Shown: piece after piece, positions 1-64,000 of the stretch
How the letters are laid out: each line of letters starts with the position of its first letter
Position numbering within the stretch: the stretch's first letter is position 1
NCBI GenBank assembly: GCA_964016885.1
Contig: OZ024741.1
Coordinates: 208,134,001 to 208,198,000, forward strand
DNA: 64,000 nt
From: Eledone cirrhosa
Lineage: Eukaryota
Direction of reading: 5' to 3'
Program-made: the position numbers and the translations under genes
The notes under the pieces: generated by a model
Database searches by the model: none
What the model saw: the letters and a program-made list of their open reading frames with translations, nothing else
What the model was told of the DNA's origin: nothing

Positions 1-523
1 ATTTATTCTCTATTTATTATTTTCTGTTTTCTTCATTTTATTGCCTTCTATTTCTTCATATACATGGCATACCCCCCCACACACACACGCACACACCCAC
101 ATACACCCACACATACACACACACCCACCATCACCACCACGGGAGATGGTGGCAGGAGGGATGAAGAAACACACACAGATACTTCTAAATTGTCAGCAGC
201 AGCAAGACATAAGCTGACCACAAAACCAACAACACTACCAACATAAGAATAGAGGTCAGATGTACCTAACAATAACAAGAACAACAACTAGAGATTGGCT
301 TGCCTCAGAACGAATTTCTATAGACTTATGACTGAGGAATGTTCTAACAACTGACTAATGAGAGGAGAAGAGGCCCTTTGACGCTGAAATTTGTTTGTTT
401 AAATTCATATGGTTCCAGTAAAATAACAAAATAACCACCCAACCAGGAACTGGGCATATCAGACTATTGACAACGTTATACACCTCAACAACATGTGTAC
501 TCGTCTCTACCACACTAATTCGG

Positions 524-578
524 ACTGCCTGAAGAGGTCACAGCCAAAGATGGCTGTCACCGAAATATAAATAGCAGT
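524..578 (+). ncRNA. Type I hammerhead ribozyme (Penelope-like pLTR type)
   Basis: ACTGC-CTGAAGA-GGTCACAGCCA/TGGCTGTCACC (stem II)-GAAA-TATAAA-TA-GCAGT. Stem I ACTGC/GCAGT is perfect; AATAAA follows immediately and (TA)n about 55 nt later. Confidence 0.85.
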
Positions 579-629
579 AATAAACGAAGCCAAATTTTAA
601 ACATTTGACTTATTTATTTTATTTTATTT

Positions 630-731
<102 letters not shown>

Positions 732-951
732 GGGATAACAAGTTATAGTTGTAGGTAATCCACTTAGAGGTAGTCCAGTTAGAGTATTCCGTGTTGTGGA
801 TGGTTTTAACGTATGGCTTAGTTTGACTCAACAAGACGCTTCCATAGTGATGCAGCGAGTTCGCGGTGATTTCTATGTAGGTTATACTTGAGTAATAATA
901 ATTCAAGAAATAAGAGTCACATGGTTGGCTGTTCAATAAGGTCTTTATTCA

Positions 952-1059
952 CAGTGCTGACAATTGTTTCGTTGATCTGGTCGGTCTAGAGCTAGCTAAT
1001 CGCTTGGTGTTGCATCAATCGATCTCCAATACTTTGTTTACAACCAGTCAATACACCAG
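952..1059 (-). ncRNA. Decayed hammerhead motif
   Basis: Minus strand ...GTTG...CAAC-GAAA-CAATTG-TC-AGCACTG then AATAAA. Stem III is palindromic (ACAATTGT), but the CUGANGA box is degenerate (TTGACTG). Confidence 0.4.
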
Positions 1060-1094
1060 AGTACGTGGATATGAGGATGATATTCATGGCATGG

Positions 1095-1130
<36 letters not shown>

Positions 1131-1133
<3 letters not shown>

Positions 1134-2234
1134 CACCCCAAACACTAAATTGGGATTATACTTACGTATATCCTAATGTTTGTTGAGTGGGATGGTTACC
1201 AGTCGGAGTTTAGCTTAAAGCTTTCTCTGTTATTGTATTAAATATTTTACTCTTGATTTGGCCAGAGATTTATATTTCCAGATGCCTTATAAACGTAACT
1301 TTCCGTATTTATTACTGTTATGAGATATTGTTTGTTATTTAGGTATCACTTCTCTGTTTTTAGCCTAAGAAAATATCTATATGCGTGTGTAATTAATACA
1401 TGCATACATTTATTTTTTAAAAATTAATTGAGTTCTTAACACGCAGGATTGATAATGTTTTTGAAAAAACTAATTAACCCACGTGTATTAAATATTTTAC
1501 TCTTAATTTGGCCAGAGATTTATATTTCCAGATTCCTTTTAAACGTAACTTTCCGTATTTATTACTGTTATGAGATATTGTTTGTTATTTAGGTATCACT
1601 TCTCTGTTTTTAGCCTAAGAAAATATCTATATGCGTGTGTAATTAATACATGTATACATTTATTTTTTAAAAATTAATTGAGTTCTTTACACGCAGGATT
1701 GATAATGTTTTTGAAAAAACTAATTAACCCACGTGTATATTATTTTACTTTTCCTGTGACTCGCGATTGTCTCCCTTTTTCCGCTTCGTGACGCTATGAT
1801 ATTTCCTCAGTCTAAAGACTGCTGGAATTTCAAATTTGGCGGTCATTCGATGCGTGAAGGGATGACTTAGCGGACACGAAAAATAACTGCTGTAAGAAAA
1901 TGTTTTCTTATATCAAAGTTTAATGGGCATCTACTGATGATTTATAAGTGCCCACCTACATATATTCTTACAGGAAAATATGTTAGGCTTATACATAAAC
2001 TGGAAACATTCTCCCAACTTGTAGAAAACTTATAATGAAACAATTGTTTGGAAAGAGAGATATATTTTTATTTTAATTATATCTCATATAAAATAATACA
2101 ACTGGCTTTCCACAAAATACATATAGTTAGCACCCCAAACACTAAATTGGGATTATACTTACGTATATCCTAATGTTTGTTGAGTGAGATTGTTACCAGT
2201 CGGAGTTTAGCTTAAAGCTTTCTCTGTTATTGTA

Positions 2235-2237
<3 letters not shown>
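1131..2237. mobile_element. (TA)n-flanked non-coding element with ~110-bp terminal direct repeats and an internal ~250-bp tandem duplication
   Basis: 1131-1239 matches 2128-2237 (TAGCACCCCAAACACTAAATTGGG...); 1234-1484 matches 1485-1738; (TA)n on both sides. Confidence 0.7.
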
Positions 2238-2320
<83 letters not shown>

Positions 2321-2391
2321 CATACATATATGTGTTTGTGCATACAACAATAAAAAAAAACAGAAGTCAGGCGTAGGCAGATAGTTAATTC

Positions 2392-2527
2392 ATTGTTTTA
2401 CGATCGTTTCGGAGGGTCGATTGATAATTGGAGCTTGATGTATCGACTAGCATGGTAGTGGTTAAGTTACTACCTATTTCTAGTTTCAAAATCCCTGTTC
2501 TATCGACCGTCTTCGGCCGATTAAACA
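2392..2527 (-). ncRNA. Decayed hammerhead, GAAACGATCGTA family with long stem II
   Basis: Minus strand CCGAAGA-CGGTCGAT...ATCGACC-CTCC-GAAA-CGATCG-TA-AAACA. Same 3' signature as 27084 and 49151; U4 is mutated. Confidence 0.45.
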
Positions 2528-2980
2528 GGGATCTTGAGGCCTGAAGTATGTAGTAAGTTAACCACTACCAGATATAATTTATATATTTAAAGCTTTCTTA
2601 AATCTATAAGCTAGTTCTCCTCTGGGGCTAGTATCGATGAACACACAGACACACACAAACGCATACATAAACATACACGCATGAATAAGAAGGCATATAT
2701 AAATATACAAAAAACACAGGAGCACACGTATATATACTCATACACACTTCCATAAATGATTCACGAAACACGCACATACACACATAAAAAGGAGAAATAA
2801 TATTAATGACACGCACACCCATGAACTACACCCCATCTGCACTCATAACAGTAGTGAATGACCGGAACACTCTATGTGACCCCCCTCCCCAATCATGCAC
2901 AAAGAACTACTTGCCTGCCCTCCAAACTCATCCTACTTTTTCCACCCTTCCAATCACCTCTTTTCCTGAACTTTATTCTT

Positions 2981-3013
2981 TCCCGATGAACGACTAACAT
3001 CCGATACGTTGAA
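2981..3013 (+). ncRNA. Mini-hammerhead variant (GATA instead of GAAA)
   Basis: CCGATGAACGACTAACATCCGATACGTTGA, homologous to 22803 and 23487 and to the canonical 3896/4311 motifs. Confidence 0.4.
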
Positions 3014-3485
3014 ATATATTTTATTTTCCTTTTCCAACAAGAGTGAAACTCATTAGGATTTGTGTTATTGTACCTATGTGTACGTCTTGTTTATCTTGAC
3101 ACACGCTCCCTTATATTAACATACTTTTGCTCACACCTTCGTACTTACAAGCACACAAACATTCGTTTACTTACATATACACACACACATATCCTCTTAG
3201 TTTCGTACGGATGTATAATAACACACACACACAGTACACAAACACACATTCACACACATACGCACGCGCACGCGTATAGCTCTTTATACAAAACGTTTTT
3301 TTTCCATTTCAGGTAGACGCGCTCCATCATCCACTTTTCTAAAAAAAAGTACATCATACACAAACAAAACGCCAGCATCAACAGTTTTCCAAGAGATGGT
3401 AACATGAATGGACCTGGTATTTTTCTCTAAATACATTTTTCCGATTCCCTGCCCGTCTCTCAATCTTTCTAATTTCTCATTCTTT

Positions 3486-3519
3486 CTTCTGATGAAGGAC
3501 TATCATCCAAAACGTTAAG
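3486..3519 (+). ncRNA. Mini-hammerhead (G12 mutated to A)
   Basis: CTT-CTGATGA-A-GGACTATCATCC-AAAA-CGTT-AAG. Confidence 0.55.
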
Positions 3520-3652
3520 TTCCTCTATCTGCTTTTTCAAGCATTATACTAATATATTCCTTCCATATACTGTACCGGTGGTGTTGTTATATCTGTTTAC
3601 CTTCTACACACACAGACAGACACAGACACACACACACACACACACACACACG

Positions 3653-3774
<122 letters not shown>

Positions 3775-3895
3775 TAGATAGATAGATAGATACCTGTGTG
3801 TGTGTATATAAAAGATAAACAGAAATATCAACACAATCGGTACAGTATATGGCAGGAATATATTAGGTTAACGCTTGAAATAGTAGGAAGAAGGC

Positions 3896-3930
3896 CTTAA
3901 TGTTTCGGACGTTAGTCCTTCATCAGAAGA
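3896..3930 (-). ncRNA. Mini-hammerhead
   Basis: Minus strand CTT-CTGATGA-A-GGA CTAACG TCC-GAAA-CATT-AAG. Confidence 0.7.
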
Positions 3931-4310
3931 AAGAATGAGAAATAAGATAGATTGAAGGGACGGGCGGGGTGTAATTGGATAAAATGTCTTTAGATACTAG
4001 GGTGGGAGTGAAACATAGACGGATGAGAAGAAGAAGGTGGTGTAAGAAGATTTAGTAGAGGAAAAGTGATGAAGAGTCGTGATATATTAAAATGCAAGAA
4101 GCAAATAAAATTTCAGTGATACGAAAGACTTTCTGGTGGAAGTTCAGGTATATTCCGGGTTGATATCCAGTTTTGGGGTGAAAATCCAATTTGAGAGGTC
4201 ACGTAAGCGTTGATATATACAATGTAAAAGGTAAACAGAAATAACAACACAATCGGTACAGTATATGGAAGGAATATATTAAGTTAACGCTTGAAATAGC
4301 AGGAAGAGGG

Positions 4311-4345
4311 TCTGAACGTTTCGGACGCTAGTCCTTCATCAGAAG
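4311..4345 (-). ncRNA. Mini-hammerhead
   Basis: Minus strand CTT-CTGATGA-A-GGA CTAGCG TCC-GAAA-CGTTC-AGA; palindromic AACGTT stem III. Confidence 0.75.
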
Positions 4346-4551
4346 AAAGAATGAGAAATTAGATAGATTGAAGGGACGGGCGGGATATATATATATATAT
4401 AGTCCTACTCATGCTAGCGTGGAAGATGGACGTTAAACGATGATGATAATGATCATCATCATCACATATATATATATTATGTTAAGGCATAATTACATAT
4501 TTAATATGTATGATGATCATGTTTCTCAATAAATAATCACACACACACACA

Positions 4552-4620
<69 letters not shown>

Positions 4621-4631
4621 GCACACACACA

Positions 4632-4731
<100 letters not shown>

Positions 4732-5198
4732 CTAGCAGATTTACCCAGCGTTCCCCGGCCTTTGAAAATCCCATAAGGATTTATGGGTTTGCTGACACAG
4801 GCATGTGACTTAGAAGAAAATCGATGCTCGCTTAAGAGCCTTGTAGTGTAGAGAATAAACACCTACAATGTTGTCGCGAGTGACAAAAAATGTGCAAGCT
4901 ACAGCTGAAAAGTTGTAGGTCCCAACAGTTTAAATGGAAAGTCCCATAAGGATTTTGTTTTGATTGATTTCTACCACTCTGATTGATTTCATGCACTTTA
5001 GAAAAAATAATTTTGCTATCGATTTTTTATTGCTCAAGGTGGGTCGATTTGAAAAATGTGTGTGATGTGACCATCTTAACGACAGGTGCAACGTACACAG
5101 AACATTTTTTATCAAATTCGGTTGGGAATTGTAAAAGCCTTATCTGTCCATGTTGTCTACAGACACACACATATACTCGCTTTTATATATATAGAAGA
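4732..5198 (-). mobile_element. Non-autonomous Helitron
   Basis: Minus strand starts A|TCTTCTATATATATAAAA and ends with a GC hairpin (CCGGGGAACGCTGGG) followed by CTAG|T, the canonical Helitron termini. Confidence 0.7.
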
Positions 5199-5491
5199 TA
5201 TAGATTTCTGTAGACGTTGTAGTTGCGCGTAGTCCCTGGCAGTGTTACATGAGGATTGAGGATAAACCAGATGTGAGGTGGGATGTGTGAGCTATAGGGA
5301 ACTGAAAGGAAGAAACAATATTTGGATCAAATGATCAACATAAAACTTGTTAAATCGGTCACGGTTTTCGGAAATAATACGTGTTTCTGTGCATGGGTCG
5401 TAGTGATGAAACTGTACAGTTCGGAGTATTTTCTTCTTTTTTTTTTGTTACCACGCAAATCCATTTATCTACTATGTAACATATTGTGTTC

Positions 5492-5687
5492 ACTCTTTTA
5501 CAACCTTGCCACCAGGAAGGTGGCCGGTCAAAAATGTACTCGCAATTAGGAGAAAGAGAAACATACATACAACAAATGTACACACACACACACATTAATT
5601 ATAACGAGCCAGACAATTAGATTTCGCCTAGGATCACCGTTTTCTATTCACTCCATGATTTTCTAATTGTCTGGCTCGTTATAATTA

Positions 5688-5755
<68 letters not shown>

Positions 5756-5838
5756 ATTTGTTGTATGTATGTTTCTCTTTCTCCTAATTTCGAGTACACT
5801 TTTGACCGGCCACCCTCCTGGTGGGAAGGTTGTAAAAG
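5492..5838. repeat. Inverted repeat: two RLE-element 3' UTRs tail-to-tail, each ending in (CA)n
   Basis: 5492-5620 is the reverse complement of 5662-5838 (the CA tract length differs); 41-nt spacer. Confidence 0.85.
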
Positions 5839-6600
5839 AAAAGAAATTGTCATCCCTTGAATCGCAAGAATGTTTTGCAAATGTTGAAGGTGCTAGCTAC
5901 CGCAGCCATTCGTAGTCTATGAATTAGAGAGCTGCATTCTTTGTCCACAAATCCGAGCTCAGTTATACTTTGGTCCAAGCGGGTTGGTATATACAAGAGA
6001 AGGAGGATATCTACGGACCATTGATGAGGAGTTTAATGATGATTATAATGTTGTTAATGACAATTATGGCTACGATAATGACGATAATAGTGAGGATCTT
6101 AACGATGATGGTGATGATCATGATGATGTTAATCATTATAATGATGGGTATGAAGTTGAAGGTGTATCTTGGATACTGGATCTGCAATCTCCTCATCAAT
6201 GGTCCGTAGATATCCTCCTTCTCTTGTATTTTTCTTACGACGTTGACATCAAGTGGGCAGCTGATCTCTCAAACAGAGCACGTTTTCAATGTGTGGTCCC
6301 AAACAACAATATCAGGCCGGTTGAGCTTTAATTTGGTGCAGTATTCTTTAATGCCATCTATCTGAACATATTCCTCCTCATTTATTTTTAATTTTGTTTT
6401 CCTAAGCGCGCTCCAGATGTAAGTATGTATTCCAATATCCAGGTGCCTACATTTCCGCCCATGTCCCACTCAACAACGCAATCCATATTCTCTTTGGCTA
6501 ATACTTACTTTCTCACAGATGAATTATCTTCTTACGTAAATGTAGATTCTTCGTCAGTTCGACGAGGCTGTTAAGTCATATTTCTTCCTATCTCTGGCTT
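5752..6600 (-). mobile_element. 3' remnant of a non-LTR retrotransposon with a restriction-like endonuclease (RLE)
   Basis: Minus-strand translation NRPDIVVWDHTLKTCSV*EISCPLDVNVVRKIQEKEDIYGPLMR...YIPTRLDQSITELGF...NICKTFLRFKG* matches the PD..(D/E)xK RLE C-terminus. Stop at 5850-5852; the 3' UTR runs into (CA)n. Confidence 0.75.
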
Positions 6601-6667
6601 AACATGGATAAAAGTATAGTCAGCAACATGGGTAGGAGTATAGTCTATTGCATGTAACGTTACCAGA

Positions 6668-6855
6668 CCGGCAGTATCGGTGGAGGGTAGGACGCCATGC
6701 TTTCCAGCATAGTTACGTCCCTTTACGGTCTGAGTTCAAATCCCGTCGAGGTTAACTTTGCCTTTCATCATTACGGGGTCGATAAAATGAAGTACCAGTA
6801 ATGTACTGGTTGATTGCTGGTCTTCTGCCAAAAGTAGAAACAATTATTCTTATTC
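6668..6855 (+). mobile_element. tRNA-derived SINE fragment
   Basis: B-box GAGTTCAAATCC followed by CTTTGCCTTTCATC...GGGGTCGATAAAA...GTACCAGT; same family at 15825, 22880, 45733 and 54384. Confidence 0.7.
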
Positions 6856-7432
6856 GCAACAACTGGAAGTACTGTATTAATGTAGAATATAGTGTTTTAG
6901 CCAGAATCACAGCGAATTGTCTGATGAACATGTTCAATTTATCTATTCAACCACAGTTAAGTGTATATAAATGGCGGTGGCGGTGGTGGAAGTGGGGTGG
7001 TGATGACGATTATAATGTTCTTAATGACAATAATGACGACGATAATAACGATAATAGTGAGGATCTTACGATGATGATAATGTTAATCATGGTAAAGATA
7101 ACTACGGCGAAGAGAAAGTTGATGCTGATGAAACCAGTCAGACAGACAGTTACATTGAGCTGGTAGGCTTGGTTGTGGTGTCTATCTGTCTGTTTCTACC
7201 GTGAAATTTGAACATCTGGTGTTACCCGCCACGACTATGGCCATGACAATTCCCCATCATCACCACTACAACCATATCTACGACTACGAGCAACAGCAGC
7301 AGCAGCAGCAACAGCAGCAACAGAGAATATCTACTTTTTGCTTGTTTTATATATCTCATCATTATTTATTCAACTATCCACACACACCACACACACACAC
7401 ATATATACACACACACACACATATATATATAT

Positions 7433-7484
<52 letters not shown>

Positions 7485-7669
7485 ATATAATATATAACTT
7501 TAAAGGTAAAGAATGGTAGAACACACAAGAGAACGTAGAAAACAAAGTAGGAAAGTTAGAAAATAAAGCCTTAGCGAAAATCAACCCGACATAATGGATT
7601 TGAAATCGTTATCGTTTGATTCGAAAAGTTTCCAATATATATATATTATAAATATATATATGAATTGGA

Positions 7670-7757
7670 TTCGCAATGGTGAGGTTGTGAGTTCGATTCC
7701 TGGACCAGGCGATGCGTTATGTCCTTGAGCAAGACACTTTATTTCACGTTGCTCCTT
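7670..7757 (+). mobile_element. tRNA-derived SINE fragment (second family)
   Basis: B-box GAGTTCGATTCC followed by the common SINE body motif GTCCTTGAGCAAGACACTT. Confidence 0.65.
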
Positions 7758-7959
7758 CTACCTGGAGTTGCGAACGATAGATAGTATTAGCAATTGGAAA
7801 GACCAACGGAAACATTGTTTCCTCGGTCCGATTTGACGAAAGTCGATCGATCCTTTATATATATTTAACGAAGGAAATGTGGTAAGGAACCAGGTGGACC
7901 ATAGCGCACCAAAGTACTCAATATTTAGGGTAGTAGAGTGGGTAATAGGAACAAGTAGG

Positions 7960-8055
7960 ACACCGACGGCTGAGCTCAAGCCGTTTCGACGGCTAATTCT
8001 GGACTAAATGAAAATGTTTATCCTGGTAAATGAATAGCCGAACTTCTCAGGGGGT
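7960..8055 (-). ncRNA. Hammerhead with CUGAGAA core (inverted copy)
   Basis: Reverse complement of 9284-9379 with the same core; stem II CGGCTA/TAGCCG is intact. Confidence 0.65.
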
Positions 8056-9283
8056 AATTCCATATATGGTAAAAGTGATTGTCACAAGGATTGGTCAAAA
8101 GTTTGTTGTTAAGACACATGATTCTATCATGGCATTTTGTGGAAGGTGGGGTAGCTGAACTTTCCAGTAGAAGAAAGAGGGAGAAGGAGTGGAGGAAACC
8201 CAGTCAAGCGTTGAAAGTGACAACTACAGAAGATTCTAAGTGTATAGAAGGTCGAAAAAAGTATACTAGAGAAGGGGGGGGGCAGTTGAAACAAAAAGTA
8301 AATATAAATGGAGTAAATATATAGGAAATATAAAAAATATTTTTAAAAATCAATTTCTCGTTACTAGTGCCCTTCCACAATCATCAAATCTCTCACTGGT
8401 ACTGCTAAGCTATAGAAAAGTTTAATAGGTGGGAAGGAATACTAAATACGAGATTGTAGTGAAAGAATTTTATGAGTTAGTAGTAATCGGCCAAATCTAT
8501 CTTACAATGACAGGTCAACAAGTAGAGGGCCAACATACTAAAAAAACTAATACGAAACAATAATTCAGAGTCCCGAAACTAATGCGAAATATTAATTCAG
8601 ATCCCGAAAGATGAATATTAATACGATATATATAAGTACCGCTACAATACATAAATTCTAATACAATCTACATAAATACTCATACAATAAATATAAAAAA
8701 CTAATACATTATATATAAATACTGCTACAATACATAAATTATAATACAATCTACATAAATACTCGTACAATATATATGAAAAACTAATACGAAAAATTAA
8801 TTCAGAATCCCAAAAAATAAATACTGATATACGAGAAACTAAAGCAGAAATACCACTAAGAAAACTAGAAATCACGGAGATGGGGCCGCAACCAGAGAAG
8901 AAAGCAAGTATCTGTGGTCTAGCACATCTGCTATAAAAAGCGGAATCGCCCAATCGTATCATAAAATAAGGGGGGTGGGGTACTGTGGCTACAGAGGACC
9001 GAAGGGCTGCATCGGGGTGGGCGAGAAGGTGAAAAGAACGACGACAAAGAAGGAGATCTGGTGTGGAAGGACTAGGAAGGGATGGGGAAGAAGAAAATAT
9101 AGAGGAAACGATAAAAAATATATTAAAAAAATATAAAAAAAGTTACGTCTACCTTTGTAAGCAGGGGTTACCCCTTACAAAGTCGGCAAGCGGGGTGTTT
9201 CTTCAGCCCTTGTCTACCCCCCCCCCCCCCGGGTCAATTTTTGACCAATCCTTGTGACAATCACTTTTACCATATATGGAATC

Positions 9284-9379
9284 ACCCCCTGAGAAGTTCG
9301 GGTATTTATTTACCAGGATAACAATTTCCATTTAGTCCAGAATTAGCCGTCGAAACGGCTTGGGCTCAGCCGTCGGGGT
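9284..9379 (+). ncRNA. Type I hammerhead with full stem III and CUGAGAA core
   Basis: ACCCC-CTGAGAA-G...TAGCCGTC-GAAA-CGGCT tgggctc AGCCG-TC-GGGGT; GUC triplet, predicted cleavage after 9374. Confidence 0.7.
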
Positions 9380-9397
9380 CCTACTTGTTCCTATATA

Positions 9398-9443
<46 letters not shown>

Positions 9444-10140
9444 CATATATATATGTGTGTGTATATATTTATGATATATATATATATATGATATATATAT
9501 ATATATGATATATATATATATATGATATATATATATATATATAATATATGTAGGAGGTGAGTTTTTTTATTGTAGCACAATAAACAAACTATTTACGTAC
9601 ACATATTAAATTACATAAAAACAAACTTAAACCCTAACTAATTCCTCTAAATTCATAACTCATTCATTCTTCTCCTTTTCACATTATATCCTTAATATCG
9701 TTAATATTTTTAATTTAATAATACATATTAATAAATTCTTTTCTTCGCACATATTATTAAACCCTTCAATATACAAACCTTAATTTAATACTATTCTTAA
9801 TTCCTTTTTCTTCATGCATAAACCTCATTAACTTTTAATTTCAAAATCTTTTAAATTATCTATTATCTTCCAACGGCTTTTTAATTTCTCTCTGTGAGAC
9901 AATATTTTTTTCTCAGTAAAGGTTATCTCTCTCTCTCTATCACCCATCTCTCCTCCTCTCTCATCCTTCCTTCTTATACTCCTCCCCCATCATTCTTTAC
10001 TCTAATTTCTTCCTCTTCCTTACCCCCCCCCCCTCTTACTTTTTCCCAATCTCATACATCAATCTTAATTTATTTTTCCTTTGTTGATTTAAAACTTCAC
10101 TATTCACAAGTGTTTTTTAAGCTTCATATGAACGTCTCCT

Positions 10141-10211
10141 TATTTTATCTGCTGAGAACGCAGATATCATCCCATGATGATATTTGTTTTTGAAATGCGC
10201 ATAATAAAATA
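10141..10211 (+). ncRNA. Type I hammerhead (A6 mutated to C)
   Basis: TATTTTAT-CTGCTGA-GAAC GCAGATATCATC ccat GATGATATTTGT TTTT-GAAA-TGCGCA-TA-ATAAAATA. Stem I is 8 bp, stem II 12 bp, stem III the palindrome ATGCGCAT; (TA)n follows. Confidence 0.8.
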
Positions 10212-10859
10212 CTTGGAACTCTTAACCATATTTTGATCTTATATATATATATATCTATATATATATATATATATATACCACTATGAGTGTGAGGGTGAGT
10301 GTAACTGAGAGAGTGTGTGTGTATGTAAGTGTATATATATATGTAAATATATATGAGTGTGAGTATGTGTGTGTAGTCTTATGTACGAAGCAAGAGTTTT
10401 CTCATAAGGTAGACAAAATAAGGGGTCGGCAGAGGTGAGAGAGAGAGGGAGGGAGAATCAAGGGGTGAAGAAGGAGTCGACCTGGATTCGGGTTGCGGGG
10501 GGGGGGGTAATCTTTCTTGTATGTGTGTATATATATATATGTGTGTGAGAGTGTATGTGTATATGTGTGTGTGTGTATGTATATACATATATGTGTGCAT
10601 GTGTATGTATATATATATATATATGTGTGTGCGTGTGTGTGTGCGTGTGTGTATATGTATATGAAAATGTGTGTGTGTGAATATATGCATATGAATATGT
10701 GTGTGTGTATGCATATATATGTGTATTATATCTGTGTGTGTGTGTGTAGGTACATATATATATGTTTGCGCGTGTGTGTGTGTGTAATGTGTATATATAT
10801 ATATGTGTGTGTGTGTGGGTGTGGGTGACAGAGTAAAGACGGGCCTGTTTTATAATACA

Positions 10860-11766
10860 CTAGCAGTAAAGCCCGGCGTTGCTCGGGGTCGCTCAGTAGC
10901 TGTGTTAAAGTTACAATGTTAAGTTTCTTTCTTGGCTTAAAAACTGTAGTGTCTACTGTGCAGACTTACATGTGGTGTTTTTGATTAATATTCCCTCAAC
11001 CAACAATATGCCTTATGAAGTTAAGAAAACATAACGATAACCCGAATGTTATAACAAAAGAGGATGCTGGGGATAGAAACTGCACTGGTTATTTATTAAC
11101 AAAGATCGAAAATGTAAACACTGCAACGCAGAGAAAAACATTAGCGTAACCAAATTATCAGTTATGTCTGTCTGCACGCCTATATCACCTCTCTGCACGA
11201 CTGTCTGTCTGCACGCCTATATCACCTCTCTGCACGACTGTCTGTCTGCACGCCTATATCACCTCTCTGCACGACTGTCTGTCTGCACGCGTATATCACC
11301 TCTCTGCACGACTGTCTGTCTGCACGACTGTCTGTCTGCACGCCTAACGACGAAATATTTGCTTGTTTTACGTAGTCTTTAAATAGACTTGTTTTCAAGT
11401 AAAAATATTGTTTTAAAATGCTTTTAAATGGAAATGAAGCAAAACGGAAGCTTAGTGTTCAACTGTTCGTGTATTGTGTTAATGTCATTTTAAACGCTGA
11501 GAAAGCCAGCGTAATTTTTTACGTAAGACGCTCAATGTAAACAGAACAAAGGGAAATAACTGATAACTTACGCTCAAAAATCGATACATTATATTCGATT
11601 TCGTCACATAGGGTGGGTCAATTTGAAATATTTTTTTTCCGATGTCTTCGCTAGGGCTCAATGTACAAGTATAGCAATTTCGGTGCAATTCCGTGAGAGA
11701 TTCTAAGAGGAGATGTGTGCCAAAAATCGATAGACAGACAGACAACCACAGTTTTATATATATAGA
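10860..11766 (-). mobile_element. Non-autonomous Helitron with internal minisatellite
   Basis: Minus strand A|TCTATATATATAAAA ... CCCGAGCAACGCCGGG hairpin ... CTAG|T. Confidence 0.8.
11166..11346. repeat. 37-bp minisatellite (~4.5 copies)
   Basis: Unit CTGTCTGTCTGCACGCCTATATCACCTCTCTGCACGA; period of 37 read directly. Confidence 0.95.
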
Positions 11767-12699
11767 TGCGTTATGTTAACCACGTAACCAATCTGAATTT
11801 ACATATTTCTGTAAACACTGATGACGCCAATTAATGAAGAATACTGTATGAGACATTTGCAATCTGGGGCTCTGTAATGTTTGTAACGGGGTTCCGCGAG
11901 CTGACTTCAAACTTTTAAAAGGCTGCATTGTAAATAAACAACTTATGGAATCTGTAACTGTTTACGATCTCTCTTTCTCTATCCTCCCCTCTCTCTCTCA
12001 CTCACTGTTTAAGGGTTAGTCCGCCTCGTAGTCCGTCCCGGCGAACATGATGGAGACGACATTGCCCCTGATGAGGGCGAGGGAAACGAACTAGAGCAGC
12101 AACTCCATCCCGATATCAGTGAGTAGGGGTGTGGTCCAGGAGTCAAGAACGCCGAAAGTCTTCACTGCTACAATCTATTATTACTCAGTATTAGATTGTA
12201 TATCAATATAAGATTAAAATAAATTTTCAGAATTTCGAAGCCATTTCTAAAACTACAAGAATATTCTAATTGTTTTTTAACGAATTTTTAACTGCTTAGC
12301 TTTCGTTTTAGGTATATTAAAATGACTGACGAAAAATGCCAAGTCAATGGAAGTAACTCTTTTTAGCTTATTTGTAAGTGAAGAAGTGAAAGGAAGTGAA
12401 AGGAAGGAAAAAACTGGCAATGAATTACGATGCGGCATATTGTGAGTATGATGTGTGTCATGTGTATGTTCAGCCAAAAATGTACTAATAACAGGATTGA
12501 TAACACTTGTAAACACGACATATATGGATAGAGTCTGTATATTTCAGTATTAATTGCTGTGAAAAAGTTCGTTATATACGTCACTACATACTCTTGTAGT
12601 CATTCTGGCCGCGTGTTAAGATTTAAATAATAGTTACGACTCATATGACAGTTCTGGCTTCAGTCAAAATGCAAAACCAGTAAATATTGTGAGGAATAC

Positions 12700-14722
12700 A
12701 ATATACAGATGACATGAAGTTTAACAGAAGCCTTAGTGGGTTTTCTATTATAAAACCTTGTCCAATGAATGTATGAAGCCAGACAAATATTAAAAAAATC
12801 TCGCCGACTTTTAAATGCGAAGCATAAAAACAAATAAAACCTGTTGAATATTTTCCAACAAGACAGCAAGAACTGCTTTCGTGATAAAATTCAACAATAA
12901 AAATAACCAGAGACTGATAATTAAAATGCTGTGTTTGCATCGTATGGTATTTCTTTTTTAAAAGCAAACAATGGAAAATTATTCAAGAGCGGAGTTATTA
13001 ATTTTACCTATTGCCAAAGCCAAGTGCCTCTAAAATGTTCGATACAAAGTATCAAACAAATCCTTTATCAAAGACCACTGTGAAATGATATGTAGAAGAT
13101 ATATCCGCCAATATCAAAATTTAGTTAGTGAAAAGAATGTTTTATTCTTTACAATTAGATGCCAGTAAGTTTATTCTTTACAATTAGATGACACTATAGA
13201 TGTATCTAGCTTTGTCGGTTTATTCAAATTCACACGGCATGAATTCGATGGTACAATTATTGAATATTTTCTATTTTGCGAATCGTTTCCAATTAATGGT
13301 CTTATTCAGTCTATTTTTAATACTTTGAATGTTTTTATAATTGAAAATGAATGTAAAGGTGATCTAAATGCGTAAGAGTCAATACTGATGGCTCTCCTGT
13401 AATGTTAGGAAAATAAAGAAGTATCCAAGCAAATATTTGAGATATATACCGACTCATTGCTTCATACATGGAGAACAAATGCCAGGAAAATTGAGAAGCG
13501 GTGAAAAGAGATAATTTACAAACTGTTCATCCTTTAAACTCCCGTATTTTTAGTGTTCTTCGTAAAGAGATGAACAATTACTCTTGTATTCTCATGTGCA
13601 TTGGGTGTTCCATTGTAAAGTATTTAACATTATATTTGAGTTGAGTGGTGAAATACAATTATTTCTTCATGATAAAACATTCTGTATGCGCGAGTGATTC
13701 GATAGAATTTAGCTATGGTGGCATATTTATATTACCTAACTTTGATAACGCAAGGGAGATCTGTAACTATTGTTACAATTGATAAGTGGGAGTCATGATC
13801 ATGAAATTAAATCTGTAATCAGAACGTCTGCAGAACTGTGTGCTTGAATCCTTTTCGACATTCTAGAACTTTGTTGCAGCGTTTCATGTTGGCATCTATG
13901 AAGAAATTCAAAACATCTTTTCATTCAGCATTTGCATTGTTTAAAGAAGAGTTGCGGTAGAGGGTTATTTTCCTCTCCCATACACTAATAACAGGTGGAT
14001 TACGGATCCATTTTATGTAGATGTTAAAATGATTAAATAATTAACTTTAAATGAAGAAAATAGTCTTGTTCAACCTTTGTGAGACACCAAACTTAGGACA
14101 AATTTCATTCAGTTTGACTTTGAATGTTGGTTACATGTGAAGAGTGAGTACCCAGATTTGGCATCGAAGATACTAAAATATTTAATGCCATTCCCAACTA
14201 CATAAGCAAAATTTCTAGTGACTATTTTATATAAAATCATAATACAAAAATAGGATAAATATGGAACCTGATTGTTACTTGAAAGTGTTTGCAATTGAAC
14301 CTGAAATTCACAACAGTATAAACAAAGTAGCATCCACCATCTCGTTAAACGTTTAGGGTTTGTTTCTAATACCGTTATCTATTTAACTACATATTCAGTT
14401 AACCAACCGGTAGGGGACTCAGGGATAGGACCTGAACAAGATGGTTGGATAGTATCCATGAGTTTGACTGCTCTCGCTTAGGGATTCAGCCAGAATCAAT
14501 TGGAGACGATTGCTTCTGACAAGATCCGCTGGAAGGCGTGCTTGAGAACTCTGCCCCCAGGACCATGCCAGGAATAAATTGGTGGAGAAGATGATACTGG
14601 GGAAATTATTTGTAATAAAATCAGCTTGTTAAATAGACAGGTCTTTTAAAAGCCTGGATGCCAGAAAAAATGTTCATTTAAATATAAGAGGGCCCTGGTA
14701 GCGAAAGGTTAAAGAAACACTG
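12700..14722 (+). mobile_element. Decayed Buster/Charlie-type hAT DNA transposon
   Basis: Remnant peptides LQLD, TDGSPVM, THCF, PLNSRIF, KSEYPDLASKILKYLMPFPTT. The 3' end AAAGGTTAAAGAAACACTG is followed by CTCTACAT, which fits the Buster nnnTAnnn target. The 5' TIR was not found. Confidence 0.8.
14405..14595 (+). mobile_element. RTE-clade LINE 3' fragment nested in the hAT
   Basis: GRGLRDRT*TRWLDSIHEFDCSRLGIQPE...ASDKIRWKACLRTLPPGP resembles RTE C-termini (G.R.RGRP.TRW.D.I). Confidence 0.65.
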
Positions 14723-15824
14723 CTCTACATAGTCACACTACCTGCTAGAAATTGTAGCAAACTCTCCCTCAAATCATACATCACGACATTTAAAAAGCAA
14801 CATATTGGATAAAGTAGTCTGGAATAGAAATTGTTATGGTTAGGATGTATTTGCTTTGGGATCCGCTCAGTAAGGATTGTATTTGGGCTACACAACATCA
14901 AAGACTGACGCACTGACAGCGAAAGTATTTAGATAGCCGATGTGCACTGTTAATTTATTAAATGCTGAAGCTGACAAAATGTTTGTCGATTCCTATATTC
15001 TCTCTCCATATATATGTCACACCCGACTATTTGTTGATAGTTAAAACATGAACGAGATTGCAGCCTATCACTTATTTTCAATGTATGAGTGGTACAATAA
15101 AATATATAATACTTTGTTTGATAATATAGCTAAATTTTATTTAGTACAGTTACACAGCGCAGTTTGTACTCATTAATTGTCATAAAATATAATTACAAGC
15201 CAGCAAATAAAGAAGACGGTAATCATGTATTTTATCAATTTAAATGCAATTTACTATTTTCTAAATTGTCAATGAAAATAATAATTTCCTCAAAAGGTCA
15301 GAACTAATTTGTGTTCATGAGGACTGAAGAAACTCTTCTGGTATTATCTGCAGATTTGTGGTATATCAGCCATTGTATGGAGTATGGCACAGGATCCCAC
15401 TGAACAAGAGAGATCTGTGTAGTTTAACAAACATACGTTCCCATATATGATTTATGAGAATTCTTGAACGCCTTGTTATAATCAAGTTCATGCGACTGAA
15501 TTCCCTTTTATGTTCAGTAATATTAATACAAATAAGTTATTTAACAGCTCAGTAATAGACGTAAATATTGAAGGGTGCAGCGTCCACTAATCCCCGTATA
15601 ATATTATTCTCAGTCAAATTCTGAACAAGCTGGCTACTGAACAAAGGCCATGATACTCCATATAGAACAAAATGATATATAGTACACTTTTTATTTCTTT
15701 CATGCGGTCGAATGTGGGGGTTGATTTGAGGAAAACTGAGATGCAATTTCTAGCAAATCCAGCAATCACATAGAACATTTTCGGGAACTTGGAAAATTTT
15801 TGGTTGACGTGACATGCGTGTACA

Positions 15825-15980
15825 GGCGGCGAATTGACAGAGTCGTTAAAAATCGGGTAAATTGCTTTGTAGTATTCATTTCAGCTCTCTGCACTCTGAG
15901 TTCAAATCCCACCGAGTTCAACTTTGCCTTTCATCCATTAATAGTCGATAAAAAAGTACCTGTCAAGTACTGGGGTCGAT
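15825..15980 (+). mobile_element. tRNA-derived SINE fragment
   Basis: GAGTTCAAATCCCACCGAGTTCAACTTTGCCTTTCATCC...GTCGATAAAAAAGTACC, homologous to 6668. Confidence 0.7.
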
Positions 15981-16379
15981 TCTTCCTCTACATCTCTTTC
16001 TATCCTTCTTTGGAAGAAATATTCTGTACTCAGGCCTGGAAAGGAGATGGGCTCCGCCAGGTTTTAGAAAGTGCCCTAGAAATGCCTTATATCAATATGG
16101 TGCCCCGACGACTCCTCGGTAGTTACGGGTCCAAACCAGAGAGACGTGCGGGTAAATTAACAAAGGTAAGAGAGTGATACGGTTTCGAATGCTGGTTGAA
16201 TCTATTTCAGTTTTCTTTCACTGCTGAAGTTCTTCCTCACTACAATGGTGTCATAATATCCGCTTTCTTCCACTCTTACGGTTAACTCTTCTTCTTCTCA
16301 TTTGTAACCTTTAAATGTCAGTGATATTTGGAGAATGCGCGGTTTTAATATATTTTTCAATGCTGATCTTTGGGAGTTG

Positions 16380-16427
<48 letters not shown>

Positions 16428-16514
16428 ATACATACATATATATATATATATGTGTGTGTATATAATACATATATATATATACATACATGTATTATATATA
16501 TATATATATATATG

Positions 16515-17032
16515 TAAGTATGTATGTATACGTACATACATATATGTATACAGACGTACAGTAGCATGCATATATATATATATATATATATACATATATA
16601 CATACAGGTACACATACATATATGCACGCATCAGTTTAGCGGACGCTTATTATAACGCCGCTTTGTTCGTTTGTAAACAAACTGAACAGTCTGAATTTAT
16701 GCCATACGGTGTTAAGGCAACCACGTCACCTTTTTGTTCAACACTGGCACAGGAACGATGTACTAGTTTCAAGCTTGTTAGCTATCATCAGCACCGTATA
16801 CCCATCTACCAGATAGTTGAACGTTCGAAAGTATATACTTTCCTTATGAAAATTAACGGCTGAGCAGCCTAATTTGCATATTGAGTGAGTTAAATCGGTC
16901 AGGCATACCGAAAACGATAAGTTGAAAAAAATGAAAACGAAATTTCATTTCTCACTCTTAGTATGGCACTTACTTAAATGTAAGTATGTATGTATACGTA
17001 CATACATATATGTATACAGACGTACAGTAGCA

Positions 17033-17098
<66 letters not shown>

Positions 17099-17220
17099 CA
17101 GGTACACATACATATATGCACGCATCAGCTTAGCGGACGCTTATTATAACGCCTTGTTATTTAAGTAAGTGCCATACTAAGAGTGAGAAATGAAATTTCG
17201 TTTTCATTTTTTTCAACTTA
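16515..17220. mobile_element. (TA)n-flanked terminally redundant non-coding element with inverted tail
   Basis: 16515-16660 is repeated at 16980-17152; 17161-17220 is the reverse complement of 16918-16978; second family member at 49372-49870. Confidence 0.75.
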
Positions 17221-17335
17221 TATATATATATATATATATATATATAGGAACAAGTAAGACCCCGACGTCTGAGCTCAAGCCGTTTCGACGGCTAATTCGT
17301 TATGGTCCACCTGGTTCCTTACCACATTTCCTTCG

Positions 17336-17390
<55 letters not shown>

Positions 17391-17494
17391 TTTTAATGCA
17401 ATGAAATATCTATGATCGTCGGCAAATCACTGATGAGGGACTCATTTTATTACATGTTATCCATGTGCTACCTGCAGTATTTTTCTCTATATTT

Positions 17495-17553
<59 letters not shown>

Positions 17554-18078
17554 TATATATATATATTTACACACACACACACACTCACGTACACACATAG
17601 ATAGTTTGTGAGAGAAGGAGGGGGCGGGGGAGAGGAAGCGGGAGAGAGAGGGAGGAGAGAGAGATTGAAATATAGAAAAATATTGAGTAGGTGCTCATTT
17701 GTCTGAGTGAGTTGGGTTGTGTAGCCTGAGTTAAGGAAATAGAAAACAATATTTTTAGAAATCTGCTCTGTGTGTGTGTGTGTATGTGTGTGTGCGTGTG
17801 TGTGTGTGTATGTGTGTGTGTGTATGTATGTGTGTGTGTGTGTGTGTGCGTGTGTGTGTGTGTGTGTGTGTGCGTGTGTTCCGGTGGTGGTTGTGGCGGA
17901 GTACTGGCTACCGGAAAGTAATGTAGGACTATTTGGGAGTGAATTCAGAGTACAAAGTAATTTAACATGGCTGATAGAACAGTATGGAGGGGGGGGGGAT
18001 AAAAGAAAGAGAGGAGGAAAGTAAGGAAGGAAGACAGAAAATAGAAATTAACAAAAAGAAGGGGCCGTACAAGCGACT

Positions 18079-18330
18079 GTGGTAATGATGGTGGAGGTGG
18101 TGGTGTTAGTGGTGGTGTTAGTGGTCGTAGTGGAGGTGGTGGTGTTAGTGGTTGTCGTGATGGTGGTAGTGGTAGTGATAGTAGTGGTAGTGGAGGTGGT
18201 GCTGTTAGTGGTAGTGATAATAGTGGTAGTGGTAGTGGTTGTAGTGGTTGTCGTGGTGGTGTTGGTAGTGGAGGTGGTAGTGGTTGTGGTGGTTGTGTTG
18301 GTAGTGGTGGTAGTGGTAGTAGTGGTGTAT
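18079..18330. repeat. (GTG/GTA)n low-complexity tract
   Basis: Degenerate trinucleotide repeat. Confidence 0.9.
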
Positions 18331-19301
18331 CGTCAGTCCTCCATTCACCTTCCAGCCGGCTCTCAGCCGAGAATAGAGTTAAAGTAACGAAGCTTCCACA
18401 GACAACACCTCACAGCGGGTGGTGAACCTCATAATATGTTACTGTCTCTTCAATTAATTGACATTAATGTTATTATTATTATTGTTATCTTTCTTGATAT
18501 TGTTCTTGTTAGCTCTTGTTGGGTGGTTGGGGTGATGGTGATGGTGATGGTGGTGGACAAGAGAAACGACACCGTCACCATTACAGTTAAGAAACGGGTA
18601 ACATTTGCTTTGTAAGACGTTCTTTCTTTCGCTCCATTAGTAAGGAGCGAACTCCAATATCTTACCTAAACCCTTCTTACCACTTTACCACCACCACAAC
18701 CACCGCAACCACCTGACGAAAGCCACCACCACCACCACCACCACTGCCACCACTACAACCACGCTTTCCTCCAACACAACCACTCATTCCACGCAGAAGC
18801 ACACATCCCCACCATCTGCAAGCTACTTTCCCATCTAACTGTCTGGGTGGTCATATTTCGCTCTGACGAACCAGGGTGGATGATGAGGAAAGAATGGAAG
18901 GAGAAGGAGCCTGTTAGCTTACTAATTAGTCTACCCATTTTTATTATGCCGTTTATCCATCTAATTGAAGGTTGGGGGTGGGGGTGTTGTTGTTGCTGCT
19001 GCTGTCATATTCGTTTTGCTACTATTGATCTGCTTGTTTCTTTATAATTGAAAACATCATATATATGTGTGTGTGTATGCGCGCGCGTGTGTGTGTGAAT
19101 CCCAGGTTCAATCGGAGGTAACCATAGTAAGTAAGGTACTCAATATATTAGTAGAGTGTAAAAAACAAATTTTATATAGAAATTGCTTCTACGGAACTAG
19201 AACTGTTTGATTCGAAGGAAATCACCAGGAAAGGCTTTCTTGATTAAATGTGTTGTGTGTGTATATAAATAGGAGGTCCGGGGAAATTCTTTTGTTTAAC
19301 C

Positions 19302-20100
19302 TGTTTAGCTTGCTTCGTTTTTATGGCTCCGGTGGCTGATAGCTTCTTGACCGCCGTTTTCAGTTTGTATGGCCTCTATAACGTATGTTAATTGCTCTGG
19401 TCTTATTTTAGTCAATTGAGCGCTTGCCGCATATCTCGAAAATTGCGTTTTTGACCACAGCCGAAATACGATCTCGCTGAAGTTATATTTGTATTAATCT
19501 CCCTGGCCTAGCAATTAATTAGTTAATTCTATTAGACAATTCTATTGACTAATTAATTGCTTAAGTTTATTTAAAAACAACCCGGTCGAGAGCTTAATTC
19601 GATTTGTACAGTTTTTTGCAATTCTTGCAATAATTTTACACATTCTGAATCCATCCGCCAAAACCGGGGTTACCACCCTTGCAGGGTAAACCCGTGGAGT
19701 AATCACTCCAACACTACTAATGCATAGGAACCCGCTCGCCGACTGAGAACAAAATACCTGTTGACGAAATGGTAGCCTTGTTTGATCGTTATACAAAAAG
19801 CTTACAATGAAAGCAGGCAGTATAATTGAATTAGGTCTCACAGAAACCTCCCACTGGGTAATACCATCAATTTCTATGAGGTTCAGGTACATTCTTTTGT
19901 TCAACATGTTTAGCTTGCTTCGTTTTTTGGGCTCCGGTGGCTGATAGCTTCATGACCGCCGTTTTCAGTTTGTATGACCTCTGTAACGTATGTTAATTGC
20001 TATGGTCTTATTTTAGTCCATTGAGCGCTTGCAGCTTATCTCGAAAATAGCGTTTTTTACCACAGCCGAAATACGATCTCGCTGAAATTATATTTGTATA
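19302..20100. repeat. ~195-bp direct duplication 605 bp apart in a microsatellite-flanked element
   Basis: 19302-19495 matches 19907-20100; decayed hammerhead-like CTGGTGA...AAAC...GTAGAAG on the minus strand at ~19185-19230. Confidence 0.75.
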
Positions 20101-20113
20101 TATATATAATGGT

Positions 20114-20198
<85 letters not shown>

Positions 20199-20958
20199 AG
20201 TGGAAGCTTAGTAAAATCGAAGCTTTGGCTATGGGCAAGCAAAGTCGACCTACAGTATGAATGAGTTAGCAAATCACTCAATAAGGGTAGATCCTAAGAG
20301 TAATAACATACGTTTAAATAGCTTGACAAATTGAACATTATACCTTTCATTTATATATTTACACTCGGATTTCTTTCCTAGAGTGCTGAAATTATTTGTG
20401 ACTAATCCCGGTATTTTTTAATAAAAAAACCGCGATAATATTGCTTTTTGCTGAACTCCTTATTGTAGAGGTTTTTTCGGAATGTTTTTGACTGTTGTTT
20501 CTTGTAAACAAACATTCGTCTCATTCTGACGTCACCAGCCCTGTCTTTCCACATGTGCGTTTTATTTTTCATAATCACGAGCCTGCTTTTAATTCCCTTT
20601 TTGGCATATTAATCAGTGAGAAATTTTGGTTATCGAGTTGAGCTCTGCTGAGGAGAGAATTCCAACCGTGACCATCTCCACTGAAAGTTTTCGTGAAATA
20701 CTCTTCAGAGCATTTGAAGTTTTTTCCAAATTGAAGGATGAGTATTTTAAACTTTATTTTATCATGAGTTATGGCTCTATTGATTTTTCCCTGAATTTCA
20801 ATAAATTCTGTTGGATGGATCTATATCCTGATTCTTTTTGAGTTGAGTTTGAATTATTTTTCCTACATCTTACGTTAACTATTTTTCCCATTTTGACGCT
20901 ATAGTCACTTATATATTATGGAATACTGTTGGCTTTTTGCTACAATATTTTCTATACT

Positions 20959-22620
<1,662 letters not shown>

Positions 22621-22634
22621 ATATATAAAATGGT

Positions 22635-22694
<60 letters not shown>

Positions 22695-22802
22695 ACCATT
22701 AACCAATATATACGATAATACATGCAACAGTTAAGTAAACAACACACACTCATATGTCTCCCTTTTTCTATTTTCTATTTTCTAATCTATGTACTTGTAC
22801 CC

Positions 22803-22835
22803 ACCTGACGAAAGACTAACACCCGATACGTTGAA
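22803..22835 (+). ncRNA. Mini-hammerhead variant (GATA instead of GAAA)
   Basis: CTGACGAAAGACTAACACCCGATACGTTGA. Confidence 0.45.
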
Positions 22836-22879
22836 CTTCTTTTCATTTTTCATCCAAAGTGTGAACCTAATAATGATTT

Positions 22880-23000
22880 CTGATTTAGGCACAAGGCCAA
22901 CAATTTTGGGGTAGGGGCAATATCTATTAAATTGACCCCAGTGTCGACTGGTACTTTATTTTATCGACCACGTATGGATGAATAGCAAAGCTAACCTTGT
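22880..23000 (-). mobile_element. SINE fragment
   Basis: GGCACAAGGCCAACAATTT...GGTACTTTATTTTATCGACC is the reverse complement of the 6668-family body and tail. Confidence 0.65.
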
Positions 23001-23275
23001 CTATGTATTTTTCTAAATAAACACACACAAACACATATACACTCACACAAATATTGGATATAAATATAATATAAATATAATATAAATATAATTTACACAA
23101 GCACACACAACCATAACAGCTAATGTGTGTAGCCAATTCGCTATACATATAGGTGTAGCGAATATTAGACGCTGTCACCTCTCCTTCCTCAGTCGACGTA
23201 ATCACCCTTCCTTCCTCTGTCATCTATACTGCGTTAGGAACAAATACACAAGGCTATTATATTAGTAGATATATT

Positions 23276-23328
<53 letters not shown>

Positions 23329-23486
23329 ACGCGTGTGAGTGTGTGTATATGTGTGTGTGTCTAAAATTAAGAATTTTTTTTTTAAAGGGATCAGGAATAA
23401 ACCACAATTAAATAAGACGAACGAAACAGTCTTAGTCCAGTAGGGTCTTATTAGTTCCACGCTTGTTGGAAAATGAAAATAAAAAT

Positions 23487-23518
23487 AACGTATCGAATGT
23501 CAGTCTTTCACCAGGAAC
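23487..23518 (-). ncRNA. Mini-hammerhead variant (GATA instead of GAAA)
   Basis: Minus strand CTGGTGAAAGACTGACATTCGATACGTTA. Confidence 0.4.
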
Positions 23519-23776
23519 AGAGCAAAGTTCCGAGAAAGATGGGACTAGAAGGTTTGGGAGATGGGGGGGGGGGTTAATAAGATAGATGAGGTGGACAGCA
23601 GACATGTAGCCTGGCGTGTGGGGCTGGGTGCCTAGGTAGTGAGTGCGGATTTATCATTGGTATTGTTTTGTACGTGCAGCAGGAGTGCATTTCAGGATTG
23701 TGCGTGTTTTTAATTTTCTTTTTTCTTTGTGTGTTATGTACGTGTGTGTGCATGCGTATTTGTTTATGTATTAGTG

Positions 23777-23834
<58 letters not shown>

Positions 23835-24355
23835 TATGTATGTATTGGTGAGGAGAGTGATTGGGGACACCCTGCGGGATGAAAAACAAAACCCGTCAAA
23901 GGGCAGAGGTACTCAACAGAGTCAATGGCCATCCAATAAAGTTGGGATTTTTATTTGTAGAGCGAGAGACTCCTAGTCTTTATTAAAGCATCACTCTAGG
24001 GGAAGGTAGCTCTGATACAAAACCCGCGACTTCGTTTGCATCCAATGATGTAGACCAGATCTTCTTTTGGGGAAAATGCAGCCGATATTCAGAGAGAGAG
24101 AGATTGGCCCCGTGCAAAGTCTTTCCTCATTTAAAAAATCTTCAAGCACAGGCATCGTTTGATATGTAACATTGTTTGCGATGCATAGTATTGCTGGCCA
24201 TAGGCAAGTCCCTTGACGGACTAAACGCCCACGTCTGTGATGCTCATGCTTAAGTATCAAGCGATGGCATTATTCGAAATCGAGTTGCAGCCGTCATGTA
24301 TATATGTATATATATATGCATGTATATATATGCATGTATATATATACACACACGC

Positions 24356-24449
<94 letters not shown>

Positions 24450-25132
24450 TAAATCATGTCTATAGAATCAATCAGATATTAAAATATATACTATTTCTTC
24501 TTCTAATTAGCATAATTAACCATATACATAATCAAATCTAGCAAGCTTTAAGAATAAATTTTCTTACGGGGAAATCTCTGACAAACAATTGATCGTAGCC
24601 TCTTCGCGGCAGCTCCGTTCCACTATTTATCAAACATTTCGGCAGCATGCAGAATCCGATCAAATATACCATCAACCGCACATAATTAGTAGTAAAATTA
24701 AACTTAGAAGAAATGCGCACATACCGTAATTATATCTCTACCATGGTTTCTTCCTTATTTAGGACATCCAAATAATATGGATTTGTCCTGAGTTAGAATT
24801 CATCAGGAGATAAACTCCGAATCAGACATTTAATTTCTCAAACCGACCGCGCCAAATTTAGATTCAAAAATGGCTAAGATCGCTATGTAGCTGTGTACCA
24901 GCCAGAGAGAAAGCGTGTGATTGGTTTCTTACGGCGGGTAGGCTTGCTGCTAGAAAGCGCAGCCATATATCGCCAAATTTAATCATCTCAACCAATAGGG
25001 AGATTATTAAATATAAAGGTTATCATATACATAAAATTAAATTAAAGATATATTGTTGCAACTGTTCACTTTTAAGCTCAATGAAGAATTAATAAGTTAA
25101 AATCAAAAAATCAGAGCATTATATCATAAATC

Positions 25133-25135
<3 letters not shown>
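24450..25135 (-). mobile_element. ~680-bp non-coding hammerhead-bearing element (retrozyme or non-autonomous PLE-like)
   Basis: (TA)n on both sides; begins and ends with TAAATCATG; diverged homologue at 50235-51420. Confidence 0.75.
24733..24812 (-). ncRNA. Type I hammerhead
   Basis: Minus strand TATCTC-CTGATGA-ATTCT...GGAA-GAAA-CCATGG-TA-GAGATA; perfect 6-bp stem I and palindromic ACCATGGT. Confidence 0.85.
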
Positions 25136-25199
<64 letters not shown>

Positions 25200-25202
<3 letters not shown>

Positions 25203-26298
25203 TCCTTTCCTATTTTTCCCCTTCTTCCTCTCTCCTCATCTTTTCCCCCCTGTTCTTCCTCCTTTCCCTCTCTTTCCTTTTCTCTCTCCTTTTTTTTCTC
25301 TCTTTCTCTCTCCTTTTCCACCTGGCCTTTTGATTAATAAAAGGCCTCGGGCGCACCCGAACTACACTGATGTCCTGTAATTCAGCGCCGAAACATCGGT
25401 TCGGGATACATTTACAGCTGACGATGGAAACTCCTTTCTTCCTTTCTCCTCCTGTTCCGTCCTAACCACCATCCTAAATCTTGTTTTTAGTAACCACACA
25501 GCTCCCTTCGTTTCATAACTTTTTGTAATTACCGCTGTGACCCTACCTGCTTTGGTCGATCTGTGTAACCTCCACACCTTCGCATCGACCCTCCCTTCTC
25601 TCTTCCCTTCTCCCCCTCACTCTCGTTTGTTTCTCTCTTCCTCTCTCCATATCTATCCGTTCGGCTTTTATTGTTGACATGTTTACACGCGCCGTGGTGG
25701 CCTCTCTGTCCGCAATTTTGCGGCTAGTTTTTACCCCCATCGTAAAAAAACCTTCTGGATTATCTCCCTTTCCCTTCTCCTCACTTTTGGTTGCCTGTGT
25801 CTCTCTCTCACTTTCTCCTGTCTATACGAGAGGCAGCACGATCATACCAGCTCTGAGTCGTAGCTGACCACCAGGCTAAAGTCTCCCAGGTTACTTTTTT
25901 GCATGTTTCTTTTTTGCATGTTTCTTTCACCTGTGTCTTCCCACGATGGGATCTGCACACTTTTTTCTTCTATTCCTTTCCTATTTTTCTCCTTCTTTCT
26001 CTCTCCTCATCTCCCCCCCCCCTGTTCTTCCTCCTTTCCCTCACTTTCCTTTTCTCTCTCCCTTTTTTTCTCTCTTTCTCTCTCCTTTTCCACATGGCCT
26101 TTTGATTAATAAAAGGTCTCGGGCGCACCCGAACTACACTGATGTCCTGTAATTCAGAGCCGAAACATCGGGGTTCGGGATACATTTACAGCTGACGATG
26201 GAAACTCCTTTCTTCCTTTCTCCTGTTCCGTCCTAACCACCATCCTAAACCTATTTTTTAGTAACCACACAGCTCCTTTCGTTTCATAACTTTTTGTA
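25200..26298 (+). repeat. ~330-bp direct terminal repeats 770 bp apart (pLTR-like) with a hammerhead-like variant
   Basis: 25200-25530 matches 25970-26298; both contain CCCGAAC..CTGATGTCCTG..CAG..CCGAAACATC..GTTCGGG. Confidence 0.75.
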
Positions 26299-26917
26299 TA
26301 TATATTATCATCTTATATTCTCTCAACTAATCACACTTGATCATATTTCTCTATCCCGTTTTCTCCCCCCATAATTATTATATTTTTATTATTATTTGAA
26401 AAAATCGGTTTTTTTACATTGTGTTTTCCCCTCCAAATATTCGCTTATATTTCTTTATATATTCTCTATATATTTTTTTATCTTTATTATTTCCACTTTT
26501 ATCCTCCTTTATATTTTACCTTATTCTTACTTTTATACCTTATTATAGTGTAATCTTCCCCATGCCTTATTATACACTATTAATTATAGATTATTATTAT
26601 TACTCTTTTTCCATTTCTAATTACCTCATGTACTTTCTCCTCCGCTATATATATATATATATTGTATGCCCTTTGTGTTTGTGTAGCCTCTGCGCACCCT
26701 CTGCACCATACTATCGACGCCACCCATCTATGGTTCAGCTAACCACCCGACTCCCGGGAATGAATATGACCGCAGCTAGTAAACAAGGACCCACACCCCA
26801 CCCTCCCGCACCAAAATTAGACTTATCGTCCCCTACTTTTGCTCTTTACTCTCTTTACTCTTTGTTCTTGAATGTTTGGTTGGTAGAGTCCATAAGACCA
26901 ATCAAACCCCTTTTATA

Positions 26918-26962
26918 GCTCTGACGAATCCTACGGTTACGTAAGGAAGAAACATTGTAAGC
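26918..26962 (+). ncRNA. Type I hammerhead
   Basis: GCT-CTGACGA-ATCCTACG gtta CGTAAGGAA-GAAA-CATTG-TA-AGC, then AATAAA and (TA)n. Confidence 0.8.
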
Positions 26963-27003
26963 CAATAAAAATCTTTTGATGTTTTAGACGCTCTTGTGTT
27001 CTT

Positions 27004-27045
<42 letters not shown>

Positions 27046-27083
27046 TATTAAAAACAAAGAACAAGTTCCTATATTTAAAAGTT

Positions 27084-27217
27084 CATCATTTTACGATCGT
27101 TTCTAGGATATAATTGTGTGTTGGTATGTATATCATATAGATATATGTAAAAATATTACAAACTATCAGAGGAAATATACATACCTTCACATATATATGC
27201 TGTCTTCAGAAATAATG
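27084..27217 (-). ncRNA. Type I hammerhead with ~100-nt stem II domain
   Basis: Minus strand CATTATTT-CTGAAGA-C...A-GAAA-CGATCG-TA-AAATGATG; 8-bp stem I and palindromic ACGATCGT. Confidence 0.7.
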
Positions 27218-27491
27218 AGATTTGATTATTGAAAAAAATCAAACAAATATTTAATATAATAGGTTTGTTTGGGAACAGGTTTTGAATTGACCAATAGAAA
27301 TGTAGTTAGTGGTCAAGTTGATAGAATAGTAGTAGTAGAAATTTAATTTAGGCGTAGAGGAATGCAGACTTATGTTTTGAATGGAAAGAATACTTTGAAT
27401 GAAAAGAATACTTTGGGGATGAAAAGAAGTCAAGCCGGTGATGGGTACACGAAAATGTGATGTTATTAAAGAATAATGTTAATGTTAAAAA

Positions 27492-27637
27492 CGAAGGAGA
27501 GTAAATTTTAGGGTAAAGGTATTAGTGAGAAATACCAATATTAATTTAATTTCTTGTTATAGATCTAAATTCCTTGTGTTTTAAATAAGATTGGTATTTC
27601 TCACTAGTACTTTTACCCTAAAATTTACTCTCCTTCG
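27492..27637. repeat. ~47-bp inverted repeat at the 5' truncation point of a Penelope-like fragment
   Basis: 27492-27538 is the reverse complement of 27590-27637. Confidence 0.8.
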
Positions 27638-27668
27638 ATAGATAGATAGATAAATAGATAGATAGATA
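27637..27668. repeat. (GATA)n tract at the 3' end of Tx1 copy A
   Basis: Direct reading. Confidence 0.95.
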
Positions 27669-27913
27669 CATAACTTTCTATTTATTTGCCACCAGGGCAT
27701 CAAAGATTGGGACAAATACAGGGGGGGGGGGGTACATACATTTCAAAGGACGTGTATAAACATATAACAAATCAAATTCAACAATCGAAGTCCTCAATAG
27801 GGAGGGGGCGTTGACGTGGGTCGCACACAGCCCCGAAAAAATGTGCAACCCTCCTCCTCGGGAGCACAAAGAGCGGGTGCTGCCTTCCCCTCCTCATTCT
27901 TCTCCTCTCTCAC

Positions 27914-30900
27914 CTACAGGCTGATATAGAGAGAAGGCCCATTCACTCGGGCCATTCTCGCCACTTTCACCCACCTTTCATAAAACGTGCTGGGGTAGAG
28001 CACCTGTCTCTCCATTCTGATCCTTCTAAAATGGTACTTGAAAAAAAGGACCAGTTGTTGGCCGGAGAGAAAGGTGTCTGACCTCAGCCCTTTCAACCTC
28101 GTCCACCATAGCTATCACACAGAGGAAAACCGCCCCTCCTTCGTTTTTGAAGGCGGTTTAATCGTGACAATGTACTCGGTGTTCAACCGGATTGGTCCTA
28201 CCCGCGACAGTAGTCGTTCCACGTAGCCCCACAGATCAGCAACGCCCGAGCAGTGTACGAATGTGTGCGCGACAGTTTCGTCGTGAAGCACGCATCTCGG
28301 ACAGATCTTCTTCGAGGGGTCTCTACCCGGGCGCCCGTGTCTGTAGAGCTTGTTCCGAACGGCTAGAGCTCCTCGGTAGCACTGTCAAGCCAGGGACTTT
28401 TGGAAGTTGTCCATCGGTCCCGGGCCGAACGTCCTACCGAACAGAATGGCTAGCTCGTTTTCCTCCATGCCCAGAGCCTCTCCGAGAACGTTGTTGCACT
28501 TGCTGCGCAACAACCCTCTATAGAATGTTGAGGTTGAGTCTCTACTGATTGCCGGATCCGCTTGCCACAGGGCCAGTCGCCCACTTTTCTCGGTCTTTGC
28601 AGTTCGGTGAGTGAGACGAGTCAGGAAAAGGGGCCCATACCGGCTGGCCGGTGAGGAATACCTGGAGGTGCCGTAGCCTTAATGCGTGTCTACGCATCTT
28701 CAGTCACGGCATCCCCAGCCCTCCGTCCCAAGGGTCTTGACAGCAGATGGATCTTCTCACCAAAGAGGCTCGCTTCTTCCAAAGGAATCGGAAGAGCGCG
28801 CGCTCCATTTTGGCGAGCGTTTTTGCTGGGGAAGGCACGACGGTCAAGCGGTAGAAGATGACTGACGCTATATAAGTGTTCGCCACCTCCGCTCGACCTT
28901 TCAGGGATAATTTGCACTCGGCCCACTTCTGGACGAGTACAAACACCCTGCCCCTTACCTCGTCCCAGTTTTTCTCCGCCTGGAGGTCCGATACGAACCA
29001 GACCCCGAGCAGCTTCACTGGTCCCTCCGTCCAGCGTCCGACGACGCCGTCGGAGGGCATCGGTTTGCCTCTCCACGTTCCGAGTTGCAAACCGACGGAC
29101 TTGTCCCGGTTCAGCTTGGCTCCTGTAAACCTTTCGTATTCCTCCAGTAAGGTGCCGATGTGCCCGATTTCCGAGACGCACAAAACAATTACTGTCACGT
29201 CATCGGCGTAGGCCGACACCACTTTCCGCAATCCCAGTTCCAAGGGGATTCCCTGCAACAGCTCCAACTTCCGCAGTAGTGGCTCAAGAACCAGCACATA
29301 CAGAAGGGAGGAGAGAGGGCACCCCTGTCGGATGGATCACGTGATTTGGAACGGCTCAGAAATGTAGCCGTTCACCTGGACCCTCGAGCAGGTGTTGCTG
29401 CTGTTCATTGCAGCAATCCAGCCCCTGAAAACGGGTCCGATCCTGCCGCCGCGAGCACCGCATCCAGGTACCGATGGTCGACCCTATCGACCGCCTTATA
29501 TTGATCCAAATTGAACAAGGCCCCACCAAATACGGGATCGTTCCCTACCCTCTCTACGATGTATCGCACGAGGTGGAAGTTGTCGTGTATGGACCTGGAC
29601 GCGATTGCGCATGTCTGCGCTTCTCCCACTAGGTTCCGACGACAAGCGCCAACCTCTTCGAAATTTTTAACTCTGTGTTTAGCAGAGTTATGGGTCTGAA
29701 GTTATCTATGTCATCCCCCTTGTTCTCGTCCTTCCTCACCAGCGTGACAACGCCCTTGGTCACAGAACTGGGAATTCTCCCAGTTACAGTAGACCGCCTC
29801 GAGGAGATCGGAGAACAAGTCCGGCATCGCTACATAAAGTTCGTATGGTAGACCATCGAGACACGGAGATTTGTGTTTGCCGCATTGGCTCAGCGCTTCC
29901 CCTATTTCAGCGGCTGAAATCGCAGGACTTCGCCTCCCCGTCCCAGAGCCGCAGCAGACCGTCAAGGTATGGACCGAAATCCATGGCCTCACCCGGCCCG
30001 CCGCCCCTCCCGAACAGTCGTGCAAAGCGCCGTTGAGAGGCCACGCACATCCGCTCAGGTTCAAGGATCACACGTCCATCCTGGTCCTTCAAAGAGCGAA
30101 TCGTGGACTTGTTGCCACTTTTCGCCTCTGTCACTCGGGCCCAGCAAACAGCTTTGTCTCCCTCGTTACGCAGAGCACGTATTTTACTCCTGACAACGCA
30201 GACCTCGTGCTTCGCGTCAAAGAACTGGTCTAGGGCCATTCTTGACGCCAGCACGCCGGCCACGTTTCCGCTCCTAATCGCTTCTTCTACTCTATCTATC
30301 AATTCCCTATCAGTTCTATTCCTATCTGATGCTAATGCCTGGCTAAAACCTATCGATTTTATTCTAATTTCTCTCTTGAGAGAACCCCACCACCTGCTGT
30401 TGACAATTGCCCCCGTCAACCGCTGCTTGTAAGCTTTGTTTGTCGGTAAGGACAAGTTTAGCTTCCGGTAACCGGGTCATTGTCTATGGGTTCTATCAAA
30501 GTTGACCACTCCGGTCACCAACTTGTGATCCGAATGGTCAACCATGAACATTCGTGGACAGCTTAATATGTCCCTATCCTTATTTTTAACTAGGAACCTA
30601 TCTAGGTACGACCTAGATGTTCCGCTGCGATTATTCCACGTCCTCAGTGGCACAGTCGGAAAATCTAGTCGATATCTATCGGCTAGATCAAATCGGCCGA
30701 TTAACCGTTTGAGGCTGTTACACCTCCCTCGTTCGGGACATGCCTCTACATAGTCCCAAAGTGCATCCAGGATACCATTCCAGTCCCCCACTAAAAGCAA
30801 GGAGCAAGACGTTCCCAGAAAAGTCTCTAGGCATTGGAAGAAGTCCGGTCGCGGAGTCCCAGATGGGGCATACGCTACCACCAGCCTGAAGGCTCCACCT

Positions 30901-31196
30901 TCACTACTGCCGACGTCTAGAGCCACCAGTCGACCCTCCGGGTCCAGGTGTACCTTCCGTGTTGCGAGGCCCAGGTGTTTTCGCTGCAGAACGCCTCCCC
31001 CCACCGGCTGACAGAGAGAAGCATAGATCTCAAAATCGTCGAAGATGGCGGCCAGTTGGTGCTCGCTGCTGATCCTGGACTCGCAAATAGCTATCACATC
31101 CATTCTGTGCGACTTGAGGTCATTTAAGTGTTTGCCCTGCTTCCAGGACATCCCCAGGCCGCGCACATTTAAACATCCAACTCTTATAAAAGCCAT
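27914..31196 (-). pseudogene. Tx1 ORF2 (APE endonuclease-reverse transcriptase), frameshifted, copy A
   Basis: GCLNVRGL, YAP, GDWN, YLDRF, SDH (APE); KSPCLDG, DQYKAVDRVDH, YADD (RT); ends NGPSLYISL*. Confidence 0.92.
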
Positions 31197-31239
31197 GTTG
31201 GTGGTGAATAGTTTAGAGTGGAGAAAAAGGAAAAGTCAC

Positions 31240-33054
31240 CTACCTGTCCTTCTCCTGGGGACCAGGCTGCACAATTTCCATGGGGGTGTCGGCGGGGTTG
31301 TTTGGTGGGGTGGTGGTTTGGGATGTGGTGGGGTTGGGGTGTTTGGTAGGGGAGTGGTGTCTGGTATGGTGGTGGGGAAAGATTTCAAGAGGACGCGGTT
31401 GATAGGTCTAGTGCAGGGTTCCCCACGTCCTCGGGAAAGTTCTGTTTGAGCATTGCGTAGGTGTCCCTTGGGACCCTAATCATTTTTAAATGCAGTTTAG
31501 TCGCCGCGTTGGTGAACATTCTCCCTTCGGTTTCCACCGAAGGGTCTTTGTCTATTGTTTGCACAAGTGTTTTGTTGTTTGTGTTGATGTATGTATACTG
31601 TTTTTGTTGTGTTGTGTTTGTTTTTGTTTGTTGTTCTTGTGTATGTTTTTGTTTGTGCTGGTGGTTGTGTGTTTGTTGCATTTTGTGAATGTGGTGCCTT
31701 CTTTTCTTTCTTTTTACCGGTTGAAATGGTTCTCCCTCGTCGTCACTGGGTGACGTTGATAAGGGTCCTCGTCCGTGTTGTTGGGGAGGGGTATATTTTG
31801 GGGCTTTGTTGTGGTTGCTTTTGTATTTGGTTTAGGTGGGGAGGGTTTGGGTGGGACAGTGTCTTGTGTTGTTATTTTTTCGTGTTGTTGCGGTTGTTGT
31901 TGTTGTTGTGGTGGTGGTGGTTCTGTTGTTGTGTTAGGGGTGGGCAGAAGCGTCTTTGGGGAGGGGGGGATTTATAAGGGGACCGGAAGCCCTCAGGTGA
32001 CCACTCCTTGAACAGTGGTAGCATGAAGGCCGCCTGCCCTCAACAGAAATGTTTATGAAGGCGACTCCATCCAGTGACACACGCTGCGGTATCCTAGCTC
32101 TCCGTTCTGGTCTCATTTGGACCAGAACTTCAAGGCTATTGCCGCCGAATACGCCCCCGGTGGATTCGCCTATCGAAAGGATTGTGTCCTCATCTTCTAA
32201 GAATCCCGTTAGCACCCACCCAATGCTCGCATTTGGCCTGATGCCCGAGATTCTTATCTTTTGAGTTCTTTTCCCCATATATGTGGGGGAAAAGGTGTAT
32301 GCTTTGGATACAATTGGCCACACAGAATATTTCCGTGCCGCTAACTCATCTTGCATTAAAACAGATATGCTTCCATACAATTTCCCCTTCTGTATGAAAG
32401 CGATATCCTTCCTGGCACTACTTCGGACCAGCTCGAATTCGCATTGGGACAATTGAGCCGGTTTCCAAGTCGTGCTTCAAACTGTCCCAAAGATTACGGT
32501 CCTCAGGACTGTGTCCCTTCTAATTTCTTCGGGCGAGGTAATTGTGAATTCCCCACCTTCCCCGAAAGTTACCAAGTTCCTTCCTTCTTTCGGCAATTTC
32601 TTGGCATTCGAGATGTCCAGTGCCTTGTATGTCTGCGTTTCTCGGACCGCCTGTGCGAAGGAAACTGCAGCTGTGGGTCCGTTTCTTTCGTGTTGTTATC
32701 ATTGTTGTTGTTGTTATTCGTTGTTATTATTCGTTGTTGTTATTCGTTGTTGTTATTCGTTGTTGTTATTCGTGTTGGCTTGCTTTTTTCCTTTGTTGGT
32801 GTTGTCATTATTGCTGCTGTTGGTTGTGTTGTTATTGTCATTGTTGCTGTTGTTGGTTGAGTTGTTATTGTCATTGTTGTTCTTGTTCGTGTAATTGTTA
32901 CTTTTGCGGTTTTCACCCATTTCCACAATTTTTTCTTTTGATTCCGTGGTGTCTTTTGCGGGAGTGAGGAGGGAAGGCTTACAGCGTTGTGCTGCTACCT
33001 TATCTCTGTCACTTTCCTTGGGGGCGTGGCATGTGTCGTATTAATGGCGTCCAT
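31240..33054 (-). pseudogene. Tx1 ORF1 (nucleic-acid-binding, zinc knuckle), disrupted, copy A
   Basis: Fragments 31934-32452 and 31385-31681 are homologous to ORF1 of copies B and C; the start codon is approximate. Confidence 0.8.
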
Positions 33055-33259
33055 TGTCACAAAACGACTTTTCATCGACAACTTATAACTATTAAATTTA
33101 GCCCCAAAAAGGGGCGCAATTTATTTTACCCAACGTCTGCAGGCCCAGGCGAGGGGTTAAACACAACAAATAACAAGTTACTTAAACAAACCTACCGCTT
33201 CTCGTAACAAGTTTACGACAAAATGCAGGAGCGAAACAAAAACACGTCTATCTTCTCCG

Positions 33260-33327
<68 letters not shown>
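33260..33327. repeat. (GATA)n tract between Tx1 copies A and B
   Basis: Direct reading. Confidence 0.97.
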
Positions 33328-33543
33328 TTCTTTATTTGCCACAAGGGGACAATACAAAGACATGCCGGGGATTTTACATACAGTCGTGTAAAAATATAAA
33401 ACAAACAATTACAACAATCGAAATCTCCAATAAGGGGGAAGCACCACAAATGGGTTGTTTAATACTCCGTCGAGAGAACAACCCTCAACTCCAGGAGCGT
33501 GTTGTGCAAGTGCTCCTTTCTTCCTTTTGCTCTATTCTTTAAC

Positions 33544-36500
33544 CTACAGGCTTATAAACAGAGAAGGCCCAATCACTCGTGATACTTAAAGAAGGGAATC
33601 AATTGTTGTCCGGAGAGAAAGGCATCTGTCCTCAGTCCTCTCAATCTCGTTCACCATACAACTTCTTTCACCATAGCCACTGTACAGAGGAAAACCCTCT
33701 CTCTTTCGTTTTTGAAAGAGGCTGGCGGTTTGATCCTTACTATAGACTCGGCAATCAACTGAATTTGTCCCATACGCGACAACAGTTGTTCTGCATAGTT
33801 CCACAGGCCGGTTAATCCCAGGCAGTGTAAAATTGCGTGCAGGACTGTTTCAATGTCTTGCGCGCATCTTGGACACGTCCTCCTGGAAGGATCCGTGCCT
33901 GTAGATCTTGTCCGTGCCTGTAGATTTTGTCATGAACTGGTAGAGCTCCTCGGTAGCACTGCCAGGTCAGGGACCTCTGGAAGTTGTCCATAGGTGGCGG
34001 GGGAAAAGTCCTACCGAACAGACTGGTGAGCTCATCGTCTTCGACGCCCAGAGTCTCTCCGAGCACGTCGTCGCCCTTGTAACGTACAATCCCTCTATAG
34101 AATGTCGAAGTGGAGTCTCCACTGATTGCTCTGCTCGCTTGACAGAGGACTGTGAGCGCCTAAGCGCATTCAATGTGCCAGGCGCCCATCGTTTTCGGTC
34201 TTTTCTTGACCCACGACTGCAGCTGCGTCAGCGAGACGAGCTGCTGGAAAGCCTGGCTCACAAACGGTGCTCACACCGGTTGGGGGTCGGTGAGGAATAC
34301 CTGGAGATGCCGCAGCCTCAGCGCATGTTTGCGCATCATCAGCCACGGTATTCCCAGCCCTCCGTTGGAAGGGTGCCGACAGCAGACGGATATCCTCACC
34401 AGCGGAGCCTGCTTCTTCTACAGAAACTGGAAGAGCGTACGTTCCATCTTGGCGGGGTGTTCACGCGGACAAGGCACGACAGTGAAGCGGTAGTAGATGA
34501 CGGACGCTATGAAAGTGTTCGCCACCTCCACTCGACCTTTCAAGGACAGTTTGCACTCTGCCCACTTCTGGGTGAGCGCAAACACCTCGGCCGTGACCTC
34601 GTTCCAGTTTTTCTCCACCTGGAGGTCTGGACCGAACCAGACTCCGAGCAATTTTTCCGGTCCGTCCGTCCAGCATCCAACGTCGCTGTCGGACGTCATC
34701 GGTTTGCCTCTCCACGTACCGAGTTGCAAACCGACAGACTTGTCCGGGTTTAGTTTTGCTCCCGTCAGCGTTTCGTATTCTTTCAGTAAGTTGCCGATCA
34801 CCAAGATTTCCGAGGTACTCGACACCATTACCGTCACGTCGTCGGCACAAGCCGACGCCCGCTTTGCGCAGTCCCGGTTCTAGAGTGATGCCCTGCAACA
34901 GCTCCAATTTCCGCAGTAGAGGCTCTAGAGTCAATACATACAGAATGGAGGAGAGAAGGCACCCTGTCGAATGGAACGTGTGATTGCGAACGGCTCCGAT
35001 AGGTAGCCGTTCAACTTGACCCTCGAGCAGATGCTGATGTGCATCGCCTCGATCCAGCCTCTGAAAACGGGACCGAAACCGGCCGCCTTGAGAACCGCTT
35101 CCAAGTATCGATGGTCGACCATATCGAATGCCTTAGACTGATCCATATTGATTTACTACCCACCCTCTCTATGATGTATCGCATGAGGTGGAGGTTGTCG
35201 TGTATGGACCTGGTCGGGATTGCACACGTTTGCGCTTTCCCTACCAGGTTCTCGACGACAAGCGCCAACCACGTCGTTAGCACCTTGGCCAAAATCGTTA
35301 ACTCTGTGTCTAGCATAGTTATGGGCCTGAAGTTGTTAATTTCCTGCCCCTTGTTCTCGTCTTTCCTGATCAGCGTTACTACGCCCTTGCCTGCAGAACT
35401 GGGAATTCTCCCGTTCTGCTGCCAATTGCAGTATACGGCTTCGAGGACGCCAGAAAACAAGTCCGGCATGCCTATGCAAAACTCATAGGGTAGACCATCT
35501 AGACCGGGTGACTTGCGTTTCCCGCAGCGGTCCAGAGCGTCCCGTATCTCAGTGTCCGTGATCGGTCTTTCGCAGAACTCGGCGTCCGTGTTCGAGAGAC
35601 GCGGCAGGCCGTCGAGGTATGAACTAATGTCCATTGCCCCGTTCAGCTCACCGTCGTTCTGCTCAAACAGTCGCGCAAAGTGCTGCTGAAAGACCGCGCA
35701 CATTTGCTTGGGGTCAAGTAGCACGCGTCCGTTTTGTTCTTTAAAAGACCGAATCGTGGACTTGTTGCCACTTTTTGCCTCCGCCACTCGGGCCCAGCTG
35801 ACAGCTTTCACTCCTTCGTTTCCTAGAGCACGTGTTTTGCTTCTGACCACGCAGCCTTCGTGTTTCGCATCGAAGAACTGGTCCCTGCCGTTCTCAACGC
35901 TAACACTCAAGCCGCGTTACCACTTCTAAGTGCCTCCTCTACCTTGGCTACTAGTTCTCTTTCTATTTTGTTTTTCTTTAAAGCTAACTCTCTACTAAAC
36001 CCTATCGATTCTACTCTAATTGCCTCTCTTGAGAGAGTACCACCATCTATTGTTGACGATGGCTCCCGTTAACTGTTGCTTGACTAGTCTACTTATCCGT
36101 TCACTGTAAGCTTTACGTGCCAGCAACGACACGTTCAGCTTCCAGTATCCGGGTCCCTGTCTACGTGTTCTGTCACGGTTGACTATGCAGACGACTTATT
36201 TGTCGTTTGAATAGGCAACCATGTGCATTCCTGGACAGCTTAACATCTCCTTGTCCCTTTCTCTAATGAAGAACCTATCTAAATACGAGCGAGATGTCCC
36301 GCTGCTGTTTGCCCACTTCCACTGTGGTGGAGTCGGGAAATCCAGTCGATATCTATCGACCAGTTGGAATTGGCCGATTAAAGTGCTGAGGCTGTTGCAC
36401 CCCCCTCTACTGGGACATGCTCCCACATAGTCCATCGTGCATCTAGGATACCATTCCAGTCCCCCACTAAGAGTAAGGAGCGAGACGTTCCCAGAAAAGA

Positions 36501-36887
36501 CTCTAGACGTTTAAAGAAATCTGGCCGTGATTGCGATTGCCTGGTCGGGGCATAAACGGCCACCAGTCTGAAGGCTCCACCTCCAATACTGTTCACGTCT
36601 AGGACTACCAGTCTATCCTCTGACTCCAAGTGTACTTGCTGTACTTCGACGTCCAGGTTCTTCCGAAACATGACGGCCACTCCACCTTAACCTACTGGCT
36701 GACAGAGAGATGCGTAGATCTCAACGTCGTCGAAGATGGGGGTTAGTTGCTGCCTGTTGTGGATGCTGGACTCGGTGATGGCTATCACATCCATACTGTG
36801 TGTCCTAAGGTTGTTTAAAAGTTGGCCCTGTTTCCAGGGCATCCCTAGGCCACGCATATTCACGCTTCCAATTCGTAAACTACCCAT
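33544..36887 (-). pseudogene. Tx1 ORF2, frameshifted, copy B
   Basis: GSVNMRGL, VYAP, GDWN, YLDR; KSPGLDG, NFRPIT, DQSKAFD, LSLKGR. Confidence 0.92.
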
Positions 36888-36928
36888 GTTGGTGGAGAAG
36901 AGTTGGCGAAAAGGACGAAAATGTGCAC

Positions 36929-38333
36929 TTACCTTTTCGTTTCCTGGAGATCGGGTTGTTCAATCTCCATTTCAGTTCTGGTGGGGGTGTTGGGTGGGGC
37001 GGGGAAACATTTTTATAAGACGCGGTTAATAGGTTTTTGACAGGGGTTGCCAATATCCTGCGAAAACTGTTCTTTCAATTTCTGATAGGTTTCTATCGAA
37101 ACCCTTATTAGTTTCAGGTGTGGAGACAATTCTACTTTGACGAAAGTTTTGCCCTCCGTCTCCACCTTGGGGTTTTGGGAGATGACCTCCATCAAACTGT
37201 GGTGTTGTTTGTGTCTGTGGTTGTATGTTGGTGTTGGTGATTTGAGTTTGGGGGGTTTTGTGGTGTCTCTTTTTTTGTTTTTTTAGATTTCAGAGGCTCT
37301 CCTTTTTCTTCACTTAAAGAAGGAGAAGCAGCCTCATCTGTTAATGCATAATCATCGTCAGGAGTGTGGGGTAGGGGTATGTTGTGTGGTAGTGGTGTTA
37401 CGTTATGTGTGTTTTGAGGTAGTGTTTGATGGAGTGGGATAGGGTGGGGCTGTGTTCTTCAGGGGTGTTGTCTGTGTTTTTTCTGTTGTTGGTTGAGTGG
37501 CTGTTTGTTTTGGTGTGTTTGCTCGTTTCGTCTGTTGTTGTACTTGTAGTGGTGGTTGTTTTGGTGTTGGTGTTGGTAATAGTGTTTTTTTAATGATGTT
37601 GTTGTCGTGTGTTTGTGAAGGTGGGGCCTTTAGGTCTGCTGTGCTACCACAGCGAAAGCAATGAGGTTCACATCCCTCCACCGAAACGTTTATCTTGTTG
37701 TTGTCGTCGATGACGAGTTTTTCGGGTATATTGGAGATTCTCTCCGGCCTCATCTGCATCAGAATCTCCAAATCAGTACCCGCCCACCTTTGTCTAATAG
37801 ACTTTCGTATTGAAAGAATAGCATTAGTCTCTGGCTCCACGAAGCCAGCCAAGATCCACCAGATGTTAATGTTTGATGGTATATATTTTTTTTGTGTCAT
37901 TTTTCCGATGTACGTAGGGAAAAAGGTGAATGATTTTGACACCTTTGGTGTCACAGAATGTTCTTGGGAGAGTGCCTCGCTTTTAAACAGTACGGAAATA
38001 CTTCCGTACTGTTTTCCTCGTTGAAGAAAGTCAATATTTTCTAGAGTCTCCTTCAATGTGGCTTCTATATCTCCTTCACTCACAAATATTGGCTTTCTCG
38101 TTGTGTTTGAGACAGTACTGAAGGTCACTGTCCTTCGAATTGTCTCTTCTTTTATTTCGAGGGGTGAATTGATTCTAAACCCACCCTTGTCTTCGAAAGT
38201 TACAAATTTTCTCCCTTGCTGGAGCATATCTCTTGCATTGGAGATGTCAAGATTTATAAAATCTTGTTTTTTGTTCACTGTTTCAGCGAAAGACATTTTT
38301 TGTTTGTGGTGTTGCTACTGCTGCTGCTGCTGC

Positions 38334-38388
<55 letters not shown>

Positions 38389-38600
38389 AGCCTCGGTGTT
38401 AGAAATCGCAATTTCTTGACGAGGTGAAACTTTATGTGTAGATGTATCTATGGAGTTGTTGTTGTTGGCTGTTTCATGTGTATGTATATTAATAGGTTTG
38501 ATTCCTGTGTTTTCCTGTGTGTTATTTTTCTCCGCATCGACGGTAGACATTTTTAAATGTTCAATTGGAAAAAAAAATGTTCCTTGTTGACGACGTCCAT
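36929..38600 (-). pseudogene. Tx1 ORF1, disrupted, copy B
   Basis: ORF 37403-38296 (CFRCGS knuckle remnant); Asn-rich N-terminus from (AAC)n; ends EQPDLQETKR*. Confidence 0.8.
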
Positions 38601-38814
38601 AGTGGCAGAAGCAGACTTAACGTTAATATCTGCCTTTCTACCTCTCTTCTCTCTGTTAACGTTCTCCGGCGTTCTTTCCGAGTTATTCATGTTTTATAGT
38701 CGGCAAAATTTGATTTTTTTAAACAACTTTTAAATTAAATTTTCGCCCCTAAAGGGGCAAAAAATGGATTTACCACCCAGCTGACAATTACCAGCGATGT
38801 TCCACAAGTCAGGC

Positions 38815-38903
<89 letters not shown>
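38815..38903. repeat. (GATA)n tract between Tx1 copies B and C
   Basis: Direct reading. Confidence 0.97.
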
Positions 38904-39164
38904 TCTTTCTTTATTTGCCACAGAGGCGTACAAAAATGCGACATTACAAGACGTGACGGCGGGGGTTTTACATAAAAATTACTTTAACATTAATAAATAA
39001 CAATAGAGTATATATAATAAAATAACATATATAATAAAATAACAATTGAAATCCCCAATAGGGGGAAACGTTACTTGTTTTACACCCCGTGGATAGAACA
39101 AACCTCAACACTAGGAACTCGTTTTGTAGGTGTTCCCGTCTTCCCTCTGTTTATCTTCCTCGAC

Positions 39165-42100
39165 CTACAGGTTTATATGCAGAGAAGGCCCATTTTCGCC
39201 ACATTCACCCACCTTTCAGGGAATTTACTGGGGTGTAGCAACTCTCTCTCCACTCTCACCTTCCTTCTGAAGTGATACTTAAAGAAGGGGATAAGTTGTT
39301 GTCCGGCGAGAAAGGTGTTTGCCTCAGTCCTTTTAACCTCGTCCACCATATTACCTCTTTCGCCATAGCCACCAGACAGAGGAAAACCGCCTCTCCTTCG
39401 TTCCTAAATGAAGGCGGCGGGGTGATCCTCACGATGGACTCGGCTAACAACTGGATGCGTCCTACACGTGACAGTAGCTGTTCGAGATGATTCCACAGGT
39501 CAGTCACTCCTGGGCACTGATCAATTGCGTGCAGAACGGTTTCAATGTCCTGCTCGCATCTTGGACAGGTCCTTTTGGCAGAATCTCTGCCAGGGCGTCC
39601 GTGCCTGTAGATCTTGTCACGAACCGGTAGAGCTCCTCGGTAGCACTGCCAGGCCAGAGACCTCTGGAAGTTATCCATAGGCCCTGGACGGAAAGTTCTC
39701 CCGAAAAGACTGGTCAGTTCGTCCTCCTTGATGCCTAGAGTTTCCCCGAGAACGCCGTCGCACTTATCCGCCACTAATCCCCTATAGAATGTCGAAGTGG
39801 AGTCTCCGCTGATTACCGTTTCCGCTTGCTAGAGGGCTGGGAGCGCCTGTAGGCACTTGAGGTGTCAGGCACCCATTTTAGGTCTTTGCTTGACCCAGGA
39901 CTTCAGCTCTGTTAGTGAGACGAGTTGTGGAAGAGCTTGTCTCACAAATGACAGCCACACCGGTTCACCGGTCAGGAATACCTGGAGATGGCGTAGCCTC
40001 ACCGCGTGCTTGCGCATCATCAGCCAAGGCATGCCCAGCCCTCCGTTAGAAGGGTGATGACAGCAGATGGATCTCCTCACCAATGGAGCCTGTTTCTTCC
40101 AGAGGTACTTGAAGAGTAGGCGTTCCATTTTGGTAAGGTATTCGCGGGGCAAGGCACGACTGTCAAGCGGTAGTAGATGTCGGACGCTATGTAAGTGTTC
40201 GCCACCTCCGCTCGACCTTTCAAGGAGAGTTTGCACTCAGCCCACTTCTGGGTGAGTGCAAATACCTTCGCTGTGACCTCGTTCCAGTTCTTGTCCACCT
40301 GGAGGTCTGGACCAAACCAGACTCCGAGCAATTTCACCGGTCCTTCCGTCCAGCGTTCAATGACACTGTCGGAAGGCATGGGTTTGCCTCTCCATGTGCC
40401 GAGTTGCAAACTGACAGACTTGTCTGAGTTTAGTCTTGCTCCTCTCAACTTTTCGTATTCCTGTAATAGGTAGCCGATTACCCCGATTTCCGAGGTTTTC
40501 GACACCATTACGGTTATGTCGTCGGCATAGGCCGACGCTGCTTTCCGCAGTCCTGGTTCGATCGGGATGCCCTGCAACAGCTCCAACTTCCGCAGTAACG
40601 GCTCGAGAGTCAGTACATACAGAATGGAGGAGAGAGGGCATCCCTGACGGATGGAACGCATGATTTGGAATGGCTCTGATAGGTAGCCATTCATCTTGAC
40701 TGCCGAACAGATCCTGGTGTGCATCGCAGCGATCCAGCCTCTGAAAACGGTACCGAAGCCGGCTGCCTTGAGAACTGCTTCAAAGTATTGATGGTCGACC
40801 CTATCAAATGCCTTAGACTGATCTAAATTGATCAGAGCCCCACCGAAGCCAGGTTTACACCCTACCCTCTCTATGATGTATCGCATGAGGTGGAGGCTTT
40901 AGTGTATGGACCTGGTCGGAATTGCACACGTTTGCGCTTCCCCTACCAGGTTCTCAACCACAAGCGCCAGCCTCGCTGCTTACACCTTGGCCAAAATCTT
41001 AAACTCTGTGTTGGGCAGAGTTATGGGCCTGAAATTGCTCATCTCTTCCCCCTTGTTCTCATCTTTCCTGATCAGCGTTAATACGCCTCTACCTACAGAA
41101 CTTGGAATCCTCCCGTTCTGCTGCCAGTTGCAGTAGACCGCTTCGAGGACGCCAAAGAACAATCTGGCATGCCTATGTAAAACTCATAGGGTAGACCATC
41201 TAAACCGGGTGATTTGCGTTTCCCGCAGCGACCTATGGCATCTTCTATTTCGCCCGCTGTGACCGGCCTTTCGCAGCTCTCCGCATCCGTGATCGAGAGT
41301 CACGGTACGCCGTCGAGGTTGGATCTGAAGTCCATCACCTCACTCGATGTACCTCTTTGCCCGAACAGTTGTGCAAAGTGCTGCTGGAAGGCCGTGCACA
41401 TCTGCTTGGATTCAAGTAGAATGCGTCCATCTTTGTCTTGCAAAGACCGAATTGTGGATTTGTTGCCACTTTTTGCCTCTGCCACTCGGGCCCAGCTAAC
41501 AGCTTTGGCTCCCTCGTTTTTTAGAGTACGTGTTATAAACAATACAACCTTCGAGTTTCACGTTGAAGAAATGGTCTAGTGCCGTTCTCGCCGCTAGCAC
41601 GTCAGCTGTACTTCCATTCCTAAGTGCCTCTGCTATTTTAGCTACCAGTTCTGTTTCAATTTTGTTTTTTTCTAAAGCTACTTCCTTGCTAAATGCTATC
41701 GATTCTATTCTAATTGCTATCTTGAGAGAGCTCCACCACCTGTTGTTGATGATCGCCCCCGTCAACTGGCACTTAACTAAGGTGCTAATCCATTTATTGT
41801 AGGCCTTACGCGCCGGGAGCGACATGTTTAGCTTCCAGTATCCGGGTCCCTGTCTAGTTCTATCAAGGTTGACTACGCAGGTGACTAATTTGTGGTCTGA
41901 ATAGGCAATCATGTACATTTGTGGACAGCTTAATGTTTCCTTATCATTCTGTCTAATTAAAAACATACGATCTAGAAGACCTAGTGCAGTTGCTCCACGT
42001 CCATAGTGGTGTACTTGGGAAGTCTAGTCGATATCTATCAGCCAGTTGGAATTGGCTGATGAGATGTTTGAGGCTATTACACCCCCCCTCTACTATCACA

Positions 42101-42565
42101 AGCTTCTTCATAGTCCCAACGTGCGTCTAAGATGCCATTCCAGTCCCCCGCTAACACTAAGGAGCGAGACGTTCCCAGGAATGGCTCCAGACGCTTGAAG
42201 AACTCTGGTCGCGATGTCCCATTCGGGGCATATACGGCCACCAATCTGAAAGCTCCACCTTCACTATCATTCACGTCCAGGACCAACAGGCTGCCCTCCG
42301 GATCCAAGTGAATCGTCTGTATTTTGAGATCCAATTTTTTTTGAAACAGAACAGCAACTCCCCCTCCACCTCCCGGCTGACAGAGAGATGCGTAGATTTC
42401 AAAATCATCGAACATGGGGGTTAACTGCTGCTTGTCGTGAGCCCTGGACTCGGTGATGGCTATCACATCTATACAATGTGACCTGAGATCATTTAAAATC
42501 TGGCCCTGTTTCCAGGACATGCCCAGGCCACGTACAATCAAACACCCAGCTTGTATAGTCGCCAT
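39165..42565 (-). pseudogene. Tx1 ORF2, frameshifted, copy C
   Basis: ORF fragments 42077-42565, 41496-41966, 40077-40886 and 39256-39774 give APE, RT and the C-terminal Cys/His motif. Confidence 0.93.
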
Positions 42566-42606
42566 GTTGGTGAAGAAGAGTTAAGGAGACAAAAAAACAG
42601 GAAAAC

Positions 42607-44399
42607 TTACCTTTTCCTTTCCTGGAGGTCGGGTTGTTCGATCTCCATGTCCAGATTGGTGGTGCTTGGGGAGGGAGGGAATCCTTTTAGCAGGACACGG
42701 TTAAGGAGCTTTTGGCAAGGGGTTCCACATCATGTGGGAAGTTCTCTTTTAAAGTTTCATACTGTAGAGTTGTTACCCTCATAAGTTTGAGGTTTGGGGG
42801 TGTGTCATTGGTGGGGAAGGTTTTCCCTTCCGTTTGTATTGTGGGATCCTTTTGGACAGTTTCCACCAGATCTTTGTTTCTCGTTTTTATGTATGTGTAA
42901 TGTATTTTGTTTTTTGTGTACTGTTTCTGTTTGTAGTTTTCTTTTTGTGGTTGGGGTTTGTGATTGTAGTGGTGTGGGTGTTTGTTTTGTTGGCGAAGTG
43001 TCTGGTTGTGTTGTTGGTGTGGTTGTCGTTTGTGGCGGTATGTTTATGTCAGTGTTGGGTGTGTGCGTCAGTGTTGATGTTCTTGTATTTTTTCTGTGTC
43101 TTTTTTGCTTATTCGATTCTTGAGGTTCCTCTTCATCCTCACTTGGAGATGTTGGGGTTCCTGTGTCTGAGGTGTTATCATTGTGGGTAGTTGGGAGGGG
43201 TATGTTGTGTTGTGGTGGAGTGTTTGTATGTGTGTGTTTGTGGGAGTGTTGGACTGAAGGGGAAGGGGTGGGACAGAGTTCTTCGGGGGAATTTTTGGTG
43301 TGGTGTCTTTTGTCGTTTGTGATAGTTGGGTGAATGTTGATGGTTTGGGGGTTGTGTTTTATTTTTGTTTTCGGGTGTGTCTGTTGTGGTTTTGGAGTTG
43401 GCAACAACGCCTTCTTTTGTTTTTCCACATCCAGCATTGGGCAAAATGCTTTTAAATGTGTGTTTTTTCCACATTTGAAACATTGTGGTCTTTTGCCCTC
43501 CACTGTGATGTGGACAACATGGTTATCATCAACCGGCACCCTTTCCGGTATTTTGTCATTCCTCTCCGGTTTCATTTGAACTAAAAGCTCAATTGAGATC
43601 CCACTCCAGTTCTGTCGGATTGATGTTTTTACAGAGAGGAGGTTGTCTTCACCCTCCTCCAAACAACCACCCAGGATCCACCAAATGTTGGTGCTTGGTG
43701 GGATCTGGGAGATCCTTATTTTATGGGTTCTTCTTCCCATGTATGTTGGGAAGATGTGTTGGCTCGTTCTAATTGGAGCCACCGAATATTTCTGGCGAGG
43801 GCCTCGCTTTTAAAGAGCACCGAGCTGCTCCCGTACTGCTTGGCCCTCTGGAGGTAAGCAATGTCTGGCATTGCCTCCTTTAGCGCGGTTTCCACTGTGC
43901 TATTACTTAAAGCCATCGGTTTCTTGGTTCGTGAGCAGATCGTCCGGAAGAAAATTGTTTTTCTAAAGGTCGCGGCTCTAATTTCCGGTGGAGTACTTAT
44001 ACGAAAGCCGTTACCTTCGAAACTTATATGTTGCGCAGCGTCCTTTAGGTGCTGCGCTTGGTTTGACAGATCTTTGGCAAGGCTTTCTGCAAACGTTTTA
44101 TTCTTTTGGTGTGTTTGGTTGTTTTCGTTTGTGCTGGAATTGTTGTTTTTGTTGTTCTTGTTATTGTTGTTGTTGCTGGTGCCGCCGGTTGTGTTGTATT
44201 TGTTTATAGTTTCACACATTTGGTTTTGGTTTGTTGCCATGGCAACGTCAAGCTGTTGGTTAGCAGGTGAACAAAATCCTTCCTCTGTCTGATCTTTGTC
44301 TGAGATATCTGCTACTATGACAGTGGAATGGGGAAGCTATAAGCATATCTTCCCCTTTCCTCCTTCGAATGTTGGTGAAGAAGCGGTTGCTTCAGCCAT
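42607..44399 (-). pseudogene. Tx1 ORF1, frameshifted, copy C
   Basis: ORFs 43716-44240 and 42805-43782 with a CX2CX4HX4C knuckle; ends EQPDLQERKR*. Confidence 0.82.
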
Positions 44400-44611
44400 T
44401 TTTTTTTTAAACGTTAGTTTTTCCCCAATTTTTTTTTTCATGTACTATTTCGCCCAAAGGCGTAGTATATTTTGAGAGACTGACCAGATCAAAATTTGAC
44501 CTGGCAGTCCCTCTACAAATTGGTATAAAAATGAAGGTTCACAGTCAAGAATTTCTATAGAAATATAAGCAGAACTTACCCAGCAAGTTTCATGCGTGTG
44601 TCCATCCCAAA

Positions 44612-44619
44612 AGATAGAT

Positions 44620-44701
<82 letters not shown>
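44612..44701. repeat. (GATA)n tract at the 5' end of Tx1 copy C
   Basis: Direct reading; no element 3' end lies beyond it. Confidence 0.97.
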
Positions 44702-45439
44702 TTGGGAGAGAAGGAAAGTGACAGTGGTAGTGTTTAGAAAGACTGCGAAAGAGGAAGATCCGGTTTGTTGCCAAATAAACATCCTTTTTGAAATTTGGTA
44801 AATTAAAAATTCATAATAATATCATAATATATAAAATTAACGTTCATGCCTAATGAGGAACATATGCTAACGTGGATATGTCTACATTATTGTTGTTTTT
44901 GTTGGTGTTGTTAGTGCTGTTGTTGCAGTGGTAGTTGTGGTTGTTGGTGTTGATCAAGTATACCTATAAATAAATGTCTTCCAATTATGAACAATTCGTC
45001 TTTTCCCTATGTACAAAGAAACCAAGACCAAAGTATTCAACGTATCCTTTTTGAATATCGGTAGAGTATCATTTTAGGGAGATGTGGTTGCTATTTCTTG
45101 CAGGCTGAATGCCCAGGTTCAAATAACTATATTTCAAATAACTACAACATGTGTTGACGACTATAAAATAGTCGAAAAAAGGTAGTAAATTTCAAATTTT
45201 CCCATTCCTTCTAAAGTTGACCGTTTGTTTACACTTTTAGTTACAGGCTTAAAATCTTCAAAACATACGGAATTTGTGGCCATCGACTGTTTAGAGCAGT
45301 GTTTAAAGCACTCGCTTGGTTTTCGTTTTCCGTCTCCACCGGTACTTTGAATGATTTCCCAACTATTATTTATAGAGATCGACTATTATTATGATCGTTT
45401 GCGCCAGGACACGCACATGTCAAACTCCACACACAACAC

Positions 45440-45577
<138 letters not shown>

Positions 45578-45680
45578 ATGTGTAGCGACGTGGTTAGTCA
45601 GTCTGGTCACTACTTCTGATCAGTATGTATGTATGTATGTTTTGCAAGGTATTTGATATGAAATCGTGTGTTGAAACAGA

Positions 45681-45930
45681 TATCGTTATACTTGGAGAGG
45701 GTCATATTGTAATAATATTGCCAGAAATATTAATTGTTTCTACTTTTGGCACAAGGCCAGCAATTATCCGGTGCATTACTGGTACTTTATTTTATCGACC
45801 CGGTAAGGATGAAAGGCAAACACACTCACTGTTTCATTACAGGAGCGAAAACCAATACAAATCAAACAGTGAGTGTGTTTTATTATTATTTCTAGCAATA
45901 TTATAACAATATGACCCTCACCAAGTATAA

Positions 45931-45935
<5 letters not shown>
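45681..45935. repeat. ~48-bp inverted repeat enclosing a SINE fragment (45733-45820, minus strand)
   Basis: TTATACTTGGAGAGGGTCATATTGT...CAGAAAT versus ATTTCTAGCAATATTATAACAATATGACCCTCACCAAGTATAA. Confidence 0.75.
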
Positions 45936-46005
<70 letters not shown>

Positions 46006-46142
46006 TAACAGATTAAAGTTTAAACAAAGAATCGCTGCTTTCACCCTTAACGGGATCTGAAACTAAAAAATTAATCTGTGAACGCAGATGTAAATATTTC
46101 GAAAAACGTTGCAACCGAAGGAAGACAGGAAGACGATACTTT

Positions 46143-46410
46143 GGTTCGTGGAGACGTTCCCTGGCAAAGAACGGAAAAAAACGAAGATAATACGTCATTA
46201 ATTGGAGCGTTGAAAACAATTACACGCAAAGACAAAACCACGTTTATGGTATAAATGAAGTCGTAGACTAATATTGTATTAGGTGGTTCGTGGAGACGTT
46301 CTCTGGCAATGAACGAAAAAACGAAGATAATACGTCATTATATGGGGCAGTGAGAACAATTACACGAAAGACAAAACCACGTTTATGGTATAACTGAAGT
46401 CGTAGACTAA
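46143..46410. repeat. ~130-bp tandem duplication
   Basis: 46143-46271 matches 46286-46410. Confidence 0.85.
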
Positions 46411-47129
46411 AATTCTATATGGGAAACCGAATGATTCTCGGCTTCAGAGCTAAGAATAATGTAAATAAATTACAGAGGTAATTGAAATTAAATAAAAACA
46501 TGCACGTATCCATATACGTACATACACAAGCATACGCGAAAACACCCGCCATGGGTATGCAAATACAAGCACGTACACAAAAACACACGCACATGCAGAA
46601 CCCACGCATCGCCTGTATCCGCACGCATACGAACGTATACACCAAATACACATAAAAATATATATATTAAAAATATATATATACATATGTGTGTGTGTGT
46701 GCGTGTATACATATAATTATATAAACGTATATAAATATACACACATAAATACGTATATAACGCGCGCACACACATAACTACATGTGAATACACATATGTT
46801 CGCAGATGCACGTCAACCAAAACACAAAGTACACATATACACACACCTTACATACGTTCGAACCCGCATACTCACACAGAGACAAAACTCACGTATACAC
46901 ATAACCATATGCACATGTACCAGTATATATAATATAATATACGCCTATAACATATACCAGCAAATAAACGTACGAGAAAGAATACGTGCCTTCACAAAAC
47001 ATACAGGTAATATATACTTACCTATACAAATAAGTAATGGTAAAAACATAGCATACTTAGCTACCACATCAAGACGTAAAATATCCGCATATAGTTCGTA
47101 CTATCCGTTAGATATGTGGGGCTGTAATA

Positions 47130-47795
47130 CAGGAGAGTTTTGTGCAATTTATGTTTACAAGCCGAAATTGCCTCAGTTTTTTTGTTTAAGATGTGGTCTT
47201 TGGCGTAGAGTATGTCCAGGGCTTCAGCGGCGCAGAGGTCACATGGTCTTTTATTTCCGTTATACGATCTAGCCTTAGCTAGGATCTCCTAGTGTAACTT
47301 ATATTGGGTGTGGTTATACCATATAATGCGCCGGGATCTATTTTTTCCTAGGTCTATTCTCATACTCAGTATATGCTACCTTATCGACAAATTGAGGGTA
47401 ACGCCGAGGTAATTAACAACCGAGAGGTTGGCCTCAACCTGTATGGAGAGGTTGAAGCCTTTAAAGAAGGCTGTGAGTTCTTTTCTGAACCTGTCGCAAG
47501 CACGTGGGCCGCATTTTGTCATGGTCGAAAGACTGTCATCACGGTACAAACCACCGCCCACGTTGGGGAATTCTTCCTTGATAGAGAAAAGAAGGAAACG
47601 GCCGATAAGATGAGTAACCTCCGCAGAATCGGTGGCGCCCATACTCACGTCGAATGGGCTACTATTAGATTTTTTAATCTAAATAGAGTCGTCGAAATTA
47701 ATCACCGACTTACGGGCATTGAGGATGACATCAACTTCGAAATCCTTAACCACTGTGAGTGTTTTACCGAAAGCCGTTTCGACGGCTATTTCTGA
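47130..47795 (-). mobile_element. Penelope-like element remnant (RT + GIY-YIG C-terminus, internally deleted)
   Basis: NARKSV...KKSNSSPFDVSMGATDSAEV...GLYRDD...NYLGVTLNL (PLE RT), RKNRSRRIIWYN, and CDLCAAEALDILYAKDHILNKKTEAISACKH (GIY-YIG end). Confidence 0.85.
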
Positions 47796-47839
47796 GTCCA
47801 GAGTGTACACAGACGCGCGCGCGCGCACACGCACACACA

Positions 47840-47892
<53 letters not shown>

Positions 47893-48060
47893 GCCTTCAG
47901 ACAGTGGAAGCCATATATTGCAACGAGTTTGATTGATAATATTAAGCAAATTATTTATTTTGGTACCACTGATTTTATAAAGAATAACCTGTTAGTAACA
48001 TTTCTGTTATTATAAACGATTTTCACTGTATACACACACATATATATATATATATATATA

Positions 48061-48967
48061 CGAGGTGTGTCAGAAAAGTTCCAGGACCGATGTCACAAAA
48101 GATTTATTTCAAACCCAAACTTCACACTAAAAGTGTTCTCCTTCAAAGTAATCCCCCTGGAGTCTAATGCACTTTTCCATCCTTTTCTGCCACGCTTGCA
48201 TGCACTCCTGGAAGGATTCTTCCGGGATCCTCCGCAGTCCCGTCGTCACGGCCTTTTTTTATGTCGTCCACGTCTTCAAAACGACGTGGTTAGTCAGTCT
48301 GGTCACTACTTCTGATCAGTATGTATGTATGTTTACGACCTCCGGGTCGTACTCGAAGATCCATGACTCATCACCGATAATGACTGTCCCTAGCAAGTCT
48401 GGTTCGGTTTCAAGACGCTCAACCCTTCTGGTCATCGTTCAGCAGTTTTGGCACCATCTTCGCGCAGACTTTCCGCATGTCCAAATCTTTAGTGAGAATC
48501 TTTCAGACGCTGTTCCGATTCATGCCCAGCTCATTTGCCATCAGTCGAACAGTCAGCCGACGATCGCTACGCACCATCTGCCTGACGCGCTCAACGTTGA
48601 CCTCAGTCCTGGTTGTTGAGGACCTTCTGCTCCTGGGAACATCTTACACCACTCAAAAACACGTGAGCATGACATCGTCTCATCTCCATACGCTTGCTGC
48701 AGCAATCTCAGTGCTTCTGACGGAGTTTTCCCCAACCGTACCAGAAACTTCAAGTTTGTTCGTTGCTCTGTGCTCATTGCTTGACGACCTGAAACAGAGG
48801 ACATGTATATAAAATTATGAAGAAAAAAATTTGATCGTTACAGAGAGCTAAGATTACAGTTACGTACTCCAGGGGGATTACTTTGAAAGAGAAAACTCTT
48901 AGTGTGAAGTTTGGGTTTGAAATAAATCTTTTGTCACATCAGTCCTGGATCTTTTCTGACACACCTC

Positions 48968-48968
<1 letters not shown>
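48061..48968 (-). mobile_element. Internally deleted mariner transposon with ~103-bp TIRs in (TA)n
   Basis: TIR CGAGGTGTGTCAGAAAAG...CCCCCTGGAGT at both ends; EQRTNLKFLVRLGKTPSEALRLLQQAYGDETMS (HTH) and C-terminal ...WQKRMEKCIRLQGDYFEG. Confidence 0.92.
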
Positions 48969-49063
<95 letters not shown>

Positions 49064-49150
49064 GGTGTTGGATGCTTAAAGCGTCCGTATGCGGTAGGCC
49101 GTTTGAGCAATCGATTCTCTCATAGGGCAGAGTATGCTTCGTAGAATCAA

Positions 49151-49246
49151 GACGTATCTGAGGACCTTGCGACTTTCAGAATCAGGTTCGACCATCACAT
49201 CGATCGTCCCTCGAGCTGGTCGCCAGAGAAACGATTGTAATATGTC
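49151..49246 (+). ncRNA. Type I hammerhead with extended stem II
   Basis: GACGTAT-CTGAGGA-C..GCGAC...GTCGC..A-GAAA-CGATTG-TA-ATATGTC; 7-bp stem I, then AATAAA and (TA)n. Confidence 0.8.
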
Positions 49247-49287
49247 CAATAAATTCCATTTGTCGCAAAACTGATTCTCTATTTTTT

Positions 49288-49371
<84 letters not shown>

Positions 49372-49373
<2 letters not shown>

Positions 49374-49870
49374 GAGAAAATGCAATTTCATTTCTCACTC
49401 TTAGTACGGCTGATACTTAAATATAGGTATGTATACGTACATACATATATGTGTGCATGTATATACATACATACTTGCACACATACATATATGTACGTAT
49501 ATATGTACATTTTTCATAATGTTCGGTTTGTTTGTAAATAAACAGCACGAATTAAACCGTACAGTGTTCGGCAACCAGCGTCGCCCTTTTATTCAACACT
49601 GACAGAGGAACGATGAACTAGTTTCTAGCTTATTAGCTGCCATCACCACCGTATACCTTCCTGTCAGTCAATTGAACGTCTGAAAGTATATACTTTCCTT
49701 ATGCATATTAACGGCTGAGCAGCCTAATTTGCATATCGAGTGAGTTAGTCTGCTGGGCGTACCGAAAACGATAAATGGAATAAATGAAATTTCAATTTTC
49801 ACTCTAAGTACAGCTGATACTTAAATATAAGTATGTCTACGTACATACATATAAGTATGTACGTATACAT
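49372..49870. mobile_element. Second member of the 16515 family (terminally redundant, ~410-bp unit)
   Basis: Homologous to 16640-16990; 49385-49450 is repeated at 49790-49855. Confidence 0.75.
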
Positions 49871-49953
49871 ATATATATCCAGAAAGCTACAACCGGTAAG
49901 GTTGCATTTTTTCAGGGCATGTCAATATTTATTTATAAAACTAATCTGTATTA

Positions 49954-50019
49954 TATTTTATCTGATGAAAGCGCACCATAATCTATCTTGGTGGCCCTTG
50001 AAATATGTATAATGAAATA
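49954..50019 (+). ncRNA. Type I hammerhead
   Basis: TATTTTAT-CTGATGA-AAGCGCACCA...TGGTGGCCCTT-GAAA-TATGTA-TA-ATGAAATA; 8-bp stem I. Confidence 0.8.
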
Positions 50020-50081
50020 AATATGGTTTTATAAATATAGTTTCCATTTGTTAATATATTGTATATATATATATATATAAT

Positions 50082-50118
<37 letters not shown>

Positions 50119-50183
50119 GCATGTATGTATGTATATATATACTACTCTACGTCTGTATACATATAAGTGTGTACGTATACATA

Positions 50184-50236
<53 letters not shown>

Positions 50237-50496
50237 AATCATGTCCTTAGAATTATTAGATAAAATATATACCATTTCCTCTCCCAGTTAGCATAATTAA
50301 CCATATAAAAAATCAATTAGACCAGGCTATAAGAATAAAGGCTCCTATGAAGAAATTTTCGACAAATAACCGAAAGCAGCCTCTTCGCGGTGACCCCAAC
50401 ATTTCAACAGCATGTAGAAACTGACTAAATAACCGTCAACCATACACAATTAGGTGTAAATTTAAACTTAGAAGAAACGTGTACATACCGTAATTA

Positions 50497-50577
50497 CATC
50501 TCTACCATGGTTTCTTCCGTATTTTTAGATATCCTATTGTTAGGATGTACCCAGAGTAACAGACTCATCAGGAGACA
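50497..50577 (-). ncRNA. Type I hammerhead
   Basis: Minus strand TGTCTC-CTGATGA-GTCTGT...ACGGAA-GAAA-CCATGG-TA-GAGATG. Confidence 0.85.
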
Positions 50578-50980
50578 AACTCAAGATTGGACAGATAATT
50601 TTCCAAAGCGATCGCGCCAAAAATAGATTCAAATGTGGCTAAGAATCGTGACGTGGCAGTGGTCAAGTTAGAAGGAATGTGGTTAGTTACTTATGGCGGG
50701 TAGGCTTGTTGCTAGAAAGCGCAGCCCAATATCACCCAATTGTACCTCAACCCAACGGGAGATTATTAAATATAAAGATTTACATATACATAAAGTTATA
50801 GATATATATGTGGCTCAATGAAGAATTAATAAATTAAATAATCAGAGCAATATATCATACATCATATCCTTAGAATTATTAGATAAAATATATACCATTT
50901 CCTCTCCCAATTAGCATAATTAACCATATACAAAATTTTGGCGCGATCGCTTTGGAAAATTATCTGTCCAATCTTGAGTT

Positions 50981-51055
50981 TGTCTCCTGATGAGTCTGTT
51001 ACACTGGGTACATCCTAACAATAGGATATCTAAAAATACGGACGAAACCATGTAA
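50981..51055 (+). ncRNA. Hammerhead, inverted copy with stem I/III deletion
   Basis: TGTCTC-CTGATGA-GTCTGT...ACGGAC-GAAA-CCATG then a short deletion; stem II has the canonical G10.1-C11.1 pair. Confidence 0.7.
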
Positions 51056-51626
51056 TTACGGTATGTACACGTTTCTTCTAAGTTTAAATTTACACCTAAT
51101 TGTGTATGGTTGACGGTATATTTAGTCAGTTTCTACATGCTGTTGAAATGTTGGATAAATACTCTATTGGGGTCACCGCGTAGAGGCCGCTTTCGGTTAT
51201 TTGTCGAAAATTTCTTCATAGGAGCCTTTATTCTTATAGCCTGGTCTAATTGATTTTTTATATGGTTAATTATGCTAATTGGGAGAAGAAATGGTATATA
51301 TTTTATCTAATAATTCTAAGGACATGATTTATGATATATTGCTCTGATTATTTAATTTATTAATTCTTCATTGAGCCACAACGTGACCGGTTGCCACATA
51401 TATATCTATGACTTTATGCATATGTAAATTTTTATATTATATTTTTATATTATATATATTTTTATATTATATATATTTTTATATTATTTATATTATATAT
51501 ATTATATATATTTTATATTATATATATTTTATATATATATATATTTTATATTATTTATATTTTTTATATTATATTTTTATATTATATATATTTTATATTA
51601 TATATATTTTATATTATATATATTTT

Positions 51627-51720
<94 letters not shown>

Positions 51721-51722
<2 letters not shown>

Positions 51723-51780
51723 CACAAACGCAGAAAATAATTTTACAATATATTGTAAAATTATTTTCTGCGTTTGTGAT
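51721..51780. repeat. Perfect 60-bp palindrome
   Basis: ATCACAAACGCAGAAAATAATTTTACAATA|TATTGTAAAATTATTTTCTGCGTTTGTGAT. Confidence 0.95.
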
Positions 51781-51829
51781 TTTTTACATTTTCTATGAAT
51801 TTTAACCTACTCAACGTTCCAGAGGCTTT

Positions 51830-51942
<113 letters not shown>

Positions 51943-51949
51943 CACACAC

Positions 51950-52020
<71 letters not shown>

Positions 52021-52074
52021 AACGAAGAATTTTCCATATTTCAATTTATACACACACACATACACACACACGCA

Positions 52075-52277
<203 letters not shown>

Positions 52278-52362
52278 AAAGTTATATTTAAATTGTTGGG
52301 TTACAACTAGTAAATATTTATAACTGATATAAAAGCACTCGACAAGTATTTGGAGTATATTT

Positions 52363-54193
52363 ACGATATTAAATAAATGGAAACTATATTTATAAAACCA
52401 TATTTATTTCATTATATATATTTCAGGGATATCATATTAACAATATGCTATGCCTTCCTCAGACAAAATACAATATAAACAGTTTTATAGATAAATAGAT
52501 TTGACATACCGTACAACATCGACTTGTATTTGAAAAGTTGAATTGGCAGTGAAAAAATTGTACACAGAGAGAAAGAAAGAGAGAAAAAAAAAGAGAGAAA
52601 AAGGAAAGAAAGACAGAAAACGAAGAAAAAGAAGAAAAAGAAGAAAAAGAAGAAATGCATGGAACAAAATAGAGAGATGGAAAGATATATAAAGAGAAGA
52701 ACATCATGTAAAGAAACAGAGAGATATATATATAGAGAGAGAGAGGAAATAGAGATAGATATATATATATAGAAAACTAGGTAGTGGGAGCATCCGTTGA
52801 GTAAACGTATCAATGATACATTTATTTATTTATTTATTTATTTAGCTCTAGTATTAATGTAAGGGAGATATATGTGGTTAGGAGAGAAACCAGATGTTAT
52901 ATAGAGAGAAAAATTAAAAATAACCAGACATAGGCGAGGCATAAAAACCCTATGTTTTAATGTAGAGGTATTAGTATGTATAAAAAAACCAGCCACTATA
53001 TTGTAAATATCAGTATGCCTGAATGAGACATGTATCCATAATGTGTGAAAAGTAATGATCTTATGTTTAGTTTTTTAAAAAATTCATATGTTTATGTGAT
53101 AACTACAAACATCTATGCGAATTTACATGATCAACTCTGCAAACCCTAGGTTCACGGAAAACATTCTCATTGTGCTATAAAAATTTAAGTATACACATAT
53201 GTGTATATATATACATACATATATATATAGTCTATATTACTACTATTGTCTTTACTCTACAAGATTATCTATCAAGCAGAAATAGGGAGCAGATTTCAAT
53301 ATATTAATAAAAAAAAAAAAAAATATATATATATATCAGAAACAAAACCAAAAAATAACAATAATAATAATAATAATAAATAATAATGTTATAATAATAA
53401 AATAGAATGTAATAATAAAATGTAATAATAAAATAGAATGTTTTCCGTGAACCTAGGGTTTGCAGAGTTGATCATGTAAATTCACATAGATGTTTGTAGT
53501 TATCACATAAACATATGAATTTTTTAAAAAACTAAACATAAGATCATTACTTTTCACACATTATGGATACATGTCTCATTCAGGAATACTGATATTTACA
53601 ATATAGTGGCTGGTTTTTTTATACATACTAATACCTCTACATTAAAACATAGGGTTTTTATGCCTCACCTATGTCTGGTTATTTTTAATTTTTCTCTCTA
53701 TATAACAGCTGGTTTCTCTCCTAACCACATATATCTCCCTTACATTAATACTAGAGCTAAATAAATAAATAAATAAATAAATGTATCATTGATACGTTTA
53801 CTCAACGGATGCTCCCACTACCTAGTTTTCTATATATATATATCTATCTCTATTTCCTCTCTCTCTCTATATATATATCTCTCTGTTTCTTTACATGATG
53901 TTCTTCTCTTTATATATCTTTCCATCTCTCTATTTTGTTCCATGCATTTCTTCTTTTTCTTCTTTTTCTTCGTTTTCTGTCTTTTTTTCCTTTTTCTCTC
54001 TTTTTTTTTCTCTCTTTCTTTCTCTCTGTGTACAATTTTTTCACTGCCAATTCAACTTTTCAAATACAAGTCGATGTTGTACGGTATGTCATATTGTACA
54101 GGCATAGCATATTGTTAATATGATATCCCTGAAATATATATAATGAAATAAATATGGTTTTATAAATATAGTTTCCATTTATTTAATATCGTA
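52363..54193. repeat. Long inverted repeat (~800-bp arms, ~270-bp spacer)
   Basis: 52363-53168 is the reverse complement of 53435-54193; the ORF track shows near-identical pseudo-ORFs on opposite strands. Confidence 0.92.
52405..52470 (-). ncRNA. Type I hammerhead (same family as 49954)
   Basis: Minus strand TATTTTGT-CTGAGGA-AGGCATAGCATAT tgtta ATATGATATCCCT-GAAA-TATATA-TA-ATGAAATA. Confidence 0.85.
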
Positions 54194-54213
54194 TATATAT
54201 ATATATATATATA

Positions 54214-54314
54214 TAGGATGTCCTCAAAAAATGTATACATACTTTGATTACATGTACAGGCAATATTTATTACAATGCTGTTGAAGTGTGTATGCAATTT
54301 TTGGGGACACCCTA
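54214..54314. mobile_element. Tc1/mariner-type MITE in (TA)n, followed by a truncated second TIR (54326-54352)
   Basis: TAGGATGTCCTCAAAAAATGTATACATACTT ... AAGTGTGTATGCAATTTTTGGGGACACCCTA. Confidence 0.75.
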
Positions 54315-54440
54315 TATATATATATATAGGGTGTCCCCCAAAATTGTATACACAGCTCGCTATTTTATTCATGTATATATATAATTGTTTCTACTTTTGG
54401 CACAAGGCCAGCAATTATCCTAGTGTATTACTGGTATTTA

Positions 54441-54501
<61 letters not shown>

Positions 54502-54940
54502 TATATACATATGTAAGTTTATGAGTGTGTGCGTGTGTGTGACATGCATATACATCAGAAAGTCATACAGGCAGAGAGAATATATAAGGTAGAGGGAGAC
54601 GATAAACATAAGAGAGAAAATAATAAAGGAGAGAGGGGTGTTAGAGATGGAAGCAGAGACGTTAAATGTTTTGTTGAGATGTAAAGGAGAGTGGAGATAC
54701 TGGAGGTGGAGGCAGAGAGAGTAGATGGGTTGGTGGGAAGTACACGGTTTCGAACCTCAGCCAGCCAGATGAGCAATCACCTTGGAATGTCAAACCGATC
54801 ACATCATACAGTAGTTATACACCCCACCACCTTCATCACCAAGATAACCACCTTTAATATATTCCCCCACATTCCTTATCCTGTTGCTGCTTCTCCTGTG
54901 CCCAACACCCCTATACCCCCATCACAGCCATTCATCTACA

Positions 54941-55111
<171 letters not shown>

Positions 55112-55148
55112 TATATATAAATATATATATATAAATATATTATATACA

Positions 55149-55210
<62 letters not shown>

Positions 55211-55213
55211 TAC

Positions 55214-55252
<39 letters not shown>

Positions 55253-55289
55253 TATATATAAATATATATATATAAATATATTATATATA

Positions 55290-55367
<78 letters not shown>

Positions 55368-55914
55368 GATGATCTCTCTCTCTCTCCCTCATTCCCTCTT
55401 TCTCCTCCTTACACACACAGACATTCCGATGGAAGCTGGAAGCTAGAAGTTAGAGGCATTGATGAGATTTTGACGGATGAGAGAAAGTGGTGATGGGAGG
55501 GATGAGAAAGTAAAGGGCTGGGGGCTTGGTGGAGCTGGATGAACGGCTGATAGGAATGGAGTTCTGTGAGTAGGGGGTATTTATTTTGAGTGGGGGTAAT
55601 TTTGGGCATTGACTGCGGCTTTTAGCGTGTAATCTGTTGTTGTTGCTCTTCACATAATGCTGCTTCAGCTGTTATTGTTGAATTTGTGGCTGTTTTGTGG
55701 TTCCATATATTTTTGCTTGATGTTGTTCATTTTTATGCTTGCTATGGTTGTTGTTGATGCTGTTGTTGATGATGATGCTGTTGTTGATGATGATGCTGTT
55801 GTTGATGATGATGATGATGCTGCTGCTGAATGATGATGATGATGTTGATGCTGTTGATGATGTTGATGCTGTTGATGCTGTTGATTTTGATGCTGTTTCG
55901 GTGGTGTTTTTTGC

Positions 55915-58900
55915 GGTATGTTGTGGTGGTGGTAGATGTGTTGTGGTGTGTTGTGGTGGTGGTAGATGGGTTGTGCTGTGTTGTGGTGGTAGTTATATTG
56001 TGGTGTGTTGTGGTGTTAGATGTGTTGTGGTTGGTTGTGGTGGTAGTTATGTTGTGGTGTGTTGTGGTGGTAGTTATGTTGTGGTGTGTTGTGGTGGTAG
56101 ATGTGTTGTGGTGTGTTGTGGTGGTAGATGTGTCGTGGTGTGTTGTGGTAGTAGATGTGTTGTGGTGTGTTGTGGTGGTAGTTATTTTGTTGTGGGTTGT
56201 GGTGGTAGTTATGTTGTGGTGTGTTGTGGTGGTAGATGTGTTGTGGTGTGTTGTGGTGGTAGATGTGTTGTGGTGTGTTGTGGTGGTAGATGTGTTGTGG
56301 TGTGTTGTGGTGGTAGATGTGTTGTGGTGTGTTGTGGTGGTGGTAGATGGGTTGTGCTGTGTTGTGGTGGTAGTTATATTGTGGTGTGTTGTGGTGGTAG
56401 ATGTGTTGTGGTGTGTTGTGGTGGTAGTTATGTTGTGGTGTGTTGTGGTGGTAGTTATGTTGTGGTGTGTTGTGGTGGTAGATGTGTTGTGGTGTGTTGT
56501 GGTGGTAGATGTGTCGTGGTGTGTTGTGGTGGTAGATGTGTTGTGGTGTGTTGTGGTGGTAGTTATGTTGTGGTGTGTTGTTGTGGTAGTTAAATTGTGG
56601 TGTGTTGTGGTGGTAGATGTGTTGTGGTGTGTTGTGGTGTGTTGTGGTTGTGGCAGATGGGTTGTGCTGTGTTGTGGTGGTAGTTATGTTGTGGTGTGTT
56701 GTGGTGGTAGATGTGTTGTGGTGTGTTGTGGTGGTAGATGTGCTGTGGTGTGTCGTGGTGGTAGATGTGTTGTGGTCTGTTGTGGTGGTAGATGTGTTGT
56801 GGTGTGTTGTGGTGGTGGTAGATGGGTTGTGCTGTGTTGTGGTGGTAGTTATGTTGTGGTGGTTGATGTGTTGTGGTGTGCTGTAGTGGTAGATGTGTCG
56901 TGGTGTGTTGTGGTGGTAGATGTGTTGTGGTGTGTTGTGGTGGTAGATGTGTTGTTGGGTGTTGTGGTGGTAGATGTGTTGTGGCGTGCTGTAGTGGTAG
57001 ATGTGTTATGGTGTGTTGTGGTGGTAGATGTGTTGTGGTGTGTTGTGGTGGTAGATGTGTTGTGGTGTGCTGTAGTGGTAGATGTTTCGTGGTGTGTTGT
57101 GGTGGTAGATGTGTTGTGGTGTGTTGTGGTGGTAGGTGTGTTGTGATGTGCTGTGTTGTGGTAGATGTGTTGTAGTGTGTTGTGTTGTGGTAGATGTGTC
57201 GTGGTGTGTTGTGGTGTGTTGTTGTGGTGGTAGAATCTGTTGTGGTGTATTGTTGTGGTGTGTTGTGGTTTGTTATAGTGGTAGATGTGTTGCGGTTTGT
57301 GTTGTGGTAGATGAATGTGGTGTGTTCTAGTGGTAGATGTCTTGTGGTCTGTTGTGTAGTGGAGGATGTGTTGTGGTGTGTTGTGGTGTTTTTAGTGGTA
57401 GATGTGTTGTGGTGTGTTGTTATGTTAGATGTGTTGTTGTTTGTTGTTGTGTTGGTAGATGTGTTGTTGTGTGTTGTTTTGGTGGTAGATGTGTTGTGGT
57501 GTGTTCTAGTGGTAGATGTGTTGTGGTGTTTTGTTGTTGTAGATGTGTTGTTGTGTGTTGTGAGGTGGTAGATGTGTCGCGGTGTGTTGTTTGGGTGGTA
57601 GACATGTTGTGGTGTGTTCTGGTGGTGGTAGATGTATTGTGGTGTGTTGTAGTGGTAGATGTGTTGTGGTGTGTTGTGATGGTAGATGTGTTGTGGTGTG
57701 TTGTGCTGGTAGATGTTACGTGGTGTGTTGTGGTGGTGGTAGCAGTGTTGTGTGTTGTGGTAGTGGTAGCAGTGTTGTGTTTTGTTTTAATGGCATATGG
57801 GTTGAGATGTGTTGTTGTGGTGGTAGATGTGTTGTTGTAGTGGTAGATGTGTTGTGGTGTATTGTGGTGGTGGAAGATGGGTTGTGGTGTTTTGTTGTAG
57901 TGGTTGATGTGTTGTGGTTTGTTGTAGTGGTAGATGTGTTGTGGTGTGTTGTAGTGGTAGATGTGTTGTGCTGTGTTGTGTTGGTGGTAGATGTGTTGTT
58001 GTGCATTGTAGTGTTAGATGTGTTGTGGTGTGTTGTTGTAGTGGTAGATGTGTTGTGGTGTGTTGTTATAGTGGTAGATGTCTTGTGGTGTGTTGTGGTG
58101 GGATATGGTTTGTGGTGGTAGATGTGTTTTGGTGTGTTGTTGTAGTGGTAGATGTGTTGTGGTGTGTTGTTGTAATGGTAGATGTGTTGTTGTGTGTTAT
58201 GGTGGTAGATGTGTTGTGGTGTGTTGTTGTGGTAGATGTGTTGTGGGGTGTTGTAGTGGTATATGTGTTGTGGTGTGCTGTAGTGGTAGATGTGTTGTGG
58301 CGTGTTGTGGTGGTAGATGTGTTGCGGTGTGTTGTGGTGGTAGATGTGTTTTGGTGTGTTGTTGTAGTGGTAGATGTGTTGTGGTGTATTGTAGTGGTAA
58401 ATGTGTTTATGTGTGTTTGTATAGTGGTAGATGTGTTGTGTTGCTGGTAGATGTGTTTTGGTGTGTTGTGGTGGTAGATGTGTTGTGGTGTGTTGTTGTA
58501 GTGGTAGATGTGTTGTGGTATTTTGTCGTGGTGTTAGATTTGTTGTGCTGTGTTGTGGTGGTGATAGATGTGTTTTGGTGTGTTGTGGTTTCTATGTGTT
58601 GTGGTGTGTTGTGATGGTGGTAGTTGTATTGTGATGTTTTTGCAGTGGTAGATTTGTTGTGCTGTGTTGTGGTGGTGATAGATGTGTTGTGGTGTGTTGT
58701 GGTTTTCTATGTGTTGTGGTGTGTTGTGTAGTGGTAGATGTGTTGTTGTGTGTTTTTGTAGTTGTAGATGTGTTGTTGTGGGTTGTGTAGTGGTGGATGT
58801 GTTGTGGTGTGTTGTGGTGGTAGATGTGTTGTGGTGTGTTGTTTTGGTAGATCTGTTGTTGTTTGTTGTTGTGGTGGTAGATGTGTTGTGTGTTGTTTTG

Positions 58901-61900
58901 GTGGTAGAGGTCCTGTGGTGTGTTCTAGTGGCAGATGTGTTGTGGTGTTTTGTGGTGGTAGATGTGTTGATGTGTGTTGTGGTGGTGGTAGATGTGTCGT
59001 GGTGTATTGTTGTAGTGGTAGATGTGTTGTGGTGTATTGTAGTGGTAGATAAGTTGTGGTGGGTTGTGGTGGTACATGTGTTGTGTTGTATTGTGAGGTG
59101 GTAGATGTGTTGCGGTGTGTTGTTTGGGTGGTAGACATGTTGTGGTGTGTTCTGGTGGTGGTAGATGTGTTGTGGTGTGTTGTAGTGGTAGATGTGTTGT
59201 GGTGTGTTGTGATGGTAGATGTGTTGTGGTGTGTTGTTGTGGTGGTAGTTGGGTTGTGGTGTGCTAGTGGTAGATGCGTTGTGTTGTGTTGTGGTTGTAG
59301 ATGTGTTGTGGTGTGTTGTGCTGGTAGATGTTACGTGGTGTGTTGTGGTGGTGGAGGCAGTGTTGTGTGTTGTGGTAGTGGTAGCAGTGTTGTGTTTTGT
59401 TTTAATGGTATATGGGTTGAGGTGTGTTGTTGTGGTGGTAGATGTGTTGTTGTAGTGGTAGATGTGTTGTGGTGTATTGTGGTGGTGGAAGATGGGTTGT
59501 GGTGTTTTGTTGTAGTGGTTGATGTGTTGTGGTTTGTTGTAGTGGTAGATGTGTTGTGGTGTGTTGTAGTGGTAGATGTGTTGTGCTGTGTTGTGTTGGT
59601 GGTAGATGTGTTGTTGTGTATTGTAGTGTTAGATGTGTTGTGGTGTGTTGTTGTAGTGGTAGATGTGTTGTTGTGTGTTATGGTGGTAAATGTGTTGTGG
59701 TGTGTTGTTGTGGTAGATGTGTTGTGGGGTGTTGTAGTGGTAGATGTGTTGTGGTGTGCTGTAGTGGTAGATGTGTTGTGGCGTGTTGTGGTGGTAGATG
59801 TGTTGCGGTGTGTTGTGGTGGTAGATGTGTTTTGGTGTGTTGTTGTAGTGGTAGATGTGTTGTGGTGTATTGTAGTGGTAGATGTGTTTATGTGTGTTGG
59901 TATAGTGGTAGATGTGTTGTGTTGCTGGTAGATGTGTTTTGGTGTGTTGTGGTGGTAGATGTGTTGTGGTGTGTTGTTGTAGTGGTAGATGTGTTGTGGT
60001 ATTTTGTCGTAGTGGTAGATGTTTTGTGGTTTGTTGTGGTGGTGTTAGATTTGTTGTGCTGTGTTGTGGTGGTGATAGATGTGTTTTGGTGTGTTGTGGT
60101 TTCTATGTGTTGTGGTGTGTTGTGATGGTGGTAGTTGTTTTGTGGTGTGTTTTTGCAGTGGTAGATTTGTTGTGCTGTGTTGTGGTGGTGATAGATGTGT
60201 TGTGGTGTGTTGTGGTTTTCTATGTGTTGTTGTGTATTGTAGTGGTAGGTGTGTTGTGGTGTGTTGTGGTAATGATAGATCTGTTGTGGTGTGTTGCGGT
60301 AGTGGTAGATGTGGTGTGGTGTGTTGTTGTAGTGGTAGATGTGTTGTGGTGTTTTGTAGTGGTAGATGTGGTGCGGTGTGTTGTAGTGGTAGATGTGTTT
60401 TAGTGTGTTGTGGTGGTAGATGTGTTGTGGTGTGGTGTGGTGTTAGATGTGTTCTGGTGTGTTGTAGTAGTGGTAGATGTGTTGTAGTGTGTTCTGGTGG
60501 TGGTAGATATGTTGTGGTGTGATGTGGTGATAGATGTGTTGTCGTGTGTTGTTGTAGTGGTAGATGTTTTGTGGTGTGTTGTTGTGGTAGATGTGGTGTC
60601 GTGTGTTTTTGTGGTGGTAGATGTGTTGTGGGCTGTTGTGGTGGTGGTAGATGTGCTGCGGTGTGTTGTTGTTGTGGTAGATGTGTTGTGGTGTATTGTA
60701 GTGGTAGATCTGTTGTGGTGTGTTGGTATAGTGGTAGATGTGTTGTGGAGCAGGTAGATGTGTTTTGGTTTGTTGTGGTGGTAGATGTGTTGTGGTGTGT
60801 TGTTGTAGTGGTAGATGTGTTGCGGTGTTTTGACGTAGTGGTAGATGTTTTGTGGTGTGTTGTGGTGGTGGTAGATGTGTTATGGTGATAGATGTGTTGT
60901 GGTGTGTTCTAGTGGTAGATGTGTTGTGGTGTTTTGTGGTGGTAGATGTGTTGTGGTGGTGGTAGATGTGTCGTGGTGTGTTGTTGTAGTGGTAGATGTG
61001 TTGTGGTGTGTTCTGGTGGTGGTAGATGTGTTGTGGTGTGTAGTAGTGGTAGATGTGTTGTGGTGTGTTGTGGTGGTAAATATGTTGTGGTGTGTTCTAG
61101 TGGTAGATGTGTTATGGTGTGTTGTTTTGGTGGTAGCTGTGTTGTGGTGTGTTGTAGTGGTAGATTTTTGTGGTGTATTGTGGTGGTAGATGTGTTTTGG
61201 TGTGTTGTGGTGATATATGGGTTGTGGTGTGTTGCTTTGGTGGTAGACGTGTTGTGGTGGGTTGTGGTGATAGATCAGTTGTGGTGTGTTGTTGTAATTT
61301 TAGATGTGTTGTGGTGTGTTGTATTGATTGTAGATGTGGTCTGGTGGTGGTAGATGTGTTGTGCTGTGTTGCGGTAGTGGTAGATGAGTTGTGGTGTGTT
61401 GTTGTAGTGATAGATATATTGTGGTGTGTTGTTGTAGTGGTAGATGTGTTGTGGTGGTGGCAGATGTGTTGTGGTGTGTTGTAGTGGTAGATGTGTTGTG
61501 GTAGATGTGTTGTGGTGTATTGTAGTGGTAGATGTGTTGTGGTGTGTGCTGGTGGTGGTAGATATGTTATGGTGTGTTGTGGTGATAGATGTGCTGTGGT
61601 GTGTTTTTGTAGTGGTAGATGTGTTTTGGTTTGTTGTTGTGGTAGATGTGGTGTTGTGTGTTGTTTTGGTGGTAGAAGTCTTGTGGGGTGTTGTGGTGGT
61701 GGTAGATGTGCTGCGGTGTGTTGTTGTTGTGGTAGATGTGTTGTGGTGTGTTGTTGTGGGGTTAGATGTGTTGTGGTGTGTTGTGTAGTGGTTGATGTGT
61801 TGTGGTGTGTTGTGATTGTTGATGTGTTGTGGTGTGTTCTAGTGGTAGATGTGTTGTGGTGTGTTGTGGTTGTAGATGTGTTGTGGTGTCTTGTGGTGAT

Positions 61901-64000
61901 AGATGTGTTGTGGTGTGTTGTGGTGGTGGTAGCAGTGTTGTGTGTTGTTTTAATGGTATATGTGTTGTGGTGTGGTTTTGTGGTAGATGTATTGTGGTGT
62001 GTTGTGGTGGTGGTAGATGTGTTGTGGTAGACGTGTTGTGGTGTGTTGTTGTGGTAGATGTGTTGTGTTGTGTTGTTTTACTGGTAGATGTGTTGTGGTG
62101 TGTCGTAGTGGTAGACGTCTTATGGTGTGTTGTGGTGGTAGATATGTTCTGGTGTGTTTTGTGGTGGTAGATGTGTTCTGGTGTGTTTTTGTAGTGGTAG
62201 ATGTGTTGTTGTGTGTTGTGGTGGTAGATGTGTTGGTGTGTTGTTGTGTGTTGTTGTAGTGGTTGATGTGTTATGGTGTGTTGTTGTGGTAGATGTGTTG
62301 TGGTGTGTTTTTTGGTGGTAGATGTGTTATGGTGTGTTGTTTTGGTAGTCGCTGTGTTGTAGTGTGTTGTTATGGTAGATTTTTGTGGTGTATTGTGGTG
62401 GTAGATGTGTTTTGGTGTGTTGTGGTAATAGATGTGTAGTGGTGTGTTGCTTTGGTGGTAGATTTGTTGTTGTGTGTTGTTTTGGTGGTAGGTGTGTTGT
62501 GGTGTGTTTTAGTGGTAGATGTGTTGTGGTGTCTTTTGGTGGTACATGTGTTGTGGTGTGTTCTGGTGGTGGTAGATGTGTCGTGGTGTATTCTGGTGGT
62601 GGTAGATGTGTCGTGGTGTGTTGTTATAGTGGTAGATTTGTTGTGGTGTGTTGTTATGGTAGATGTGTTGTGGTGTGTTGTTGTGGTGGTAGATGTGTTG
62701 TGGTGTGTTCTAGTGGTAGATGTGTTGTGGGGTGTTGTGATACTAGATGTGTTGTGGTGTATTGTGGTGGTGGAAGATGTTGTGGTGTGCTGTAGTGGTA
62801 GATGTGTGGTGGTGTGTTGTAGTGGTGGTAGATGTGTCGTTGTGTATTGTAGTGGTAGGTGTGTTGTGGTAATGATAGGTCTGTTGTGGTGTATTGCGGT
62901 AGTGGTAGATGTGGTGTGGTGTGTTGTTGTAGTGGTAGATGTGTTGTGGTGTTTTGTAGTGGTAGATGTGGTGCGGTGTGGTGTAATGGTAGATGTGTTT
63001 TAGTGTGTTGTGGTGGTAGATGTGTTGTGGTGTGGTGTGGTGGTAGATGTGTTCTGGTGTGTTGTAGTAGTGGTAGATGTGTTGTAGTGTGTTCTGGTGG
63101 TGGTAGATATGTTGTGGTGTGATGTGGTGATAGATGTGTTGTCGTGTGTTGTTGTAGTGGTAGATGTTTTGTGGTGTGTTGTTGTGGTAGATGTGGTGTC
63201 GTGTGTTTTTGTGGTGGTAGATGTGTTGTGGGCTGTTGTGGTGGTGGTAGATGTGCTGCGGTGTGTTGTTGTTGTGGTAGATGTGTTGTGGTGTGTTGTG
63301 GTGGTGGTATATATTTTGTGGTGTGTTGTTGTGGTGGTAGATGGATTGTGGTGTGTTGTAGTGGTAGATGTTTCGTGGTGTGTTATAGTGGTACATGTGT
63401 TGTGGTGTGTTGGTATAGTAGATGTGTTGTGGTGTGTTTTTGTGATAGATGTGTTGTGTAGTTTTGTTTTACTGGTAGATATGTTGTGGTGTGTCGTAGT
63501 GGTAGACGTGTTATGGTGTGTTTTGGTGGTAGATATGTTCTGCTGTGTTTTTGTAGAGGTAGATGTGTTGCTGTGTGTTGTGGTGGTAGATGTGTTGGTG
63601 TGTTGTTGTTGTGTGTTGTTGTAGTGGTAGATATGTTGTGGTGTGTTGTTTTGGTAGATGTGTTGTGGTGTGTTGTGGTGGTATATGTGTTGTGGTGTGT
63701 TGTTGTAGTGGTAGATGTGTTGTGGTGTGTTGTAGTGGTATATGTGTTGTGGTGTGTTGTGGTGGTAGATGTGTTGTGGTGTGTTGTTGTGGTGTGTTGT
63801 GGTGTGTTGTAGTGGTAGATGTGGTGTGCTGTAGTGGTAGATGTGTTGTGGCGTGCTGTGGTGGTAGATGTGCTGTGGTGTGTTGTAATGGTAGATGTGT
63901 TGTAGTGTGTTTTTGTAGTTGTAGATGTGTTGTGGTGTGTTGTGGTGGTAGATGTGTTGTGGTGTGTTATTGTGGTGTATTGTATGGTAGATGTGTTGTG
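55915..64000. repeat. G/T-rich minisatellite/satellite, 27-bp consensus GTGGTGTGTTGTGGTGGTAGATGTGTT, runs off the window
   Basis: Continuous degenerate repeat with 24/27/30-bp variants and kb-scale internal duplications. Confidence 0.95.

What the first reader, a model, noticed from the sequence alone, without database searches (positions are those of the whole stretch)
27637..44701. Three diverged Tx1 LINE subfamilies stacked in one (GATA)n microsatellite: a candidate GATA/TATC-targeting retrotransposon lineage
Seen: three ~5.5-5.7 kb elements in the same orientation, separated and bounded only by (GATA)n (27637, 33260, 38815, 44612). They are clearly diverged in ORF1 and UTRs, so this is not a recent tandem duplication. 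None has a poly(A) tail; AATAAA is followed within about 4-12 nt by (TCTA)n. The outermost tract abuts the 5' end of copy C with no element beyond it, which argues that the repeat is a target and not only a tail. Known: Tx1-clade APE endonucleases can be sequence-specific (Kibi for TC repeats, Koshi for TTC repeats, Keno for U2 snRNA, Mutsu for 5S rDNA). Inference: independent, strand-specific insertions by a family group specific for (TCTA)n. I do not know of a described GATA-specific Tx1 family, but I could not search Repbase or Dfam.
Basis: partly seen in the sequence, partly recalled or inferred. Interest (0 to 1): 0.85.

Follow-up and report, generated by a model that had tools for sequence, protein, structure and literature searches.

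The report
Octopod LINEs stacked in GATA repeats
Three broken copies of related but distinct jumping genes, likely from an octopus-like animal, sit head to tail inside one GATA repeat, likely because this family aims at GATA repeats; repeat-seeking families of this kind are known, but I did not find this repeat described as a target.

Summary
Observation confirmed. Three full-length, decayed L1/Tx1-group LINEs (5587, 5487, 5708 bp, minus strand) lie head to tail, bounded only by four (GATA)n tracts. None has poly(A); AATAAA precedes the tract by 12, 4 and 6 nt. ORF2s are 72-79% identical with dN/dS 0.23-0.24 and dS 0.55-0.79, so they come from separately evolving lineages, not from a duplicated dead copy. 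All three 5' junctions end in ...TATCT. RAD reads of two samples show one more locus: a 765-nt 5'-truncated copy directly behind another copy's 3' end, with an 11-nt TCTA tract in the same register. Best reading: strand-specific target-primed insertion into (TCTA)n, likely nicking at the T/A step and likely priming on UCUA units in the RNA (inferred). Nearest named relatives are Argonauta proteins. Known analogues are Kibi (TC)n, Koshi (TTC)n and crocodilian Tx1 (TTCC/TTTC)n. Tx1-clade membership and a genome-wide flank tally could not be tested. Nine paper searches found no GATA-targeting family; Repbase and Dfam were not searchable. This scan noted the same thing before on other DNA (five copies elsewhere in this genome, six in another genome). 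A new target for a known kind; modest interest.

The parts
27637..27672 (+). (GATA)n tract, imperfect, at the 3' end of copy A
   Evidence: TRF, 9 units, 90%
27673..33259 (-). Copy A, full-length decayed L1/Tx1-group LINE, 5587 bp; ORF2 about 31196-27917; ORF1 remnant with degenerate zinc knuckle near 32047
33260..33327 (+). (GATA)n tract between the 5' end of A and the 3' end of B; 5' junction of A reads ...TATCT|CGGAG
33328..38814 (-). Copy B, full-length decayed LINE, 5487 bp; ORF2 about 36887-33550; ORF1 piece 38314-37403
38815..38903 (+). (GATA)22 tract between the 5' end of B and the 3' end of C; 5' junction of B reads ...TATCT|GCCTG
38904..44611 (-). Copy C, full-length decayed LINE, 5708 bp; ORF2 about 42565-39171; intact CX2CX4HX4C knuckle in ORF1 near 43506
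44612..44701 (+). Outermost (GATA)n tract, upstream of copy C, no element of this family beyond it; junction ...TATCT|TTTGG
30477..31235 (-). APE-type endonuclease frame of copy A (Exo_endo_phos, E 5.6e-5; GDWN, SYLDR and SDHK motifs kept)
40077..40898 (-). Reverse transcriptase frame of copy C (RVT_1, E 1.6e-16; YADD kept)
39256..39828 (-). C-terminal ORF2 piece of copy C with zf-RVT (E 9.7e-5) and CPRC zinc motif

Best explanation
These are three dead copies from three diverged lineages of one L1/Tx1-group LINE clade, lying in one orientation in one (TCTA)n microsatellite, and they likely arrived by three separate target-primed insertions because the clade likely aims at that repeat. Shown: anatomy, separate lineages, missing poly(A), common 5' register. 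Inferred: the APE endonuclease nicks the GATA strand at the T/A step (AGAT/AGAT). The freed 3' end pairs with AUCU units that the RNA carries just past AAUAAA, because cleavage would fall inside the downstream tract; copying then starts ahead of any poly(A), and none is written into DNA. The second nick at TCT/ATC leaves the ...TATCT seen at the 5' junctions. Repeat stays on both sides, so the site can be hit again and copies pile up.
For: Purifying selection between copies: third-position excess (113/100/227 differences for A-B), dN/dS 0.23, 0.24, 0.23. The copies form their own clade (SH-aLRT 100, quick tree) among relatives that include Argonauta proteins. 3 of 3 copies lie in GATA tracts, while such tracts make up about 0.1% of the rest of the window and 77 (AT)n/(AC)n tracts hold none. 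The tract at 44612-44701 cannot be the tail of any copy. 3 of 3 5' junctions end ...TATCT. A joint in two RAD runs (121 and 133 reads, one start each) links a copy's 3' end through 11 nt of TCTA repeat to a copy truncated 765 nt from its 3' end, again ending TATCT; those 11 letters are not the element's own sequence at that place. Four junctions in one register: about 1 in 64 if registers were equally likely. Precedent: Kibi, Koshi and crocodilian Tx1 on microsatellites (PMC4494074); L1 endonuclease nicks TTTTT/AA (PMC8565326); priming is helped by pairing of the last 4-10 nt (PMC3649969).
Against: Only four junctions in all. The read joint is one locus, picked because it fits from the 15 joints shown of 1795, laid at 80% likeness with 28-32 letters on its shorter side. 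No genome-wide flank tally was obtained, so solitary copies in other flanks may be common. No RNA data bear on the 3' end. The endonuclease hairpin loop differs among the three copies, so it gives no sign of a conserved GATA-reading surface, and loop grafts did not transfer specificity in L1 (PMC1950540). Target-site duplications cannot be read inside a repeat.
Confidence: 0.8

Rival explanations
1. Same outcome, other division of labour: the endonuclease is loose, and the choice of GATA tracts comes almost wholly from pairing between a UCUA-ending RNA and the nicked DNA; or, the other way, from the endonuclease alone, with no repeat in the RNA. The confidence given is for either extreme, within the targeting reading.
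For: The hairpin loop is not conserved among the copies. In L1, an endonuclease with relaxed specificity still integrated in T-rich sites, and pairing was proposed as a cause (PMC3649969).
Against: Pairing alone acts at the 3' junction and does not predict a fixed register at the 5' junctions (4 of 4). An endonuclease acting alone does not explain why no poly(A) is copied despite a conserved AATAAA.
Confidence: 0.3
2. One event: the reverse transcriptase jumped from RNA to RNA and wrote a concatemer of three TCTA-tailed templates; the inner tracts are only tails.
For: Same orientation, full length, nothing but repeat between the copies. Decay is of the same order; an equal rate of private changes is not rejected overall (chi-square p 0.09).
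Against: It needs three full-length RNAs of three lineages in one event. It does not explain the fourth tract upstream of C. Private changes at conserved columns are 26 of 279 (A), 19 of 272 (B), 12 of 265 (C); A against C p 0.03, uncorrected and confounded with branch length.
Confidence: 0.07
3. TCTA-tailed copies inserted at unrelated places and were later brought together by recombination between GATA tracts, or survived only there.
For: Microsatellites are unstable, and passive accumulation was proposed for Waldo elements near CA repeats (PMC3812793).
Against: Recombination needs a tract at each 5' end in the first place, which is itself the targeting. A truncated copy abutting an 11-nt tract is hard to get this way.
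Confidence: 0.05
4. Tandem segmental duplication of one element followed by neutral decay.
For: Equal size, order and orientation.
Against: dN/dS 0.23-0.24 with dS 0.55-0.79; ORF1 and UTR far more diverged than ORF2. Neutral decay would give even divergence.
Confidence: 0.01

Closest known systems
Kibi (TC)n and Koshi (TTC)n of teleost fishes (Tx1 clade; PMC4494074 and PMC3812793, passages seen; the original 2004 paper is not held)
   Same: APE-type non-LTR retrotransposons that insert into one microsatellite.
   Different: The target here is (TCTA)n, which holds a T/A step; the host is likely an octopod. Kinship to Kibi or Koshi was not testable.
Crocodilian Tx1 families on (TTCC)n or (TTTC)n (Tx1-1_Crp and others; PMC4494074, section 15 read)
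   Same: Tetranucleotide microsatellite targets shared by a group of related families.
   Different: Their units are pure pyrimidine on one strand; GATA does not occur in that paper's main text. Its Fig. 3 and supplements, which list further targets, were not seen.
Human LINE-1 ORF2p
   Same: Best solved relative of the profile (E 2e-119 against 9e-39 for R2); endonuclease, RT and C-terminal zinc motif in the same order; nicking at a T/A step.
   Different: L1 has poly(A) tails and a weak TTTT/AA preference; these copies have no poly(A) and sit in a microsatellite.
L1-Tx1 families of Octopus vulgaris (PMC13282606, passages seen)
   Same: 13 recently active L1-Tx1 families with 421 insertions are listed; this lineage may be among them.
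   Different: The passages give no target preference; GATA does not occur in the main text.

Membership tests
L1 group (L1 and Tx1 clades) | Two ORFs; ORF2 with APE endonuclease, RT and C-terminal zinc motif | tested here: met
   Exo_endo_phos, RVT_1, zf-RVT; motifs kept in all three copies apart from a few decayed residues
L1 group (L1 and Tx1 clades) | ORF2 closer to L1 than to R2 or other solved non-LTR proteins | tested here: met
   Profile of 20 relatives: L1 ORF2p E 2e-119, R2 9e-39; only a few clades have solved structures
Tx1 clade | RT groups with named Tx1 references (Tx1L, Keno, Kibi, Koshi) | not testable with these tools
   No named Tx1 sequence came up; the tree has no labelled reference
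Tx1 clade | ORF1 with RNA-binding domain and CCHC knuckle (feature recalled, from no call) | tested here: inconclusive
   Intact knuckle in C, degenerate in A and B; Atlas look-alikes with zf-CCHC, RBD_ZCCHC3 or RRM_1 at 0.87-0.91; no Pfam or sequence hit
Target-specific family by Kojima's rule (PMC4494074) | Target sequence in more than 20% of a family's flanks genome-wide | tested here: inconclusive
   3 of 3 copies in the window and one read locus; no genome is held, so no unbiased sample
Kibi or Koshi | Target (TC)n or (TTC)n | tested here: not met
   All four tracts are (GATA)n
Canonical poly(A)-tailed L1 | 3' poly(A) tail | tested here: not met
   Longest A run after AATAAA is 3 in each copy

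The most novel reading that the evidence does not exclude
The lineage farms its own target. Its RNA is cut and polyadenylated inside the downstream GATA tract and primes on those repeat units; every insertion leaves repeat on both sides; arrays grow in one direction, each new copy entering the tract upstream of the last (decay here falls from A to B to C: 9.3, 7.0, 4.5%). An old, radiating octopod LINE clade would then be a main source and keeper of the genome's GATA microsatellites, and a natural GATA-directed integration system.
Probability: 0.25. Interest if true: 0.55.

Novelty: new variant of a known kind. Interest (0 to 1): 0.36.

Why it matters
Microsatellite targeting by APE-type LINEs is known, but its mechanism is described as not well understood (PMC3812793). 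A (TCTA)n target adds a unit with a T/A step, between L1's TTTT/AA site and the pyrimidine-only targets of fish and crocodilian Tx1. Several diverged lineages sharing one target would give a natural series for separating endonuclease specificity from RNA-target pairing. Stacked arrays also record insertion order. For octopod genetics it means GATA markers may often be LINE junctions. It is not a new principle, and the scan had already noted this family at other loci.

Tried and rejected
No whole genome is held, so no genome-wide BLAST. The C-terminal alignment found no relative in viral contigs (25 stretches matched a pattern, 0 confirmed) or metagenome contigs (599 matched, 0 confirmed). The broader scan kept 80 of 533 loci, all distant (25-42% in the best segment). 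0 of these 80 hold a GATA-class tract of 12 nt or more: a loose control only, since assemblies often break at repeats. L059, the closest by best segment, falls outside the clade and ends in (AT)n about 750 nt past its ORF. A single endonuclease frame found nothing useful in the PDB (best E 0.52). ORF1 found no sequence homologue (661 candidates, 0 at E 0.001). A 3' UTR hairpin is not supported on its own: 1 of 10 pairs compensatory, z-scores from -1.42 to +0.92. Run X1 (word share 0.07) is not used to name any host. CpG depletion gave no usable age signal (0.92, 0.93, 0.74). PMC9004415 (passages) and the ZCCHC3 search (listing) gave no link between ZCCHC3-like ORF1 and Tx1. The careful tree did not finish; one search is the quick tree, with 83 rows chosen from the 271 proteins covering the RT region plus 12 of 80 loci.
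Full report
Observation. Tandem Repeats Finder places (GATA)n tracts at 27637-27672, 33260-33327, 38815-38903 and 44612-44701. The three stretches between them are 5587 (A), 5487 (B) and 5708 bp (C), all read on the minus strand. Pfam finds Exo_endo_phos, RVT_1 and zf-RVT in their frames (7 of 13 frames had a hit, one of them an unrelated weak match). Intact relatives align over nearly the whole ORF2 of each copy and nowhere else in the 64 kb. The ATG of ORF2 lies at 31196, 36887 and 42565. Every copy is broken: 6, 9 and 5 stops and 3, 7 and 8 frame switches against guide P0323; the counts shift with the guide. AATAAA sits 12, 4 and 6 nt before the tract and no poly(A) follows.

Not a duplication. 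ORF2 regions are 72-79% identical, ORF1 and the 5' UTR only 34-67% in 300-column windows. Over 647-777 shared codons the differences favour third positions (A-B 113/100/227, A-C 144/121/269, B-C 107/85/231), with dN/dS 0.23-0.24 and dS 0.55-0.79. A dead copy duplicated in tandem would diverge evenly. The three copies therefore descend from three lineages that evolved while active.

What kind of element. A profile of 20 relatives matches human L1 ORF2p at E 2e-119 and R2 at 9e-39, which places it in the L1 group. ORF1 has a CX2CX4HX4C knuckle, intact in C, and Atlas look-alikes carry zf-CCHC and RNA-binding domains (scores 0.87-0.92, a lead only). That this ORF1 type marks Tx1 rather than vertebrate L1 is recalled, not tested. 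No named Tx1 sequence came up, so Tx1-clade membership stays likely but untested. The nearest named proteins are from Argonauta hians (56-64% identity to the copies). In a quick maximum-likelihood tree of 83 rows the three copies form one clade (SH-aLRT 100) inside a group with two Argonauta proteins (100). The host is thus likely an octopod; earlier notes of the scan say the same. Laid on copy C at 80% likeness, two contig sets gave 24,882 and 38,634 records and two RAD runs about 255,000 of 12.5-12.8 million reads each, so the group is very abundant in those organisms.

Target or tail. Outside the array the window has 1 GATA tract in 46,935 bases, but 55 (AT)n and 22 (AC)n tracts, none with an element. 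All three copies are in GATA tracts. The inner tracts could be tails, but the tract at 44612-44701 lies upstream of C with no element beyond it. The three unrelated 5' ends all follow ...TATCT. One search adds one independent locus: in RAD runs X5 and X6 (two samples, one study; 121 and 133 reads, one start each) reads run from the 3' end of a copy through 11 nt of TCTA repeat into a copy that begins at the position of 39670, 765 nt from the 3' end. Those 11 letters are not what the element has upstream of 39670, and they too end in TATCT. A truncated copy has no reason to begin with the repeat unless it inserted into it. Four junctions in one register would arise about once in 64 by chance. 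Limits: this is one locus, picked from the 15 joints shown of 1795, at 80% likeness and with 28-32 letters on the short side. A tally of 5' flanks across the genome was not obtained, since no genome is held and contig scans found no close relative.

Mechanism. Shown: anatomy, separate lineages, missing poly(A), shared register. Inferred: L1 endonuclease nicks TTTTT/AA (PMC8565326, abstract start and passages), a T/A step. (TCTA)n has such a step on both strands at the same place. A nick at AGAT/AGAT frees a 3' end that can pair with AUCU in RNA, and a nick at TCT/ATC leaves exactly the ...TATCT seen. With AATAAA only 4-12 nt from the tract, cleavage for polyadenylation (recalled as 10-30 nt downstream) would fall inside the repeat, so the RNA would carry a few UCUA units ahead of its poly(A). 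Priming there skips the poly(A). Pairing of the last 4-10 nt is known to help L1 priming (PMC3649969, passages). The share of endonuclease and of pairing is open: the hairpin loop differs among the copies, and grafting the Tx1L loop onto L1 did not transfer specificity (PMC1950540, passages). I put targeting at 0.8 and this detailed route at about 0.5.

Order of arrival. At columns where intact relatives and the other two copies agree, private changes are 26 of 279 (A), 19 of 272 (B) and 12 of 265 (C). A against C gives p 0.03, all three together p 0.09. A also has the longest branch, so this is a weak hint that the array grew from the 3' side upstream, and a weak argument against one template-jumping event.

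Comparison with what is known. Kibi targets (TC)n, Koshi (TTC)n and crocodilian Tx1 families (TTCC)n or (TTTC)n (PMC4494074, passages and section 15). A review lists ACAY, AC, TC, TTC and TAA targets (PMC3812793, passages); Togen targets (TG)n and belongs to another clade (PMC4640811, passages). An Octopus vulgaris annotation lists 13 recently active L1-Tx1 families without targets in the passages seen (PMC13282606). Nine searches showed no GATA-targeting family, five of them aimed at that question (9, 26, 48, 59, 60). I could not see Repbase, Dfam, Kojima and Fujiwara 2004 (not held), or Fig. 3 and the supplements of PMC4494074, any of which may already list such a family. It works like Kibi and Koshi; it is not one of them by target.

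Earlier notes of this scan report five stacked copies elsewhere in this genome, six in another genome, and insertions at a GATA-like satellite variant. I did not see their DNA and do not count them as evidence; they agree with the reading I had written down before looking.

Verdict. Real, and most likely a microsatellite-targeting L1/Tx1-group lineage with a target unit that I did not find in print: a new variant of a known kind, interest 0.36.

Noticed in passing
window 27492-27637: A 146-nt inverted repeat (58-nt arms, 91% complementary, 30-nt spacer) abuts the lowest GATA tract; it looks like a small MITE.
   Followed up: partly
window 31246, 36934, 42612 and 27920, 33550, 39171 (minus strand): All three copies keep a splice-donor-like motif (AG/GTAAGT or AG/GTAGGT) about 45-50 nt before the ORF2 ATG and the same CCTGTAGGT at the end of ORF2, as earlier notes reported for this family. 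No RNA evidence here.
   Followed up: partly
window 55922-63976: 8-kb G+T-rich tandem array, period 27/54, about 289 units, GC skew about +0.9, running to the end of the window.
   Followed up: no
window 3742-3792: A further (ATAG)n tract of about 13 units with no element in it, next to a (CA)n tract: an empty potential target.
   Followed up: partly
window 32691-32900, 38334-38388, 44140-44175: Each copy has an (AAC)n-rich stretch in front of ORF1, expanded to different lengths.
   Followed up: no
window 1234-1749, 11165-11326, 46142-46418: Small tandem duplications with units of 250, 37 and 139 bp.
   Followed up: no
L037 4174-4209; L051 7-42; L058 6738-6781; L059 4285-4338: Distant relatives whose contigs have (ATTG)n, (CT)n, (AG)n or (AT)n near an end; may be tails, targets or assembly breaks.
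   Followed up: partly
proteins P0006-P0120: A large sister clade of ORF2 proteins (about 41-53% identical in the RT piece), nearly all unnamed ENA records, some in clusters of hundreds; host and target unknown.
   Followed up: partly

Follow-up and report, generated by a model that had tools for sequence, protein, structure and literature searches.

A co-evolving inverted repeat flanks ORF2 of Tx1-type LINEs in Eledone cirrhosa and is predicted to fold over a splice donor and the ORF2 start codon

In a clade of LINEs of Eledone cirrhosa, an imperfect inverted repeat of about 110-120 nt encloses ORF2 with co-evolving arms, and the long helix that is predicted from it likely masks a splice donor on the ORF1 stop together with the ORF2 start codon, a reading given a probability slightly above one half (0.52). 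The end of ORF1, the spacer and the start of ORF2 pair with the end of ORF2 and the start of the 3′ UTR in this repeat, here called the zipper, and its coordinates in the three copies of the window (the whole analysed stretch of 64,000 nucleotides) are listed in Table 1. A single LINE RNA, which is kept unspliced, yields much ORF1 protein and little of ORF2, in ways that are only partly understood. A covarying helix that encloses exactly ORF2 and lies over donor and start codon offers a specific mechanism that is open to mutational tests. A literature search outside most subscription journals and Repbase Reports gave no description of such a helix.

Table 1. Features of the three LINE copies in the window (positions on the forward strand of the window)
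Feature	Position	Strand	Remark
LINE copy A, decayed	27673..33259	-	ORF1 and ORF2 interrupted by stops/frameshifts
LINE copy B, decayed	33328..38814	-	
LINE copy C, decayed	38904..44611	-	
ORF2 remnant of copy A	27914..31196	-	endonuclease, reverse transcriptase and zf-RVT domains seen in intact relative
ORF2 remnant of copy B	33544..36887	-	
ORF2 remnant of copy C	39165..42565	-	
Donor-like AG|GTAGGT on ORF1 stop of A	31238..31245	-	
Donor-like AAG|GTAAGT on ORF1 stop of B	36927..36935	-	
Donor-like AAG|GTAAGT on ORF1 stop of C	42605..42613	-	
5′ arm of predicted zipper, A	31175..31288	-	last 45 nt of ORF1, spacer, ORF2 ATG at 31196
3′ arm of predicted zipper, A	27819..27940	-	ORF2 end, TAG 27914-16, first 95 nt of 3′ UTR
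5′ arm of predicted zipper, B	36866..36977	-	ORF2 ATG at 36887
3′ arm of predicted zipper, B	33449..33570	-	TAG 33544-46
5′ arm of predicted zipper, C	42544..42655	-	ORF2 ATG at 42565
3′ arm of predicted zipper, C	39070..39191	-	TAG 39165-67
(TATC)n array at 3′ end of copy A	27637..27672		likely target repeat
Further (TATC)n arrays between head-to-tail copies	33260-33327, 38815-38903, 44612-44701		

Judged by their sequences, the copies are LINEs of the L1/Tx1 type with a preference for simple-repeat targets, the Tx1 label resting on domain order and targeting. All three lie between (TATC)n arrays, no fewer than 2,876 candidate relatives were counted, and (ATT)n stood at the end of all five Y-family copies listed. 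An intact ORF2 from a sister family, 69% identical to the copy-C-type ORF2, contains an APE endonuclease, a reverse transcriptase and a C-terminal zinc domain (PF03372, PF00078 and PF13966 above the Pfam cut-off), and its best PDB matches were LINE-1 ORF2p (E 2e-51) and R2 (3e-21). A separate upstream ORF1, open for about 650 codons and carrying a CX2CX4HX4C motif, was seen in loci L375 and L383; these frames had no Pfam match. No named Tx1 reference was present among the matches found, and the scan of other genomes for look-alike stretches gave no match.

The donor motifs that the sequence-only reading had placed at the ORF1 stops were found at their positions, with the ORF1 frame running as R-stop over the donor in A, B and C. 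G|GTRRGT is present in all three window copies and in 11 of the 13 families sampled, persisting through two reading phases and with unrelated ORF1 C-termini. Scored with approximate animal splice-site frequencies, a matrix not specific to this species, the donor ranks first or second of about 230 GT sites in 12/13 families; among 643 background stop triplets one was as good as the weakest majority-family donor and none as good as the donors of B and C. The conserved donor at the ORF1 stop is thus more than chance, and it reaches far past the three copies. The three copies themselves made a less informative sample than had been supposed: 229 of their 412 fourfold-degenerate sites do not vary, which puts the chance that two bases are kept at about 0.3, and the spacer said to have diverged around the kept GT has a 3′ half (AACT..CACCAACATGG) that is common to the copies. 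In distant Tx1-like elements, which are metagenome contigs of 26-31% identity to the query, a donor-like ORF1 end occurred in 1/8 (L166, apparently by chance), TAG|GT in 0/8 ORF2 ends and the zipper in 0/6, which limits donor and zipper to this clade.

The arms of the zipper show family-specific complementarity and two-sided changes. The predicted duplex has an energy of -80 to -122 kcal/mol and z-scores of -4.0 to -8.3 against dinucleotide shuffles in 12/12 single copies, and it beats every other ORF2 window in all five cases tested. In Y1, Y2, Z, X, W and I the z-scores are -3.6 to -7.3 against mononucleotide shuffles, and the arm pairing exceeds all other windows in five of the six, with a tie in W. 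Pairing of each arm with that of its own family was the best of 5,040 permutations over seven lineages. Among eight families, changes on both sides were found at 20 of 49 consensus pairs, in a consensus structure derived from the same sequences on which it was scored, and the observed pairing was reached by 2 of 2,000 permutations; for the six close TATC families alone this permutation test was not significant (131/2,000). Whole blocks are swapped in both arms, as in GTGCAGCC/GGTTGCAC versus GAACAACC/GGTTGTTC and, at the donor and its partner, GTGAGT/ACTCAC versus GTAAGT/ACTTGC. The predicted partner of the donor is the 3′ UTR motif CACYYRC. At the start codon ACA-T-GGC pairs with GCCTGT at the stop, and family Y switches to GAC/GTC or GA/TC. 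The sense duplex was more stable than the antisense in 9/10, and single arms folded alone were unremarkable in A and C and mildly stable in B (z -1.7 and -2.1). Of the five longest pairs that an ungapped inverted-repeat search listed for each copy, the only trace of the zipper was one portion in B, because the repeat has indels and G-U pairs.

The helix also appeared in 9 of 13 predicted whole-RNA folds (3.7-3.9 kb), including all three copies with an intact ORF2, and was missing from window A, window B, majority C and X. Its inner start-stop part gives way to local pairing in the predicted folds of majority A, B, D, F and G, and in the Y folds the helix starts at the donor or a few pairs before it. 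In D, G and X the donor is no more than partly paired, and masking is in this sense not universal.

The most likely role of the zipper is that it would mask the donor and limit ORF2 translation. The donor would be a real U1 site that stays accessible only while the 3′ UTR is still to be transcribed; once made, the 3′ UTR would pair over it, so that full-length RNA is neither spliced nor retained by U1. In the cytoplasm, the helix would hold ORF2 initiation at a low level until its 5′ arm is melted by a ribosome that completes ORF1; reinitiation models for ORF2 translation have been reviewed (PMC5972666, available part). The helix gives no explanation for the retention of the donor as such. AATAAA is absent from the majority ORF2s, which leaves a role in blocking early polyadenylation unsupported. 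An extended version, a co-transcriptional switch, seems rather improbable to us: the U1 site on the ORF1 stop would be open while ORF2 is transcribed, an acceptor and an antisense U1-like partner would emerge within 40 nt of each other, and ORF1-only splicing would race a 100-bp zipper that holds the RNA at full length and clamps the start codon of ORF2 onto its own stop codon, one structure thus setting both RNA fate and the ORF1:ORF2 ratio.

At the other end of ORF2 the acceptor-like CCTGTAG|GT is in place in A, B and C, its predicted pairing partner being the ORF2 start codon context. The statement that the stop is always TAG and always followed by GT stands for the TATC-targeting subfamilies (28/30 unselected copies) and fails in the wider clade, where 19 of 21 matches have TAA and the remaining two belong to family X with TAG|GC. 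Of the two motifs whose conservation across subfamilies was in question, the donor is kept and the acceptor is lost in Y1 and Y2, the youngest families with intact ORF2, where the stop is TAA. The pyrimidine tract exists and consists of the codons G-P-S-L. Acceptor scores run from -6.2 to 1.9 (rank 4-127 of about 260 AG sites), and a competing AG lies 4-15 nt upstream in 26/30 copies, so that the combination of pyrimidine tract, AG-free zone and YAG expected of a conserved 3′ splice site was not found at the ORF2 stop. Nor did the family comparison give any acceptor common to all families; in Y1, Y2 and W a strong acceptor (score 5.9-6.9) stands in the 3′ UTR about 160 nt past the stop. The sequences suggest that what looks like an acceptor is for the most part the stretch that pairs with the start region of ORF2, together with the codons G-P-S-L..L-stop, its conserved letters arising from that base pairing. 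An acceptor-like motif at the end of an ORF can, as a caution, be a by-product of RNA pairing.

A second explanation, which we consider unlikely, is that the donor is spliced into an ORF1-only mRNA with an acceptor that varies by family (the ORF2 stop in A-G, X and Z, the 3′ UTR site in Y1, Y2 and W), the zipper racing splicing and setting the ratio, and the short RNA being rarely retrotransposed. Retention of the donor in both phases and with unrelated ORF1 C-termini fits this, as do the 3′ UTR acceptors and the precedent of plant Ty1/Copia elements, in which donor quality outweighs acceptor quality (PMC5580714, in the part available). Splicing at the stop would end translation within two codons in A, G, D, Z and X, five of the eight families with an AG and a settled phase (family I, a single copy of unsettled phase, being left out), whereas B, C and F would gain 28-33 residues. 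Also against it, no single acceptor serves all families, and the geometry of the helix covers both sites and does not juxtapose them. No junction copy was found among the pattern matches (6, 7, 2 and 3 for the patterns used, with families Y, Z and X outside them) as against 7,907 unspliced 3′ ends. In runs X1-X3, contigs of one sample that look like DNA by their 3′-biased cover, no donor-anchored joint, including L085 871-4349, stood among the 15 listed of 822 joints, nor among the 15 listed of 584 for L375 (run X3 only).

It is less probable still that inverted repeat and donor are inherited relics, for instance of an old fold-back or template switch, with no RNA function. The families are related, with 69-97% ORF2 identity and an identity of 55-60% left at fourfold sites between Y and A-G, and the only donor-like ORF1 end among the distant elements is the apparent chance case; yet the arms have diverged among families while complementarity stays family-specific, and the donor has survived both changes of frame and the exchange of the ORF1 end for another.

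The sequence-only reading itself, that ORF2 is throughout the clade an intron whose exact limits are the stops of ORF1 and ORF2 and which spawns HAL1-like copies, is now quite improbable. The motifs in A, B and C, TAG|GT in the unselected TATC-family copies and the re-creation of an exact Arg-stop, correctly foreseen for A and found also in G, speak for it; the TAA stops of Y1 and Y2 and the weak acceptor with its upstream AG contradict it. ORF2-less copies did not appear in the genome pattern searches, and no precise deletion was found among 20 C-type loci, where internal deletions are common. Removal of the spacer as a mini-intron fusing ORF1 to ORF2 is very improbable: a donor, a pyrimidine run and a TAAC-like motif are present in the spacer, and in F and G a CAG just before CACCAACATG would give an in-frame fusion (frame by hand), but such an intron would be only 34-39 nt long, shorter than the usual animal intron, copies A, B and C have no such AG and that of D lies out of frame, and pairing with the purine-rich start of the 3′ UTR accounts for the pyrimidine run. 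Back-splicing of ORF2 into a circle was considered and rejected: family G combines a CAG ahead of the ATG with AG|GTGAGA at the stop, but other families are without one or the other.

The predicted helix may be set beside several known systems. HAL1 is an ORF1-only derivative of L1 and would match the genomic product of a precise ORF2 splice, a copy of which the pattern searches did not find here. Among the Tx1-clade LINEs that target microsatellites, Kibi inserts in (TC)n and Koshi in (TTC)n (PMC4494074), and they resemble the present elements in having two ORFs, endonuclease, reverse transcriptase and zf-RVT domains and insertion into simple repeats; the targets here are instead (TATC)n and (ATT)n, and a splice donor or long-range helix is not described for Kibi and Koshi in the available part of that paper. 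In the Arabidopsis Ty1/Copia element EVD, which makes a short GAG RNA, the structural gene likewise ends at a conserved U1 site, and this site does more than serve splicing, as it blocks early termination (PMC5580714, same part as above). EVD, however, belongs to the LTR elements, its intron is short and its RNA is proven, whereas conservation of the acceptor is lacking here and an antisense partner of the donor lies 3.4 kb away. Human L1 RNA also has splice sites, and its spliced RNAs can leave genomic copies (SpIREs), up to about 3% of the full-length copies in a subfamily, but these splices keep ORF2, so that the spliced RNAs can move in cis, and they use sites that do not frame ORF2 (PMC5860796, as far as its accessible text goes); a spliced copy was not found here in the genome pattern searches. 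In retroviruses, long-range RNA interactions switch the fate of the RNA and U1 binds at the major splice donor without splicing, all within the 5′ leader (PMC12789967, from the portion available), whereas the helix predicted here would loop out a 3.4-kb ORF in a non-LTR element.

Copies A, B and C, the three decayed LINE copies in the window, lie head to tail on the minus strand with (TATC)n arrays between them, in a host genome of 3.0 Gb that holds at least 1,488-2,904 candidate copies of each of their subfamilies. The intact ORF2 of a sister family contains endonuclease, reverse transcriptase and zf-RVT domains and has LINE-1 ORF2p as its best solved relative; these domains, this relative and the targeting of repeats point to an assignment to Tx1. 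Young sister families with (ATT)n targets and intact 1,139-residue ORF2s were found at loci L373-L392 (e.g. L375, L385), some copies being arranged head to tail, and the two families share nearly the same ORF2 (98%) but have different ORF1s. Mosaic elements were also seen (the set L309-L316, L307 and L320; letters are our family labels): in family G the ORF2 and 3' end are of A type and the spacer is the family's own, in L307 an F-type spacer is combined with a 3' end of D type, and in L320 the 3' end is of C type and the spacer a variant.

The sequence-only reading had taken ORF2 for an intron, running from a 5' splice site motif on the ORF1 stop (donor) to a 3' splice site look-alike on the ORF2 stop (acceptor). 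All six motifs are in place in A, B and C, and ORF1 terminates as Arg-stop at each donor. Three copies are weak evidence, with 229 of 412 fourfold sites identical in all three subfamilies, and the spacer is not diverged throughout the remainder, its 3' half being likewise conserved. Conservation of the donor extends beyond these copies. A junction search pattern from which the donor itself was left out matched 2,140 ORF1/ORF2 junctions, and 28 of the first 30 carry an intact GTRRGT, in the form GTAAGT, GTAGGT or GTGAGT depending on subfamily. When the more distant families Y1, Y2, Z, X and W, reached through protein search (ORF2 identity of Y about 70%), are included, 11 of 13 family models have G/GTRRGT, the exceptions being H (GTAACT) and W (GTAATT), each known from one copy. 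By a scoring matrix of approximate animal splice-site frequencies, the donor is the best of about 230 GT sites in 9 models, comes second in 3 (with two ties) and is fourth in 1; a score of at least 5.6 occurs at 1 of 643 background stop triplets. Two phases occur, NG/G-stop-GT (A, B, C, F, G, Y1, Y2) and G/GT-RAG-stop (D, Z, X). Y and Z have ORF1 C-termini that do not resemble the A-G ones, and donor conservation is therefore not explained by protein coding. Distant Tx1-like elements mostly lack the donor (present in 1 of 8). Three such elements on metagenome contigs (L163, L165, L167) are flanked at the 3' end by sequence that may resemble snRNA genes.

The two ends of ORF2 are complementary. 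The 5' arm starts 45 nt before the end of ORF1, spans the spacer and runs 22 nt into ORF2; the 3' arm covers the final 27 nt of ORF2 and continues 95 nt into the 3' UTR. In 12 of 12 copies, window A, B and C among them, the predicted arm duplexes have energies of -80 to -122 kcal/mol (z -4.0 to -8.3), and z is -3.6 to -7.3 in six further models; comparable pairing was absent in six distant elements. The donor is predicted to stand opposite CACYYRC in the 3' UTR: pairing is complete in B, F, Y1, Y2 and Z, A and C have a single mismatch, and D, G and X pair only in part. In the predicted duplexes the ORF2 start context ACA-T-GG faces the stop context CCTGT (TCTGT in Y), the AC before the start faces the GT after the stop in A-G, and AG-rich letters after the start face CTCT upstream of the stop. 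This pairing of stop and start regions accounts for the acceptor look.

We consider it slightly better than an even bet (about 0.52) that this predicted helix masks the donor and limits translation. It would form after the 3' UTR has been synthesised and would cover the donor and the region preceding the ORF2 start. Its outer end would hold the donor, with the would-be acceptor some 40 pairs further in, so that the two sites would be hidden rather than joined. Regulated splicing from the donor to family-specific acceptors is unlikely, yet is kept alive by the 5 of 8 families in which splicing at the ORF2 stop would bring a stop codon within two codons. In Y1, Y2 and W, and not in the other families, the 3' UTR holds a strong acceptor about 160 nt from its start; it consists of a T run followed by ACACGCAG (L375 at ~6254, L385 at ~6180, and L396), and joining it to the donor gives, by hand derivation, ORF1 plus about 19 residues.

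Once row and column effects are removed, none of 5,040 permutations pairs the arms better than the own-family assignment does. Two-sided changes occur at 20 of 49 pairs across eight families (2 of 2,000 permutations), and at 12 of 84 pairs within six close families, which is not significant (131 of 2,000). Predicted whole-RNA folds contain the helix in 9 of 13 cases, it being absent from window A, window B, majority C and X, and the inner start-stop segment is its less stable part. That helix and donor are a relic without function appears distinctly improbable.

A precise intron over ORF2 across the clade, as originally proposed, is more doubtful still. TAG/GT at the ORF2 stop holds in 28 of 30 TATC-family copies, but the acceptor scores weakly (-6.2 to 1.9, rank 4-127), its pyrimidine tract consists of codons for G-P-S-L, and a second AG lies shortly upstream in 26 of 30. 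Conservation is lost outside these families: the youngest families, with intact ORF2s, end in TAA (19 of 21 matches, the remaining two belonging to family X), and the context is TAG/TT in Z and TAG/GC in X; one Y copy with TAG came from a separate search. In a spliced RNA the junction would lie roughly 250 nt from the 3' end, close enough to be visible even in truncated insertions. No ORF2-less junction was found among 6, 7, 2 and 3 pattern matches (the last set judged on 80 letters each), against 7,907 matches to the unspliced pattern. Assuming equal motif decay, spliced retrocopies in families A, B, C, D, F and G thus amount to at most roughly 4 in 10,000. This bound does not limit spliced RNA itself, because ORF2-less RNA needs movement in trans, which PMC5860796 describes as rare for L1. 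ORF2 is probably not an intron of the form proposed. One B-type copy (L065) breaks off right at the donor, where an unrelated tandem repeat takes over, probably by chance since the search pattern selected for breaks there. That the spacer is itself a mini-intron is least credible of all.

Other features in the window are listed below. The GC hairpin with A-runs recurs at the 5' ends of L375 and L383 and in several families; the example from B is GCCCCTTTAGGGGCGAAA.

Further features of the window and their possible nature
Feature	Window position	Strand	Description
Inverted repeat	27492-27637		58 nt, 91% complementary, 30 nt apart, directly following copy A's tail; resembles a small MITE
Tandem array	55922-63976		8 kb, 27/54-nt unit, extreme strand skew, many long open frames; possible Thr/His-rich mucin-like exon or minisatellite
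Short GC hairpin then A-runs, 5' UTR	~33115 (A), ~38755 (B), ~44460 (C)	minus	Seen by eye

The elements are of a known kind, with an unusual and apparently real RNA design. In the main texts of the literature searched, no LINE was found described as having a helix that encloses ORF2, and the main text of the Octopus vulgaris repeat annotation, which lists L1-Tx1 families, makes no mention of splicing (PMC13282606). The closest known systems by descent are the microsatellite-targeting Tx1 elements (PMC4494074), and the closest by logic are the U1 site of EVD (PMC5580714) and retroviral long-range pairing (PMC12789967).
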